Below, piece after piece: positions 1 to 64,000 of a stretch of 64,000 bases of DNA. The notes under the pieces are model-generated. The model worked only from the letters and a program-made list of their open reading frames with translations. It was not told where the DNA came from and did no database searches. Numbering within the stretch: the stretch's first letter is position 1; each line of letters opens with the position of its first letter. The DNA is from Blasia pusilla (taxonomy: Eukaryota), in assembly GCA_050084515.1 (NCBI GenBank), contig CM114271.1:42098001-42162000 (forward strand), in the 5' to 3' direction. The position numbers and the translations under genes were made by a program.

Positions 1-1
1 C

Positions 2-3000
2 CAGGAGAAGGGAAAGAAAGTAAGATTTGAAGGTGGTGGCAGGAACAGCCCTCAGCAGCACGAATTAGCAACAACTGAGACGTCACGGTTTTCATTTCAG
101 AAGGATAAGAATACGGGTGAGCTCCCAACGTTTGGCGAGCATCCACTTTCGATCCAGAAGGACCAGGGCGCTGTGCAGGAGAGCGAGGAGATACGACTGA
201 AGGGCAAGCTGAGGTGGTTGTTCGAACAGGACCGAATGTTTTGGGAGTCCAACGACATTAAAATTTCCCGTGAGGGCTCAGAAGTGTTCTCTCCCAAACC
301 AAAATGTCTACCGTTCGAGAACATTGTACGTGGGAGCAAAGCGCGCGAGTCCAAGAAGAGCAACGCCTCCAACGTCTCACAACAATCAGCAGCAGCGGCA
401 GCAGCAGCAGACCTCAGGAGGACTGCATCGTTCGAAAAGTTGGCCGTTGATCACAGGCTGGGAGAGTCCAGCCATGTCAAGGTGCCGGGAGAAGAAATGC
501 CGCAAGTGCATCCAACAAACAAGAGGTTTGTTTCCACTAACAAGCAGTGGGAGTCCAACCAAAACAAGGTCAGGGACTCGAGCCATGCGAACGTGCCGCG
601 AGGTGAAACTCCTGAATTCGATCCCTTGAAGAAGTTCTCCTCTTCCAACAAGAACAGGGAGCTGAAGAACGCGAAGATTTCGAGGGAGGGAGGCTCCAGC
701 ATCGATCAGTCGGTGGATTTGCACGTGAAAATTAACACAGCGAAGCTGCAAGACGATTTCTGTAGTGCCGATCAGTCGAAGAAGCCGCAGGCTTCCGTTA
801 AAGTTCACTGGGATTACAGCAAAACCAAAGTTCCAAAGGACGAAAGCGCAACACTCGTAGAAGTGACTGATCACGCAAGGAAGCTGCTTTCTATAACGTC
901 GCGGTCGGAGTCCAAGAATGCGAAACTGGCACCTGACACAAGCTTCCGATTTCAATTGAAATCCTCACCCGCACGTCCAGTTTATAAATTCCCCGACTTC
1001 CAACATGCTTCCGAGAATGACAGTCGTGACTTCCGCGGGAGGGAGACAGATATGTCTCAACTAGATCTTGGTGGGGAAGAATACTTCACCGACTACGAGG
1101 ACGCGCTGAATTCACGGCATTCGAGCGAGCTCTCGTTTTCTGGAGACAGCGATGATCAAGCGAAAGGTTACTCCACTCCCAGGGAATCGGAGAACGTGGA
1201 AGAGCTCAGGGAACAAGCGGCTTTTCTGAAAGCCAAATGCGATCTGCTTTCTAAAGAGAAGGACGTCGCAGTTCGCAAGTGGAAACGCGGCTGTGTCGAA
1301 ATTGACCAGGCAGCGCAGATGGCCCAAGCACTACGATCCTCAATAGAGACTCTTCTGGAGGTATGGGAAGTTCGCTCACAACACCGGATTTCATTTTTCT
1401 TCCGTCGGTCTGGTTGTCAACCATTCAATTTCTTTTTATAATATTTCTCGGAGCCTGACTGGACGTGACAACTGATTTCCATCTCGAGTCTCCGGGAAGA
1501 CAAGCAACGTCACCGTAAGTACTCGGTTGTACGATCACTATGCGTATGACCTGCTTGCTTATTGATCGAAACGGATAGTCAGGTCAGAATTGCGACCAAG
1601 TTCCAAGTTTTCAGGGAAAAAGTAATATTCATCTGAAAATTATGGGTGAGGGTCTCTTACATTGTCAAACGGCCATTGTAGATTTATAATTGCAATTCCA
1701 GATCTTAAGATGTCCTGGTTGTCGTCAGGAATCTCTCGAACCGAGGCCATTTTCCGAGAACATCGTTGTTTTGGATTTTGACTCTTGGATGCCGAGGTTC
1801 GGAAGAAATGCTCTCCTCAGAATGACTCTAAGATAGTGCTGTGTGGTCGATGGTCGTCTTGAGCAGGTCAGTGTTAAAGATCCAAATGCTGTTCTTAAAA
1901 CTAAACACACCAGTCTCGAGGAGCACACGCAAGCGCTTAAAGCGCGAATGGAGAAGTTACGCAAGAGAAATGAGGAAGGTGCCAGAAAGCATCTGGAGAC
2001 GGAAAAGCGGAGCAACTCCTTGCGAGGCCGCATCGACACCCTCAAGAGAACCACGGAAGCACGAGCTCTTGGTAGCCCCGAGATACCTCGATTTACGGAG
2101 CAGAACGTCGAGGATCTGAAGGCTCGGCTCGAGAGGTTGATGCTTGCAACTAATTCGCGGGTGAGCTCAAACGACGCTCCGCTTCCTCAGGTGAGGCTTC
2201 TAGAGATGGCGATAGATTGGATGGCATAGATGGAATCGGTTGCAGTGTTCCATTCAATCACATAATGCAGACAAACTTTCGTGGCCACCTTTCTTTCGTA
2301 CGAACGTACATGCCATTGTTTCGAATTGTCGCGTGAGAGCTTAAGATCCACCTGAAAATGCCAGATTGGACGAGTGTGACGCGCAATAGACAATACGTAT
2401 GCGTCTATCCAAATCAATGACAGGTCTAGTAATATTGGTTTCCATGGGATTGACTTCTTGTGTACTCGATATATGCACTCACTGTCTTGGTTTGCTTATC
2501 GGCATGCCCAAAATCATGTCATATGCAACTTTGTGCAGTGCTTTGCTGGAAAGTGTCCCTCTCGACTTTTTCTCTTTATTCATGTCTTGCCTGCAGCAAT
2601 CTTCCGCAGTGATTGGTTTGAATTGGTTGGTGTTGATTTCCCAATCTGAGACTTCGCAACCAATGTGAATGGGTGTGGATGGCGCTCAGGTGACAGACGA
2701 AAGTGACCACGTTCTTTCCAGGAGTAAGGAGAAGCTAAAGAAGGCTTCAAAGACGACACCACTTCATGAGGTAAGTGTCTTCAAAAAGAATTTGCAAATC
2801 GCTTCCGAAGTCCCAAGATTGAAGGGAAGTGTCATAGCATATCCAAACTTCGTCGTTCTCTTTGGTCGCCTCGTATGTGGCATATTGGCTCTGCTGCTTA
2901 AATGCCCATCCCAAGAACGAGTGGAACATTGTGATTGATCTTCGTGATTGATCTTCATGAATCCAAATTTTAAGTTTGACAGAACCTACTAATGTAATTG

Positions 3001-4978
3001 TAGCTTTCTTATGAGGCTATCCAATAGTGCAGTTGACAAGTAACAACCATAAGAGAAGGTGAGTGTGTAGGGTTTGTTTCAGATCAAACGTTGGCGTAGC
3101 TATCCAAACTCTGAAGAACACATGGAAAGAAAAATAATTGTATTTGCATAATGGTAAGGGCCAACCAGCACACCAAGCTCTTGACAATAAAGCTTTGGGA
3201 TCTTAAACTCTCTTACAGAAAGCAGAATTGAAGATGAAGAGCTGGTATAATTCGCTGTCAGCAGAGCTGACAGGGCAAGATGCAGTTCACATGAATGCCA
3301 GATTAGACAAGTGTGATTCATTCGAGAATGCGTGTACCCAAGAACCGAGTGGTGCTGCAACGCCAGCGACCTCCCAGGCAACCTCCAAACAGGTAGGGCG
3401 TGTCGAGAATTGCGATGGATTCAGGCTGAGTCCATGTGTTTTCTATTCAGCAAGATGCGTACCCTTTGAATTGCAATGATGTCTAATATGTCGAGAAATG
3501 ATGCTGCAATTTGGCTGAGAATTTTCTTAAAAAAGAATGATTACATACAACATCAAAACGATTCATTTAGAACTTAGTGACATGCAGTACCTGCTCGCCT
3601 ATGAGTTCTGGAACATACAAAGGTACTAGATTCAAGTTGATTCTTGAATGAGGGGGGTCATTCATAAGCCTGGGCGATGGAAGTCTGGGCATACGATATC
3701 GGGTCGTTGATATGCGATGCGCACCTTCATACGAAAAAACTAGCACTCACTGAATCTGGTGGGTCGACGCAGGTGAGCCCCTTGCATCCCATGCATCATG
3801 GAGAATGGTTGAAGGATCCGGGGAGTGCACATTCTTCAGAGGACACCAAGATGAAGGTGATCCACAAAATCGCTGAGGAAGTTAAGGCGGAGTCAGAACA
3901 GTGGTTCCAAGTGCAGGAGCTTCTACAACGTGTCGGAGAAGACATGAAAACCTTGCAAGAGGCTTGCAGTACATGGGAAAGACGTGCCATCCTTGCTGAA
4001 GCCCAGGTTGTCTCCATGCATCAGGAGGTGGGTGAGCAAGCACATCCTCCCAACAAAATCATCTCAAATCTCCTATGGTGAACGAATCATGTGTATTCTC
4101 TATTTGGAGTTTGGTACTACATCGATTATAAATCTGCTTGACTCCTTGTGAGCATAGTGTTTGCTAAATCTTGCATGCCCAAGTAACCCCACTGCGTTTC
4201 ACAAGTCACTAACCTTCCGATGTCACTTGGCATTTTACCATCATTTTGGACACAGGAGCAGAGAAAGAAGGAGAGACTACAAATCGGCGATCAGAAGATT
4301 GCAGAGCTGCAAAGTGAAATCTTGAGGCTTAGAGACATCGTCGACGACGTACGAAAACAATTGGCAGCCCTTGATCCATGTAGGTGGTTTGAAACTCCCA
4401 ACAAGTTTGGCTACTATGCCTTGGTTCCCGTGGCTAGACCCTCTTCCCCTAGGAAATGCTCATGTGAAGCCAAATGCCAGTCTAGTCGTGATGGTGACTG
4501 CAAAACCACGAACGCAAAGGTAGAGAAGCATAATGGTGACGATGTGGACGAACGCGGACAATCCAGCTCCTATTCTTCTCCAAATATGAGTACCAAACGA
4601 GACTCCAAACTCCCCAGCCAGCAGTGGGCGGCAGAGATTGCACAAGCTGAAGAAGATGAAATCTTGCAGGGTAAGATGGGACAACATCCGCCGCATCTTT
4701 CAAGGTTGGAATTTTCGCAAGAGCACGAACGACCTGGGAGTGGAAAACAGGACAATGGCTCGAGGTCTGGAGCTAATAAAGAAGGATTGAAGGGCAGTGC
4801 ATCCTTTGGATCTCACCAACAGTTGAGTGTTGAAATGCAAGCTGTTAGAGAACGATTCCTCTCTCAAGAAGATCTCTCGAGGTGCTACGACTTGAACCTT
4901 GCCGTGGCTCGCTCACCACTCAAGAGTGTTCTGGGGAACATAGCTGCTTTGTCTAAGGAGAATCAGAGGCCTTTTTGA
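2..4978 (+). CDS. Multi-exon gene for a long low-complexity/coiled-coil protein; 5' end lies outside the window. Predicted exons: <2-1360, 1867-2190, 2690-2770, 3219-3392, 3773-4027, 4256-4978
   Basis: The frame is open from position 2 to 1360. GT donors at 1361, 2191, 2771, 3393 and 4028 and CAG acceptors ending at 1866, 2689, 3218, 3772 and 4255 join the + ORFs, all in phase 0, to TGA at 4976-4978. Heptad-like segments include LREQAAFLKAKCDLL and KIAEEVKAESEQWFQVQELLQRVGEDMKTLQ. Confidence 0.8.
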
Positions 4979-7900
4979 AGCTTCTACGGTTTCTCCTCTG
5001 CACGACTTTTACGTCTTCTCCACAACTTCCCATGCAGTCGACCTTCGGCATTTCTTCTTTCGTTCCGCTTTGATTCGCGAGCATATTTTTTCGTAGATTT
5101 GTCGCCATAGCAGTTCTTACCAGTTTCTGGAGAGACAAACCCAGTCAGGCTCGTGTTGGGATTTCGAACTCTTTGTACACTACATTCTTTGTATAGAAAT
5201 TTCATTACATGGTTCAGCGTCCGACCTCATTGGCATTCACTCCCAGCCGCACTAAAGTTTGTAGATGAGTGTGCTCGCAGGGTCAATATATAAAGTTTGT
5301 CAATGAGTGCAAGCATCTGCGATAGAGAGTGAGTACGGGGTTAAGTGTGGCAAGTGTGGAGCTCGTCCTCCGCTCGTTTCCCTCACCGCAAGATCTGTTG
5401 GATGTGGACGCTCAATCTCGTGTAACGAACAAAGCCCGTGATGTGGATCCACGTCTATACTCTTACGGGAGGAAGGTGTTGAAATGCGGAGTCGATTTAA
5501 CCATTCATCAGGCACTATGAAATGTGCTTATTTTTTAACATGGGACAAAGGAGGACAAATGGAGACTCGGAGAGGAGTAGTGGCACGCAAGAAAACCCTA
5601 ATAGTTAGGTAATGTCATTTCTTGCTTGGCCACGAGTGTTTCCTTGCACTAGTAAATTGCTTGGACTGGATTTTCCCCCGCAAAATCTAGATGAAGTGAC
5701 TCCTCGTCCCTTCACTTCATTTGGTAATCAAGTTTATGCTTTGTTCTAAATTATGAGTCACGTCCAAAAACATGTCCCTGGTAACTTATGACCCTCTACA
5801 TCCTCTAGTCTATATTAGTTTATTACAACGTGAATTCCTCCGAGCAAGGTTTGAGCACATCCACATAACATTTGTGGTTCAAACCCTTTTCTAACATGAG
5901 CCATTTCCATGCGTTAGTTCCACGGTAAATGGACAGACATAGTTTCTTAAAAGTGATGAATAGAAACCCAAATCAAGATGATTTGAATTGCTTTAGGGCT
6001 CCACAGTTGTATTTGTATGACCCAATATAGTGAACATTTTTTCTAATGTTAGTTTTCTTAAGTCAAATACATACTTTTTTCTTAAATGAAGTTAGGATGA
6101 TAGTTGCAACAGGTCTTATGGGTAAAGGTCGTCCTTACCAAGGCTAGTGAATGTGAAGTCGACTTTTCACTATGACGTCAACGAATGCCACGTGTACTCC
6201 GCTCTCTTGAAAAGCTTCCGAAAGGCATGGACTTAGTGAACTTCAAAGTTACTATTGAAAGTTACATACAATATTACAAGTTGAAATAACAAGCAAATTT
6301 TTTCAAAATTTAGTATATAAAAAATCCTTCCATACTGCATGGGAGAATTGCAATCTAAATTTTCACGCGGGATTAATTAGTATGGAGTAAGATGAAAGTT
6401 TTTATGGATGAATGTGTATACTAATGGGATGATGCAATTTTGACATGTACCACTAAACTTCTCTCAAAATTGTTAAAGAGAGTGGAGTTAATCATCACGG
6501 TCCCATACGGTTCTAATTAGTTTCGATTGAAATGGAATTCTCAAGTAAATATACTAATTCATGGTTTGGCACATGAGGGCGTAGATATTGTATGTTTTCG
6601 GGGGTGTTGCGAGGATAGTTATTGGTCAAAAGGACCAAGATCTAAGTTTGACATAGCACAACAATAATTGTTAGAGTACCATAAATACCTCTCTAATTCT
6701 CCGGGAATTAGGAATTTTTCAAAAAAAATAAATTTCCGCTGTCATTAGAATTTATCATGTATGTTTTCCATCATGAGAGTTTTTCGAACTTAACCCCTAA
6801 ATGCCCAACCCTCCAAAAAGAAATTTCCTCTGGGTTTGAGGAGGGAACGTCCTTATCTTATGAACCTACCGCGTTCTTTTAATCTTTGAACCAAAAATCT
6901 CCATATTATGTCTCCACGAAAAAAATTTTTTTATAAAATTGCATTTCCAAGTGTGATCATACATCTAGACCTGAAAATTTGGAGGAGGCATGGATTCAGA
7001 AAGACGCTTCCAATTAAGAAGAAATTGAAGGGTGAATCTAGACCCTCCTCTTTGGGTCCTTCCTACCCCGTCGAGGCTCAAATTTCCCATTCTGGATTCA
7101 AAATAGAGAAAAAACCATGGATGGAAAAAGCTCATGGAAAAAAGATGTCAATTGATGAGAGAAAACTTTAGAAGATAAAAATGAGGGAAAAGGGAGCTCA
7201 AAGTTTCCTAAAGCGTCGAGCATGATGAACTTCCCTATGAAAATATGAAAGGTTCAATATTCAATATATCTTCGTATCTTATGGGACGAAAAAATTATTA
7301 AAAAGGATACAAGATGTTCAAAATTAATTTATACCATCTTGAATTTTCCAACTCCTTCAATGTTCTACACTAGAATAAGAAGTTAACGAATAAATTACAT
7401 TTCAATTTTGGGAGGAAATTTTCAACAAAAAATTGTTTCATGAAAGTTTTATTTCATGAGGGCTGAGGATTATCTCTCGAGGCCTTCGCCTGGCGAGTAG
7501 GAGTTGACTCCGGATGAGCTTAAAGTTCTTCACACTCCCGGACGAAAACAAGCAAACTCAGGAAGACTTCAAATTCCTGGTTCGCAGAATTGAGCAATAT
7601 CTGATAATAGGGTTGTCAATTTACAGGCTATCCGGAATCGTCCGTGTTCGGGGGCCGGCCCGGAAAGCCATCGGGTTACTCCCGGAATAGAAGGAGGGCG
7701 GAAGATTTGCGCTAGCCCGTGTAGTCGATGAATGTCAGCTGCGAGCCTTAATTTTACGGAGAACTGAAAGCGGGCAAGAATCACTCAAAAGAAGCGCCAA
7801 AACGGGTAGCTCCCGTTTGGGATCCAGCGAGTCCCGGGATAGAGGGATCCGGGGATCCCTAAAGCCCGGATAGCGGGTATTATGACCACCCTAATATCTG

Positions 7901-9689
7901 CGTATTCTCCGTCGCCATGTCACTTACCATGTCTCATCCGAAACGCGTTGAGTACGAAAACTCCCGCTGATTCGCCAGACCGGAGAGGTCAGGACATTTT
8001 GCCATCACCGGGAAAGCAAAGCAACAGAGGGACGACATGCTATAGGTCCAAGTGCATGAATTTTAAAGGACACGATGGTCGGTGTGGAGCCAAGAGCAAT
8101 CTGCGTGAGTAGCCAAATACAGTGCAAGAGTGGAGACATGATGAGGCCTCTTGGACTCCGTTCTCTTGGGTGAAGATTTCGATACTCAGGACACAAACAA
8201 TGAACATTGATTTTGGACCAAGTCATCTCCTTAGTCCCGAAGGAAGGATAGTCCAATAACTGCTCTGCAGTCTTGGACTATCGTGAGGGCGAGGGCAAGC
8301 CCAAGCGCGTGGACTTGCTATTCCTTCATGGAGAAAGTGTTTGAGTCAGACAGAGAAAGAGCGAGAAGATAATCTGAAGATTATCAGCATTATTGGACGA
8401 AGTGCATGGTCAGCCTGAAAGGACTCAAGGGCGAGGAAGCGAAGGCCTTGAGAGATGATGAGGCGCCTCGCTCGTGGATATCGGAAGGATCACGGTTTGG
8501 TGAAAGCGGTACTAAACTTAAGTAAAGGGCTAGGGGGCCAGCGGGGGCTACGATAAGAGTGGGATGACCGATCGCTTTGATGAAAGCAGTAGTAAATTCT
8601 CGAGGATGGTCGCTGACAAACGAAAAGGAAGCTTCGCATTCCATGCTGTACCAGTATACCCCAGATTCCACAATGTAACCATATCTGGTATCTGGGGAAC
8701 TTGGGGATCTCGACCGGTCGAACCCCCTCCTTTCTATCCCGATGGGGTTTCCATCCAAGTTTCTATTTCTGGGGGACTCGGGAGTGAATCGGACGGGATG
8801 CACAAGCTAATAAATACTCTCCTTCAAAAAGATGACAGATCTCTGATCAACGGATCCTCGGTGGGTCCTCCAAGATTGATCAGATCGAACCGGTAACCAT
8901 AAAACCCATCCCTTAGGGTGCTGATTGTAGCTTCTGCAGAAGCTACTAGAATTTCAATGCAAGGAAAGGTAACAGCTCCCACGAGAGGCACAAGATGTGA
9001 GTACAGTGTCAGGTAGCGAGCGTACACCAAATATGCAATACGATGGCGCTCTACATATCAGCCTCGCTACTTGGGTAAACCATGTTTTGCGGCATGGGTT
9101 AACCGAGTAAGATTTCAATCGAGGCCAAACACTTTATTCAAGAAAAGAAAAACCAGCATAATAGAACGGGATAGGAAAATCTATCAGAAGTATAGGAAGG
9201 AGGTATTCGTAGAGTTGAGGAACTCCGGCCACAATCGGCCGGGGAGAAGGAAAGGTGGAAACCCCCTCATCGAAGGAGAGATAAGGTTTTGTTTTGTCCA
9301 TGAAAGCTGCCCTCCGAATTATCTAGTTGTGATTTTGCCTCACCGTGTCCTATTCAGAGGACGAATACATGCGGACATGACCTCAAAGTCTCACAAGAGA
9401 AACCTGCAAGTCTAAGACATAACAACAAAATTGCTTTCGATCACCTACATCAAACAAAAGTCATAAAAAATTATTCATGTGAAATAAACATACTTTTCTT
9501 AATTCCTCTACCGAAAATCTCTCACAAGTTGAGCATGCTTTCAATGGGTGGCAATTTTTTATGAAATTTTCCACCCATAATCCTCCACTAATTAAACACA
9601 TCTCAAAATCCCTTGGAACACTAATCTCATATAAGCTAAGTACACCCTAAAGAATTGCATTGAAACGTCACACAATAGGAGGATGTAGT

Positions 9690-11950
9690 TTGTATGAATG
9701 TGCTCCCTTCATAGGGGGGCCAATGTGGCAATTGTAGTAGCACCTACTATCCGCATGGAGGAGACACTTGAAGGAGTTGTCTACCCAAGTGCTAGGACTA
9801 AGACCAACTTAGTACCACATATATTGAACCCCTTGGTTCAGTTCTTCCAAGAGTTGGAGAGGAGCTACCATGGGATGAGAACTAACAAGATCAAATCGAT
9901 TCATGAATTTCAGAAAAGATCGGGAGAGAATCTATGGAGGTATATGCACATCTTCAATGGTTGATCACAACTACTAAGGATGTGATAGAGGCATAGGCGG
10001 TTCAATTTTGGTATTAAACCCCTTCAAGAATAAACCGTGGACTACAAAGGAGAGTGTGGGATGCAACTCTTTTACATGAATCATGACGGTTCATCTATCT
10101 AGTTTGAATTTATGTTGCCAAACCATACTGAGAGAGTGTTGTTGGCAAACACATCATCTTTGAGGGAGATAACACAAGTAACAATGTCTCCATCGGTGGT
10201 ACAAGGCATTGCTCTTATGTTAGGAAGCATGGCTTAGGTTTTCCTTGTTGGACGTGTGGAGGATCACATCATCCACGAGATTTTCGACAATAGAGTGAAG
10301 TGCATGCAGTACTCTTGTTGAATATGAGGTGTGCCATGGTAAGGTACCCTTACCTCAAGATGATGATAGCCAGAGATATGGCCATAAACATGAGAGATAT
10401 TTTCATCTCCGTCCATGAGTTGCACCAAGATGGAGGGCGAGGATTTGGAGTCAGACTCAGGTAGTAGAGGAGGAGGTGTAGGAGGTTGAGGACTTGGTGG
10501 AGGTAGAGCCGCACCACTTTCTAGAGCGAGTGGAGGACTCATATTTGAGGCAACTACAATAAGGATTGCTAAATTGGAGCAACGCATTGAGGCTATGACA
10601 ATCCAATAAGCATCTACATGACGTGGAAGAGGCCCATCAACTTTGAGATATTCCCATGCCTAGGATAATGTAGGAGATCTAGGAGATATGGGATTTCTTA
10701 GCAACACTATATAGGCGGATGCAAATGCACTGGTTACAAGAGGCATAATGAGGGATTTTAAGCTACTAGGATAAAATGTGGAGTTGAATCCCTAGAGAGG
10801 GGAAGGTGGCAAGCACGCCAAACCTTCTCAGTTATTTATATTATCAAAGGCTCTTATTGGACCCCAACGATGGTCTCTAGACATTCTTTGAGGAGTATTG
10901 TTGTCATAGATATTGATACATTGAGAAGAGCGGGTGAGTAACGTATGTCTACCATAGGTATGCTACATTTGACATGGCCTCCCACTAGCACATTATAAGA
11001 GGGGACAATGCCTTTGTGTAGAGTCCCACTATTTTTGCCGAGGGACTTCATGATATCTGAAGCTAGGTCGACCATCCAAGATATTTTGATTAGCAGCTAC
11101 ATTCTATGAGAGCAATGGTTTTGGGTCTTCTTATGCAAGGATTTGCACAAGAAATGTGGCGAACATAGTACTAGTCTGACATATCCTTAAAGCACGTGGT
11201 TGATACAAGGCCAAGTGAAAGTTGGCATGGAGTAGCGGCAAGAGTGGTGGAGTTGGTAGCTAGACCAGGGATAGAGTGAGTAGTTGTTCCACAAGTAGTT
11301 GTTGTGTTGGACAACCGAGATGGAGTATTCCTAAGGGTTGGTCCGTTTGGAGTTGTGTATCAACGGCAAGTTGTTCCTCTTGAGTTAGGGGCACAACCCC
11401 TTATGTTGGGAAAGGCGGCATGTTTAGCGATGGGGTTGCAAAAGTATTAGATCATTCCATGTCCATTCATTATTCAAAATTCATTGGGAGAGATTTCCCC
11501 AAAAAAATATGTGACTCGTGAGGAGATTATAGCGAGCCAACGATCCTATAGATAGTGCAATGGTGGAAACATGAGCATTGGTGAAGCCAACCGAGTGCTA
11601 CAATATGATGGTAGGGGCTATAAATATATATTATCCCCTATGATTTATACTAGAATTTTGGGGGGAGATAGCCTCCCATCGACCAGGTTGGCAGTCGGAT
11701 GAGGGATGAAGTAGACAACTACGTGTGCAATATGCAAGGAGACTTGATGGTTCACTCCAAGGATCGTCCACAACTTATTGCGAAGCACAATGTTTTCCCA
11801 AAGATTGATTAGAGGGGAACACCCATATAGAGGATACTCATGTGGAGGATACTTCTGAGGAGTAGCATGCAATGACAAGAATAGCAACACCTATTGGCAA
11901 CACTTCTTTAGCTTTGTGGGAGACAAGCATTAATATGTATAGGAGTGTAG
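9690..11950 (+). mobile_element. Highly decayed Ty3/Gypsy gag(-protease) remnant
   Basis: Retrotransposon-gag-like stretch FFQELERSY...KIKSIHEFQKRSGENLWRY...AVQFWY (9840-10015) and a zinc-knuckle-like CWTCGGSH near 10245; many stops and frameshifts. Confidence 0.5.
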
Positions 11951-12402
11951 ACAAGATTGCAAGGAAGGAATGGAGCTAAGCCTATGCTCTAGAGTAAGAT
12001 GGGACAGAGTTACTTTGTGCTCTAGGAGTGGAGATGTTGACATCCTTAAACACAACATTGATTGTGTGGTAGTATCCCAATGAGGATGTATATATACTAG
12101 ATCTCTTTGGAGGGATTAGTACTACTTTGGTTGCAATGTTGCAAGCCATAGTGTGAGTACAATAGTACTTGAATGTTGATAGGGATGAGACTACAGGTAG
12201 CGTCTCATTACATCATGTGATGAGACTAGTCTCATATTATCCTCATTTCTTGTCAGTAGTTGCAGTTAGGGGATATTAGCATGTATTTTCAGCCGATATT
12301 TAGTTGTTGGGGGCACAATATCTAGAAAGGGTTGATTTGATTCATTTTTTGGTCGAAGGATGACCATGTTATATGCCTGCTTCCTTGACCTTTAGTCTTG
12401 TA

Positions 12403-13313
12403 TGTCGTGGAAGCTTGTGTTCAACAACTTACGCTCTCCTTATTCATGTGCAGCCAAACACACTCACATTAGCCATGGTTTGGATCATCTAGCCTTGCAT
12501 CTCTTGAGTCTTGGTCTCAAGCAACCCTTCAAGATCAACTGATCTAGATGGGGTCAGATATCAACCTTATCCCTCACTATCCAAGAACGGCAAGTCCTTC
12601 AAGACTTGGGAAAAACTTCCTTCATAGTGATTGTCTAGGAGCCTAAAATGGTGCTAGCATCCCTGATGATCCTAATTACAAAATATATCTTGAATGAGTC
12701 TCTAACTAAGACTAGATATCTAAGTCACAAAGCAAGATCCAAGGTTGGTATCCATAACTAGCCCACCTAGACTTGGCTTGGTGTCCAAACCCTTAGAACT
12801 AATCTTTCAATCCATCTTGTGCCCCTAGTTCACCCCCATGGTTCCTAAGGTATGGTTCAAGTTCCAAACACCTTTAGAGACCCTCCCCCCTTTTATATAG
12901 TTCTAGAGATCCCCACTCCTTCCCTACATTTAGGAAAGTCCGCTTGGGCCACTCTTTGTGACTCTTAACCCAACTATCATTCTGATAGCTTAGGGATGGT
13001 TTATAAATCTTCACTTATGAATTTTTCTATATTTTTAGTGCATTATAATTTTCTTCTCACAAGATTTTTAATGCCAATTATTCATCCTACCCCTTAATAG
13101 GCCTACCCCTTGACATTGAATTGTGTTCCAATAGCTAACCCGCTATTCCTTGTTTGGCTTACGTCTTAGTTTGTCGCATTCAACATAGTGACTTAGAAAC
13201 ATTTAGCTTCTTGTTCTTACTTAACCCTAGATCAACTTCCTTAAGCTAACCTAAGCTATCCAAATAAACTAACTAACTAAGCATGCTATCTAAGACTTCA
13301 CTTGCTCACAACA
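12403..13313 (-). mobile_element. Diverged LTR of family A, possibly the 3' LTR of the adjacent chromovirus
   Basis: Starts TGTCGTG; 12580-12900 aligns by eye with 28020-28330 (acggcaagtccttcaagacttgg; ggagcctaaaatgg). A TATA-like CTATATAAAAGGGG lies on the minus strand near 12890. The right boundary is uncertain. Confidence 0.5.
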
Positions 13314-13779
13314 CGTAAACATCCCACCTATTTACAAGGTCCACAAGATATACTATTTTTGGATTTCTATTGAATTTGACTTCGGTGGGTCAATAAGTTT
13401 ACTTATGACTTCACAAGTAAGATCAATGTGCTAAATCTCCAAGATAGAGTAACCGACCTTGTCGACACTAGGGCGAGCCCAAGTGTTGATCTTTCAACAC
13501 TCAATCCTATTCTAGGTGTTTGTCCAAATCCAATGGCTCTCCTCAAATATTCCTTGCATCTCCTCTTGACATAGATCCTAAGCACATGCAAACCTAATTA
13601 TTGCTATGTACTAACAAAAAAAAATTCTCATCTTCCACTTATGCATGGAATCTCCAAACCCATGTTGAGATCATTTTATTGCATAAATAGCACATTCTAT
13701 TTGCAACGTCTTTTGAACCCAAGATTCTAATTGTCATAAGTCCTATTCCTAGCATCTCTATGTACTAACGCATATGATT

Positions 13780-14290
13780 TCGTTGCATTTTTTAAAAGTT
13801 CTGTAACACCTCCTACGCCTGTTCCAAATTTCCATTTGCAATCCAAATTTCCTCCTTCATATGGTAGCCTTTCCACTTGATGAAGTACTTGTACTTTTTG
13901 GCCCTATATCTTGAATGCAAGATGGTCTCCACCTCAAACTGAGGTTCATCTTGGATGACCACCGGTTACAGTCTCAACATTTGCATTTGCTCAAGATGCG
14001 CATTCTCTTTGAAGAAATTCTTCAACAATAATATATGGAAGGTCAGATGGATCTTTCGCTCTTTTGGTAGCTCCAATGTATAAACATCCTCAAATAGGTT
14101 GGTATTAATCATAGATGGTTTGACATATTTGGCAGAAAACTTTGAAGACAACTCCTTTGAGAGAGTTAGATTCTTGACACTTAACCATACCTGCTCCAAC
14201 TTGGAATCTCACTTAGCACTGAATTTTTTTTGCTTGCTTCACCTACCTTAGGTGAGCCTTCATGAGACTCTCTTGCCCATTTTTCATGTT
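13780..14290 (-). mobile_element. Gypsy chromovirus integrase C-terminus plus chromodomain (degenerate)
   Basis: EQVWLSVKNL...KFSAKYVKP...VYTLELP...IHLTFHILLLK (GPF/Y-module-like), followed by EPQFEVETILHSR...KYFIKWKGY (chromodomain-like). Confidence 0.75.
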
Positions 14291-15269
14291 CTTGCATCTC
14301 CACCAACAAACTCTCTTACGTGCCACTCCTTGGTAACCTATGTAATCATCACCAACTATCTAGGAAAAGCCAAGAGGTTGCATAGGTGGTCATAGAATCC
14401 AAAGTCGGGATGAATCTCTCCAACTTGCTAAATCGATCAAAATAGCAAGCGTAGGTTTGTGCCCTTTATTTCTAACTAAGGACCCATCATAACACTCCAT
14501 CAACACCTTAGTATGAAGCTTACCCTCACCAACATAGATCCCGCTCTGCTAAACCTTAGCAAACCATGCCCCAAGATTATGTCAGCCAACCCGCTACCTC
14601 GTCCAACACTCAACTAGCCCTAACATGGCCAACCTACAATTGCAATGACCAAATCAATGGTCCCTACCCTTTCCAAGTCCTATGCCCCCAGTAAGGAAAT
14701 ATCCCTTGCTAGGGAACTCTGATACCCTTGTACGGTGGACACCAAAAAATGGACAAGTCCGTTCCTATAGCAGACATGGATGGAAAAATGTAGACATATC
14801 CACGAACATGGATTGGAAGAGGTGGAACCTACACTTATAGCTCAAGGTGGAAAGCAAGGCAAGGGTGGATGGGGCAATAATGGGGACAAAGTGGAGGTGG
14901 GGGGATGAGAAAGAATGGGGAGGTGGGGCCCATATGGACAATTCCTTTCATAGGATGGACGTGAGTCCACGGACATGGATTTTGTCCACATGCAACCTTG
15001 TCACTCAAATCTGCTTGAAATAATGGTGCCACTTTCTCAAGCAATAGACTACTGCAAAGAACTCCTTCTCATAAGTGGGCCATTTGCATTCCACACTACT
15101 TTGCTTCTTGCTTTTGTATGCTACAAATCTCCCTTCTTGCACCGACACTCCTGCACTAGCATGCGTATGCACCTTGAATAATTTATTGATCTTATCACAT
15201 GAGCATGTGCTTTAGCACATGCTCATGTGATAAGATCTCTTTAACTTAATTGAACGCTAGATTGACTAT

Positions 15270-15680
15270 GGGGTCCATATGGTGTTGACAAACTTTGCGG
15301 TCTCACTATTTGTGAAAAGTTCCTCAAATAGGTTCGGTGGAATAGGATGGATCCAATGAACCTTCTCATCCCCTTCAAAGTAGAGGGAGGTTTCCACTCA
15401 ACAATATCTTTGAATCTCTCCATATCAAGATGGATTACTTTTGCACTAATCACATGACCCAGAAACTTGATCTTGCTCAAGCCAAATTCAATCTTCTTCA
15501 CATTGCTATACATTGTATTCGCCTGAAGCATTGACATAACCGCTTCTAAGAGTTGAGCGTGCTCGTCTAGTAACTTTGAGGAGATTAATATGTCATCAAA
15601 TTGAATAGAGATGATGACATACTTATCCATCTCCTTATGGAAGATTGACTTCATCAATGTGATGAATGTTGAAGGCACAT
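15270..15680 (-). mobile_element. Ty3/Gypsy reverse transcriptase fragment
   Basis: PSTFITLMKSIFH...FDDILISSK...IKFLGHVIS...DIVEWKPPSTLKGMRRFIG, typical Gypsy RT domains 4-7 and connection region. Confidence 0.8.
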
Positions 15681-17049
15681 TACATAAATCGAGGAAAGAT
15701 CTTTGTGTGACCCACCAAAGTTGAAACCTAGACTAGCTAGTCGGGAGACCAAGAAGGGCAGCCACACTAACCGTGGGACTAACAGTCTAACACTATACGA
15801 GATGCACATGAGTCTTGTGAGTTGTGACTAGTCTTAGGTGAGAAAGGGACATACCTACTCATGGGGGCAAAGGCAAGGCAAGCAAGGTTTGGGACCTGAA
15901 GACAAGCACCAAGTTGAGGGCAAGAAGCAAGGAACACATGAGTATTCAAGATGAGTAAAACCTCATCAAAATACATCACAAAATTTGAGAAGTGAAATTT
16001 TTACTCCAATTCAGTAGCAAAAAATAAAGTGCTAACTTTGATATCCAATAGGTAAAAAAATTACACCTAATCCAATTAATATAATTTTACTCTTTCAATA
16101 CATATCGACTATTTATTTTGACGGGGATTAGTTATCATTGCTATGCATGTTACATATCAAGTTATAATAGAAAACCTAGTAGAAAACAAAAATATTTCAT
16201 ATAAGTTATTTTCATACCTATGAAACTTAAATACATCTTGTCTTATATGGAAGTAAGGTATGGAAAATGTAAAAAACCATTTCAAATTTCATATATTTTA
16301 CTTGCAAGATTTATATCATATATACATCTAAATCTTTAGACATGGACATGAATAGCTCATGCATATTAGAACATTAATTTATTTATGCCACTTCAAATAC
16401 ACATCTAATAGAATTTTTTGACAAGGGCATATGTTTGATTTGTGTTGATAATAAGCAAGGACTCTCAATCATAAAAACTTCCAACCTTAGTGTAGCACAT
16501 TGAAGTGACTGACAAGAGTCCTTGCTTATTAGTGTGGGTCTAATAGAATTTTATGACAAGGGCATATGTTTGATTTGTGCTGATAATAAAATTTTAGCAA
16601 GTGATTCATATTGAGAGTGGGACAAAGTATCATGTGTAATTTTTTTACATATTTTTCTCGTAATCAATAGACTACCTACTAGTAGATATAAGGCTTAATA
16701 ACACTTTTAAATACTACTTGACTCAAGTCATTTTTTTATTACTGGCTTGAATTTTTCACCCTTGTAGTCCATTATTTCAACACCTTCTCTAAGTTGAGAA
16801 TAGTTACTACATGTGTAAGCCAAGAAAATTTATCCTGCATCGTGCCTTGGTTCATTATAGTGAAGTGATTGACAAGAGTCCTTGCTTATTAGTCTAGCAC
16901 ATTGAAGCGTCTCTCAATCATAAAAACTTCCAACCTTTTCACTAGAAAATTGATGAATATAAGAACAAGCAAGTTAAACGGCGTTCAAAGCTAAGACGCC
17001 TTCCTTTAATTATGAACTAAGCACATTGAGGCACAATGATCCAACACCA

Positions 17050-17960
17050 TGTTGACCAGACCTGTTTACCAAAGCAAACACATTACTACTTTTGATGGGA
17101 GGTTGGTACCTAAACTCATATCATCCCACCTACTCTATAAATCAAGATTGGTTCCAATCTGAAAGGATGACATAAAATCATTTTCTGAAATAGATAGACA
17201 TATGCACCATTTTGGAGAGTCCACATAGTTCTCTTGATGGGTGTTTGAGATAACATAAATAAACAAGAGACTCACCCCAAGGAGACCTTCGGGGAAGAAC
17301 TTGTCTCTTCTTCTTGTTGATTCCACAATTGTGGGTGGGTCCTTGTATTGTAAGTGCTTACACTCATAGCAATCATGGTGCAAGAGACCAAGAATGTAAA
17401 TCCTTCTGCTATGTTCCTCTCAACTTCGATTCCAAGGATGAACTTCATTGGACATATGATAGTCATAGTAAAAATTGAGCAAAGATTGTCCTTTGCTTCT
17501 TGGATTGCTTTCTTACTTTTTCCTAACAAAAGGAGATCATCTACATAAATGCAAAAAAAATGTACTATATTTCTAGTAAACACTCAAATTTGTATGAGCT
17601 CTACAAATCCCTATTTCCTAAGCAGGTAGGAATCCAACTTTTCATACCAAGCTCTTGAAGCCTCTTTAAGATCATATGATCCCTTCTTCAACAAGCATGC
17701 ATTGCCTCTATGTCCACCATACTCATTTGGAACACCCATGTAGATGGTTTCCTTCAATTTCCCACTTAGAAAAGCAATATCCACAACAACTTGCTCTACT
17801 TCCCAATATTCTTTAGCAACTAGATCTAAAAGCAACCTTATGGAAGTGTATGGTAAAATAAGAGCAAGGGTATTTGTATAATCAACTTAAACTTGTTGAT
17901 TGAAACCCTTTGCTACAAGATGAGCTTAATACTTTACCATTTCCTTGTTAGCTCCTCTTC
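17050..17960 (-). mobile_element. Ty1/Copia reverse transcriptase remnant
   Basis: EQVVVDIAFLSGKLKETIYMGVP...LKKGSYDLKEASRAWYEKLDSYL and CIYVDDLLLLG...KFILGIEV; frameshifted. Confidence 0.85.
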
Positions 17961-18379
17961 TGATCTAGAAAACCCATTTACAATTGATAAATCTAGATCT
18001 CCTATCTTTCTCTTTTCTCTCGTAGATGCAATTTTAAGTAATACCAAAATTTTGCATTGCAGACAAAGAATTCTATAAGCATTTGCCACAAGTAAGCTAT
18101 GTGTACCTACTTTGAAATTTTGGTGAAAAAATCTAGATCAAAACAATAAATTCCAACCAGGTTCCCAAAGACATGGGGAAATACTAGTTATGCAAGGGGA
18201 GCCTTCATTGACGCTATCTCTTCACAAAGTCTGGAAGCAAACACTATACTAGTCAATAGAGTCTACACTAAACCTTGCACTGCTAAGATCAATAAATTAT
18301 TCATAGACGAATTATCTCCAACTTCATTCTAGATAGCCAAAACTCAATCATGAAAAATTGAGGACGCTTTTTTTCATTG

Positions 18380-19970
18380 TCAAGTCAAGATCCGCTCTAT
18401 AGTCTTCCAAAAAGATGGTGCATCACCACTTGAAGGAGGATGAAGAGCTTCTAAGAGTGCGCTTGTATATGCACTTGGAACTGCCAAAACTAGAGGACCC
18501 AATGCTCAAGACGTACATGAAAACTCACCATCTTGCCCTAAAAGTAGACTTCCTCAAAGGTGTTGTATTGAAGGCCTCATATGCTTTGCATGTTGAGTGG
18601 AATGAGCCATTGCGAAGACGTGTACTCAAAGTAAATATTCATTTGAAAAATTCTCCCAATCCCTACATATAAAGTGTTGAATACACATAGAGGTTTTGTG
18701 ATGTTCCATCGTATTATCCCTTGGAGGGAGAACTAAAACCAATTAGGGTAAGAGAAATAAAATATACCAAGCATTGATATCTGTAAGATCACGAGCTAAC
18801 GTTTTTAATGAGAAAAAAAATGCTTGTTGGGTGACGCAACTAAGACCAATAGGAATACGCGTGTAGAGTCTAGGATTAGGGAGACCATGATGGAAAGAGC
18901 TAAGAAGGTCAATTTATCTTAACCAAGTCCAAGAAATTGTGGTGGGGAGGGCAATATGAGATGGTATTGGATTAGGGATTGCGGGCCCATGCATGGATTG
19001 ACACTAACCCTAATATCTTTTGATTTCAATTGGAGCAAACTCCTTACCACAAGATATGCAATGAATCTTTGGCACAGATGTAAAAGTAGAAGGATTATAA
19101 GGAAAGCATGTGAGACGTGCATGAGGTGATAATGGACGATAATAAGGGGGTGAGTAGGTTGGGGAAGGAGGAGGAAGAGGGGGGATAAGGGCAGAAAAGA
19201 TGGAAGTTGGAAGCAAGGGTTCACATGAGATATGTGAGGATGACAAAGTAGTAAATTCAATAGTAAAGCATAGAGATTATGATGAATAAGACGAGATGAA
19301 GAGAGGAATAGAGAAGAATATGGAAGAAATTTAGAGAATGCAATGGGTATGTGAGTATTTAGAGGAAAATAGCGAGATCTACATTGATGAAGGGAACCAA
19401 AGGGAGAGATTATAAATGCACGATGGCAAGTAAAACCACATAAGTGAATAGATGAATTATCCAAGTCCATATCCATTGGTAGACATGTCATTCCAAAGGC
19501 AAGAGAAAACATATGAACCATAAATTTTTTTAAAGCTTTGGAATAATGGCCATAATAAAAGTAGCAGAATTCAATCCAAAATAAACTTATGTGGAGATGA
19601 TAAGTTAAGAAGACGATGAATTTATGATTGAAAATCACTCTAAAATATAAAAGAAACAATTGAAAAGGAGAAGTGATCTATATGGTATGAAAAGAAGTGG
19701 CTCGAGAATATGAATAAGTTGGACAAGAAAAATTAGGATAAAGTGAGGTTAAATAAATGTTGAAAGTACAAGGAAGACGTTTGAGAGGAATTGACTAAAA
19801 CATACTTGTGAATAAAAGTAGGCACATACGGAAAAGAAAAAAAAACTATAAAACCTACTTGGTATGAAAAGAACAAGCTTGTCAAAAGGATTGAAACAAG
19901 AATAAACATACCAACACATCGTGGATTAGACAAAGACATGTTGAGAGGGTGGAGGAGGAGGAGGAGCAAA
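18380..19970 (-). mobile_element. Decayed 5' part of a CRE-type non-LTR retroelement, same family as 25555-30124
   Basis: 18380-19460 aligns with 29095-30120 (e.g. ccacttgaaggaggatgaagagcttctaagag, ggggaaggaggaggaagaggg) and retains the zinc-finger-like CISCGKEFAP. The right boundary is approximate. Confidence 0.7.
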
Positions 19971-20694
19971 TGGAGGATTGCTTAGGGTTTTGCTTGTAAT
20001 TATTGCCTTTCTGCTCTAATTTTCTTGATCTTAGATTTAACTTTCCATCTTCTCTAGTTTGAAATTTGGGTTTCTTGTTATTCTAGTTATAGTTTGTAAT
20101 AGTTCTTGGGATCTTTAAACCTCTTTTTCTCATGAACATGTTCATAGATTTCCAAGCGTAATTTCACATGTTGCACTTTTCTAGTGCAATCCATGGTTAC
20201 CATCGGTTTAACCTCATCCATTCACATGACTCATTGGTTGGTGGCTTTCATTTTGTCCTTACATCTTTTTTGGTGTTTCTATTTTCTTTCGTAATTTTCT
20301 CATGGAGTATTCATTTTTGGTATCGTACACAACAATTGCCATAGATACACAACAATGCACATTAAGAGTGTTTGTCCACATGTCGAACTCGCTAAGAATA
20401 CCAGAACTAGATAAAAATCGAACAAGATTACTATTTTTTCTTTTTAAGTTTGTGTGTTTGTACAAATTGACTTGCAAACAAGAGAAATATAAAATCTACC
20501 ATGCCACGCCTTTGATAACGCGATCCATGTTGGAAGTTTAACGTGCAAGAGGACACATCTATATTATTATGGGAGAGTGCCTTCTTGATTTACAAACACT
20601 CTATTAGCCACGAGACAAGTGGGCATCAATTTTTTTTTTCACATGTTCCAAGTAAAAAAGAAGGTTTGAATTTGTTTGGAGCATCACTAACCCT

Positions 20695-22900
20695 TTCCCT
20701 TGCTACACACTAACAAAAGCTATTCAAACATTTTTTTTTCCCATGCATCGCACGGGCACCACACTAGCAAGTATTATTTCATAGAGACATTTCATTCCTC
20801 GTGACAATGTAAAATCTATCTTAATTTCAAAAGAGTTTCGACTTTGTTGCTTAGTCTTATCAATCTTTGGGCGAGAATGGGCGAAAGAGCTACACACAAT
20901 GGCGCAGTAACATCTAGTCACTCCCTTCTCCCAAAACGCTGGTACGAGATCCAAGTTGTCGCGAAACTTCATCTAGTTGTCAGTTGGTTGGACAAATTTG
21001 GGTGTGTAGACTTATGGGATACTCTGAATGTCCATGAGTATCATATTTGCAAAGTCCGTATAACTGGTTGGAATCTGCTATTGAGTTAGAGGTGATCGAA
21101 AAAGTAAAAGCTTAGGCAATGGAGGAACAATAAGAGGTATGGAAGTAAGCTAGGCAATTGAATGCTATGTAGTTGAGCCGTGAGGCAATTGTGGAGCACC
21201 ATGATTGTGGCTTGATTTTGCAATGTGAACACTTTGGATGTGTCCCATAGGTTGGAAATCTGAAAGTCAGTTATGCTTGCCTTTTGATTTGCTGGCACTA
21301 TCATGGGAAGCCATCTGCAACACGTAGAATTAAGTAGAACTTCCATATGGTGCAAGGTAATCAGTCTAGCCAAAGGTAGAGAAATCTTGGGATGTAAGTT
21401 CCCCAATAATCCTAAGATTCTGACGATTTGAAGCACGGGACAACATTACATATACTAATCTTGAAGCAAATGCTTATCTGACAACTAGTAAACACTTACT
21501 AGTTCTTGTCATACCCTACCTTTCATGGCTCGTTATGGCATAACCTAGTGTGAGAGGAAACGTTTTTTTATAGAACTTAGTGTTAGAACCATACCTGAGA
21601 GTTGAGAAGAGAGCCCATTGATTGTTCCGTCTAAGAAACAATGAAGGAAGTATTGTTAGCATGGACAAAAATTATGAAGGAATGAAACTACAAAAGTGAT
21701 AATGTGCAAATTTCCGATTGCAAAAGAAAGACTCTTACCTTAGTAAAGAATCTATGCACACTTTCGTTTCCCTGGAGAGTTTGCACTCACAGTAGGTTGG
21801 AATGTGACAAGGTCAATAACAATATTTGTTGGTGTGACCTCAATCTTGACATTGTCAAAATCTAGGAGAATGGGAACTATGTGTGGTTCACATGTGTTCT
21901 CTGCATTGAATTCAGGTAGCTCACCATTTGCATGTGTCTGTTTCATCCTAGAGATGACAATAACAATATTTGTTGGTGTGACCTCTATCTTGACATTGTC
22001 AAAATCTAGGAGAATGGGAACTATGTGTGGTTCACATGTGTTCTCTCCATTGAATTCAGGTAGCTCACCATTTGCATGTGTCTGATTCATCCTAGAGATG
22101 AGATGGTTGGCTTTGGTGCTAGTCAAGTCAGTGACCATGGAAATGGGAAAGTGGAATTCATAACGAAATGTAGATGGCTGGTCAAGCCTAATGCCACCAG
22201 AGCGTATGCTGAACAATCTATTTCCTTGAGATCGTGTGAGGGATGTTCCCTTGAACTCTACTTTCTTTTCTATAATTAAGCCTCATTTTGAATACGAGAG
22301 TAATGGAAAATGTTAAATATTTTTAGAGTCTGGAAAAATAGTAACCTGTAGTGGGACTGAGAAAATAAAGTAATGAAACACTTAGCAGAAAATTATTTAT
22401 TATAAAAAAGAAAAAGATCTTGCCTTCTGACCTGTTGCTGGCTGAGTCTTTGATGTGACAACAGAACGTCTCGTCCCATTCCTTGCCTTCAGTTATAATG
22501 ACTAGTATGTGGCAGCTTGTCACTCCCTTCTCCCAAAACGCTGGTACGAGACCCAAGTTGTCGCGAAACTTCATCTAGTTGTCAGTTGGTTGGACAAATT
22601 TGGGTGTGTAGACTTATGGGATACTCTGAATGTCCATGAGTATCATATTTGCAAAGTCCGTATAGCTGGTTGGAATCTGTTCCCTTGCTATACACTAACA
22701 AAAACTATTCAAACACTTTTTTCTTCCCCATGGATCGCGCTGGCACCACACTAGCAAGTATTATTTCATAGGGACATTTCATTCCTCATGACAATGTCAA
22801 ATCTAACTTAATTTCAAAAGAGTTTAGACTTTGTTGCTTAGTCTTCTCAATTTTAGGGCCAAAATGGGCGAAAGAGCTACACACAACGGCACAGCAACAT
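20695..22900. repeat. Nested direct repeats A-B-X-B-A (A about 20695-20913 and 22680-22900; B about 20917-21077 and 22519-22679)
   Basis: Direct sequence comparison: the B copies are near-identical and the A copies are more diverged. Confidence 0.85.
21814..22101. repeat. Tandem duplication of a 144-bp unit (2 copies)
   Basis: caataacaatatttgttggtgtgacc... starts at 21814 and again at 21958; the duplication is in frame (48 aa) in minus ORF 21752-22216. Confidence 0.9.
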
Positions 22901-23931
22901 AGAAAATAAAGGACTACACTCCTGATCCAGCTTAACACTCTCATTTGCAATTGTGCATACAATCCAACAAGATCGTACATTGGCCATGGAGAGCTCGAAC
23001 ATATCATTCTCTTACTCCCATTGGTGAAGGGACTACTTGAATCGAGTTTTTCCTTCGCTTGAAACACCATCACATGTCGTTTTGATTTACATAGGAAGAG
23101 CTGAAAGCTATTCAATCATGAATACAGTACAAGTTCCTCAAGTCCATGATACCTTCATCCAAACTCAAGCGCACTTGACTGTTACTCGGTAGGACGACCA
23201 GGCAGGAAGTGAGAAAAAATTTACAACTTCAAATGCAACATGAACCCTTCACATGTCAATCATTACGACTGAAAATCTTCTACACTTGAGATCCATCTGT
23301 GAGGTGTGACTTCTTCGCAGTGACAAGTGAAAACAATTGCTCCTAAAGTAATGTTAATTAGTTTCAGACATTTGCATACATTGTTCGACAAGTCACTCTT
23401 GAGAATCAGAAGTCCCTCGCATACCCGAAAACCATCACACGAGACATCCTAGTGAAAAAGTTTTTCGACGTGTACATTGCAAGCGCTATGGGGCTGGAAA
23501 TGTTCAGCCTTGGATGGAAAAATATGTCTGGCGTTAAGTAGTAGCCTCCAGTCTCTACAGGACATTTGTTCTATAATCATGTAGCACATCTAGGAACGGA
23601 CAATTCCAGACATCTGATGTTACAGTTATTTCGACAGTACAGCTCCAACAATCGGAAAAAGATACGACGATGGCCAGATCTGGCAGTCCATAGAAGAGAA
23701 AAATCACCTTTCTAGTTTTTGTTCTACCCATTCATAATGACTGCCGAATTTCATGCGGTTGTCAGGAAGATCGTAGCCATTGCTTCCACTTCCATATGTA
23801 CTGACGACGCCATGACGATTGAAGGGTCCAGCAAGCTCAAAGAATCGAGACAGCTTACACTCACTTTTTGACAGATGCCTCAAGGGATATCCAACTCCTT
23901 TGCTGCTGTAAGATGAGTTGACCATCGTTCC

Positions 23932-24552
23932 TCAAACGTGGCTGACGATCACTGGTGGTTGAGCGGTTCCAGTGCCTAGGAATGATAAGAAACCCCCGGG
24001 AGCCTCTTGGTCATCCAAGAAAAGATCATCAGGAACCCTGAAAGCTCCGTGTGCAGAGATAACAGCTACCCCCGCAAGACTCGAAGAGATCAACAATGAA
24101 CCAACATCAGTGAGAAACAGCCCCAAAATTGTGATGACTGACATGCACACCAAGATCTCTCTCTCTGTGAACGTCCTGCCCCAAAGAACCAGGGGATCCC
24201 GACGAACCATGTACAAGTAGGCCCACGCAGCGACGATCAAGGCCAAAGTGAAGAAAGCGAAAACATGAGTCACCAGACTCATACCTATAAATCCCAAAAG
24301 TACGATAATATAATTGATCCGGAAGTAGCCGAGATTCTTTCGAACGCGAGTCACAGCCTCGCTGAATGACTCGGGCTTCGAGAATGCATTTCGATCCACC
24401 ATCTCTGTCCATGGCCGCCTCTGGGCAAGTGCAAACTTAGTCGCTTCAGATACATGTGAGATGAAGGCCCTCGCTGCAGGTGTGGCCGTGATACCTCCCA
24501 CAGATACAGGGGTACCAGAACCTGCTGCGGGTGCTGCTGCAGTGCCCGCCAT
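23932..24552 (-). CDS. PRA1: PRA1 family protein (prenylated Rab acceptor, PRA1.B-like), intronless
   Basis: 206-aa ORF with PRA1 signatures RRPWTEMVDRNAFSKPESFSEAVTRVRKNLGYFRINY, hydrophobic hairpins, and HGAFRVPDDLFLDDQE. Confidence 0.95.
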   Translation of the reverse strand: MAGTAAAPAAGSGTPVSVGGITATPAARAFISHVSEATKFALAQRRPWTEMVDRNAFSKPESFSEAVTRVRKNLGYFRINYIIVLLGFIGMSLVTHVFAFFTLALIVAAWAYLYMVRRDPLVLWGRTFTEREILVCMSVITILGLFLTDVGSLLISSSLAGVAVISAHGAFRVPDDLFLDDQEAPGGFLSFLGTGTAQPPVIVSHV

Positions 24553-25554
24553 CTTGATTCAAAAAACACAGATCTCTTCGTTCCTGGCCCTTTCTCCTTT
24601 CTCTTTCGTACCTAGAACCGAGCAGCGGCTTTCAGTTAAGATGACGATTCCTCTCCTCTCGCTCCCGGTCTAAATCTGTCTGAAATCACTTCCAAATCTG
24701 AACAACCCACACCTCTCCTACAACACAAAGCACGCATAAAAAAAAAGCAACGCGGCTGAAACCCTACGAGTCTTGTACTTCAGATCCGAGACACCAAAAT
24801 GCCTGTCAAATCTTCGAGTCAATCCGTCGTCCGGATCGTGATATTCTGCGCTTCCTCTTCCACAATTCGACCTTGCACAGCGCCCTGCCTTTATGCGCAG
24901 ATCTAGATCAAAATCGCCATCGCGAGCACGAGTCTCAGGGATGACCCTTCCGTCTCACTTCGAGCAAATCGCGCAAGATGCTGCCCCGCTCACTCCGTTG
25001 GCTTTGTGCCGTCTTTCCCAGGTCCTTCCCAGGGACCACGGCTGTTCCTTCACATGAAAGCAGTCCGTCTCGAATCAGAGGACGACGCGGTTGGAAGACC
25101 AGAGGGCAGGACGCGTCACCTTCTCTGACCCTCGCCAACATAGCCATGAAGATAGCGGTATCGTGGGGTTCGTGTGTTTAGAAAGGGGTTTTTTGGAGGC
25201 ATCTACACTTGGACTCGTTTTGTGCTTCATCGTGAACGTGGCTACTTCTCCCGGCAGCATTTATTTGTCGGAGGAACGCCACGAAGACAGACGTGAGGGT
25301 TGACGTTCTCACTAATCTTTTGCTGGCCAATTCAGAGGCATCGACAACTAGGCAGCAACATTCTGAACTCTTCGGCTCGAAGAATCTCTGGTCCACTAGA
25401 TTTGGAGGAGTCTCTGGTGGCCGTCAACATGGCGTGTTCGGACCACGCTGCGTTGTAGCTTACCGTGTTTCCCCCGGCCAAAGGCATTCCTTGCCGCAAA
25501 GGTAGGAGGACATGGCGGGGAGTTTCAATCATTCCAAAAAGTAGTGGGTCACAT

Positions 25555-28500
25555 TTATTTATTATTTATGGAAATATATCCACTTTATTATAAAATAAAT
25601 TTCAAAAAAGGACAAAGAAAGGTAATAACAATTCAAAAGAAGAGTCAAAAAATGCATAAAAGAATGCAAAAAAAAAATGGCAACAAGCCAACGCAAACAC
25701 AGGCTCAACGAGCTACACGATTGATAGCCTGAAACAAATCTAAGAAGAACACGAGTGGTTGGTCAGACGTGAATGGATGATGAGGCGAGCGACCCCCCAC
25801 CACCTCCGCACGACGTATCAATGCCAAGGCTTGTGCACGTTGTAAGGCCACTGAGATGCATTGCCAAAAATAAGTAGTAACTACCGAGAGAGAAGGACTA
25901 CGGGAAGGGGCAAAGTGATGATTCTCGAGGGAGTGGTGAGCACATGTTTTCAGGAAAGTATCAAAAGACACATGTAAATGACCGAATACTTCCACTGCAA
26001 AAGGAATAAATCCATCAATCGCATGTCTCACAACATAACTTAACTCCTTGATTCTTGCTGCAGCTTCGGCCGCCAAACCTTTGGTATGTGCGGCTTGACA
26101 CATGAAGTTAGAACGTGTTGGATCAGCAACCGCCACATCACCTAGTGTCCGAAATCCACCTCGAGACATAACAAGATCCACTCTCCAACGAGAGGTTGCT
26201 TGTGTGGTTGAAGGTAGGACATGGAGTTGCTCTTGCCCAACGGTGTATCCTGCAGTACGAGCCACCGATGCTACCGCCTCTCTAATGACATAATGTGTGG
26301 CCGTTCGTTCTCCACCATGTGCACATCGGAGAATATGGATACCCTTGGCATCAATGGGATCCCCGCATACATAATTTGGCACACCTAAGAGAGAAGGATG
26401 GGGAAGTCCAAGACGTAATCGCAAAGCTATCAAGAATATACTTCGAGGAAGACGAAATGGAAGAATAAGAGGATTTGTAGTAAGCCACACCTCCGCTCCG
26501 GTACCCCCACATGAACGTAGACAAGCTCGATTAGCGTTAGAGGATGCCTCGGAGCGAATGCTGGAAAAGTTGATTTGATGCAGATTCTCGGAGATATGCT
26601 CTTGAAGTCGATCAAGCCCTTCCGTAATCAATTGACTGAAAGGGGGTAGAATTGCTTGTGTAGCAAGAGGAAGAAGAGCTCGTGCAGATCTCAGTTATTG
26701 TTGAAATAACAAGTCCCCTCTCTACATGGGCGATATGATCCATCAAGATAGGTGTATCTCCTTGGAGAAACCTTGAAGCCATAATTGGTGCTACCAATGC
26801 CCAACTCCCCAAAAAGACTGCGGGAGCAGATGTGACTGTGGAGGACAGTCCCACCCCTCCAAAAGAAATAGGCAAGATAGCTTGTCGTGAAGCAAAAATA
26901 CCATCCTCTCTCTCAAAGGTATTCGGGCCAAGAAGTTGACCAAAAGTTGCCAATATAGAAGCATCAAAAGAGCCCAACCGATGTAAGAACCTTGAAGTGG
27001 GAGGACAAGTGCTAAGAAGGTAGGAAGGACGTCATAGAAAACATTTGAAGAGAATCCCATAAGCCACTTGGGGATCCCCTAGATGAGGTAACAAATGAAG
27101 CCATTCCACGTCTTTCAAAAGGGCCTCATCCAAGAACTTTGAGACATAGTCGATGAAGCCAGTTGGGACCCCAAGAACTCTAACCCCTTCAATGTAGATG
27201 GGAAAATCAGGAGTAGGTGGGATGAATGTTGAGGGAAGGCATGAAGGAGACCATACTCCACATTTACTAGGTTGGACTTTAAGGTTTAAGAAAGAGAGTT
27301 GCTCCACGAAATGGGTATAAGCAAGAATCACTTCAGAAGGAGGACCTATAATGTGAGTGTCATGAGCAATAGAAGGGAAAAGACAAGATGGAAATGCTTG
27401 CGCTGATGCTCAAAGGGCAAGAAAATGGGCAATGGCAAAGAGTGGGCCATCCATGGGATCACCTTGACGTGTGCCACAAGCCGATTGTAGAATACTATAT
27501 TCCCTAGAAGTAGCATGATGGGAATAGATAATGGGCGTATCATAGGAATAGAAGGAGCAAACAAATTGAATGTGCCTCGCGAGTTGTCCTCCTCCACAAC
27601 GTAACTCCTCAAAGATGGCTGCATGAGAAACTGAATTGAATGCGTTAGCCACATCAACTTGAGTTGCTACCCAATCTGGATGAATATCAAGAGTGGAGCG
27701 AACCCATGCACCACAGCCTCACAACCTCCAGGAGTTGCCATTCCAAATTGATGAGGAAATAAGTGGGCACTAAAGTGAGGACGAAATTCCAAGCATAGGG
27801 ATTGACTAACCAAGCGGTATAAAACCTGTCGTGCGCCTACTCTCCTTGAACGTCAATCTTAGTGTTGCAGAAGCGTACGTTCAGTAGGACACGCTCTCAT
27901 CGCCCACCTGCATCCAAAAGCACTCACATTAGTCTGGCTTTGGGTCCAGCGGCCTTCCAACCCACCGAGTCCTCAACTCGGCATCTCATCAAGCTCAACC
28001 TTCCCTCATTCATAGGTTCCCAACACGGCAAGTCCTTCAGGACTTGGAACAGACAATCTGGTTAGTCCAGGAACCTAAAACGGCACTTGCGCGCCTATCA
28101 GTCCCAACTGTTCAACGGACCTCGTGCGAGTTCCTAACCGGGACCGAAGTAATTGAGTCGCGGGTTGGAATCCAAGAGGGATCTCTAAAATTCACCTCAA
28201 TAGACTTGGTTCAGGTTTTCAATCCCAACTCCAAACTCCCTTTCCTTTCCATGCCCTTGAGCCGCCCCATGGAGCCCAAAGTGGGGTTTGAGTCCCAAGC
28301 ACCCTTGGAGACCTTCCCCCTTACTAGTAATTCTGGGGATCTCCAGTAACCCCCCACTTTTGGAAAAGGATGGTCAGGCCCTTCATTGTGGCCTTCAACC
28401 TGACTCTTCTTACAGTCGTTTTCTGGTCGTCTCTCAGCTGCTACTTGTGCGTTTGCAAAGATCTTTAGTGCGTCTCAACTGACTTTCCATAAGCTTTCCA

Positions 28501-30124
28501 ACACATCCTTATTCGTCCCAAATGCATCTTGGCACTAAAAGTTATGGCCATAAATACTGTCGGAAACTCTCAAACGTCAATGGCGTCCCAAATCCGGATT
28601 CCTTCCTTTGACAACCCACTTCCTAGACTTGACTCCTCTCAAGTCTTGGTCCGCGTTTGGTCCAGGTGTCTCAGTCGCGACCACAACATATGAAACGTGA
28701 AGCCTTGCTTGCGTCTCATCTCTTGTCTCTTATCCGAGACCACTCCAAAGCGCAAACCATCTTAGCGTGAGCCCGCTAGTGTTCCGATGTTACGCTTTGG
28801 CGCTCGTTTGGTAATGAGGGTCGCGACAAAACCTCTGCAATAGCCAAAGGGCACACACCTGAAGGAGACTTATCCATAGCCAACAAACGACAAGCCCCTA
28901 AGAGCCTAGAGATAGAGAATGGGAGACGACCTGTCGCCTTATGTGCACACACCTTATATAGAGACAAAGCCACTTGCTCAATTTGCTAGGATAAAGAAAT
29001 CGCGGAGATGCTCAGAAACCATCCCTGATAGCCTGCTTGCTGACAAGCGAGGAGTATGCAAAAAAGCCCTTGTGAAAACCTCCAAGTCAAGCTCCAAGTC
29101 AAGGTCCGTTGTATAGTCTTCCACAAAAGGTGGAGCATCGCCACTTGAAGGAGGATGAAGAGCTTCTAAGAGAGCCAATGTTTCCGCACTTGGAACCGTC
29201 GGAGAAAGAGGACCCAATGCTTGAGCTGCACGTGAAAACTCACCAACCTGCCCCAAAAGTAGACTTCGTCGAAGGCGTTATTGTATTGAAGGTCTCCCAC
29301 AATTGGCATGTTGAGTGGGATGAGCCGCAACTAAGGTCTTTGCTCGAAGTATATGCTCATTCTGAAGATTCTCCCAATCCCCAGACATAAAGCGTTGAAT
29401 ACGTGTGGAGGTTTCACGATGACCCGTTGCACCATCCCTTGGAGGGAGGACTAAAACCCATTGTGGGAAGAGTAATAGGAGATACCAAGCATTTATATGT
29501 GTGGGGTCACGCGCTAGCCTTTCTAATGGGAATAGCAAAGCTTGTTGGGTGATGGGGCGAAGAGCAATAGGAATGCGAGTGGAGAGTCTAGGATGAGGAA
29601 GACCTGGATGGAAAGAGCGAAGGAGATCAATTTGGCTTAACCAGGTCCAAGCAGTTGTTGTGGGGAGTGCAATAGGAGGTGGTATCGGGTTAGGGATTGA
29701 AGGCCCATGCATGGATCGACAATACCGCTGATGTCTTTTGATCCCATTAGGAGCAAACTCCTTACCACAAGGTATTCAACGAACCTTTGGTACAAATGGA
29801 GAAGTAGAAGGGTTACAAGGAGAGGAGGTAGGAGGTGCAAGAGGTGGTGATGGCCGACGATGAGGGGGTAAGTAGGTTGGGGAAGGAGGAGGAGGAAGAG
29901 GGAAGATTCGGGTAGAATAGATGGGAGTTGGAAGCAAGGGCATAGATGAGATATGTGGGGATGGCAAAGTAGAAGGATTCAGTAAAAATGGATCAAGATT
30001 AGGCTCAATAGGACGAGGCAAAGAAGAGAGAAGAGGAGAATCCAAAAGAAATGTAGTGAGTGTAATGGGTGTATTAGCACATGGAGGAAAATGGCGAGAT
30101 CTACGAAGAGGAGGTGAACCAAGG
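25555..30124 (-). mobile_element. CRE-clade-like non-LTR retrotransposon (RT plus C-terminal zinc knuckle and restriction-like endonuclease), frameshifted and interrupted by a solo LTR
   Basis: RT-related motifs RLLAMDKSPSGVCPLAIAEV|LYRLV, HQFGMATPGGCE, DVANAFNSVSH and GTRQGDP. C-terminal LRLRLGL, CGDPIDAKGIHILRCAHGGERTATH, RVDLV, DVAVADP, IKELSY and FIPFAVEVFG. (TAA/TAAA)n-like 3' tail near 25555-25570 on the minus strand. Confidence 0.85.
27827..28828 (-). mobile_element. Solo LTR (family A, 1002 bp) inserted in the CRE-like RT
   Basis: TGTCGTG...CGCGACA termini and a perfect 5-bp TSD AAACC (27822-27826 and 28829-28833). Removing it restores host AIAEV|LYRLV. Strand is inferred from the homologue at 12403. 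Confidence 0.9.
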
Positions 30125-30855
30125 TGTCGTGCGCCTACTCTCCTTGAACGTTAATCTTGTTGTTGCGGAAGCGCGCGTTCAGTGGGTCACGCTCTCAACA
30201 CGGATCTGCATCCAAACATGCACTCTGGTTAGTCGGATCTTGGATCAATCAGCGGGCTAACTTTCTGAGTTCTCGTCTCAATCTCTCATCAAGCTCAACC
30301 TTCCTAGTTTCGCGGTTTACAACACGGGCAAGTCTCAAAAGACTTGGGACAGACTTTCTGGTTGGTTCAGGAACCTCAAATGGCGTTTCGCGTCTGGCGA
30401 TTCCAACTGTCTGATGGACATCCAATGAGTCCCTAATCGAGACTTGCACAAAGTGACTAGTGGGTTGGAATCCAAGTGTGGCATACAAGGTCCACTTCCT
30501 TGGATCAGTTTTGGGTTTCGAGTTCGAACGCCAAACTCCCATTCCATCCCGTGCCTCTGATTGTGGGGATTTGTGTTCCAAGATATCTTGGAGAGACTCC
30601 TCCCTTACTAGTACTTTTGGGGATCTCCGGGGTCCCCCTACCTTTAGGGAAAGACACCTAGGCCTCTCCAATTGGCCCTCAGCCCGATTTCTCTCACAAT
30701 TGTTTTTGGGCAATATCTTAGTTTTTACATATGTGTTTGCTAAGATCTTTGATTCATTGGAAGCGTCTCAAGATAAGCTTTCCAACGCATCCTTATTTGT
30801 CCCAAACGCATCTTGGGACTAAACGTTATGGTCCAAAACATAGTCAAATTCCCCA
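30125..30855 (-). mobile_element. Truncated LTR of family A
   Basis: Begins TGTCGTGCGCCTACTCTCCTTGAACG as at 27827; similarity ends near 30850, where the palindrome-rich element begins. Confidence 0.85.
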
Positions 30856-31059
30856 AACACTGCATGATTTATTTGTTCTGCAATCCGTGGGACTCCAAAA
30901 AGTTGCACAATGAGGGGTAAAAAATCATTTGATGCCTTAAAGCAACTCATCGGAGTCCGACGAGTTGCTGGACTGTCCCTTATTTTTTGGATACTTTTGG
31001 CCAAAAGCAACCCGTCGGACTCCGACGGGTTGCATTTTCCCCCCATGGCAAGTGGTCGG

Positions 31060-33609
31060 AAGCAAACCTAGAAGGCTGCAGAAGCAAACCTAGAGGTTGC
31101 AGATTTTGAACTATGGCTTGATGACATCATAGATAAGCCGACAGAAAACCCAGGATTCAAGATGATGTTCAAGAATCACATCCTACCTCAGGCAAATCTG
31201 GACGAGGAAATAGACACGAGAAAAGAGGATTTTGCAAAGAAGAAGCAGGATCTTCAACAGTAGGCGGCCAAGCCATCTCGACAAAGAGTTGCCTAGTGGA
31301 TGGTGTACAAGTACCTCATCAATTGTGTGAATGCAAGTACCTGGCGCAAATTTTTGGTAGCCTACAAATTGTGGGCTTCTCCGCCTGATGGAGAGGGATT
31401 CTCCATCTACGACATGGAGATGGGATAGGGCATGTCTGACTAGGAGGTAATAAATTCTCCAATATGGTTGGACTTCAACAACCTTGAGGACATTACAGAA
31501 AAAAATCTAAGCCTGGTCTATGATGGAGTGGTCGCTGGTAGGGACGACATTCTGAACTTTGTGAAGCCTGATGAATTTTTCGAAGGAGATGTGGAGGCGC
31601 AAGACCTTGAGACAGCAGAGTTGGTGGCAACGACCGTCACTGCCAAAGACAAATCCACAAGGGGTTTGAAAAGCCAAGGCAAGGGGTTCAAAGAATTTAG
31701 GGCACACTCGAGAGAAGCGAAAGCGGGAGGCGCCTAGTTCATCCGAGGGAGGAGATAAGGATGTGGAATACACTCCATTATCCTCGGGCAAGCATAGGAA
31801 AACGACCACCAGGACAAATGTCCTTCTTCACTTGACTCATCTTGTCGATGAACTGCAGAGTTTCAATTCTCAAGAGTCGACACCTGCCATCGAGAAATTG
31901 ACCGTGCTAGGGTGAAAACTCCTTCGAAACAGGCACGCCCCCTGGACGATGCATGGGGCTGCTAAGGAGGTGACGGTGGACCTCCTCATTGCAGATTTTC
32001 GTTTTGGGTTTTGCTTGTGGGACAACAATCCATCTGACACTGTCCCAAACTGGAATGTCCCGCTTTCCTATGACCAGATCGCTCTGTTGTTTTCTTTTGC
32101 TAATGCATAGCTCAGTGATAGGGGTTGTTTCTTGGTCCTTACTGGAGGGAGTGAAGACGAGCCCTTCAACCTTCAGTGCGTGAAGAGGTCACTGAAGTGG
32201 AGGACGACGCAAATCGTGGGTCATAAAAAATGAATATCCACTCAGATCGGCGACAAATCAAGTTCGGGTAAGTTCACTTTTTGAACAAATTAAGATGGTT
32301 CAGAAACCCGTCGGATCCCAACAAGTTGCAAATTCAAGGTAGGAACCAGACAGGTTGCAAGTAGAATTCCTTTTGCACTTGTGTCTGCAGTGATGCAATC
32401 CGTCTGAAAGCGATGGGTTGTAAATTCACCAACATGTCTCCAATGATTGCAACCCGTTGGAACCCGACGGGTTGCAAGTAGCATTTCTTTTCCACTTGTT
32501 TTTGGAGTGATGCAACCTGTCTGAAAGTGACCGGTTGCTCTTATATTAGGAACTTCTCAACTATGAATAATTTGATTGAGTTGTAAGCCAACCGTTGGAC
32601 TCTGACAGGTTGCGGTTTTGTCCAGCAAAATGAGAAACCTCTCGGATTTTGATGGGTTGCTCATAGGCAAATAATCCTCTTAGAGTTGTAAAGCAACGCG
32701 TTGTTGTCGTGTCAAGCCTATAGGCCAAGTTCCGATGGGTTGGTAATCACTAGGGATTAGTAGGACGGGTTTGTCTACTATTTTGTAAGGCTCGAACACA
32801 ACTTCTAGGTGTTCCAAATCCCGGATCCAATGGATCCATGCTCCCATGGGTACAACTTAGATAGTCTCTACAATTCCCTCCCGGGAATTTTCATGCAAGA
32901 AGGGACCCCCTTACTTGGAGGAAGGGAGAAGTCACCTGCCTTGATGCAAATGCTCATGGAGCTCTGCTCGAGGCCGGGTGACTTGGTCTTTGACTTAGTG
33001 GGCCTATCAGGGGTGAGTATCAAAGGCGCCTAGCAAAGTGGCAGGAACATTCTCTGCCTTGAGGGAAGGTCAGAACTGTTTGACCTTTGCAAAGAGGTAA
33101 AGGTGGATAACGAGAGGCTAGTGGGAGTATACAACTCTCCTCCAAAGCCAACTGCTCTAGCTCTAGAGCCACCATTGATAGTGACACCATCGTCACTTCC
33201 TACGGTTCTGAAAATTGGGAGGGCAAAGTTGACACTAATTTTGGAAGAGCTCTTGGATGATGACGAGTGAGTTCAAAGATTTATCGGACCCAGCTTGACT
33301 AAAGCGTTTTGGAGCTGGGATTTAGTGGTTTCCAAGGGCGAAGCACATATTGATATTGGATGGGTGTCATCTTGCAAAGCATACAAGATTTATTGTCGAG
33401 GAAGGCGTTGGGACTCAAATCATGTTACATGGGACCGTTATGGTATACCTAAGGGGGGGCCAAGGCTCTCGAATTCCACAACATTTACAATCCCCGTCTA
33501 TAATCGGCTAGAGGAGCCACTTGTATCCCAACACATTCCTTTTGTCCAGGAACCTAAGAGAGTTGGGAGTAAATTTGTAGATGATGAGGCTGCAAAAATC
33601 ATAGACTAG
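31060..33609 (+). pseudogene. Decayed intron-containing gene, copy 1: unknown N-terminal domain plus beta-class N6A/N4C DNA methyltransferase-like domain
   Basis: VDLLIADFRFG (31976-32008, DPPY-like motif IV position) precedes GGREKSPALMQMLMELCSRPGDLVFDLVGLSGVSIKGA*QSGRNILCLE (motif X/I/II-like, about 32917-33063). GTAAGT donor at 32268. Several in-frame stops. Confidence 0.65.
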
Positions 33610-34589
33610 ATCAAATGTACATTTCCGAGCTTCCCTCGGATGTAATAAAGGACAAGAAGTTTTTGAACCATGATGGTTTTTGTAATTTTTTGCTGAATTG
33701 TTTTTTGTTCTTGTCGATTATGTTGGTCTATCTACTCGATGCTATTTATTTTGCAACCCGTTGGATTCCGACGGGTTGCAAACCAAGGAACCAGGGACTA
33801 TCGGATTATGATCAGGTTGCAAATTTGGGCTGTGATTTGCAACCATAAAAATTAGGGACCAATGAGCGAGTTTGGAATTTCTCGGATTTCAACAAGTTGT
33901 AGTTCGTGGATAAGGTTTGCAACCCGTAAAAAATTGACGGGTTGCAAATCAAGAACTAGGTTTGGAACATGTGGAATTCATAGAAGTTGCAAACAGATGA
34001 TTGCTTGCCATTGCAACTCGTTGGTTTTCGATGGGTTGTTTGTCTGTAGGTAGCGAGTGGAGTTGAAATTTTTTCTTCTCTAGGACATGTATGTAATGTT
34101 TTCCTAATTGATTTGAATGGTCTGTGATTTTTTTTCTGTGAACCCGTCTCACGTCGACAGGTTGGAAGCCAAAAATGGAACTTGGATAAGTACAGATGTA
34201 TGCAAAAATTCTTGTGTCTTGTGATATTTATAGACCCGATTGACGAAGTTACTACTGGGACTCTCTTGCAACCTTTTTTTAAACCCCATTTTCTGTCATC
34301 CATTCAGGCAACTTGTTTGATTCTGACAGATTGGCTCCTTGAGTGATTTCTTTTCCTGTTAGTCCAACTTTTCAGGCATTCTGGCAGGCTTCTTCACTTT
34401 CGCCTCGTTCCTCCATTATCTTCACACAATTCTTCTCTAACATGTTATTTTTGAGACGTGTTGGATTCCTACTACCTGTCGGATTCTCATGTCAGATTCC
34501 CAACCTGTCTTATTCTCATGGGTTGGAGGGCGGAATGGAATCACTTGTCAAGATCCATCTTCAAATGGATTTCTACTACCTGTCGGATT

Positions 34590-36404
34590 TTGTAATTTTG
34601 AGAGTTACACCTTTTGATTCAAGGAATGAGGACTCTATGAAGTAAAGGTTGTATATACATGACTGTTTTAGATATTATGTTTGTGTATTGGAAGAATGAG
34701 TAATATTGAAATGGATCACGAAGCTCGTAGGATAAGGCAGAGAGGTGGAAAATCAAGGATTTGCCTTAGAGGAGAGGGAAATGCGGTAACGAAGTCTAAA
34801 GACTCAGAGCGAAGCTTGGAAAAGACAACGAAGACATATTAAGAACTTGTTTATGAAGTTCTTTGCTCTTGAACGAAGCATGATGAAGAAGAAGAGGAAG
34901 AAGTACTTCGCTCTTCAGCGAAGAAGGACGAATGAAGCACTTGGAACAAGCACAAAGAATGCAGCGCTTTGTCTTCAGACAAAGAGGAAGAGCTTCGTCC
35001 TCAAGGGAAGAAGAAGAAGTTTAGACTTTGCAGCGAAGCGAAGATAAGACCCAACATGATTTCAAGCGGCACATCATATGAACAATTAGGCTAGGAAGAG
35101 GCGTGACTTTTTGAACCAGATAGGAATTTAGGACACTTATGCCCAGCGGATTCATAGCGATCATAGGAAAAGATAAGAGAACCGTAGATCAAGGTAGTTA
35201 CAAACTTTCAATATACACTAAGATTCCTAAGAGATGCTTTAGATCTTTGGACTTACTACTGTCTTGGAAGATATTTAAGAAGCATGAAAGTAGTTATCAT
35301 CATCATTCTTTCACGAAGTCCTTATGCTATATGTATGGTCCAAGCAAGGGAGTAGTACCCTCTCAAGCTTGTATACACTTTGAAGCTTACTGATTCTTGA
35401 TGGAGTAGTAAAGAACTCATTTCTTCATTCTGATGTGCGATGCATATGTCTGAGAATTCTTATTGGGTCTGTAGAGTGAAGAGTGGATCAGGAGAACACT
35501 TTCATCATTAGAATAATCAACATCGAGTTGTAAAAAATCTATTCGATAGAGAGTAGCATGCCTAGACGGATTGAGTTCCGAAAGTAGGAGAAGCCAACTT
35601 CTTGTTGAGGTCTCTGTGAGGTTCTTTGATGTTGAGTGATGGCGGGATGAATCGGTTGCTTGATCTTGAAGCTCCTACTTCTTTTTGGCAAAGTCATGTT
35701 TCCTCGGGTCGCCAATCTCCTTGTCGACATCCCCCTGCGGAAAAATATGGTTCTTGAACATTGTCTTGAACCCAAGGTTCTTTTCCGGCTTATCCCGGAT
35801 TTCATTTAACCACAACTCAAACTCCTCCGCCAATTCGAGGCTAGCCTCCTTGGGAACCGGCTGAATTCTCTGTAGGTCGGCTTGAAGGCATTCAATCATG
35901 GACTTTCCCAGCAAGCGCAAGGCATCCCAGAAGGACCACTCTCATAGCCAATGGGAGATGATTGGGTCCGACATCCCGGGGGATGGTGTGCCGATTATTT
36001 CTCTGCCTCTGTTCCCTCAAGACTGATCTTCATCAGTCGGATTTTCCCTCTTAGGGATGTCGTGCTTTTTTTCACCGCCTGGATTTTTGTATTGTAACAA
36101 CTACATCTTGGGAAATAAATGTGTTGGCCCAAGTCTTCTTCTTTATTTTTGCTCCTTTTGGGAGCATCTGTAATGTACAAGAAGTATAAAAATTGATCTT
36201 TTTACATTAATTTAATGAGTTCAATCCCCAAGAGGATCAGGATTATATGAAAAGAGAGTTCAAGATGGCATTTATCTTGCAATAGTTGTAGTTAAGTGTG
36301 TACAATTTGGATTCAATCACTTATCAGTGTATTCTTCTCTCTATTAGTACTAAGATTTCTTTCCTCGATTCTCTCTAGTGGAATTGAATCCACGCTCATG
36401 TAGA
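34590..36404 (+). mobile_element. LTR-like insertion related to family B, split by an inversion (parts at about 34590-35636 and inverted 36169-36404)
   Basis: Purine-rich LTR-like composition. TGTAATGTACAA at 36169 is the reverse complement of the TTGTACATTACA terminus of the family-B LTR at 47469. The left boundary is approximate. Confidence 0.5.
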
Positions 36405-38880
36405 TCAAGCTGCGTAGAGGATGGTGTTCAGATTCTTGAACATTTGTGTGAACGCAAGAACATGGAAGAAGTTTCCGGCGGCGCTCAAGCTATGGGCTGA
36501 TACTCTGGATGGCGAAGGATTCTCCATGTACGATGTGGACATAGCCCTCGAGATGAGCCCTTGGGAAGTGCTCAACTGTCCAATCTGGTTGGACTTCAAC
36601 GACCCCGATAAGCTCACTGACCCAGCAATGCGAGACTTGTACCATGCGCTAGCTATTGACAAGGAGGACATCCCAAACATCTTCAAGACCGAGGAATACT
36701 TTGAAGGAGATGCCGAGGCACAAGCGATTGAGGCGGCGGAGATTTTGTCAAAAACAGTCACGGAAAAAGACAAGTCAACTACGGGGTTGAAATCCAAGGT
36801 AAAGGCCCCCAAACCGTCCAAAGCAAGATCATCAAGATGAGAAGGACGGCTACGGGAGGCCCCCAAACCAAATCTTGTGGATTTCGATGTCATGTAGACC
36901 CCAACAAGCAAGCATCCCACTCACGAGAAGCGAAAGAGGGAGACACCTAGTTCCTCCGAGGGGGTGGGGGGGACAAGAATGTTGTCTATACTCCCTCATT
37001 GTTGGGGAAGCACAAGGATGGAGCATCAAAAATCACCATCCTGTTGCATCAGACATCGTTGGTGGAAGAATTGGAGAAGTTCTCAACACAAGAGTCCACG
37101 CTTGCCTTGGAGAAGCTGACATTGTTGGGACATAAGCTTCTCCAAAGCCGCCATGCCCCGTGGACTATCAATGGGGTACGTGAGGAGGTTGCAGTTGACC
37201 TTCTCATCGCTGATCTACCGTCGAGGCTCAGATTGTGGGCAGAAAATCCACGCGACAAAATCTTGGATTGGAACATTCCATTCACATATGACCAGATCGT
37301 GTTGATGTTCTGCTTTTCTAACGCGTATCTTAGTGACACGGGATGTTTCCTAGTTCTCACCGGAGGAAGCGAGGATGAGCTCTTCAACTTGCAGTGAATG
37401 AAGTGATCGTTCAAGTGGCAAACCATGGAGTCTTGGGTAGTGAAGAACGACTACCCACTAAGATCATCTTCAAACCAAACCTTGATAAGTTCGATAACTT
37501 AAACTTGCAAGTGTTTCTTTTCTTTCCTGCAACCCGTCGGACTCCGATGGATTGCAAAACCCAGCATAGAAAGGGAGTGTGTCTTGCAACCCGTCGGACT
37601 CCGAGGGGTTGCAAAACACACCCTAGAGAGGGAGTGGTCCTGCAACCCGTCGGACTCCAACGGGTTGCAGGACCCACCCTAACAGGCCTTGCTGCAACCC
37701 TTTGGAGGCCGACGGGTTGTAGCACCCAAAGTTTTACCCAAAGTGTTACCCATATGCAACCCGTTGGTCTCCAACGGTTGGAGCACCTACTCCACGGGTT
37801 CTTGGGTGTGTCGAGCAACCAATCAGATTCCGACGGATTGCATATGGGTAACACTTTGGGCATCCACAATTGGTGATCAAAGCGTCTGAATGCTCCGGGC
37901 CCCCTAAAAACAAATTGCCTCAATGACATCTTTCATTTGCAACGCGTCGGATTCTATCACGTTGCTCCTGGAAGACCTCTTCCTCCCATCGGTTCTATTT
38001 TACTTCATCCCATGGAAGTTTTATTTTACGGGTGTTTTTTGCAGATTGAATACTCCTACATGTATTGTTTTGTTAGATGTGAGCACAAGTTCGAGGTTTT
38101 TGAGGTACAGGATCCTGTTGATCCAGGTTCAGATGGATACACTCTGAACAACCTCTCATATTCACCCCCGAGAATTGTCGTCGAGGAAGGGGTGCATGTG
38201 CTTGGAGGGAGGGAAAAACCATCCGCACTCCTGCAAACCCTGATGGAGCTATGTTCAAGGCCAGGTGATTTGGTGCTCGTTTTGGTGGGTCTTTCTAGGG
38301 CAAGTGTTAGAGTTTCTTGGCAAAGTGGCCAAAACATTCTTGCCTTGAGTCTAGGAACACCTTTTTGTACTTTTCCAGGAGGCAAAGTCAGACTACAAGA
38401 GGGTGATTGGCGTTTACAAGTCGCCTGCACGGACAAAGGAACATGCGTTGGAGCTAATAGTTATGACTCCATCCTCACTACCGGTGATCCCAAAAATCGG
38501 TAGGGCGAGGCCAACGGTGATTCCAGAGGAGCTGTCGGATGATGACGAGTGAGTGTTGGTGGCTTGGATTTGAAGCGTTTTGGAGTTGAGATGTGTTGGT
38601 TCCCACGGAGGGAGGAAATATTGATTTCGATGGGTTTTCGTTTGCAGAAGCTTCAAAATCAACTATTGGGGCAGGCGTTGGGACTCATCTAGGATCACAT
38701 GGGACAGATACAGGGTTCCTTGGGGGACAAGGCTCTCGGATCCTCCTTCCTTCTCAATTCCAATCTACAGCCGTGTAGAGGAGCTTTTGACTAGTCTTGA
38801 GAAGTCTCTTGTAAAGGAACCGGCAAGACTTAGAAACATTTTTGTAGATGACGAGGGTGAAGAGATCAGAGACTTAGATT
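35637..38880 (+). pseudogene. Decayed methyltransferase-like gene, copy 2; its 5' part (about 35637-35990) is inverted onto the minus strand
   Basis: Protein-level paralogy to copy 1 throughout (FELWL..I.DKP..N.GFK.MFKNHI; CVNA.TW.KF; PIWLDFN; FEGD.EAQ). VDLLIADLPSRL at 37194-37229, EKPSALLQTLMELCSRPGDLVLVLVGLS at about 38213-38296, and acceptor TTTGCAG ending at 38044. Confidence 0.65.
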
Positions 38881-40531
38881 TTCTTGTTCAGGAAATCAGA
38901 TGTAAATAACCAATTCAAAAATGATTTTAAATAAAGTGGATTTTTTAAACACACCCAATTCTCTTCATGCTTATGGTCTGATGTTATTTTTTTATCACAG
39001 TCCGATATTGGCTTGAGGCTTTTTCTGCTATTGCAACTCGTCGTAGACCGACGAGTTGCCTGATGTCTTCTAACATTTACATTTAAACCGATGTCTTTCA
39101 CTCTACGAAGATCAATTTGTAACCTTAGATTCTTTTGTTGTGGTGTGCTTGCTTTCCTAGATTCTAACCTTTGGTTAGACATGTTGGTAACCCGTCTGAT
39201 TCCAAAAGGTTGAGACCCACTCCAATTGAAGAGAAGAATTTTTTGTGCGGACAGTCCCGTTTCAAGCAACCCGTCGGAGTCTGATGGATTGCAAGATAAC
39301 CTAAGCAAGAGACATCAGTCTTGCAACCCGTCGGATTCTGATGGGTTGCAAGAGTTGCAAACTGATAGCTGATGCCGACAAGTTGCAAGGGGTGCAAATT
39401 TTTGGATTCTGACGGGTTAGAAGGGGTGAAACCTGTTGGATTCCAACATTTAGGGTTTGAATGAATTGACATAGGTGCATTAGTTCCTCTTTACTCCTCA
39501 CCGCTATCAACCTTTTGCTTCAATGGTCCTCCTAGTCCGATCACGTTTTCTTCTTCATGCATACATTTCTCAATGGCTGAGAGAATGGTGAAACCAAGTT
39601 GTCAAATGCACAACAGTCCATGGTATACTTCATGCACCCATTTATGAGCCAACATCATCCAATGCTATCATGAAAGTCTTCAGCTACCATCAATGATGAG
39701 TGATTTGTTCTCTTGTGGAAAATCCCCTTATGGATGAGTATTGATCAGATGGGATATTTAATGCCTTTTGCATGAAGAGTCAACAGTCCATAATGTCAAC
39801 CACATCTTCTGAGAAGTTAAACCTTGAAGGGTATAGGAGTCTATTGACACCATAGTCAGAGTCTTTATTTGAACCTTCTATTGAGATGAAATTACTACTT
39901 CTAGTCAAATTATCTGCCGATGGTCCTCCAACAATCATACCCCTTAGCCCAACTTACAGTAGAGTTGGCTTAGACAGGCAATATGAATCAAATTGGGCTC
40001 ACATGGAGAATGATGGAAGGATGTTTGTAGTGGTCTTATGATGTCTACTTCTTTTTCCAAGCCTAGAAAAAGAAGGGTAGTTAAGGCCCGAATGTGGTCA
40101 CTTGCTACTCTCTTCTAAAGATTTCATGAATTTGAAAGCAAACAAAAATTTCAAAAATGTCAAAAAGTTTTAAAGAGAGGAGGAGGATTCTGACCTTTTT
40201 TTTGAAGAGAGACTCTCCTCTCTTACTCTCTCTTGCCAAAATACCAGCCCCCCTTTGAGAGCCAATAATCTACCAATCTGGCCCATGCCTCTTCATCGGT
40301 ATCAGGGTGACACGGGATTACGCGGTGAGCCCCATGAATGATCCAATAGTTCTTAATATTGGACCTCTCTATTTTCAAAAGTTGAGCAATTTTTTCCTTA
40401 TATATTTGAGGGAGAGAGATTGTGCATCCACATACGTGTATGCCTCAATTATGTGATTTTGGACGGCTGCCATGGTCACTGAGTGTTGCTTACTAATCTC
40501 GATGCATGACACGTTCACGTACTTCATTACC

Positions 40532-41047
40532 CAAACCTAGAATGTAATCAAACCTGAAACTCTAACACAATCATACAGCCAATGATGCATACCTACACTT
40601 CCACCTTGTCAAGAAGACACATTTTCTGTTGGGCTTGGTGTTGTGCATGATTGTGATCTACTGCGATATAGCTAGTCATCTTCAACCAAGGCTCATAGCC
40701 TGGTACCTTGGTGTTTGGATGGCCACTCGGTAGTAATTCGCATGTAGGCTTCAGATTCTGCTCTTTGCGGATTGACACATCACGCTTCCATAGGTCACGC
40801 TTGGATGTACTCCTCCTTTCTCCTAAAAGAATAATTTCAAATTCATCTCTATGTGTTAGGGAACCCATCCTCAGTTCTGAACATTATCATCAAACTAGAA
40901 TGTAATCAAACCTTAAACTCTAATACAATCATACAGCCAATGATGCATACCTATACTTCCACCTTGTTGAGAAGACACATTTTCTGTTGGGCTTGGTGTT
41001 GTGCATGATTGTGATCTACTGCGATATAGCTAGTCATCTTCAACCCC
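40532..41047. repeat. Direct duplication of about 155 bp (40532-40687 and 40891-41046)
   Basis: ctagaatgtaatcaaacc...gctagtcatcttcaacc occurs twice and includes a minus-strand GTATG donor-like site. Confidence 0.85.
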
Positions 41048-42743
41048 ATAAGAACAAGGTGGTGGATGTGGAGGTGGTGGTGGGAATGGCCCTCCTCCTT
41101 GTCAAGCACAAAATAACACAATCTCATTTGTTCGGAATGGTCTCATGGTATAGATCTAAACTTGAAAAAAATTGCTTTGAATCACATAACTGAATACTTA
41201 CCCAATGAGGGGGGCCAGGTTGAGAAGTTTGCCCAGTGGTAGGCCATTGGTGTTGGAATTGATTACCAAATGCTATTGGTGTTGGAATTGATTACCAAAT
41301 ACCATTGGTGCTTGCATCATCATTGGAAGCTACCATAGCATCATCTGATTTTGTGACCAAGGTGACTGAGGATACTTTGCAAGATGGCATCTGACGGAGT
41401 CCCTTCCAATGTCTACAATTTGAGAGGCAATGCACTTCATATGATCAGTAAGAACTATGGCACATGAGTATGCACAACACACCTTTCAACATTAGCTTGG
41501 AAATGCAACTAAAACCAAAAAACCAGAATAGAGATCGAGAGTAAATATTACCCTTTGATCTATCGCTGATGATACGGGTTGTTGCAAGGGGGGGCGTAGA
41601 GATTGGTGGCTTTGCATCCTGCTCCTTTTTCCTTGGCTACTCAACACACCATCCAAATAGTCAGGTTGGAATCAAAATATTTTTTAGGAACCAAAGAATA
41701 GAATCAAGAATAGATAAGAGACGTTTCAAGAAAAATCAGAAAATTCTCTTACCCTCCCTTCCTCCAACCAAGCCTCCTCATTTGATTCATACATTGAATG
41801 ATCCATCTTAATCCTAAGATTGTAGTCCTTGCTGCTAGTTGCCTTTCCAAGTAATCGAACACTCCGCCTTTGGGGCTGATCAGCCTCTATACCTTTGATA
41901 GGCTTATAGTGCCTACAAGTGCTTGGTGCAACAAACCTATGAAATGAACATGAAACCCAATATCTCAGATATGGTGTACATATTAGCCTAAAGCACAATC
42001 ATAATCCTTAGAAGCAACAAGAAACTCAAGGAACATAGTAAAGGAAGGAATCAAGTGAGAGGCAAGGCACAATGCTTACAAGTCCCTTACTCCTGCAAAC
42101 AATTCAGCTTCCTTTTCTTTTATGAACTTCACTCTGCGATTCCTTTCTTCCTCGTTCAAGTTAGGGGATATTGGATGATCCGTGATTACTGTGGTCTCAC
42201 CATTAGAAGTGCTAGGATTATGGTTGTGAATATAACCTATAATACCCTCCAAACAAGTGGGATTTAATCCCCACTCACCATCACTCATGTCAATTCAAAT
42301 ATATGATGTCATTTCTCTAAAAACAGACATCTGAGAATGACAATAGCAACAACACGAATGGGGGCAGCAAGTGCTCTTTTCTCCACATAACACTTTTTTG
42401 CTACGACACGTTACAAAGCACAAGTGAAGATAAACATGGAGTAATCACCAACATAGAGACCCTTGCATCAAAAAAGTGCTTTGTATCTTATCTGATCCAT
42501 ATCACCCCAAAAAATATCAGGGCAGCCAATATATCTCAAGATTAAACAAATCTGAACTCTATCATTCAGGATCAAGTAGCAAAATATGAGATCATCATGA
42601 ATTTCCTCAGCTTCGAAATACTAAGATGGAATTACTAAAAGCAACTACTCCTAGAGTCCCATGAATTCCCTCGACTTTAATTTGAATCATCAGAATCTGA
42701 TGTAGAGCATTCATCTGAGCCTAATCCTAGATCAAATACATGA

Positions 42744-43980
42744 TGTAATGTACAACTCAAGGAAAAAGATACCCTTTCTATCAAAAAGTATTAAGTTCGT
42801 TCCCAAGAGACCACTGTTTCCTAAGTAAAGAGAGGCTTTATAAGAAATAACAAGAATAAACTCTATCTTCACTTAAAATGCTTCACCAACTCTAATAACT
42901 CTAACTTTACAAAGGTAAAGAAAAGATAAGATGGTCTTCTTTCCTCATAGAAAAGACTCTTCTCAAGTGTAGAGAAAGACTCTTGTGAATTTGCAAGAAC
43001 AAAGCTCCATGAAGACCTCAAAGAGACCTCACAAATGGCGGCTCACCCTACTTTCAGAACTGAATCTGTCATGGCAGGTTACTCACTGTCTAACAGCTTT
43101 CCTACGCTTCTTCTTGATTATCTTCTAGAATTTTGAATCTACAAGACTCAACTCTCATTTCTACGGCAGCCTAATAAGATCCACATTCAATTTTGCACAT
43201 CAGAAAGAATGAGAGACAAGACTCTTCTTCTACATCAAAGAGTGGAAAGAACTCGGAAGTAGTACAAGCTTCAGAAAGTAAAAGACTCTTCAGCTTGGAT
43301 CATTCCCCCCCAACGAGACTCGTTACATACTCACCAAGACTGCTGGTAAACTCAAGATACACAAAACCGTATTGAGGAGTTAAAGATACAAGGGAAAACG
43401 ATGATCCCTTCTTCTTCTAATTGCTCTTTAAATAGTATTTACAATTCCGATTGATCTTCCTATTCTGCTCTAGAGTGCTAACGGCGAATCCTAACTCTGT
43501 GATTTCAATTCTCCAACCCTCTATCTTCCTAAGACTATTCATTTCTTGGCATTTCCTTTTCGCTCCCTTTTAAACGGTTGTAACTACCGCGACTCTCCCT
43601 TTCTGGCTTCCGAAACCGCCGCGACGGTTCAGTCTTCACAGTCTTTGGGCTCTTCGCAATTTTTTGCAAAGACTCTTCCTAGTCTTTGTAGTCTTTCTCT
43701 TTCCTATCCTATCTTCGCGCAAAGACTCTTATCCTTCTGCCGCCGTGAAGAGTCTTTACGCTCTGTCCTTCAGCTTTCTTCCAGGTATTCTCTATCTTTC
43801 TATTCCTCTTCTTAATATCCATGTCCACTTTTGTGAAGACTCTTTGACCTTTTCCGCTTCTTCTTCTTCCTTCTTTGAGTTCTTAATCTTTGGTCTGGAG
43901 TCTTCATCCTTCTTTTCTAGTCTTTGGACAGAGACTATCTTCCATCTTCTTTACAAAGAAACTTTCCCTCAGTCTTTGTG
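42744..43980 (-). mobile_element. Truncated LTR of family B, inverted relative to 45965-47469
   Basis: Begins TGTAATGTACAACTCAAGG and is the reverse complement of about 46260-47469 (shared ORF-track text KDSYPSA..KSLYAL.FSFLP). Confidence 0.85.
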
Positions 43981-44723
43981 GATTGGATGAGATGTAGGGG
44001 AGTTCATGGCATATCGACAGATGAGGTCAGATCGATATGCCATGCCTACTCCTGAGGAGATCTTTAATGCAATAGGGCATGCAAAGATCTTTGGTACTTT
44101 AGATCTCCGCGCTGGCTATCATCAGCTTCCCATCTGAGTGGAGGACAAGGAGAAGAAAAAGTTTTGGGGGATTAATTGATTCAAGAGAGATAGTTTGTAT
44201 CAATGGCGGTTTTTACCATTTAGGTTGAAGAACTCCCTTGTAGAGTTCTGGAGAGTGATGGATAGATTTTGGCTAGCTTGGATTTTGTACACTGTTACAT
44301 AGATGATATTCTTGTCTTTAATTTCACGGTTAAGGAGCATGAGCGACACTTAGAAGAGGTGTTTCAGTACGAGTTATAGGACTAAAGTTACTTCTAGGCA
44401 AGTGTAGGTAATTTTAGGAGCAGATTGAATACCTATGACACACCATATACCCGAGTGGATTAGGTGTTCAGCAGTCAAAGGTGAAGGCTCTTGCGCATAT
44501 TCCACGCCCTATAGATGTGAGTTGAATCCGAGCATTTCTTGGACAAGCGAGCTTTTATCGACCGTATGTCAAGGGTTTTAGAACGATCGCAAAGTCTGTG
44601 ACCTTGCTAACGAGGCTTGATCTGGTTTGGCATTAGGGAGATGATGAGGAGCAAGCATTTCAAGAGCTCTAGAATAGTTTGACCTCCTCACCCATTTTAG
44701 TGAGACCGGTTAGGGGTCGTCCA

Positions 44724-45044
44724 TGTAGAAAACTACTAAAGAAGCATAATTGGTGGGAAATGGCTCGTACACTCACACACCACCATGGAGAAAAAAAATT
44801 TTGCAATGAGAGAATGAGTGGAAGTTGGTCTCCTTCTCAATTATATAGGGTATGTACAAGCAACCCTAACCCTATTCTTAACCATAGTCTCGAGTTGGAA
44901 TAATTGTGATTAACTAACCCTAGTTAAGATAATCGCTCTTAACTGACTTACCAAGATTAAGCTTCCCTACTTTGTGTGAGTACCAAGTGTAGCAGTTTGG
45001 ATGTGTGTTGAGCTTGACTAGTGAGCTTAACTTGGTCTTCAATA
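44724..45044. mobile_element. Small solo LTR (321 bp, Copia-like termini) inserted at the start of the Gypsy RNase H
   Basis: TGTAGAAAAC...GTCTTCAATA termini and a near-perfect TSD GTCCA/GCCCA; removing it restores RGRP|FQLH. Confidence 0.75.
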
Positions 45045-45964
45045 GCCCATTCCAGTTACATATGGATTTGAGCATGTTGGGTCTAGGAGTGGTGCTTACT
45101 TAGAGAGATGACGAGGCGAGGGAGTTTGTTGTGGCTTACCCAAGCTGATCGAACAATATTGCAAAGGCAAAGTTCAACTCCTATGAGGGAGAGTACTTGG
45201 CTGCAATGCGGGCCCTCGCACATCTCACATGCTATCAGTTTGGAAACCCTTTCACTCTTATCACTAATCATCAACCGTTGAGATGGTTGATGGAGTCCGA
45301 CAAGCTTACGGGAAAGCTTACAAAGTAGGCTCTATTATTGCACGAGTACGAATTTGAGGTGCTTCTTAGGCTAGGTTGGTTGAACCAAGATGCAGATGGG
45401 TTGAGTCGCAACCCATGTCCAAGTCAAAGAGACGACACAAGACCTCGATGGGACGGAGAGATTGACCAGGAGATCATGCCCGGTTGGCATGCATCTACTT
45501 TTCTTTTTTGGTTGACTATGACAAGTCAGTAGCAGATGGTTATTCCAATGGTGGAGTCAGATGATGAGTCCTCGGATCCGAAGGTTAGTAAGGAGGTGAC
45601 GGGTAGTCATGATAGCCATGAAGACGTGGAGGTTCTGGAGCTCCCACGCACTGGCATCATAGCGAGCATAGTGAGTGCTAGGGAGCGGGATCGGATCCTA
45701 CAAAGAGTCAGGAGGTTCAGGTGGGAGGGGACACATATTCTATGGATATGGGGAGATGGTAGGGTTTGAGTGGTGCCTCATCCTTCCCAGCGAGCACGTG
45801 TAGTGCGACATGCCCACGAGGAGTTTGGGCATTTCGGTTCCAGCTTACTTCAAGTTCACTACAGGTGGTGCGGCATGCATATTGAGTTTCAACAATTTGT
45901 AGCTAAGTGTATGGTATGTGATCGAGTGCGAGCATCCTTCAATGCTCCCACTCCGTAGTGACAT

Positions 45965-47469
45965 TGTGATAACCCACTCTTATGAGAATTTTGAAATTTT
46001 GATGTTTTATACTTAATTATAGTAAAGTCTTTATGAAGTGAAGACTAAAGACTCACTACTTGAAGTAAAAGGTCTTACTTTACTAAAATTGTGTGGGAGA
46101 GTAATTGACAGAACTCTAATGAGAGGACAAGAGATGTTAGAAGATTAAAGAATGTCTTGGAAGAGTGAGAGGTGTATAAAAATAGGAATAGAAGTTAGAA
46201 GAGGAAACGCAGGTGTCTCGCAAGGAAGACCGTAGTAAGAACAATATAAAAGACTGTCAACAAAGATGACGGAAAGCTTCTTTGTAAAGAAGATGGAAGA
46301 TAGTCTTTGTACGAAGACTGGAAAAGAAGAGCGAAGACTCAAGAGCAAAGACTAAGAACTCAAAGAAGGAAGAGGAAGAAGCCGAGGAGGTCAAAGAGTC
46401 TTTACAAAAGTGGAAAGGTATATTAAGAAGAGGAATAGAAAGATAGAGAATGCTTGGAAGAAAGCTGAAGGTAAGAGCGTAAAGACTCTTCAAGACGGCA
46501 GAAGGATAAGAGTCTTCGCGCAAAGATAGGATAGCAAAGATAAAGATTACAAAGACTAGGAAGAGTCTTTGCGAAGAATTTCCAAGTCTAAGAAAAATGA
46601 AAAGTCGCGCCCGTTGCAGTAGCCAGAAAGGGAGAGTTGCGGCACTTACAATAGTTTAAAAGGGAGCGAAAAAGAAACGCCAAGACAATGAATAGTCTTA
46701 GGAAGATGGAGGGTTGGAGAATTTGAATCAAAGAGTTAGGATTAGCAGTTAGAAATCTAAATTAGAATGGGAAGATCAATTAGAATTGTAAATACTATTT
46801 AAAGAGCAATTAGTAGAAGAAGGGATCATAATTTTCCCTTGTATCTTGAACTCCTCAATACTATTCTGTATATCTTGAATTTACTAGCAATCTTGGTGAG
46901 TGTGTAAGGAGTTTTGTTAGGGGATGATCCCAACTGAAGAGTCTTCTACTTTCTGAAGCTTGTACTACTTGCGAGTTCTTTCCACTCTTTGATGTAAAGA
47001 AGAGTCTTCTCTCATTCTTTTTGAGGTACGGAATTAAATGTAGATCTTATTGGGCTGCAATATGGATGAGAGTTGAGTCTTGTAGTCTTGGAACTCCACA
47101 AGATAATCAAGAAAAAGCGTAGGAAAGCTGTTAGACACTGAGTAACCTGCCATGATAGATTTAGTTATGAAAGTAGGATGAGCCGCCATTCTTGAGGTCT
47201 TCGTGGAGCTTTGTTCTTGCAAATTCACAAGAGTCTTTCTCTACACTTGAGAAGAGTCTTTTCTATGAGGAAAGAAGACCATCTTATCTTTTCTTTACCT
47301 TTGTGGAGTTAGAGTTATTGGAGTTGGTGAAGCGTTTTAAGCGAAGATAGAGTTTATTCTTGTTATTTCTTATAAAGCCTCTCTTTACTCAGGAAATAGT
47401 GGTCTCTTGGGAAAAAACTTAATATTTTTTGATAGAAAGGGTATCTTTTTCCTTGAGTTGTACATTACA
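45965..47469 (+). mobile_element. Solo LTR of family B (about 1.5 kb) inserted in the Gypsy integrase
   Basis: TGTGAT...ATTACA termini and an imperfect TSD (TGACAT/TGCAT); removing it rejoins NAPTP to H.LPI.GLGF.WSLDFAG. Confidence 0.8.
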
Positions 47470-50400
47470 TGCATACTTTGCCTATTACGGGTCTAGGTTT
47501 TGGTGGAGTCTAGACTTCGCGGGAGCTTTACCATTGACGGGGCATCATCATAGGTATATGTTGGTCATGGTGGAGCATTTGTCCAAGTGGATAGAGTTGG
47601 TGGAACTATCGGACAAGGCTAGCAAGGGAACAGCTAACGCATTTCTAGATCGTATGCTTAGTCTTTTTGGTGCACCAGCGGAGGTGTTGACTGACCAGGG
47701 TACCGAGTTTAGGGGAGAGTTTGTGGCCTTGTGTGATCAGATGTGGTGCGATGATAGATCATCGCATCACGTCTAGAGATCATCTTGAGGCGGATGGGTT
47801 GGCGGAGAGAGTACTATACACGGTGAAGAGAGGATTGCGCAAGTATGGCTTGTAGCAGGGACATTTGAGGGAGTGGGACCTACGATTACCATGGTTGGCT
47901 ATGGGCTATTGCTTTAGTTAGCACGCATCCTTAGCGTTATTTTCACCTTACTTTTTGCTCTATGGGAGAGAGCCAAATTTATCTGCAGATTCTCAACATG
48001 ACATGGCAGAGGTGTTAGATCTTGATGATCAAGATGTATGGATGCAAGCATATTCTCAAAGGGCGGAGATTTTTTGTAGAGTTATGCCCATGGCATTTGA
48101 GAACTTAACTATTGCTCAACATAGAGATACATTGAGGTATGCAACCATTCGTGGAGGAGGTTATCATCTAGGGATTAGGAGGTTCAATCTTGGAGATTAT
48201 GTTTATTTATAGCAAGCGGTACCTACGACGCTAGATGTCACTGCAGGGCGCATGATCTTACCTGTGCGCGAGGTGTACTAACCGGAGTCCTTATGTTAGA
48301 GGGATGGGATGGTATGGTTTGGAAGGATCATGTGCGCAATTTTGTGCCATATCATCTTCCAAACGTGGACGGGTAAGTGGATCCGAGCTTGGCAGTAGTA
48401 GCTACACACTTGAGGTACATGTTGTGTGGATCTGCAAGGGGTGCAGCCACCATGTTGGTATGTGATGGTTGTTCTTGAGGGTGGCAAATGTCATGTCTGA
48501 CCCCCCTCTTGATGTAGTTCCCACAGGATGATGGATATGTCTGAGATGTGTATAGGGTAGTAGGTCATGTAAGGGAGATGTGATATCTACTATCTAGAGT
48601 TGGAAGGATCCAACTGCCAGCTAAGGGGATGGTTAAGTGATCTCGATGTACATGCATATGCGTGAGTTGATTTTTGTATATGTGTGGATCTACCCGTGTG
48701 TTGGGGAAGATCGGTGTTGTGTGGTCTAGATGTGACGAGCAATATGTATTGTGTAGTGATATATATGCGCACGACAACTGTCACATGTGAGTAGACGATA
48801 GGTAGGGATCTATCGCGTTGGCGACATAGAGAGCCATGCTCAGTCAATGGACAGTCTTGAGTGTAACTTCGTCATGACGTGTCGGATGGGGTTAAGCACA
48901 GGTCCGTCGTGTCAAGAATGTCGTTTCTAACGACTTTCCTATTTGGGTCTCTCACAATTGGATGGCTTGTTGAGCAGGTCACCCGCCCTTGGTAACCTAT
49001 GCGCGCAGGTTAGCAAGAGGATTGCTATTTTTAGGGGGAGAGCCTTTTGGCTCTTCCCACACCTATATAAGGGAGAGAGATGGCTTTCCCAAGCTATCTT
49101 TCTCATGTTGGGCCGTTGGAGCACCTCTCTTGTTCATGTGTGAGATAGGATCGGGGTGCTAGCATCTGGATTCCATGATAGCACAGGATTGACGAGGCTC
49201 AATATGCCGATGTAGATTGAGGAGTGGAGTTTTAGGCCGGGTGTGTCATTTTTACTCTTATTTTTGTTGTGTCATCTCGATGATATGCGTGAGTTAATTT
49301 TTGTAAATATGTGGATCTACCCGTGTGTTGGGGAAGATCGGTGTTGTGTGGTGTGGATGTGACCAGTGATATATATTGTGTTGCGATGTGTATGTGCACA
49401 ACATCTTTCTGTCAGTGGACCATCCGTTCACTCCGCATCAGGCGCCATCTTTACCTCCCATGCAATGTCTAGGAGCCATATGACTCCCGCCTCCATCCTC
49501 GGATGGCCCCAACTCACCGTCATGCCACCCTATGCAGTTGTGACCTCTTCTAACCGGCCCTTCCTTCTACGCAACTACCTCTTTTCTTTGCAACCCCGAC
49601 TAGCCCCTACGCGACTACTCTGGCCTTGCAATCCCATGCTATTATTGCTATCCCCGCATGGCTACTCGCGCGACTGTACTTAACTCTACTCCATGACCTA
49701 GGCATACTGCCTCACCTTAATATCAACTTGTCAGCATGCCCATGCTTGGACACGAAAATAGTATTTTTAGACAAAATTATATTTTTATTTCAACATTTAA
49801 ATAGAATTTCCACTTTCTTAAAATTTAAAGAGTAATAACATTCCACTTTTCTAAATAACTTTACTCCTCAATTAAAATTTAAATAATATCCCACTCCTCT
49901 AAATAAATCCACAGTTCCATAGAATCTTAAACAATACCTACTACTTCCTCTTCCATTCAATATTATTTTCCCTTCCCAAAATATCAAATATGAATTAAAG
50001 GGAAAAAATTATAGAGTTGTTATTATTTTATCTTATAAAAAATAGATAATGGCCAATTATAATTACAACCAGTGTGCGGCCCTTTGGTAAGGGTGGGAGA
50101 GAGACACATTTGTAGGTCCTACGACCATTAGTTTGAGTTTGTATATCAAGTAAGTTAAATTATGCCGGGAGGAGAAGTCTTTGGGACAAGAAATTTTTTT
50201 AATTTGACGACTAGTTATGTATACCAAAAAATTGAGGATAGGAGAGGATAGGAAATACAAACCACCAGCTATGTATGCCAAATGCCAAGAATACGCAGGA
50301 AGGCAAGTTATACCAAGAATACTAAGAACCAAAAGTTGTGGACAAGGATGTTTGTAAACAAGGATTTGTAAACGAAGAGAGGATACGAATTTAATTCACA

Positions 50401-50949
50401 CAAGTCACACGAGCCCACGGTAAGAGAGACACCCAAAATTTTCATCCAGGAAAAGAGTATGCCCAACCGAGATGAATGTAGGGGCCCGTAATAAATATAG
50501 ACTAGTTAATATATCCAAAAAATAATAAAAATTGACTTTTCTTAAGTGTATAAAAATAATTTTCATTTGAAAACTCAAATATGACTTCCACTTTATTAAT
50601 GTGAAAGGAGTAGTAACATTCCCCTTTTCTAAATAATTGCTCCTTGGTTAAAATAATATCCCACTCTCCTAATTATTTAATCCCCATAAAATTTTAAATC
50701 ATATCTACTTCTCCCCCCCTCCACTCCTCTACCAAAAAATATCCATTAGTTAAATTATTGATTGATTAATTTTAATTAATGAAGTTAGTTCTTTTTTCAA
50801 TTTTTTCTAAAAGATGAAGTGTAAATAAAAAACAGAATTAGAAATTTATTTATCTTATTATTTCACTATTTTGTATTATTATAACGCATATTTTTTTTAC
50901 CCAGCTGTGTTTTCAGAACCAGGATCGAAGGAGTACAATTACGCGTTCC

Positions 50950-51910
50950 GTACGAGAGCCCGCCGTGTTCTCCGCACTCGGACATCAGAGGTATCCGGAT
51001 TGTGTTTGCCTGTAGCTGCATATTAACAGAACTTTAAGGCTCGAATCGTCCAGGCTTTCCGTATCGCACCACTTACCTATACCACAGCGATGCGGTTCCG
51101 CTTGGGCCTCCCCCAACCATCGGTGGTTGGTTCGACACACTGCGAGTGTCGCCGGAGCCTGGATCCACTTGGTGTGCATTTGGCACGCTGTCGATTGGGG
51201 TGAGAGGATACCCACTCACGATGCGAAGGCATGGGATATCATGTTCAGTGATTGCTCGGGAGAGTGGCTTCCATGTGCAGAGAGAGAGGCACTACTCCAT
51301 GCGGGATTCCCTCATTCGTGCCGATCTCTACATGACACGGAGGTCGAGGTGGTTGTGGCGGACGTGGTAGTCACAGATCCCCACGCGGGAGGCGGTCGCG
51401 AGCCCAAGTGGTGGCCCAAGGGGCGAATGCTACAAGGAGCGGCGGCGGCGAAGAAGACACATATCTACAGTCGACTACACGAGGGACACATCTTCATCCC
51501 CCTGGCCATAGAGATGTATGGGGCTATGGGGGAGAGGTTCGACTCGTTCCTTACGGACTGCGCCCATCATCTCCACTCGAGAAATGGGTTGTCCTTAGCT
51601 CTGCGATTCTGTACAGGCAGCTGGTCTCCATAGCGTTGCAGCGTGCCCAGGCTAATGGGAATTTGCGGCGGGCTCAGGCTGTGGGAGGCGCCGGCGCTAG
51701 AGGCCCACTTAGTAGTAGTCATAGCTCTCTTGTTGTTGCTGATATTGTCTCTGCTGTTGGTGAGTTTCGTCGTTAGGGGGGGAATGCCCCGTTCTTCCTT
51801 TTCTGGTCTTGTTGTGGCCTTCAGGTTTTGACTCTTTGAGTCCCCCTCTTTTGTACTTCCGATGGGTTTTCCATCACTCGTTTTTATCGAAGTGCATCTT
51901 CATTTATTAT
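50950..51910 (+). mobile_element. 5'-truncated CRE-type non-LTR element (zinc knuckle plus RLE end)
   Basis: TAMRFRLGLP...CECRRSLDPLGVHLARC, RADL, DVVVTDP, AAAKKTHIY, FIPLAIEMYG and SIALQRAQA are homologous to ORF 25705-26631. Confidence 0.8.
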
Positions 51911-53121
51911 TGACAGAAGATCTCTACACTCAGCCGTGCCGGTTCCAATCGCGGTTCTCTCGTCGTGCCCACTCCAGCATCCACCTCTCCCATCGCTCTT
52001 CGTCTTCACTCTCGGCTTCCACTCTTCTGATTCCTTGGGATTGGAAACTGTAAGTTGCCTTTATGCTGTTCATTACTCTATCTCTCCTTCCCTGAATTTG
52101 AAGGTGACTCACTAATGCGGAAGTGACAGATTTCTCGACATGCTTCAGTCACACATCTGTTCCCTCTCGTGGTTGACTTCGAAATTGTAATATTTTAAGG
52201 GAACTTGGAAAGTCGTCTATCGTCCGCATGTTGTTGAGTTGTTTGAGAGGTCAGATAGTCGTCAATTTTTCTGGATAGTATTTTCTCTCTTGTGCCTGTA
52301 ATTGAACTGGAAATTGCAAGGTTTCTACGCAACCTCTTGAAGTCTTCACTTATGTGTGTAATCATCGATTCCGTATTGTTCTCTCTCCTAATCGCATTTG
52401 ACATCTCCCGTTTTCTGGGTAATCTGGAAATTGTAGATATTTGTGTATCTCAAAGCCGTCTCCGTTCTAATTGAATCCGATCGATGTGTTCAGTTCTCGG
52501 GGTAATCTGGAAGTGTTCTGTTTCAGGTTTGTAGATCTTGGGGAGTTTTGCCTTTCTCTCTCTTCCAATCGAATCTGTAATCGCAGTTCGTTTGGAAATT
52601 TCCGAATTGCCAGTTTTCTTGATTTTCTCCGATTCCTGATATCCTTCTCACAAATCCTGCACCCATCCCTGTAGGTAGAAACGTCCAACGGGAGCGCTGG
52701 GTCTGAGTGATAGATTGAAAAATGCTTCTTGTCTCTTCAGAGAAATATTAAGCGTCCAATTCTTGGGGTGCGGATGACACCAGATGTCCATGTCCCGGAT
52801 GCGACAAGGAAACATCCAAAATCTTGTCTTTAAACATATATTTTCATGAGAAATTTTATCGTTTCCTCTTTCCGGAGAATTTCGTTGAAACCTCGAACAT
52901 GGCCTTGGAAAAAAAAGACCAAGGCTCATCCGGTTCTCAATGAACCAGCTCCAGATGAGCCATGACAATTCGATCGAGACCAAGCTCCTGGGTAATTATC
53001 ATCCCTTCCAACTGACAAGAGAACCGTCCGAGGCTGGAAACCCGACCGACAGGGATCTAATGAACTTTAGAGCGTCTGCGAGAAACGACCGGGTACGTTA
53101 CTTGGTCGATTTGTTTGTGGT

Positions 53122-53124
<3 letters not shown>

Positions 53125-53156
<32 letters not shown>
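53125..53156. repeat. (CT)n microsatellite
   Basis: About 16 uninterrupted TC units. Confidence 0.95.
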
Positions 53157-53159
<3 letters not shown>

Positions 53160-53162
53160 ATT

Positions 53163-53442
53163 GCTAAGTTGGTAACACATTTAGTAGCCTAGATTCATTG
53201 CCCAAAGCTGCTACACTGGAGTGGATGATGTGGTGAAGAGCTTCCTGGTGGACAATTGGAAGCTTCGCACCAACACGTCGTATGGTCACCACTCACACTA
53301 GAGTGCGTCTCCCTCCTCACATATGGTGCCTTCTTCACTTCTTCCTCTCTCTACACCCACCCGAGTCTCAAGCACCGACCAACCAAGGGGTCTATGGTCG
53401 CAAGGCTACGACAGGCACTTCTTAATGAATGCAGTCTCTAAA
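53163..53442 (+). mobile_element. LINE 3'-end fragment upstream of the kinase
   Basis: Reverse-complement match to about 56700-57030 (gattcattgcccaaagctgc; ggtctatggtcgcaag.ctacgacaggcact). Confidence 0.8.
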
Positions 53443-53637
53443 CTTTGCAAATCGAAGTTTCATCCCCCCTGAGCAATAAATCGCTTCATTCATTCGTTCC
53501 CTCTCTCAGAGGAAATTCCTTGAATCCGGTCGCCACTAAAAGAAACAAACAAGGAAGATTGGGCGACTGCAGTGGAGGCCCAGTGGGAATCGGTCAATGC
53601 GGATCAGAATTTGAAGTGTACAGCGGGGGTGGTGAAC

Positions 53638-54618
53638 ATGATGCCATCGAAGAGAAAGGCATGGACGAGGGGGCAGAAGCTGGGATCAGGTCTGTACTCG
53701 GAGGTGTGGTTGGGGACGAACGAGGAGAACAAGAAGAAGTTCGCCGTGAAGTCTGCAGACAAGTCCAATCTAGAAAAGCGGCTGGCTCTGGAGGTGGAGC
53801 GCAAGATTCTGAAGGAATGCAAATCGGACTACATCGTCCGATACCTGGGTTGCGATATGACGGACAAAGTTAAAGAGATGAAAAACCTCAACACCTTCAA
53901 TCTTTTCATCGAATGGGTACCGCGAGGCAGTGTCCTAGACCAGATTGACAGAGCCGGCGGAGCTCTGCACGAGTTCCTCGTAGCGGCCTACACTCGCGAT
54001 TGTCTCAAAGCTCTGGACTTCCTCCACACCAAAGGCATCGTTCACGGAGACATCAAAGCTCGCAATCTTCTCATCGGAAAGAACAATCTCAAGCTCTGCG
54101 ACCTCGGCTCGGGAAAATTCCTCCGGGACGGCGACCTCCCCCTCACTCCCAGGAAGGGCCAGCACCTCGAGAGACGGATTTTCGTTACCGGCACGCCTGG
54201 GTGGAAAGCGCCAGAGGTCCAGGATGAGACGGAACAAGGCCCCGAATCCGACATCTACTCGCTTGGCTGCACCGTCGTCGAGATGTGTACGGGTTCCCCG
54301 CCGGCGAAGAACCCCATCATCTACTCCTCAAGCGACATAGACCCCACCACCGGGTTTCCCGTCTGCACCATTGACATTCCTCCGAGCTACTCGGCTCAAT
54401 CCAGGGAGTTCGTGGACCTGTGCCTCGCGGAACACTCCGAGGATCGTCCCTCGGCTGCCGAGCTTCTCAAGCATCCGTGGATTATGAACGCGCCTCCGTA
54501 TCCTGTGGACAAGCCTCGCCCTCGACCGCCTCTAAAAAAGCAGCCGCCGCCGCCGCTTCCGTCTCGCGGCATCTGCCTGCCCAAGTGCGGCTCTCTCTTC
54601 GGCTGCAAGGAAATCTGA
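53638..54618 (+). CDS. Ser/Thr protein kinase, MAPKKK (MEKK/MAPKKK17-18-like), intronless
   Basis: WTRGQKLGSGLYSEV, FAVKSA, IVRYLG, FNLFIEW, HGDIKARN, DLG, GTPGWKAPE, SDIYSLGCTVVEMCTG and RPSAAELLKHPW. First in-frame ATGs are at 53638 and 53641. Confidence 0.9.
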   Translation: MMPSKRKAWTRGQKLGSGLYSEVWLGTNEENKKKFAVKSADKSNLEKRLALEVERKILKECKSDYIVRYLGCDMTDKVKEMKNLNTFNLFIEWVPRGSVLDQIDRAGGALHEFLVAAYTRDCLKALDFLHTKGIVHGDIKARNLLIGKNNLKLCDLGSGKFLRDGDLPLTPRKGQHLERRIFVTGTPGWKAPEVQDETEQGPESDIYSLGCTVVEMCTGSPPAKNPIIYSSSDIDPTTGFPVCTIDIPPSYSAQSREFVDLCLAEHSEDRPSAAELLKHPWIMNAPPYPVDKPRPRPPLKKQPPPPLPSRGICLPKCGSLFGCKEI

Positions 54619-56699
54619 GCCGGTAAGTTACCCGAGTTTCAGCATTCCACGTTGCCTCGCGACTCGCGTGTACCAAGTTTCGCGCTCACTCGAAGGGAAG
54701 ATTCCCGTCGTACACTAATTCTGAGTCCTGACCACCACGATCTGGAAAATTGGGAAACCTCTTCTTTCATCTGTCGTTGGTTGTTCACGGGGATTGGAAG
54801 TTCTGTCGTCGCTGGAATGGGCGTCTGAGCTGTATTTTCGTGTCATTTGTGATCACCAACATTTCTCGAGAAGCCCGATTTAAGGAAGTTGGACTTTGCT
54901 CCTTTAAGACTTCATCGTTCTTTCACGGGCGTCGGGAAATTCATAGACCGGCGTTGGTTCCTGTATTCATGACCGCCGGAGTTTCTCAAGGAAGTTTCTT
55001 CGTCGCGAGTTCAGTCGTTCACTGATAGCGACGATTCCTCGAAAGGGGTTTGATCCGAGGAAGCCGGATGTTTGATCGTTCGCTCGGTCAGGGGAGTAGG
55101 ACATTCCGTTGTGGTCATTCGTTTTCTCAATTTTTTGGGGGAATTCCACCAGAAATTCTAGCACAAGAGGCTTGATCTCGATGCTTTTACTTGCGGCCAC
55201 CACTGTCCCCGGGAAAGCTTGATCTTTGGCGAATCATTCATGGTGCCCGATACGATTCTCAGGAATTGCGATAATCGTAGGTTCAACGTGGTGGACTCAT
55301 TTTTTCTCTGCAAGTTTCAACTTCGCTCCGTCACAAATGTTAGAAACTTTAACTTTCGCATCTTTGCGCATGGATAGGTTTCAGCCCCTACTACTAGGTC
55401 ATATTAAGCGATTCTATTTCTGGTGACCTTTAGGTCTATTCATAGTGCAATATGCAAGATATTCCCTTGGAGCTTTTCAAGTAAGAACGCCCTTGCTACC
55501 CACAGGTATAGTTCGTAGGAGTGAGTAATTTAAGGCTGTCTTAGGGCCAACAGATCTAGGAGTGCGGGGGGTGGAGTCAAGGTACCGAGCTCTGTGCGGG
55601 ACTGAAATCGGTGCGCTAAAGAATTTCTTGAGCAATAAAAATGCCCACGCTTAGAGTGTGTCTGGTAATTTGTTGTCTATTACGGGTGTCCGGTTCATAT
55701 GTTTTAAATTTCTGCAGTGCTGCAAATGCGGATGGCCAAACTCTGTAACGAGTACAACATTACTGTCCCGTTTCCACTGCGGGACGTCTAGGAACGTTTT
55801 GCATTTAATTGTTGATCGTTCTGAAGCTGTGGTTCCGGGCTGACCGGTTGGGTCGATTCGTGAAGTTCTAAGATTAACTTGTGGAGTTGACAGCCTTGGT
55901 AGTGGTTTTTGTTCGTGGATTTGAGAGTTCTAGGGTCGTTGCTTTGATGCCTGCAACGCGTGGAAGGATTTTAGGGTTCGTTGGAAAGGCAGTAGAGTAT
56001 GTTGCAGGAGCGAGGCTGGGAGTTTTCGACGTCGAGGTGATTCAGGCGGTTAAATGGTGGTGGAAGCAGTTTGAGCTAAAACATACAATCGCGCAGCCGA
56101 TTATCGAGAAAGCATTTATTTTTCATGTAAACTTGGTTCTTTCCCTGTGGACGAAGCTATCAACGCAAGCGAATTGCTGTTGATCAGGCTCGCGTGATTG
56201 TGAAGGGATATGAGGCTAGCCTTACATCGATCCTCGGAAGTCTGTTTATGCTTCTGAGAGCTTAGAATGTTAAGCAGCGATCGAAAGTGGAAATGCTCAT
56301 CGACCCAAGAAACCATCCTCTCTGTCTATATCTTTTCATGCCTTATTCGCCAATGAGATGGTCTTGTAGAATAGGAATCCCTGCAAGATACGAAAGGCTA
56401 GTCAATGAAACGATTGAGAGCATCTGCAACATACCGTAAATTCTCATACAACCCATCCACAAGTGGCGCCCAACTTCGATCTTCCGGCGTGCCCTTCTCT
56501 TCCCTAAAAGAACTGGCATGCACACCTATTTCCTTTTCAAAATACTGCAAAAGCTGGGATGTTTCTCGGAAGGTACTTTCGCTGATGTGTGTGCCGCAAC
56601 GCAAACAAGGAACGTCAGGAAGGAGAGAAAACATCTGTTGAGTCACTCTCAAGTCGTACTTCGTAAGTGCGAGAGATCCACTAAAATCGTACTTCTGAA

Positions 56700-58790
56700 G
56701 TGAGAGAGACTGTACTCATTAAGTAGTGCCTGTCGTAGCTTGCGACCATAGACCCCGTGCCTTGGTTGGACGGTGCTTGAGAGTGAGATGGGTGTAGAGA
56801 GAGAAGCAAGTGACGAAGGTACCATATGAGAGGAGGGAGACACTCTCGAATAGTCTGAGTGTATAGTGTGAGTGCTGACCAAACATTGTGTTTGTGCGGA
56901 GCTTCCAAGTGTCAACCAAGAAACTCTTCACCACACCATCTACTTTACCTGATTGGGATCCCAAATAGACATTACTTACCAGTGCAGCAGCTTTGGGCAA
57001 TGAATCAAGGCTACTGAATGTGTTGAATTTTGCGAAGGAGACCAAGTAATGACTAGAGGTTTCATCCCCATCGTCACACAAGGCGCAAGAGTTTAGTTGT
57101 GTTCCCATCATGGTTCAAGGGGATTGCCCCCATTCTGAACTTGAACTTAAGCCAGGTTCCCAAGCAAGGGGTTCCCCGCAAATAGTTCTTCAGTTCTGCC
57201 TTCTCAGGATATACCATCAAAAGAGAGAGGTCAGACATTTTCATGGCTTCCTCCATGCTGTTCTGTTGTGAGTGTTTGCCTACTGCTTTGGTTATGGTAT
57301 CCACGAATGCTTTCTCATCTTGCTCCCACAGTTCACGCCCTGCTGGGAGCATATCTCGCGTGTTGCACTGTGCTCGGACTTTGTCCCATATGTTGTGTTC
57401 ATACTCGAGCCTTGTGCTGATGATCTCACACGTGTCCACCATGAAGTCTCTGATGAAGAACCCAACACCCTTCATACCTCTATTGTTGTCTGCCTGGGTG
57501 TTGCACATCTTTCCAAACCATGCATAGTGTGGTACATGGGGTATCTCCATTAACTTGGTTTCCCAAGTTTCTTGACCACCGCATATATGTATTTGATTTT
57601 TCAGCTAAACTTCAGCAACCTCCAGCTGCTTCATTAGATGGGTCAGTCCACAGAAGTTCCAAGTACCCAAACAGAGACCTGTCACTAAGTGGGTTGGGGG
57701 TAGGCGGGCACGCTTTTGGCGTAGTTGTGGCTGCTTGCAACATGGAACCTCTTCATGTGTAGGCTCTTCATCGCTGGTTCCTTGGAGAGCACTAAAGATA
57801 TTAGGTGTTTAGATCACCAACAATTTTGTGGAGATGGGCCTTTCCTTCAAGCTGGAATCACCCTCAACTACCATAGCCTTCCAATTGTAGGCACATCTCA
57901 GTTCTTGAGACACCTGGTTTTTGTGGCAAGCCAAGTATTGGCCTCCTCTTCCTTTGATAGACGCCTTGAAGATACATTGAGACAAAGTTTACTATGGGAC
58001 GTACACCGAAAATGATCATGTGGAACCTTGGTCTCCTCCTATAGACCAGATTGAACTCTCCGCCTAGATTCAAACTTCGGGGGGCCTTTGATCGTCTTAC
58101 ATTAACATGCTCGTATTCCCCACCCAGCTTCGGAATGCTAAGCTTTGGTATGGGCCTTTGATAGGTGAACTGATACTCCTCACAAGCTTGGGAGAATGGA
58201 GATATGTTGGGCTCAAGGCCGCTGATTATATGTAGAGGTTTGACAAACAACTGATTTAGGATCTGGGGAGAATGTTTAAGCTCCCAGCCCGAGAGTCTAG
58301 ACAGGGACTCGCTCTCCTCTTTGTGCGGAGAGTCTGCCTCCCAGCGGCAGGGTGCCCAAAGAGAGCCCGCTTGTTACCCCTAGAGATCATCACTACATGC
58401 CAAGTTGAACAGCCCTGGCATTAAGCTGCAGAGGAGGGCCCATGGGCCCAGCTTCAAAAGAAGGAGAGGTCTCCATTTCTCCAACTAAGTCCACTAGACA
58501 CCTTACTTGTGATACAATTGCCACAAGTCACATGGATTACAAGACACAATAATCCACACCTACCAACCAGGGGAACGACATCGCAAGCTCACAACATGTT
58601 CCAACTACAGCAATGGGCAACTTGATAGAGAGTATTGCTATGTTGCTTGCACATGGTTCACTCATTATAAGCTACCCAGGAGCAGTGCTTTAGAACATGT
58701 CTTCCCAACATACCAGGCCTGTCGAGACTTGTAGTTTTGTGGTGACAGAGATAGAGACAAAGTGAGAGAGAGATTACATAAGCGTGTTGT
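56700..58790 (-). mobile_element. Internally deleted LINE (ORF1 remnant, AP-endonuclease N-terminus, C-terminal zinc knuckle and 3' end)
   Basis: GLCLGTWNFCGL and ICGGQETW (APE) at about 57560-57680, then WFGK...GVGFFIR, LKFKFRMG and CALCDDGDETSSHYLV. No RT core is visible. Confidence 0.7.
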
Positions 58791-58802
58791 GTTGTCTGGG
58801 CT

Positions 58803-59186
58803 CTAGGCTCCACCAGAGGCTGTTGATGCAACAAATGCCATCGATGACGAGCGTGGCAGTGGGGCCATTGGACTCAAGGCGATAAATCTGGCCAGGCTTG
58901 GTCTCATCCGAGTGGAACAATCAGCCCAAAATTGTCCTCTGGAATTGCACGCTCCATCATTCATCCGCCAACCGCTATCCACTTCATACGGCATGGCAAC
59001 CAGCTCCAATTTCTTCTTGGAGAAATCAAAGATCCCAAAGCCATCTCTCACAACCATCACTAGACCCCACCCGCCTTCAATCAACGCCATCGTGCCTACT
59101 TGGAGCCCCACATTGTAGTCCGAGATTGAGAGAATGTGCACGGATTTCCTCGTTATGTCGACTTGGTAGTACTTCCTGATGCTCAT
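58803..59186 (-). pseudogene. SMP-30/gluconolactonase/regucalcin (SGL beta-propeller) fragment, frameshifted and truncated
   Basis: YYQVDITRKSVH...GLVMVVRDGFGIFD...RMNDGACNSRGQFWA, then after a frameshift KPGQIYRLESNG...VIDGICCINSLWWS. Confidence 0.7.
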
Positions 59187-60149
59187 ATCCCATATCTGGA
59201 GCCGGCGATCCTAATTCTTCTCCACCTCCACTCGCTCTGATTCCAGCGCCTCCTTTCGCTCCACCTCAATGACGAGTCACTTCTCTCCCTTCTCCAAGTT
59301 CCAAAGGATAGAAGGCAAACAGGTGTGTGGTTGGCTTGAGGAGACTTGATTTAGCATAGGCACGTGTCTCCCTAGACGCACAAAATCAAATCTGACAAAT
59401 AGTCGACCCTTCGGACCATGGCACGAGGCACAAGTTGGGAAGCAAAAATTGGGTCCCTTACCCAGTTGTAGAGTTTTTTTAAGGGTATTAGGGCTTCACT
59501 TCTTATAGCCATCATTTTTTTTCTTCATTTTTTTCCTTTCCCCAATTAGTAACCCCCCATGGTGCGTTAACAGTATAGATAAGTGAATGGAGATGTGAGC
59601 AAATTTAAGAAAGAAATTTGGACTCGCTCCACTCTTACTCTATGTTAATATTTGTCTATTCTCTTCATACTACTATTTACGGCCCCTATTATAAATGCCT
59701 AAGCTTCCACTTGAGATCTGGTGGTTGCAAGTCTCCCAGAGTGCAGAGAAAGGAAAGATTGACAACGTGCAAATTGCAAACGTGTCATTGTTATCGCCGT
59801 TGGATGGTACACATATGCATAGCCCAACATTGGGATCCTTTTCTGTCATTGCATCAAAGATACCAACTTGGGCAAGGTTCTAACTTCCTTTCATTTAAGG
59901 CCATGAAGGACAAGTGTGGACGCTTTGTAATATTGAACCTCCGCAATTGATTAAGTCATTGTGCATTTTTCCATTTTTATCAACCCGTTTTGCCACCTCC
60001 TTCTTGATAGAGCCCATTTCACTCACTTGTGCACGAGATTGGACAAACAACTTACCCTACCCTATTTGAGCGCTTACTACACAAGTCACCAACACCTGCA
60101 CAATGCTACAAACCGTTGAATCTATGAATTGATAGGGGGTCACGTCTTG

Positions 60150-63100
60150 TAGGATAGATCGACGAGTTTAAAGTAGAGCGCCTTCTTGGATATTGCAAGA
60201 CCACCTCAGAAGGTCAATGAGCTACTAAGGCCTCGAGTAACTTGAGACAATAAGTTTCCCCTTTGTTTTGGCTCATTTGGAGCTGTATAGAGAAACTTAT
60301 TATTTCGGGTAAGCTACCGTTATGAGTAGAGTTGAATTTCCACTTTGGGAAGTGATCCCCTACAGCACGTCAAGAGCCAAAGAAGTGACATGCAAGCATA
60401 GGTTACCCTGGAGAGAGAGCCGCTCGTTTGTGGTCTTTGTTCTAAAAAATTCGTACAAGAGAGTGGCCCGCAGAAGCGTTGCCCAATTTTTTATAGGAAT
60501 TGAGTATGGGGCAGATTGCTCCATGTTGGTGCTTTGGGAGGACCTTATAGCTCTTATGTTTATGCTTAGACAGGTTTTAGAATTTATGTGGGAGAAATCA
60601 ACATAGAAGCGTTCCCCAAATTTTCGTAGGAATGGAGGCCGCGCGCTCCACGACAATCGCCGCAAGTTTATGATGGAAGGTCGAATGAGAAAACAAATTT
60701 TTCTACGTCATGGAACAAGATGTTTGCCACATTTTTAAAGAAATAGTGCACAATTTGGACATTTCAGCACAAAGTTGTGATTATTTCCATGGGCTACCAT
60801 AGCCAACATGTGAAGAAAGGTTATCACGTTTGTTAGGGTAGATCTACAAGATCTAGTAGAGCGCCTTTAAGGATACTGGAGGAAAACCTCACTAGGTTGA
60901 GAATAACCTGCGAAGGCCATGGGTAACCTCAGAGAGTAGGTTTCTCCCTTCGTTTCGCCTCATTTGGAGCCATATATAGAAACTTACTATTTCCGGTAAG
61001 TTACTATTTTGACCATAGTTGACTTCCCACTTTGGGAAGTGGCCCTTAACCTCCTGCAACAGGTCACGAGTCAAGGAGGTGACCTGCGAGCATAGGTTAT
61101 CATGGAGAGAGCTTGGGAGAGGGAAAGAGATATACCCAAAGAGAGAGAATGTCGCGACCCTCATAAGCAAACGAACGCCAAACAGACGCCAAGCGAAACA
61201 TTAGAACATTAGTGAGCTCATGCTACGATGATTGCGCTTTGGAGAGGTCCCTTGGAAAAGTCCAAGAGACAAAACGCGCAATAGAGTTTGTGCGTTTCAT
61301 GCATTTATGGTCTAGACTAGGAAACATGGACTAAACGTGAACCAACACTTGAGATGAGTTGACTCTAGGAAGGTTGGTTGCCAAAGAGGTGATAACCAGA
61401 TTTGGAACGCAACTATCATTGGGGGATTGTGTTTCGGACCATAACTTTTAGTCCCAAGATGCGTTTGGCACAAGTAAGATGGCGTTGGAAAGCTTATGCA
61501 AAGAAAATTACAACGCACCAAATATCTCAGAAAACGCTCAAGCAAAGCTTGAGATATTTGCCAAAAATAACTCTAAGAGGAGTCGGGTTGAGGGCCAAAA
61601 TGAGGGGCCCGAGTGTCTTTCCCTAAAGTTATGGGGAGGGCGGAGATCCCTTTAAGTACTAGTAAGGGGGAGTATCTCCAAGGATTTTTGGAACCCAAAC
61701 CCCACTTTGAGTACCAAACGGCGTGTCAAGGGCACGTGATGGAGTGGGATTGGCATTGGAACTCGAAACCCAAACCTCATATAAGGGAGTGGATCTCGTA
61801 AGCCACACTTGGATTCCAACCTTCAACTCATTTTTGTGAGTCACGGTTAGGGATTCATTCGATGTCCATTGGACACTTGGAACCGCCAGGCATGCAAACG
61901 TCGTTTGAGGTTCCTGAACCGACCAGAAAGTCTGTCCCAAGTCTTGAGAGACTTGTCTATGTTGTAAACTAAGAAAACTATGAAGGTTGAGCTTGATGAG
62001 GGGCCGAGTCGAGATTGTTGGATTCTCAACATCCACTTCTCTAAGCACCATTAATCTGATCGGCCCCCTTGTATGAGGAGAAGCCTAGATTGATGGTTCC
62101 GACTTAGACATTGAAGAGTCATAGTAATATGACGTAGGTGGTTTGAGGAGTAGCTTTACTAAGTTTATCTAACCCTATATTGCATCAAGGGAAAAAATTT
62201 TCTATTAATAGAAACGAAGAAAAATAGGTAAAAACCCTACTTTTCTCGAGTAGTCAAATAGTCGGGAGCCGCAGCGGTAGCGCATTCTCGTATGTCGAGT
62301 TATCTCCCAATTCAGGTTCCATCGAAGCTCTTCTGTGAGCGCACGGACGGACTAGGCCACTTTGTATCTCTAAGTTTTGTAAAGATTTCAGTGATTTCGT
62401 CACTTTCTGTTTTCTCACAGTTGTAAACTAAGAAAACTATGAAGGTTGAGCTTGATGAGGGGCCGAGTCGAGAACTCGGAAAGTTAGAACGCTGATTGAA
62501 CCAGACCCGACTAACATGAGTGTGTGTTTGGGTGTAGATCAAGATTGAGAGTGTGTCCTACTTAACGCACGCTTTCGCAACATTAAAGATTTACGTTCAA
62601 AGAGAGTAGATGCACGATCGAGAGCTTGGGAGCTCATTCTCTCTTTGTTGAACCTCTTGGCATGAGACAACGGAGCTATGGTCCTCCTTGCCTCATGTAT
62701 GTAATCCAAGCCTCTCAATAGGAGAGTGGGTTTGGTTTGACATCAGAGAGATGGAGTTGTGCACCTTATGAGATATTGTGAGAGTGTTACTTGATTTACA
62801 AAGAGAGAATGAGAGCTACAATGCACAAGCTTGTTGATGTCTTGCTATGTTTTGAGGTTAGGAACCATGTTTTCCATTTGATAGCTCACAGGAGTGCTCA
62901 TGGGAGCAAGAGCCGTCTTCTGGGTGTTGTTTCTTTGCAATTTCTTCGTACGAGAGAGTGGCGCGCGAACGCATCGCCCAATTGTTGGTAGAAATTAAGT
63001 ATGGGAGCAAGTTTCTCCATGTTGGTGCTCTTGAGAGCATTATGTAGATTTATAGTTCATGTTTGTATAGGTTTTCAAATTTTTTGGGAGAAATCAATGC

Positions 63101-63310
63101 GGAAGCGTTGCCAAAATTTGTGGAGAAGGGTAGGTCATTGGCTACACCACAATAGCTGCCAATTTTTTATGAAAGGTTGAATGAAGAAATCAATTGACGA
63201 CATTGTAAATTAGAAAGTTGTACACATTGTCAAAGAAACAATGCAAAATTTGTACATTTGAGCACGAAGTTGTGACCATTTCTGTGGCTTCCATAGCCAA
63301 TTTGTGAAGG
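60150..63310. repeat. Two diverged direct copies of a roughly 680-bp unit (60150-60820; 60830-61115 continuing at about 62900-63310), the second interrupted by LTR A
   Basis: Shared segments such as gtagagcgcctt, catttggagc.tatagaaactta, cgtac.agagagtgg and aagttgtga...ccatagccaa. Confidence 0.65.
61150..62618 (+). mobile_element. LTR of family A in the opposite orientation, with an internal insert of about 400 bp
   Basis: Starts TGTCGCGACCCTCAT (reverse complement of the 28828 end) and ends ...GAGAGTAGATGCACGAT (reverse complement of the 27827 start, terminal base altered). Confidence 0.8.
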
Positions 63311-64000
63311 AAGAAGAAATTTCAAAATTCTTGGTAAAATCCTTCTTTGAGAGGTAGAAAAAAGTAAGAAATGATTTCATCCTAGTGCATAAGACAAGAG
63401 GAAAAAGTGATTTGAGGGTAACATCTAGTGGAAACTTTATTTAGTCGGTGTTGGCCCAAGATTTATGGGGCTTAGTGAAGTATAAGCCAAATGTGAAATA
63501 ATTTTAGTGAGTTGAATCTTGTTTTAAGGGTTTAGTGAAGTGGGAAGAAAAAAGATTTTGACTTTTTAATAAATTTAAAATAGAACCATATTTATCCACA
63601 TGTGAGATATCATAATTATTTTTGACTTTCATCGTCCAGGCCGTCCTTGCTCCATCTGTGTGGCCATCATTAACGGTGTCAATGATCATTCGCGGAAAAT
63701 TTCTTCACCATTGTTGATTGGACGGTAGACATCAGGTCCAACTGTTCTTCAACCATGCAAGTCCACTCAAGCATCACTGGCTACAAACAAAGGGAGAGGA
63801 AAAGGAAAAGAAAAAGGGAAGACATCAAGGCCTAGAGATATTAACGAGGCATCTATTTCGAGTGGATGTGATCAAATCATTTGGATAGGAAGAGTTCAAA
63901 AAATTAGGAGGAAATATGGAGCCAAGTTTTCTCAATCTAGACATGAAGTGGATTTTCGAGATAGACCTGCCCCTCTAAATGAAGGTGGCGAATCTGTATG

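Follow-up and report, generated by a model that had tools for sequence, protein, structure and literature searches.

Two dead members of a probable transposon-like family with a degenerate beta-class methyltransferase-derived domain and arrays of a 31-bp palindrome

We analyzed a window of 64,000 nucleotides that contains two neighboring pseudogenes with a domain related to beta-class DNA methyltransferases, accompanied by arrays of a 31-bp palindrome. In the reading that we prefer (rough probability 0.55), the two copies are dead members of a transposon-like family, the encoded protein would be a degenerate derivative of a methyltransferase, and the palindromes would be its conserved cis sites. 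For the positions of all features see Table 1.

Table 1. Features of the two gene copies and the palindrome arrays (positions within the window).
Feature	Position	Strand	Remarks
Upstream array, 3 palindrome units	30877..31041		last unit 31007-31033 is a perfect 27-mer
Copy 1 pseudogene	31046..33609	+	stops, frameshifts, last acceptor damaged
Copy 1 domain, N-terminal half	31916..32267	+	VDLLIADFRF at the motif IV position
Copy 1 intron, phase 0	32268..32763	+	4 decayed palindrome units at 32300-32621
Copy 1 domain, C-terminal half, motifs X/I/II-III, to DDDE	32764..33267	+	EKSPAL...PGDLVFDLVGLSG...QSGRNILCLE
Copy 1 downstream array, 5 palindrome units	33750..34173		beyond AATAAA (33644-33649) and RNA end (~33650)
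Copy 2 5' coding part, inverted	35675..36057	-	matches liverwort protein residues 81-126 and copy 1 exon 1
Copy 2 pseudogene	36406..38909	+	N-terminal helical region, then methyltransferase-like domain, then acidic tail
Copy 2 domain, N-terminal half	37107..37484	+	VDLLIADLPS; 2 in-frame stops
Copy 2 intron, donor mutated	37485..38044	+	7 palindrome units at 37526-37973
Copy 2 domain, C-terminal half	38045..38549	+	EKPSAL...PGDLVLVLVGLSR...QSGQNILAL; 1 frameshift at ~38352
Copy 2 downstream array, 5 palindrome units	39030..39428		from repeat search

An earlier note on this DNA had described two diverged paralogues with an intron at the equivalent position, both of them pseudogenized, and all three points agree with our analysis. 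Copy 1 contains VDLLIADFRFG...WN and EKSPALMQMLMELCSRPGDLVFDLVGLSGVS...QSGRNILCL and terminates in FVDDEAAKIID; the corresponding motifs of copy 2 are VDLLIADLPSR...WN and EKPSALLQTLMELCSRPGDLVLVLVGLSRAS...QSGQNILAL, with the terminus FVDDEGEE. A blastn comparison of the two copies resulted in four aligned exon blocks with 66-71% nucleotide identity. The intron is located at the same codon in both copies and the reading frame is kept. In copy 1 it is bordered by the donor CGG/GTAAGT at 32267/8 and an acceptor AG at 32762-3, and the acceptor of copy 2 is TTTTTTGCAG/A at 38044/5. The methyltransferase-like domain is broken by three in-frame stops and one frameshift in copy 1 and by two stops, one frameshift and the mutated intron donor in copy 2. 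The 5' end of copy 1 is shorter than in copy 2 and in a liverwort relative described below. The segment 35637-36400, previously taken as forward sequence of copy 2, turned out to be inverted, with the N-terminal coding part on the minus strand. Positions 35639 and 36406 are joined in the opposite orientation in 60 DNA reads of other family members, so the inversion is private to copy 2.

Profile alignments identify the C-terminal half of the domain as homologous to beta-class N6/N4 DNA methyltransferases (PF01555). A comparison with N6_N4_Mtase structures had been suggested in the earlier note. We aligned the C-terminal block of both copies with three annotated phage methyltransferases using hhalign and obtained a probability of 96.2 (E = 2.4e-9, 49 columns); the C-terminal half alone reached 96.6 (E = 4.7e-10). 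For a full-length alignment the domain was read through with an X placed at every break. The result was colinear over 183 columns, from VDLLIADLP, equivalent to VDCIITDPPY, through motifs I-III, with a score of 66.0 (E = 2.8e-9) compared to 15.5 for the reversed control and at most 19.2 in 20 out of 20 column shuffles. A sequence search of the PDB with the C-terminal block returned M.RsrI as the sole match (two entries, E = 0.039). In a tblastn search against phages the same block matched 265 records (best E = 8e-3), and the best 25 of these 265 consist of 21 DNA methyl(transfer)ases or methylases by annotation plus four unannotated records. The three best feature matches in the ESM Atlas all belong to PF01555 clusters (score 0.89), which we regard as a lead only.

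The Pfam score stayed below threshold: N6_N4_Mtase was the sole match, in one of nine window fragments, with 12.5 versus 26.7 bits (E = 0.14). None of five fragments matched an NCBIfam family, and Pfam assigned no family to the intact liverwort protein. The half that contains motif IV gave a marginal hhalign result on its own (E = 0.018, score 20.6 versus 19.2 for the best shuffle) and E = 0.15 in another hhalign comparison of the copies with the phage enzymes; tblastn of this half against phages yielded 14 records, all with E of at least 1 and none annotated as a methyltransferase. The proposed beta-class likeness thus holds for the C-terminal block, by hhalign, phage tblastn and the match to M.RsrI, but is without an independent significant match for the motif-IV half. 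AlphaFold2 models of the liverwort protein with the family alignment (mean pLDDT 38.6) and of the C-terminal half with alignment (mean pLDDT 36.8) were too poor for a fold search. The family alignment used five of seven rows; two exon-1 fragments misplaced by MAFFT were left out.

The catalytic motifs are degenerate. Canonical motif IV is (D/N/S)PP(Y/F/W), and all three phage enzymes have DPPY at this position. Judged by two pseudogenes plus a single relative and not by a family consensus, the family has DLPS (copy 2), DFRF (copy 1) and DLPT (intact 488-aa liverwort protein), so that the first proline plus aromatic residue is lacking in three out of three sequences. This confirms the non-canonical motif noticed earlier and extends it to an intact relative. 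Motif I reads V-G-L-S-G in copy 1 and V-G-L-S-R in copy 2 versus F-x-G-S-G in the three phage enzymes; in both copies the SAM loop (canonical motif I F-x-G-x-G) has leucine in place of its first glycine. Since motifs IV and I are both degenerate, the family protein is probably non-catalytic and would act as a DNA-binding or scaffolding module.

Conversely, intact members could be active amino-methyltransferases whose odd motifs are lineage-specific but functional, placing a 6mA/4mC self-mark on their own palindromes, e.g. as a means against 5mC silencing or as a control on transposition. The palindromic target architecture is like that of restriction-modification sites, and the homology of the C-terminal half to DNA N6/N4 methyltransferases comes with an EKP in motif X and a PGD-VLD context. 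Eukaryotic PF01555 enzymes are in use elsewhere, as described in 10.1101/2021.02.12.428880 and PMC8885841. We nevertheless consider such an activity very unlikely: the substitutions in motif IV include the intact liverwort protein, the leucine in the SAM loop is found in two out of two copies, and the strong CpG decay of the palindromes (see below) fits ordinary 5mC silencing.

The liverwort protein was found in a phmmer search with a 148-aa motif-IV fragment against 1.84 billion cluster representatives. The search returned four matches, one of which is a true relative: this intact hypothetical protein, the one annotated relative of the family. The other three are low-complexity repeat proteins and were rejected by eye. 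A word-indexed search with the liverwort protein at near lengths retrieved nothing but itself, and one with the C-terminal half at near lengths had no match. With the N-terminal domain at longer lengths there was no match either, a weak blank, as the liverwort protein was missed too. A metagenome scan with the C-half alignment was also without a match. For the N-terminal region of ~350 aa, a family match is absent, and the ESM Atlas provided no lead (best score 0.76, TM at most 0.33). With a single true relative in 1.84 billion representatives, the family is almost invisible to annotation, and surveys of transposon proteins that rely on domains would therefore overlook it.

To describe the family in the genome, whole-genome reads were counted at 80% identity or more, with depth summed per 400-bp bin. 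DNA read depth, which is not calibrated to copy number, was 330-1000 over the exons of copy 1 and 28-90 over copy 2. As only 171 out of 41,675 reads are at least 99% identical, the depth of unique sequence is at most ~2. The observed depth is far above this value, and the copies therefore belong to a multi-copy repeat family. Most reads (27,504 out of 41,675) are less than 90% identical, which indicates an old family. In six out of six coding blocks pN is 0.20-0.29, far below a saturated pS of 0.63-0.86; the protein was thus long under purifying selection. In RNA runs of the same species, depth is 12-44 over 32609-33811 with an orientation that fits sense transcripts, and the RNA stops near 33650, directly past the AATAAA. 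Separately, 17 RNA reads start at 32770 behind unrelated sequence with no match to exon 1; they are neutral regarding splicing of the intron.

The mobility and transposon-like nature of the family are what we infer from this read depth. Of the mobile-element family proposed in the earlier note, the multi-copy character stood up, but no termini, target-site duplications or transposase were found. A comparison of the left edge (30835-30880) with either right edge for terminal inverted repeats gave a best score of only 15-16 over 13-20 nt, and no target-site duplications were found at the local copies. A Pfam search of the fragments, the liverwort protein and the neighboring ORFs revealed neither a transposase nor a reverse transcriptase or recombinase within the copies or next to them, in line with the previous failure to recognize a transposase. 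The sole RVT_1 match in the window (15241-15732) is on the other strand and 15 kb away. A loose end at 33781 occurs in 609 reads, and the true ends of the family may lie outside the local copies.

The palindromes were located by a repeat search, which yielded 24 units in the whole window, every one inside 30877-39428. They occupy the intron and the downstream region of both genes and also the region upstream of copy 1, just as had been claimed. The claimed palindrome is real, but its consensus length is 31 bp (TTGCAACCCGTCGGA-T-TCCGACGGGTTGCAA) and not 29 bp. A 27-nt palindrome pattern with up to three mismatches had nine matches compared to none in 100 shuffles, and 31 out of 32 matches to the 13-nt half-site (up to two mismatches) fall within 30.8-39.5 kb. 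The proposed tie between palindromes and gene copies consequently holds within the 64-kb window. The perfect 27-mer is located 13 nt ahead of the first ATG of copy 1, and a DNA hairpin is predicted for the upstream array (-16.8 kcal/mol, z -8.9). In the intron of copy 2 the palindrome is contained in a 57-bp tandem unit present in 2.8 copies. Rfam assigned five miRNA-family look-alikes to the palindrome hairpins, which were rejected at 27-34 bits versus thresholds of 88-105. A metagenome scan for the exact palindrome was without a match, and a palindrome 12-mer was present in 35 published papers, with unrelated primer-type matches in the five that were listed.

Outside the exons, copies 1 and 2 can be aligned by blastn at the palindromes only, with 93-97% likeness in the best pairs of units; the rest of the intron and the flanks is unalignable. 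Since nothing but exons and palindromes still aligns, the palindromes are best described as conserved cis sites, and they look like binding sites of the element. Gene conversion or later insertions could alternatively account for the likeness. CpG positions of the palindromes have changed at a rate of 52 out of 192, with C>T or G>A accounting for 37 of the 52, versus 68 out of 456 for the other core positions. This CpG decay is the pattern expected of methylated repeats.

A different origin of the arrays would be an independent short repeat (MITE, foldback or minisatellite) that invaded the gene copies or is bound by a host factor and has no link to the protein. Each palindrome unit contains two inverted copies of CCGAC, which we take to be the DRE/CRT core of AP2/ERF factors. 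At position 31033, 475 DNA reads continue into heterogeneous sequence (agreement 0.48), so palindromes also occur in other contexts, and arrays with other spacers are seen in the reads as well. The 57-bp tandem array and the weak miRNA-like hairpins, all far under the Rfam thresholds, would suit such a repeat as well. Within 64 kb, however, the units are found only with the two gene copies, and they sit at three equivalent positions in both subfamilies, whose synonymous sites are saturated. Moreover, palindrome-rich bins (depth 210 at 32208-32608 and 83 at 37421-37821) are comparable in order of magnitude to adjacent coding bins and not far deeper. An independent repeat thus appears highly improbable to us.

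It is also rather unlikely, albeit worth serious attention, that the palindromes are subterminal or internal sites of a separate transposase (CACTA, Mutator or hAT-type) supplied by autonomous elements elsewhere. Transposases and TnpA bind subterminal repeats. The local copies would then be non-autonomous deletion derivatives, and the methyltransferase-like protein would be accessory or captured instead of being the palindrome binder. Arrays are found at both ends of each copy, and in the 5'-shortened copy 1 the array directly adjoins the ATG. Many genomic reads contain deletion-type joints from one palindrome to another (92 reads for 31046 to 32448, 65 for 33309 to 33599), and read depth in the 3' part is 2-3 times that of the 5' part. 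This proposal is opposed by the lack of a transposase fragment in the window and of detectable terminal inverted repeats, and by the array in the same intron of both subfamilies, which is not a subterminal position. In addition, the long purifying selection argues that the gene was not a passive captured fragment.

Based on these results we propose the following model for our preferred reading, a dead transposon-like family with its own cis sites. Each copy would represent a different, diverged subfamily of a family with many members in a large nuclear genome of plant type. The intron-containing family gene would encode a new N-terminal region, ~350 residues long and mostly helical, then a domain of ~300 residues and an acidic tail. 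The ancestor of this domain would be a beta-class (PF01555) N6-adenine/N4-cytosine DNA methyltransferase of a prokaryote or phage. It would have lost the canonical tetrad D/N/S-P-P-Y/F/W, with D-L-P-S/T or D-F-R-F in its place, as well as the first SAM-loop glycine, and would now be a non-catalytic DNA-binding or scaffolding module. The palindrome arrays, which have a spacing of ~57 bp and are found upstream, within one intron and past the polyA site, would be the conserved cis sites. They may be bound by a dimeric, family-encoded protein. We infer that this is most likely the methyltransferase-like protein itself; failing that, it would be a transposase whose gene lies elsewhere. Such binding would have a role in transposition, control of expression or protection from silencing.

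A bolder version, which we regard as quite unlikely, is that a plant transposon lineage recruited a beta-class amino-methyltransferase of prokaryotic or phage origin as a sequence-specific reader, or residual 6mA/4mC writer, of its own 31-bp palindrome. By multiplying this palindrome in promoter, intron and 3' flank, the element might, by analogy, have acquired a private, VANC-like means of self-recognition or anti-silencing built on a methyltransferase fold. The self-marking or anti-silencing module put forward in the earlier note is speculative. If the protein does read the palindromes, this would be a new mode by which a transposon recognizes its own copies and a natural case in which a methyltransferase fold has been turned to DNA binding. 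Mobile-element-borne methyltransferase domains are so far known from few lineages. According to PMC4738411, amino-methyltransferases are presumed to be scarce in land plants. In the present case a PF01555-derived domain is part of an entire repeat family and was maintained by selection despite its lost catalytic motifs, alongside conserved palindrome arrays.

The proposed way of working would resemble that of VANC from Arabidopsis VANDAL transposons, described in PMC5735166 as a sequence-specific protein with tandemly repeated target motifs that differ between related elements; VANC21 is placed there in non-coding regions. The comparison of VANC and its motif arrays with the family protein and its palindromes concerns the working only and claims no sequence relation; VANC is not methyltransferase-like, unlike the family protein. 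A methyltransferase domain borne by a mobile element is described in PMC4738411 for DIRS1-type retrotransposons. Like the family domain it is methyltransferase-derived, and it was judged inactive there from substituted catalytic and substrate-binding residues. According to the same description, the DIRS1 domain belongs to a PCIF1-like group and lies within a retrotransposon polyprotein, whereas the family gene has introns and no adjacent RT/RNase H.

Eukaryotic genes of bacterial amino-methyltransferase ancestry are also represented by the N4-cytosine methyltransferases MpDN4MT1a/b of the liverwort Marchantia (10.1101/2021.02.12.428880) and N4CMT of bdelloid rotifers (PMC8885841), both reported to be of bacterial type. 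The copies share this ancestry and, in one case, the occurrence in a liverwort; compared by description, MpDN4MT1a/b and N4CMT are active low-copy host enzymes, in contrast to a repeat family with degenerate motifs. In sequence, the copies are closest to prokaryotic and phage beta-class enzymes, represented by M.RsrI (PDB entry 1eg2), the PDB match, and by phage enzymes such as M.PhiCh1-I; over the motif X-I-II/III block the alignment with phage methyltransferases has a probability of 96%. The upstream half, marginal on its own, is colinear in the full-length alignment, where VDLLIAD falls on the place expected for the motif IV strand. The copies differ from these prokaryotic and phage enzymes in being eukaryotic, intron-containing and multi-copy and in having a fusion to the ~350-aa N-terminal region, which is novel.

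On sequence evidence, the C-terminal half of the methyltransferase-like domain encoded by the two neighbouring pseudogenes (copy 1 and copy 2) is related to methyltransferases. Its only Pfam match was N6_N4_Mtase (PF01555, the beta-class amino-DNA-methyltransferases), which stayed below threshold (E = 0.14; 12.5 bits against 26.7), and NCBIfam gave no match for fragments of the domain. A PDB search with a two-sequence profile returned M.RsrI only, a member of this family (E = 0.039). A tblastn search of phage genomes resulted in 265 records (best E = 8e-3); of the best 25, four lack an annotation and the other 21 are all named as DNA methyltransferases or methylases. A profile-profile comparison with three annotated phage enzymes yielded a probability of 96.2% (E = 2.4e-9). 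The top three matches by ESM Atlas features were PF01555 clusters (0.89), a lead only.

For the whole domain, each copy was read through with X at every break and the two halves were joined. This construct aligned colinearly with the phage enzymes over 183 columns (score 66.0, E = 2.8e-9), compared to 15.5 for a reversed control and at most 19.2 for column shuffles (20 of 20). The alignment places VDLLIADLP on VDCIITDPPY, LSDTGCFLVLTGGS on VKKPGACVYFFTDW, WVVKN on LVWNK, CEHKFEVF on IHELILF and EKPSALL...PGDLV...GLS...QSGQNIL on QKPVALI...PGDLI...GSG...ESGRNFV. The N-terminal half of the domain, which contains the catalytic motif IV, gave E = 0.018 (score 20.6) in hhalign; its alignment (A1) against that of the phage enzymes (A3) gave E = 0.15 over 17 columns, and phage tblastn returned 14 noise-level records with no methyltransferase among them. 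Since this half is weak by itself, the beta-class motif order claimed in the earlier note is likely rather than proven, whereas the homology of the C-terminal half stands. Two AlphaFold models (pLDDT 38.6 and 36.8) both failed.

Among 1.84 billion cluster representatives we found one true relative, a 488-residue hypothetical liverwort protein (P0004, source name Riccia sorocarpa) which reaches from the N-terminal region through the motif-IV half. Word searches with the C-terminal half or the N-terminal domain (for the latter a weak blank) and metagenome scans with the C-terminal half and the exact palindrome revealed no further relatives. The N-terminal region of approximately 350 residues had no match in searches that included Pfam and ESM Atlas. 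All motifs quoted in the earlier note were found in the sequence, and its description of the catalytic motif as non-canonical extends to the relative: the tetrad position reads DLPS in copy 2, DFRF in copy 1 and DLPT in P0004, which is intact and distant (29% identity). The SAM loop reads VGLSG/VGLSR in the copies versus F-x-G-S-G in the phage enzymes. Because the odd motif IV is common to an intact protein at this distance, it appears to characterise the family rather than to result from the decay of the two copies.

Both copies are dead, as had been stated. The domain of copy 1 carries three stops and one frameshift, that of copy 2 two stops and one frameshift together with a mutated intron donor. 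Copy 1 owes its first stop to a 22-bp tandem duplication (31059-31103, 2.1 copies) that immediately follows its initial ATG. In blastn the copies share only four blocks (31102-31257, 31287-31685, 31705-32261 and 32781-33611 of copy 1) at 66-71% identity. The two genes do form a pair on one strand; however, the N-terminal part of copy 2 reads on the opposite one. The first block pairs with 35666-35824 in inverted orientation (blastn and repeat search). Position 35639 is joined to 36406 across strands in 60 DNA reads and 17 RNA reads, which shows that this part is not inverted in other genomic copies and that the inversion is a private lesion of copy 2.

Features of the two gene copies, their palindrome arrays and their surroundings
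Feature	Position	Strand	Basis or remark
Reverse-transcriptase fragment	15241-15732	-	Pfam
PRA1-family gene	23932-24558	-	Pfam, E 8.6e-47
Copy 1 gene	ATG 31046 to stop 33607-33609	+	sequence reading, translated ORFs
Copy 1 main intron	donor CGG|GTAAGT at 32267/8, acceptor AG 32762-3	+	sequence
Copy 2 N-terminal coding part	35927-36057, onward to 35675	-	tblastn with P0004
Copy 2 gene	36406 to 38909	+	same strand as copy 1; sequence reading, translated ORFs
Copy 2 main intron	acceptor TTTTTTGCAG|A at 38044/5	+	donor mutated; sequence
Upstream palindrome array	last unit 13 nt before ATG		copy 1 only, 3 units
Intron palindrome arrays			4 units copy 1, 7 units copy 2
Downstream palindrome arrays			5 units copy 1, 5 units copy 2
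Protein kinase	53524-54618	+	Pfam, E 1.9e-47
SMP-30/gluconolactonase-like fragment	58803-59210	-	Pfam

About one read in 100 from a whole-genome run labelled as the same species was mapped at ≥80% identity. The summed DNA depth was 330-1000 on the exons of copy 1, 210 on its intron and 28-90 on copy 2; 171 of 41,675 reads were at least 99% identical and 27,504 less than 90%. These depths lie far above the ceiling of ~2 for unique sequence (171 x 150 / 12,000), so diverged copies should number at least some hundreds for copy-1-like sequence and tens for the copy-2 type, both figures being uncalibrated for genome size. As the neighbours thus belong to subfamilies of different abundance, separate insertions are more likely than a local duplication. 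Deletion variants were seen in the reads (joints 31046 to 32448, n = 92, and 33309 to 33599, n = 65), and beyond 33781 most copies diverge into other sequence (609 reads, agreement 0.8). Between copy 1 and copy 2, pN (0.20-0.29) is far below the saturated pS (0.63-0.86) in all six blocks, which argues that the protein was under selection across most of their divergence. Pfam searches of the copy fragments, P0004 and the neighbouring ORFs recognised no transposase in or next to either copy, in agreement with the earlier note, nor a reverse transcriptase or recombinase, and no terminal inverted repeats were found at the copy edges.

The main intron lies at the identical codon position in both copies, as had been noted, in phase 0 and with the reading frame running on across it. 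The gene model of P0004 stops four codons beyond this position, which would fit a read-through into the intron. A last intron follows DDDE (donor GTGAGT). RNA splicing of the palindrome-containing intron was not demonstrated among the 15 of 290 joints listed, at an RNA depth of at most 5 on the 5' exon. Three RNA runs cover 32609-33811 at a depth of 12-44; if the usual stranded library type applies, the read orientation fits sense transcripts. Fragments end at 33650, adjoining AATAAA (33644-33649). A 20-nt stretch with GT..AG bounds (33095-33115) is absent in 22/51, 5/16 and 18/43 RNA reads of the three runs versus 0/1195 DNA reads, and its loss changes the frame downstream of LCKE. This gap represents a micro-intron, or else a single expressed variant of low copy number that the 1-in-100 DNA sample missed for its rarity. 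In copy 2, ~98 nt between AAG|GTAAAG and TGTAG|A (36799-36897) would, if spliced out, connect two frames correctly; the counterpart in copy 1 has ~20 nt only, and this is possibly a small intron partly deleted there.

The palindrome clusters lie where the earlier note had placed them, in the intron and downstream of both genes and upstream of copy 1; its length of 29 bp is to be replaced by a 31-bp consensus with 15-nt arms. In the 64-kb window a repeat search found 24 units, every one within 30877-39428. A 27-nt pattern (≤3 mismatches) matched nine times versus zero in 100 shuffles, and 31 of 32 half-sites (≤2 mismatches) fall inside the gene-copy region. Degenerate half-sites (CTACTACCTGTCGGATT, twice) occur at 34462-34589. 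Units mostly follow one another at intervals of 52-65 bp, the intron of copy 2 holds a 57-bp tandem unit (2.8 copies), and the palindromes are predicted to form stable hairpins (z -6.4 to -8.9). In that intron, a 31-nt inverted repeat (37737-37767/37830-37860, 94% complementary) flanks two units and forms with them a larger foldback. Changes affect 52 of 192 CpG positions in the units (37 being C>T or G>A) versus 68 of 456 other positions. Faster CpG decay is a signature of cytosine-methylated repeats, and we read the pattern in this way.

Units of copy 1 and copy 2 are up to 93-97% alike, and both copies retain one palindrome at three like kinds of position. Since synonymous sites are saturated and intron and flanks unalignable, the palindromes appear to be the sole non-coding feature conserved between the copies. 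We take this conservation to suggest selection on cis sites; alternatively, the likeness could stem from gene conversion or from re-invasion by an independent short repeat. As selected cis sites, the palindromes would be putative binding sites, most simply for a dimeric protein encoded by the repeat family.

The left edge of copy 1 (~30841) adjoins another high-copy repeat (30124-30840, also 27933-28547 and 61430-62084; DNA depth up to ~1260 per bin), with matching stretches at 28489-28547 and 61430-61497 (blastn). It contains an ORF without Pfam match, and its RNA reads are mostly opposite in orientation to those of the methyltransferase-like gene. The spacer between the copies (34614-35640) is a further repeat (DNA depth ~380-400, RNA depth 7-16) with low-complexity lysine/arginine-rich ORFs and RNA reads oriented as on 32609-33811. 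Two long ORFs, 25705-27031 (-) and 51016-51776 (+), were judged by eye to be paralogues from an unidentified element; both have a stretch rich in cysteine and histidine and, after it, ...FIP(F/L)A(V/I)E(V/M)(F/Y)G..., and Pfam assigned them to no family. The remaining neighbours (PRA1, kinase, SMP-30/gluconolactonase-like, reverse transcriptase) are ordinary.

We regard the pair as a new form of transposon-borne methyltransferase-like gene, real but half-resolved, whose mechanism we infer. In literature of partial coverage, which lacked Repbase-type libraries, no published description of the family was found, nor, in a likewise partial search on transposons and N6_N4_Mtase, anything on plant transposons. 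Nearest in ancestry to the domain are the PF01555 enzymes. Active enzymes of this type are reported from a liverwort, Marchantia MpDN4MT1 (10.1101/2021.02.12.428880); these are host genes, unlike the repeat-family gene described here. DIRS1 provides a precedent for an inactive methyltransferase domain borne by a mobile element, but that domain is reported to belong to another methyltransferase group and lies within a retroelement polyprotein (PMC4738411). As for the mode of working, the analogue is VANC of the VANDAL transposons, where an element-encoded protein is reported together with tandemly arrayed copies of a private motif in non-coding sequence of the element (PMC5735166).
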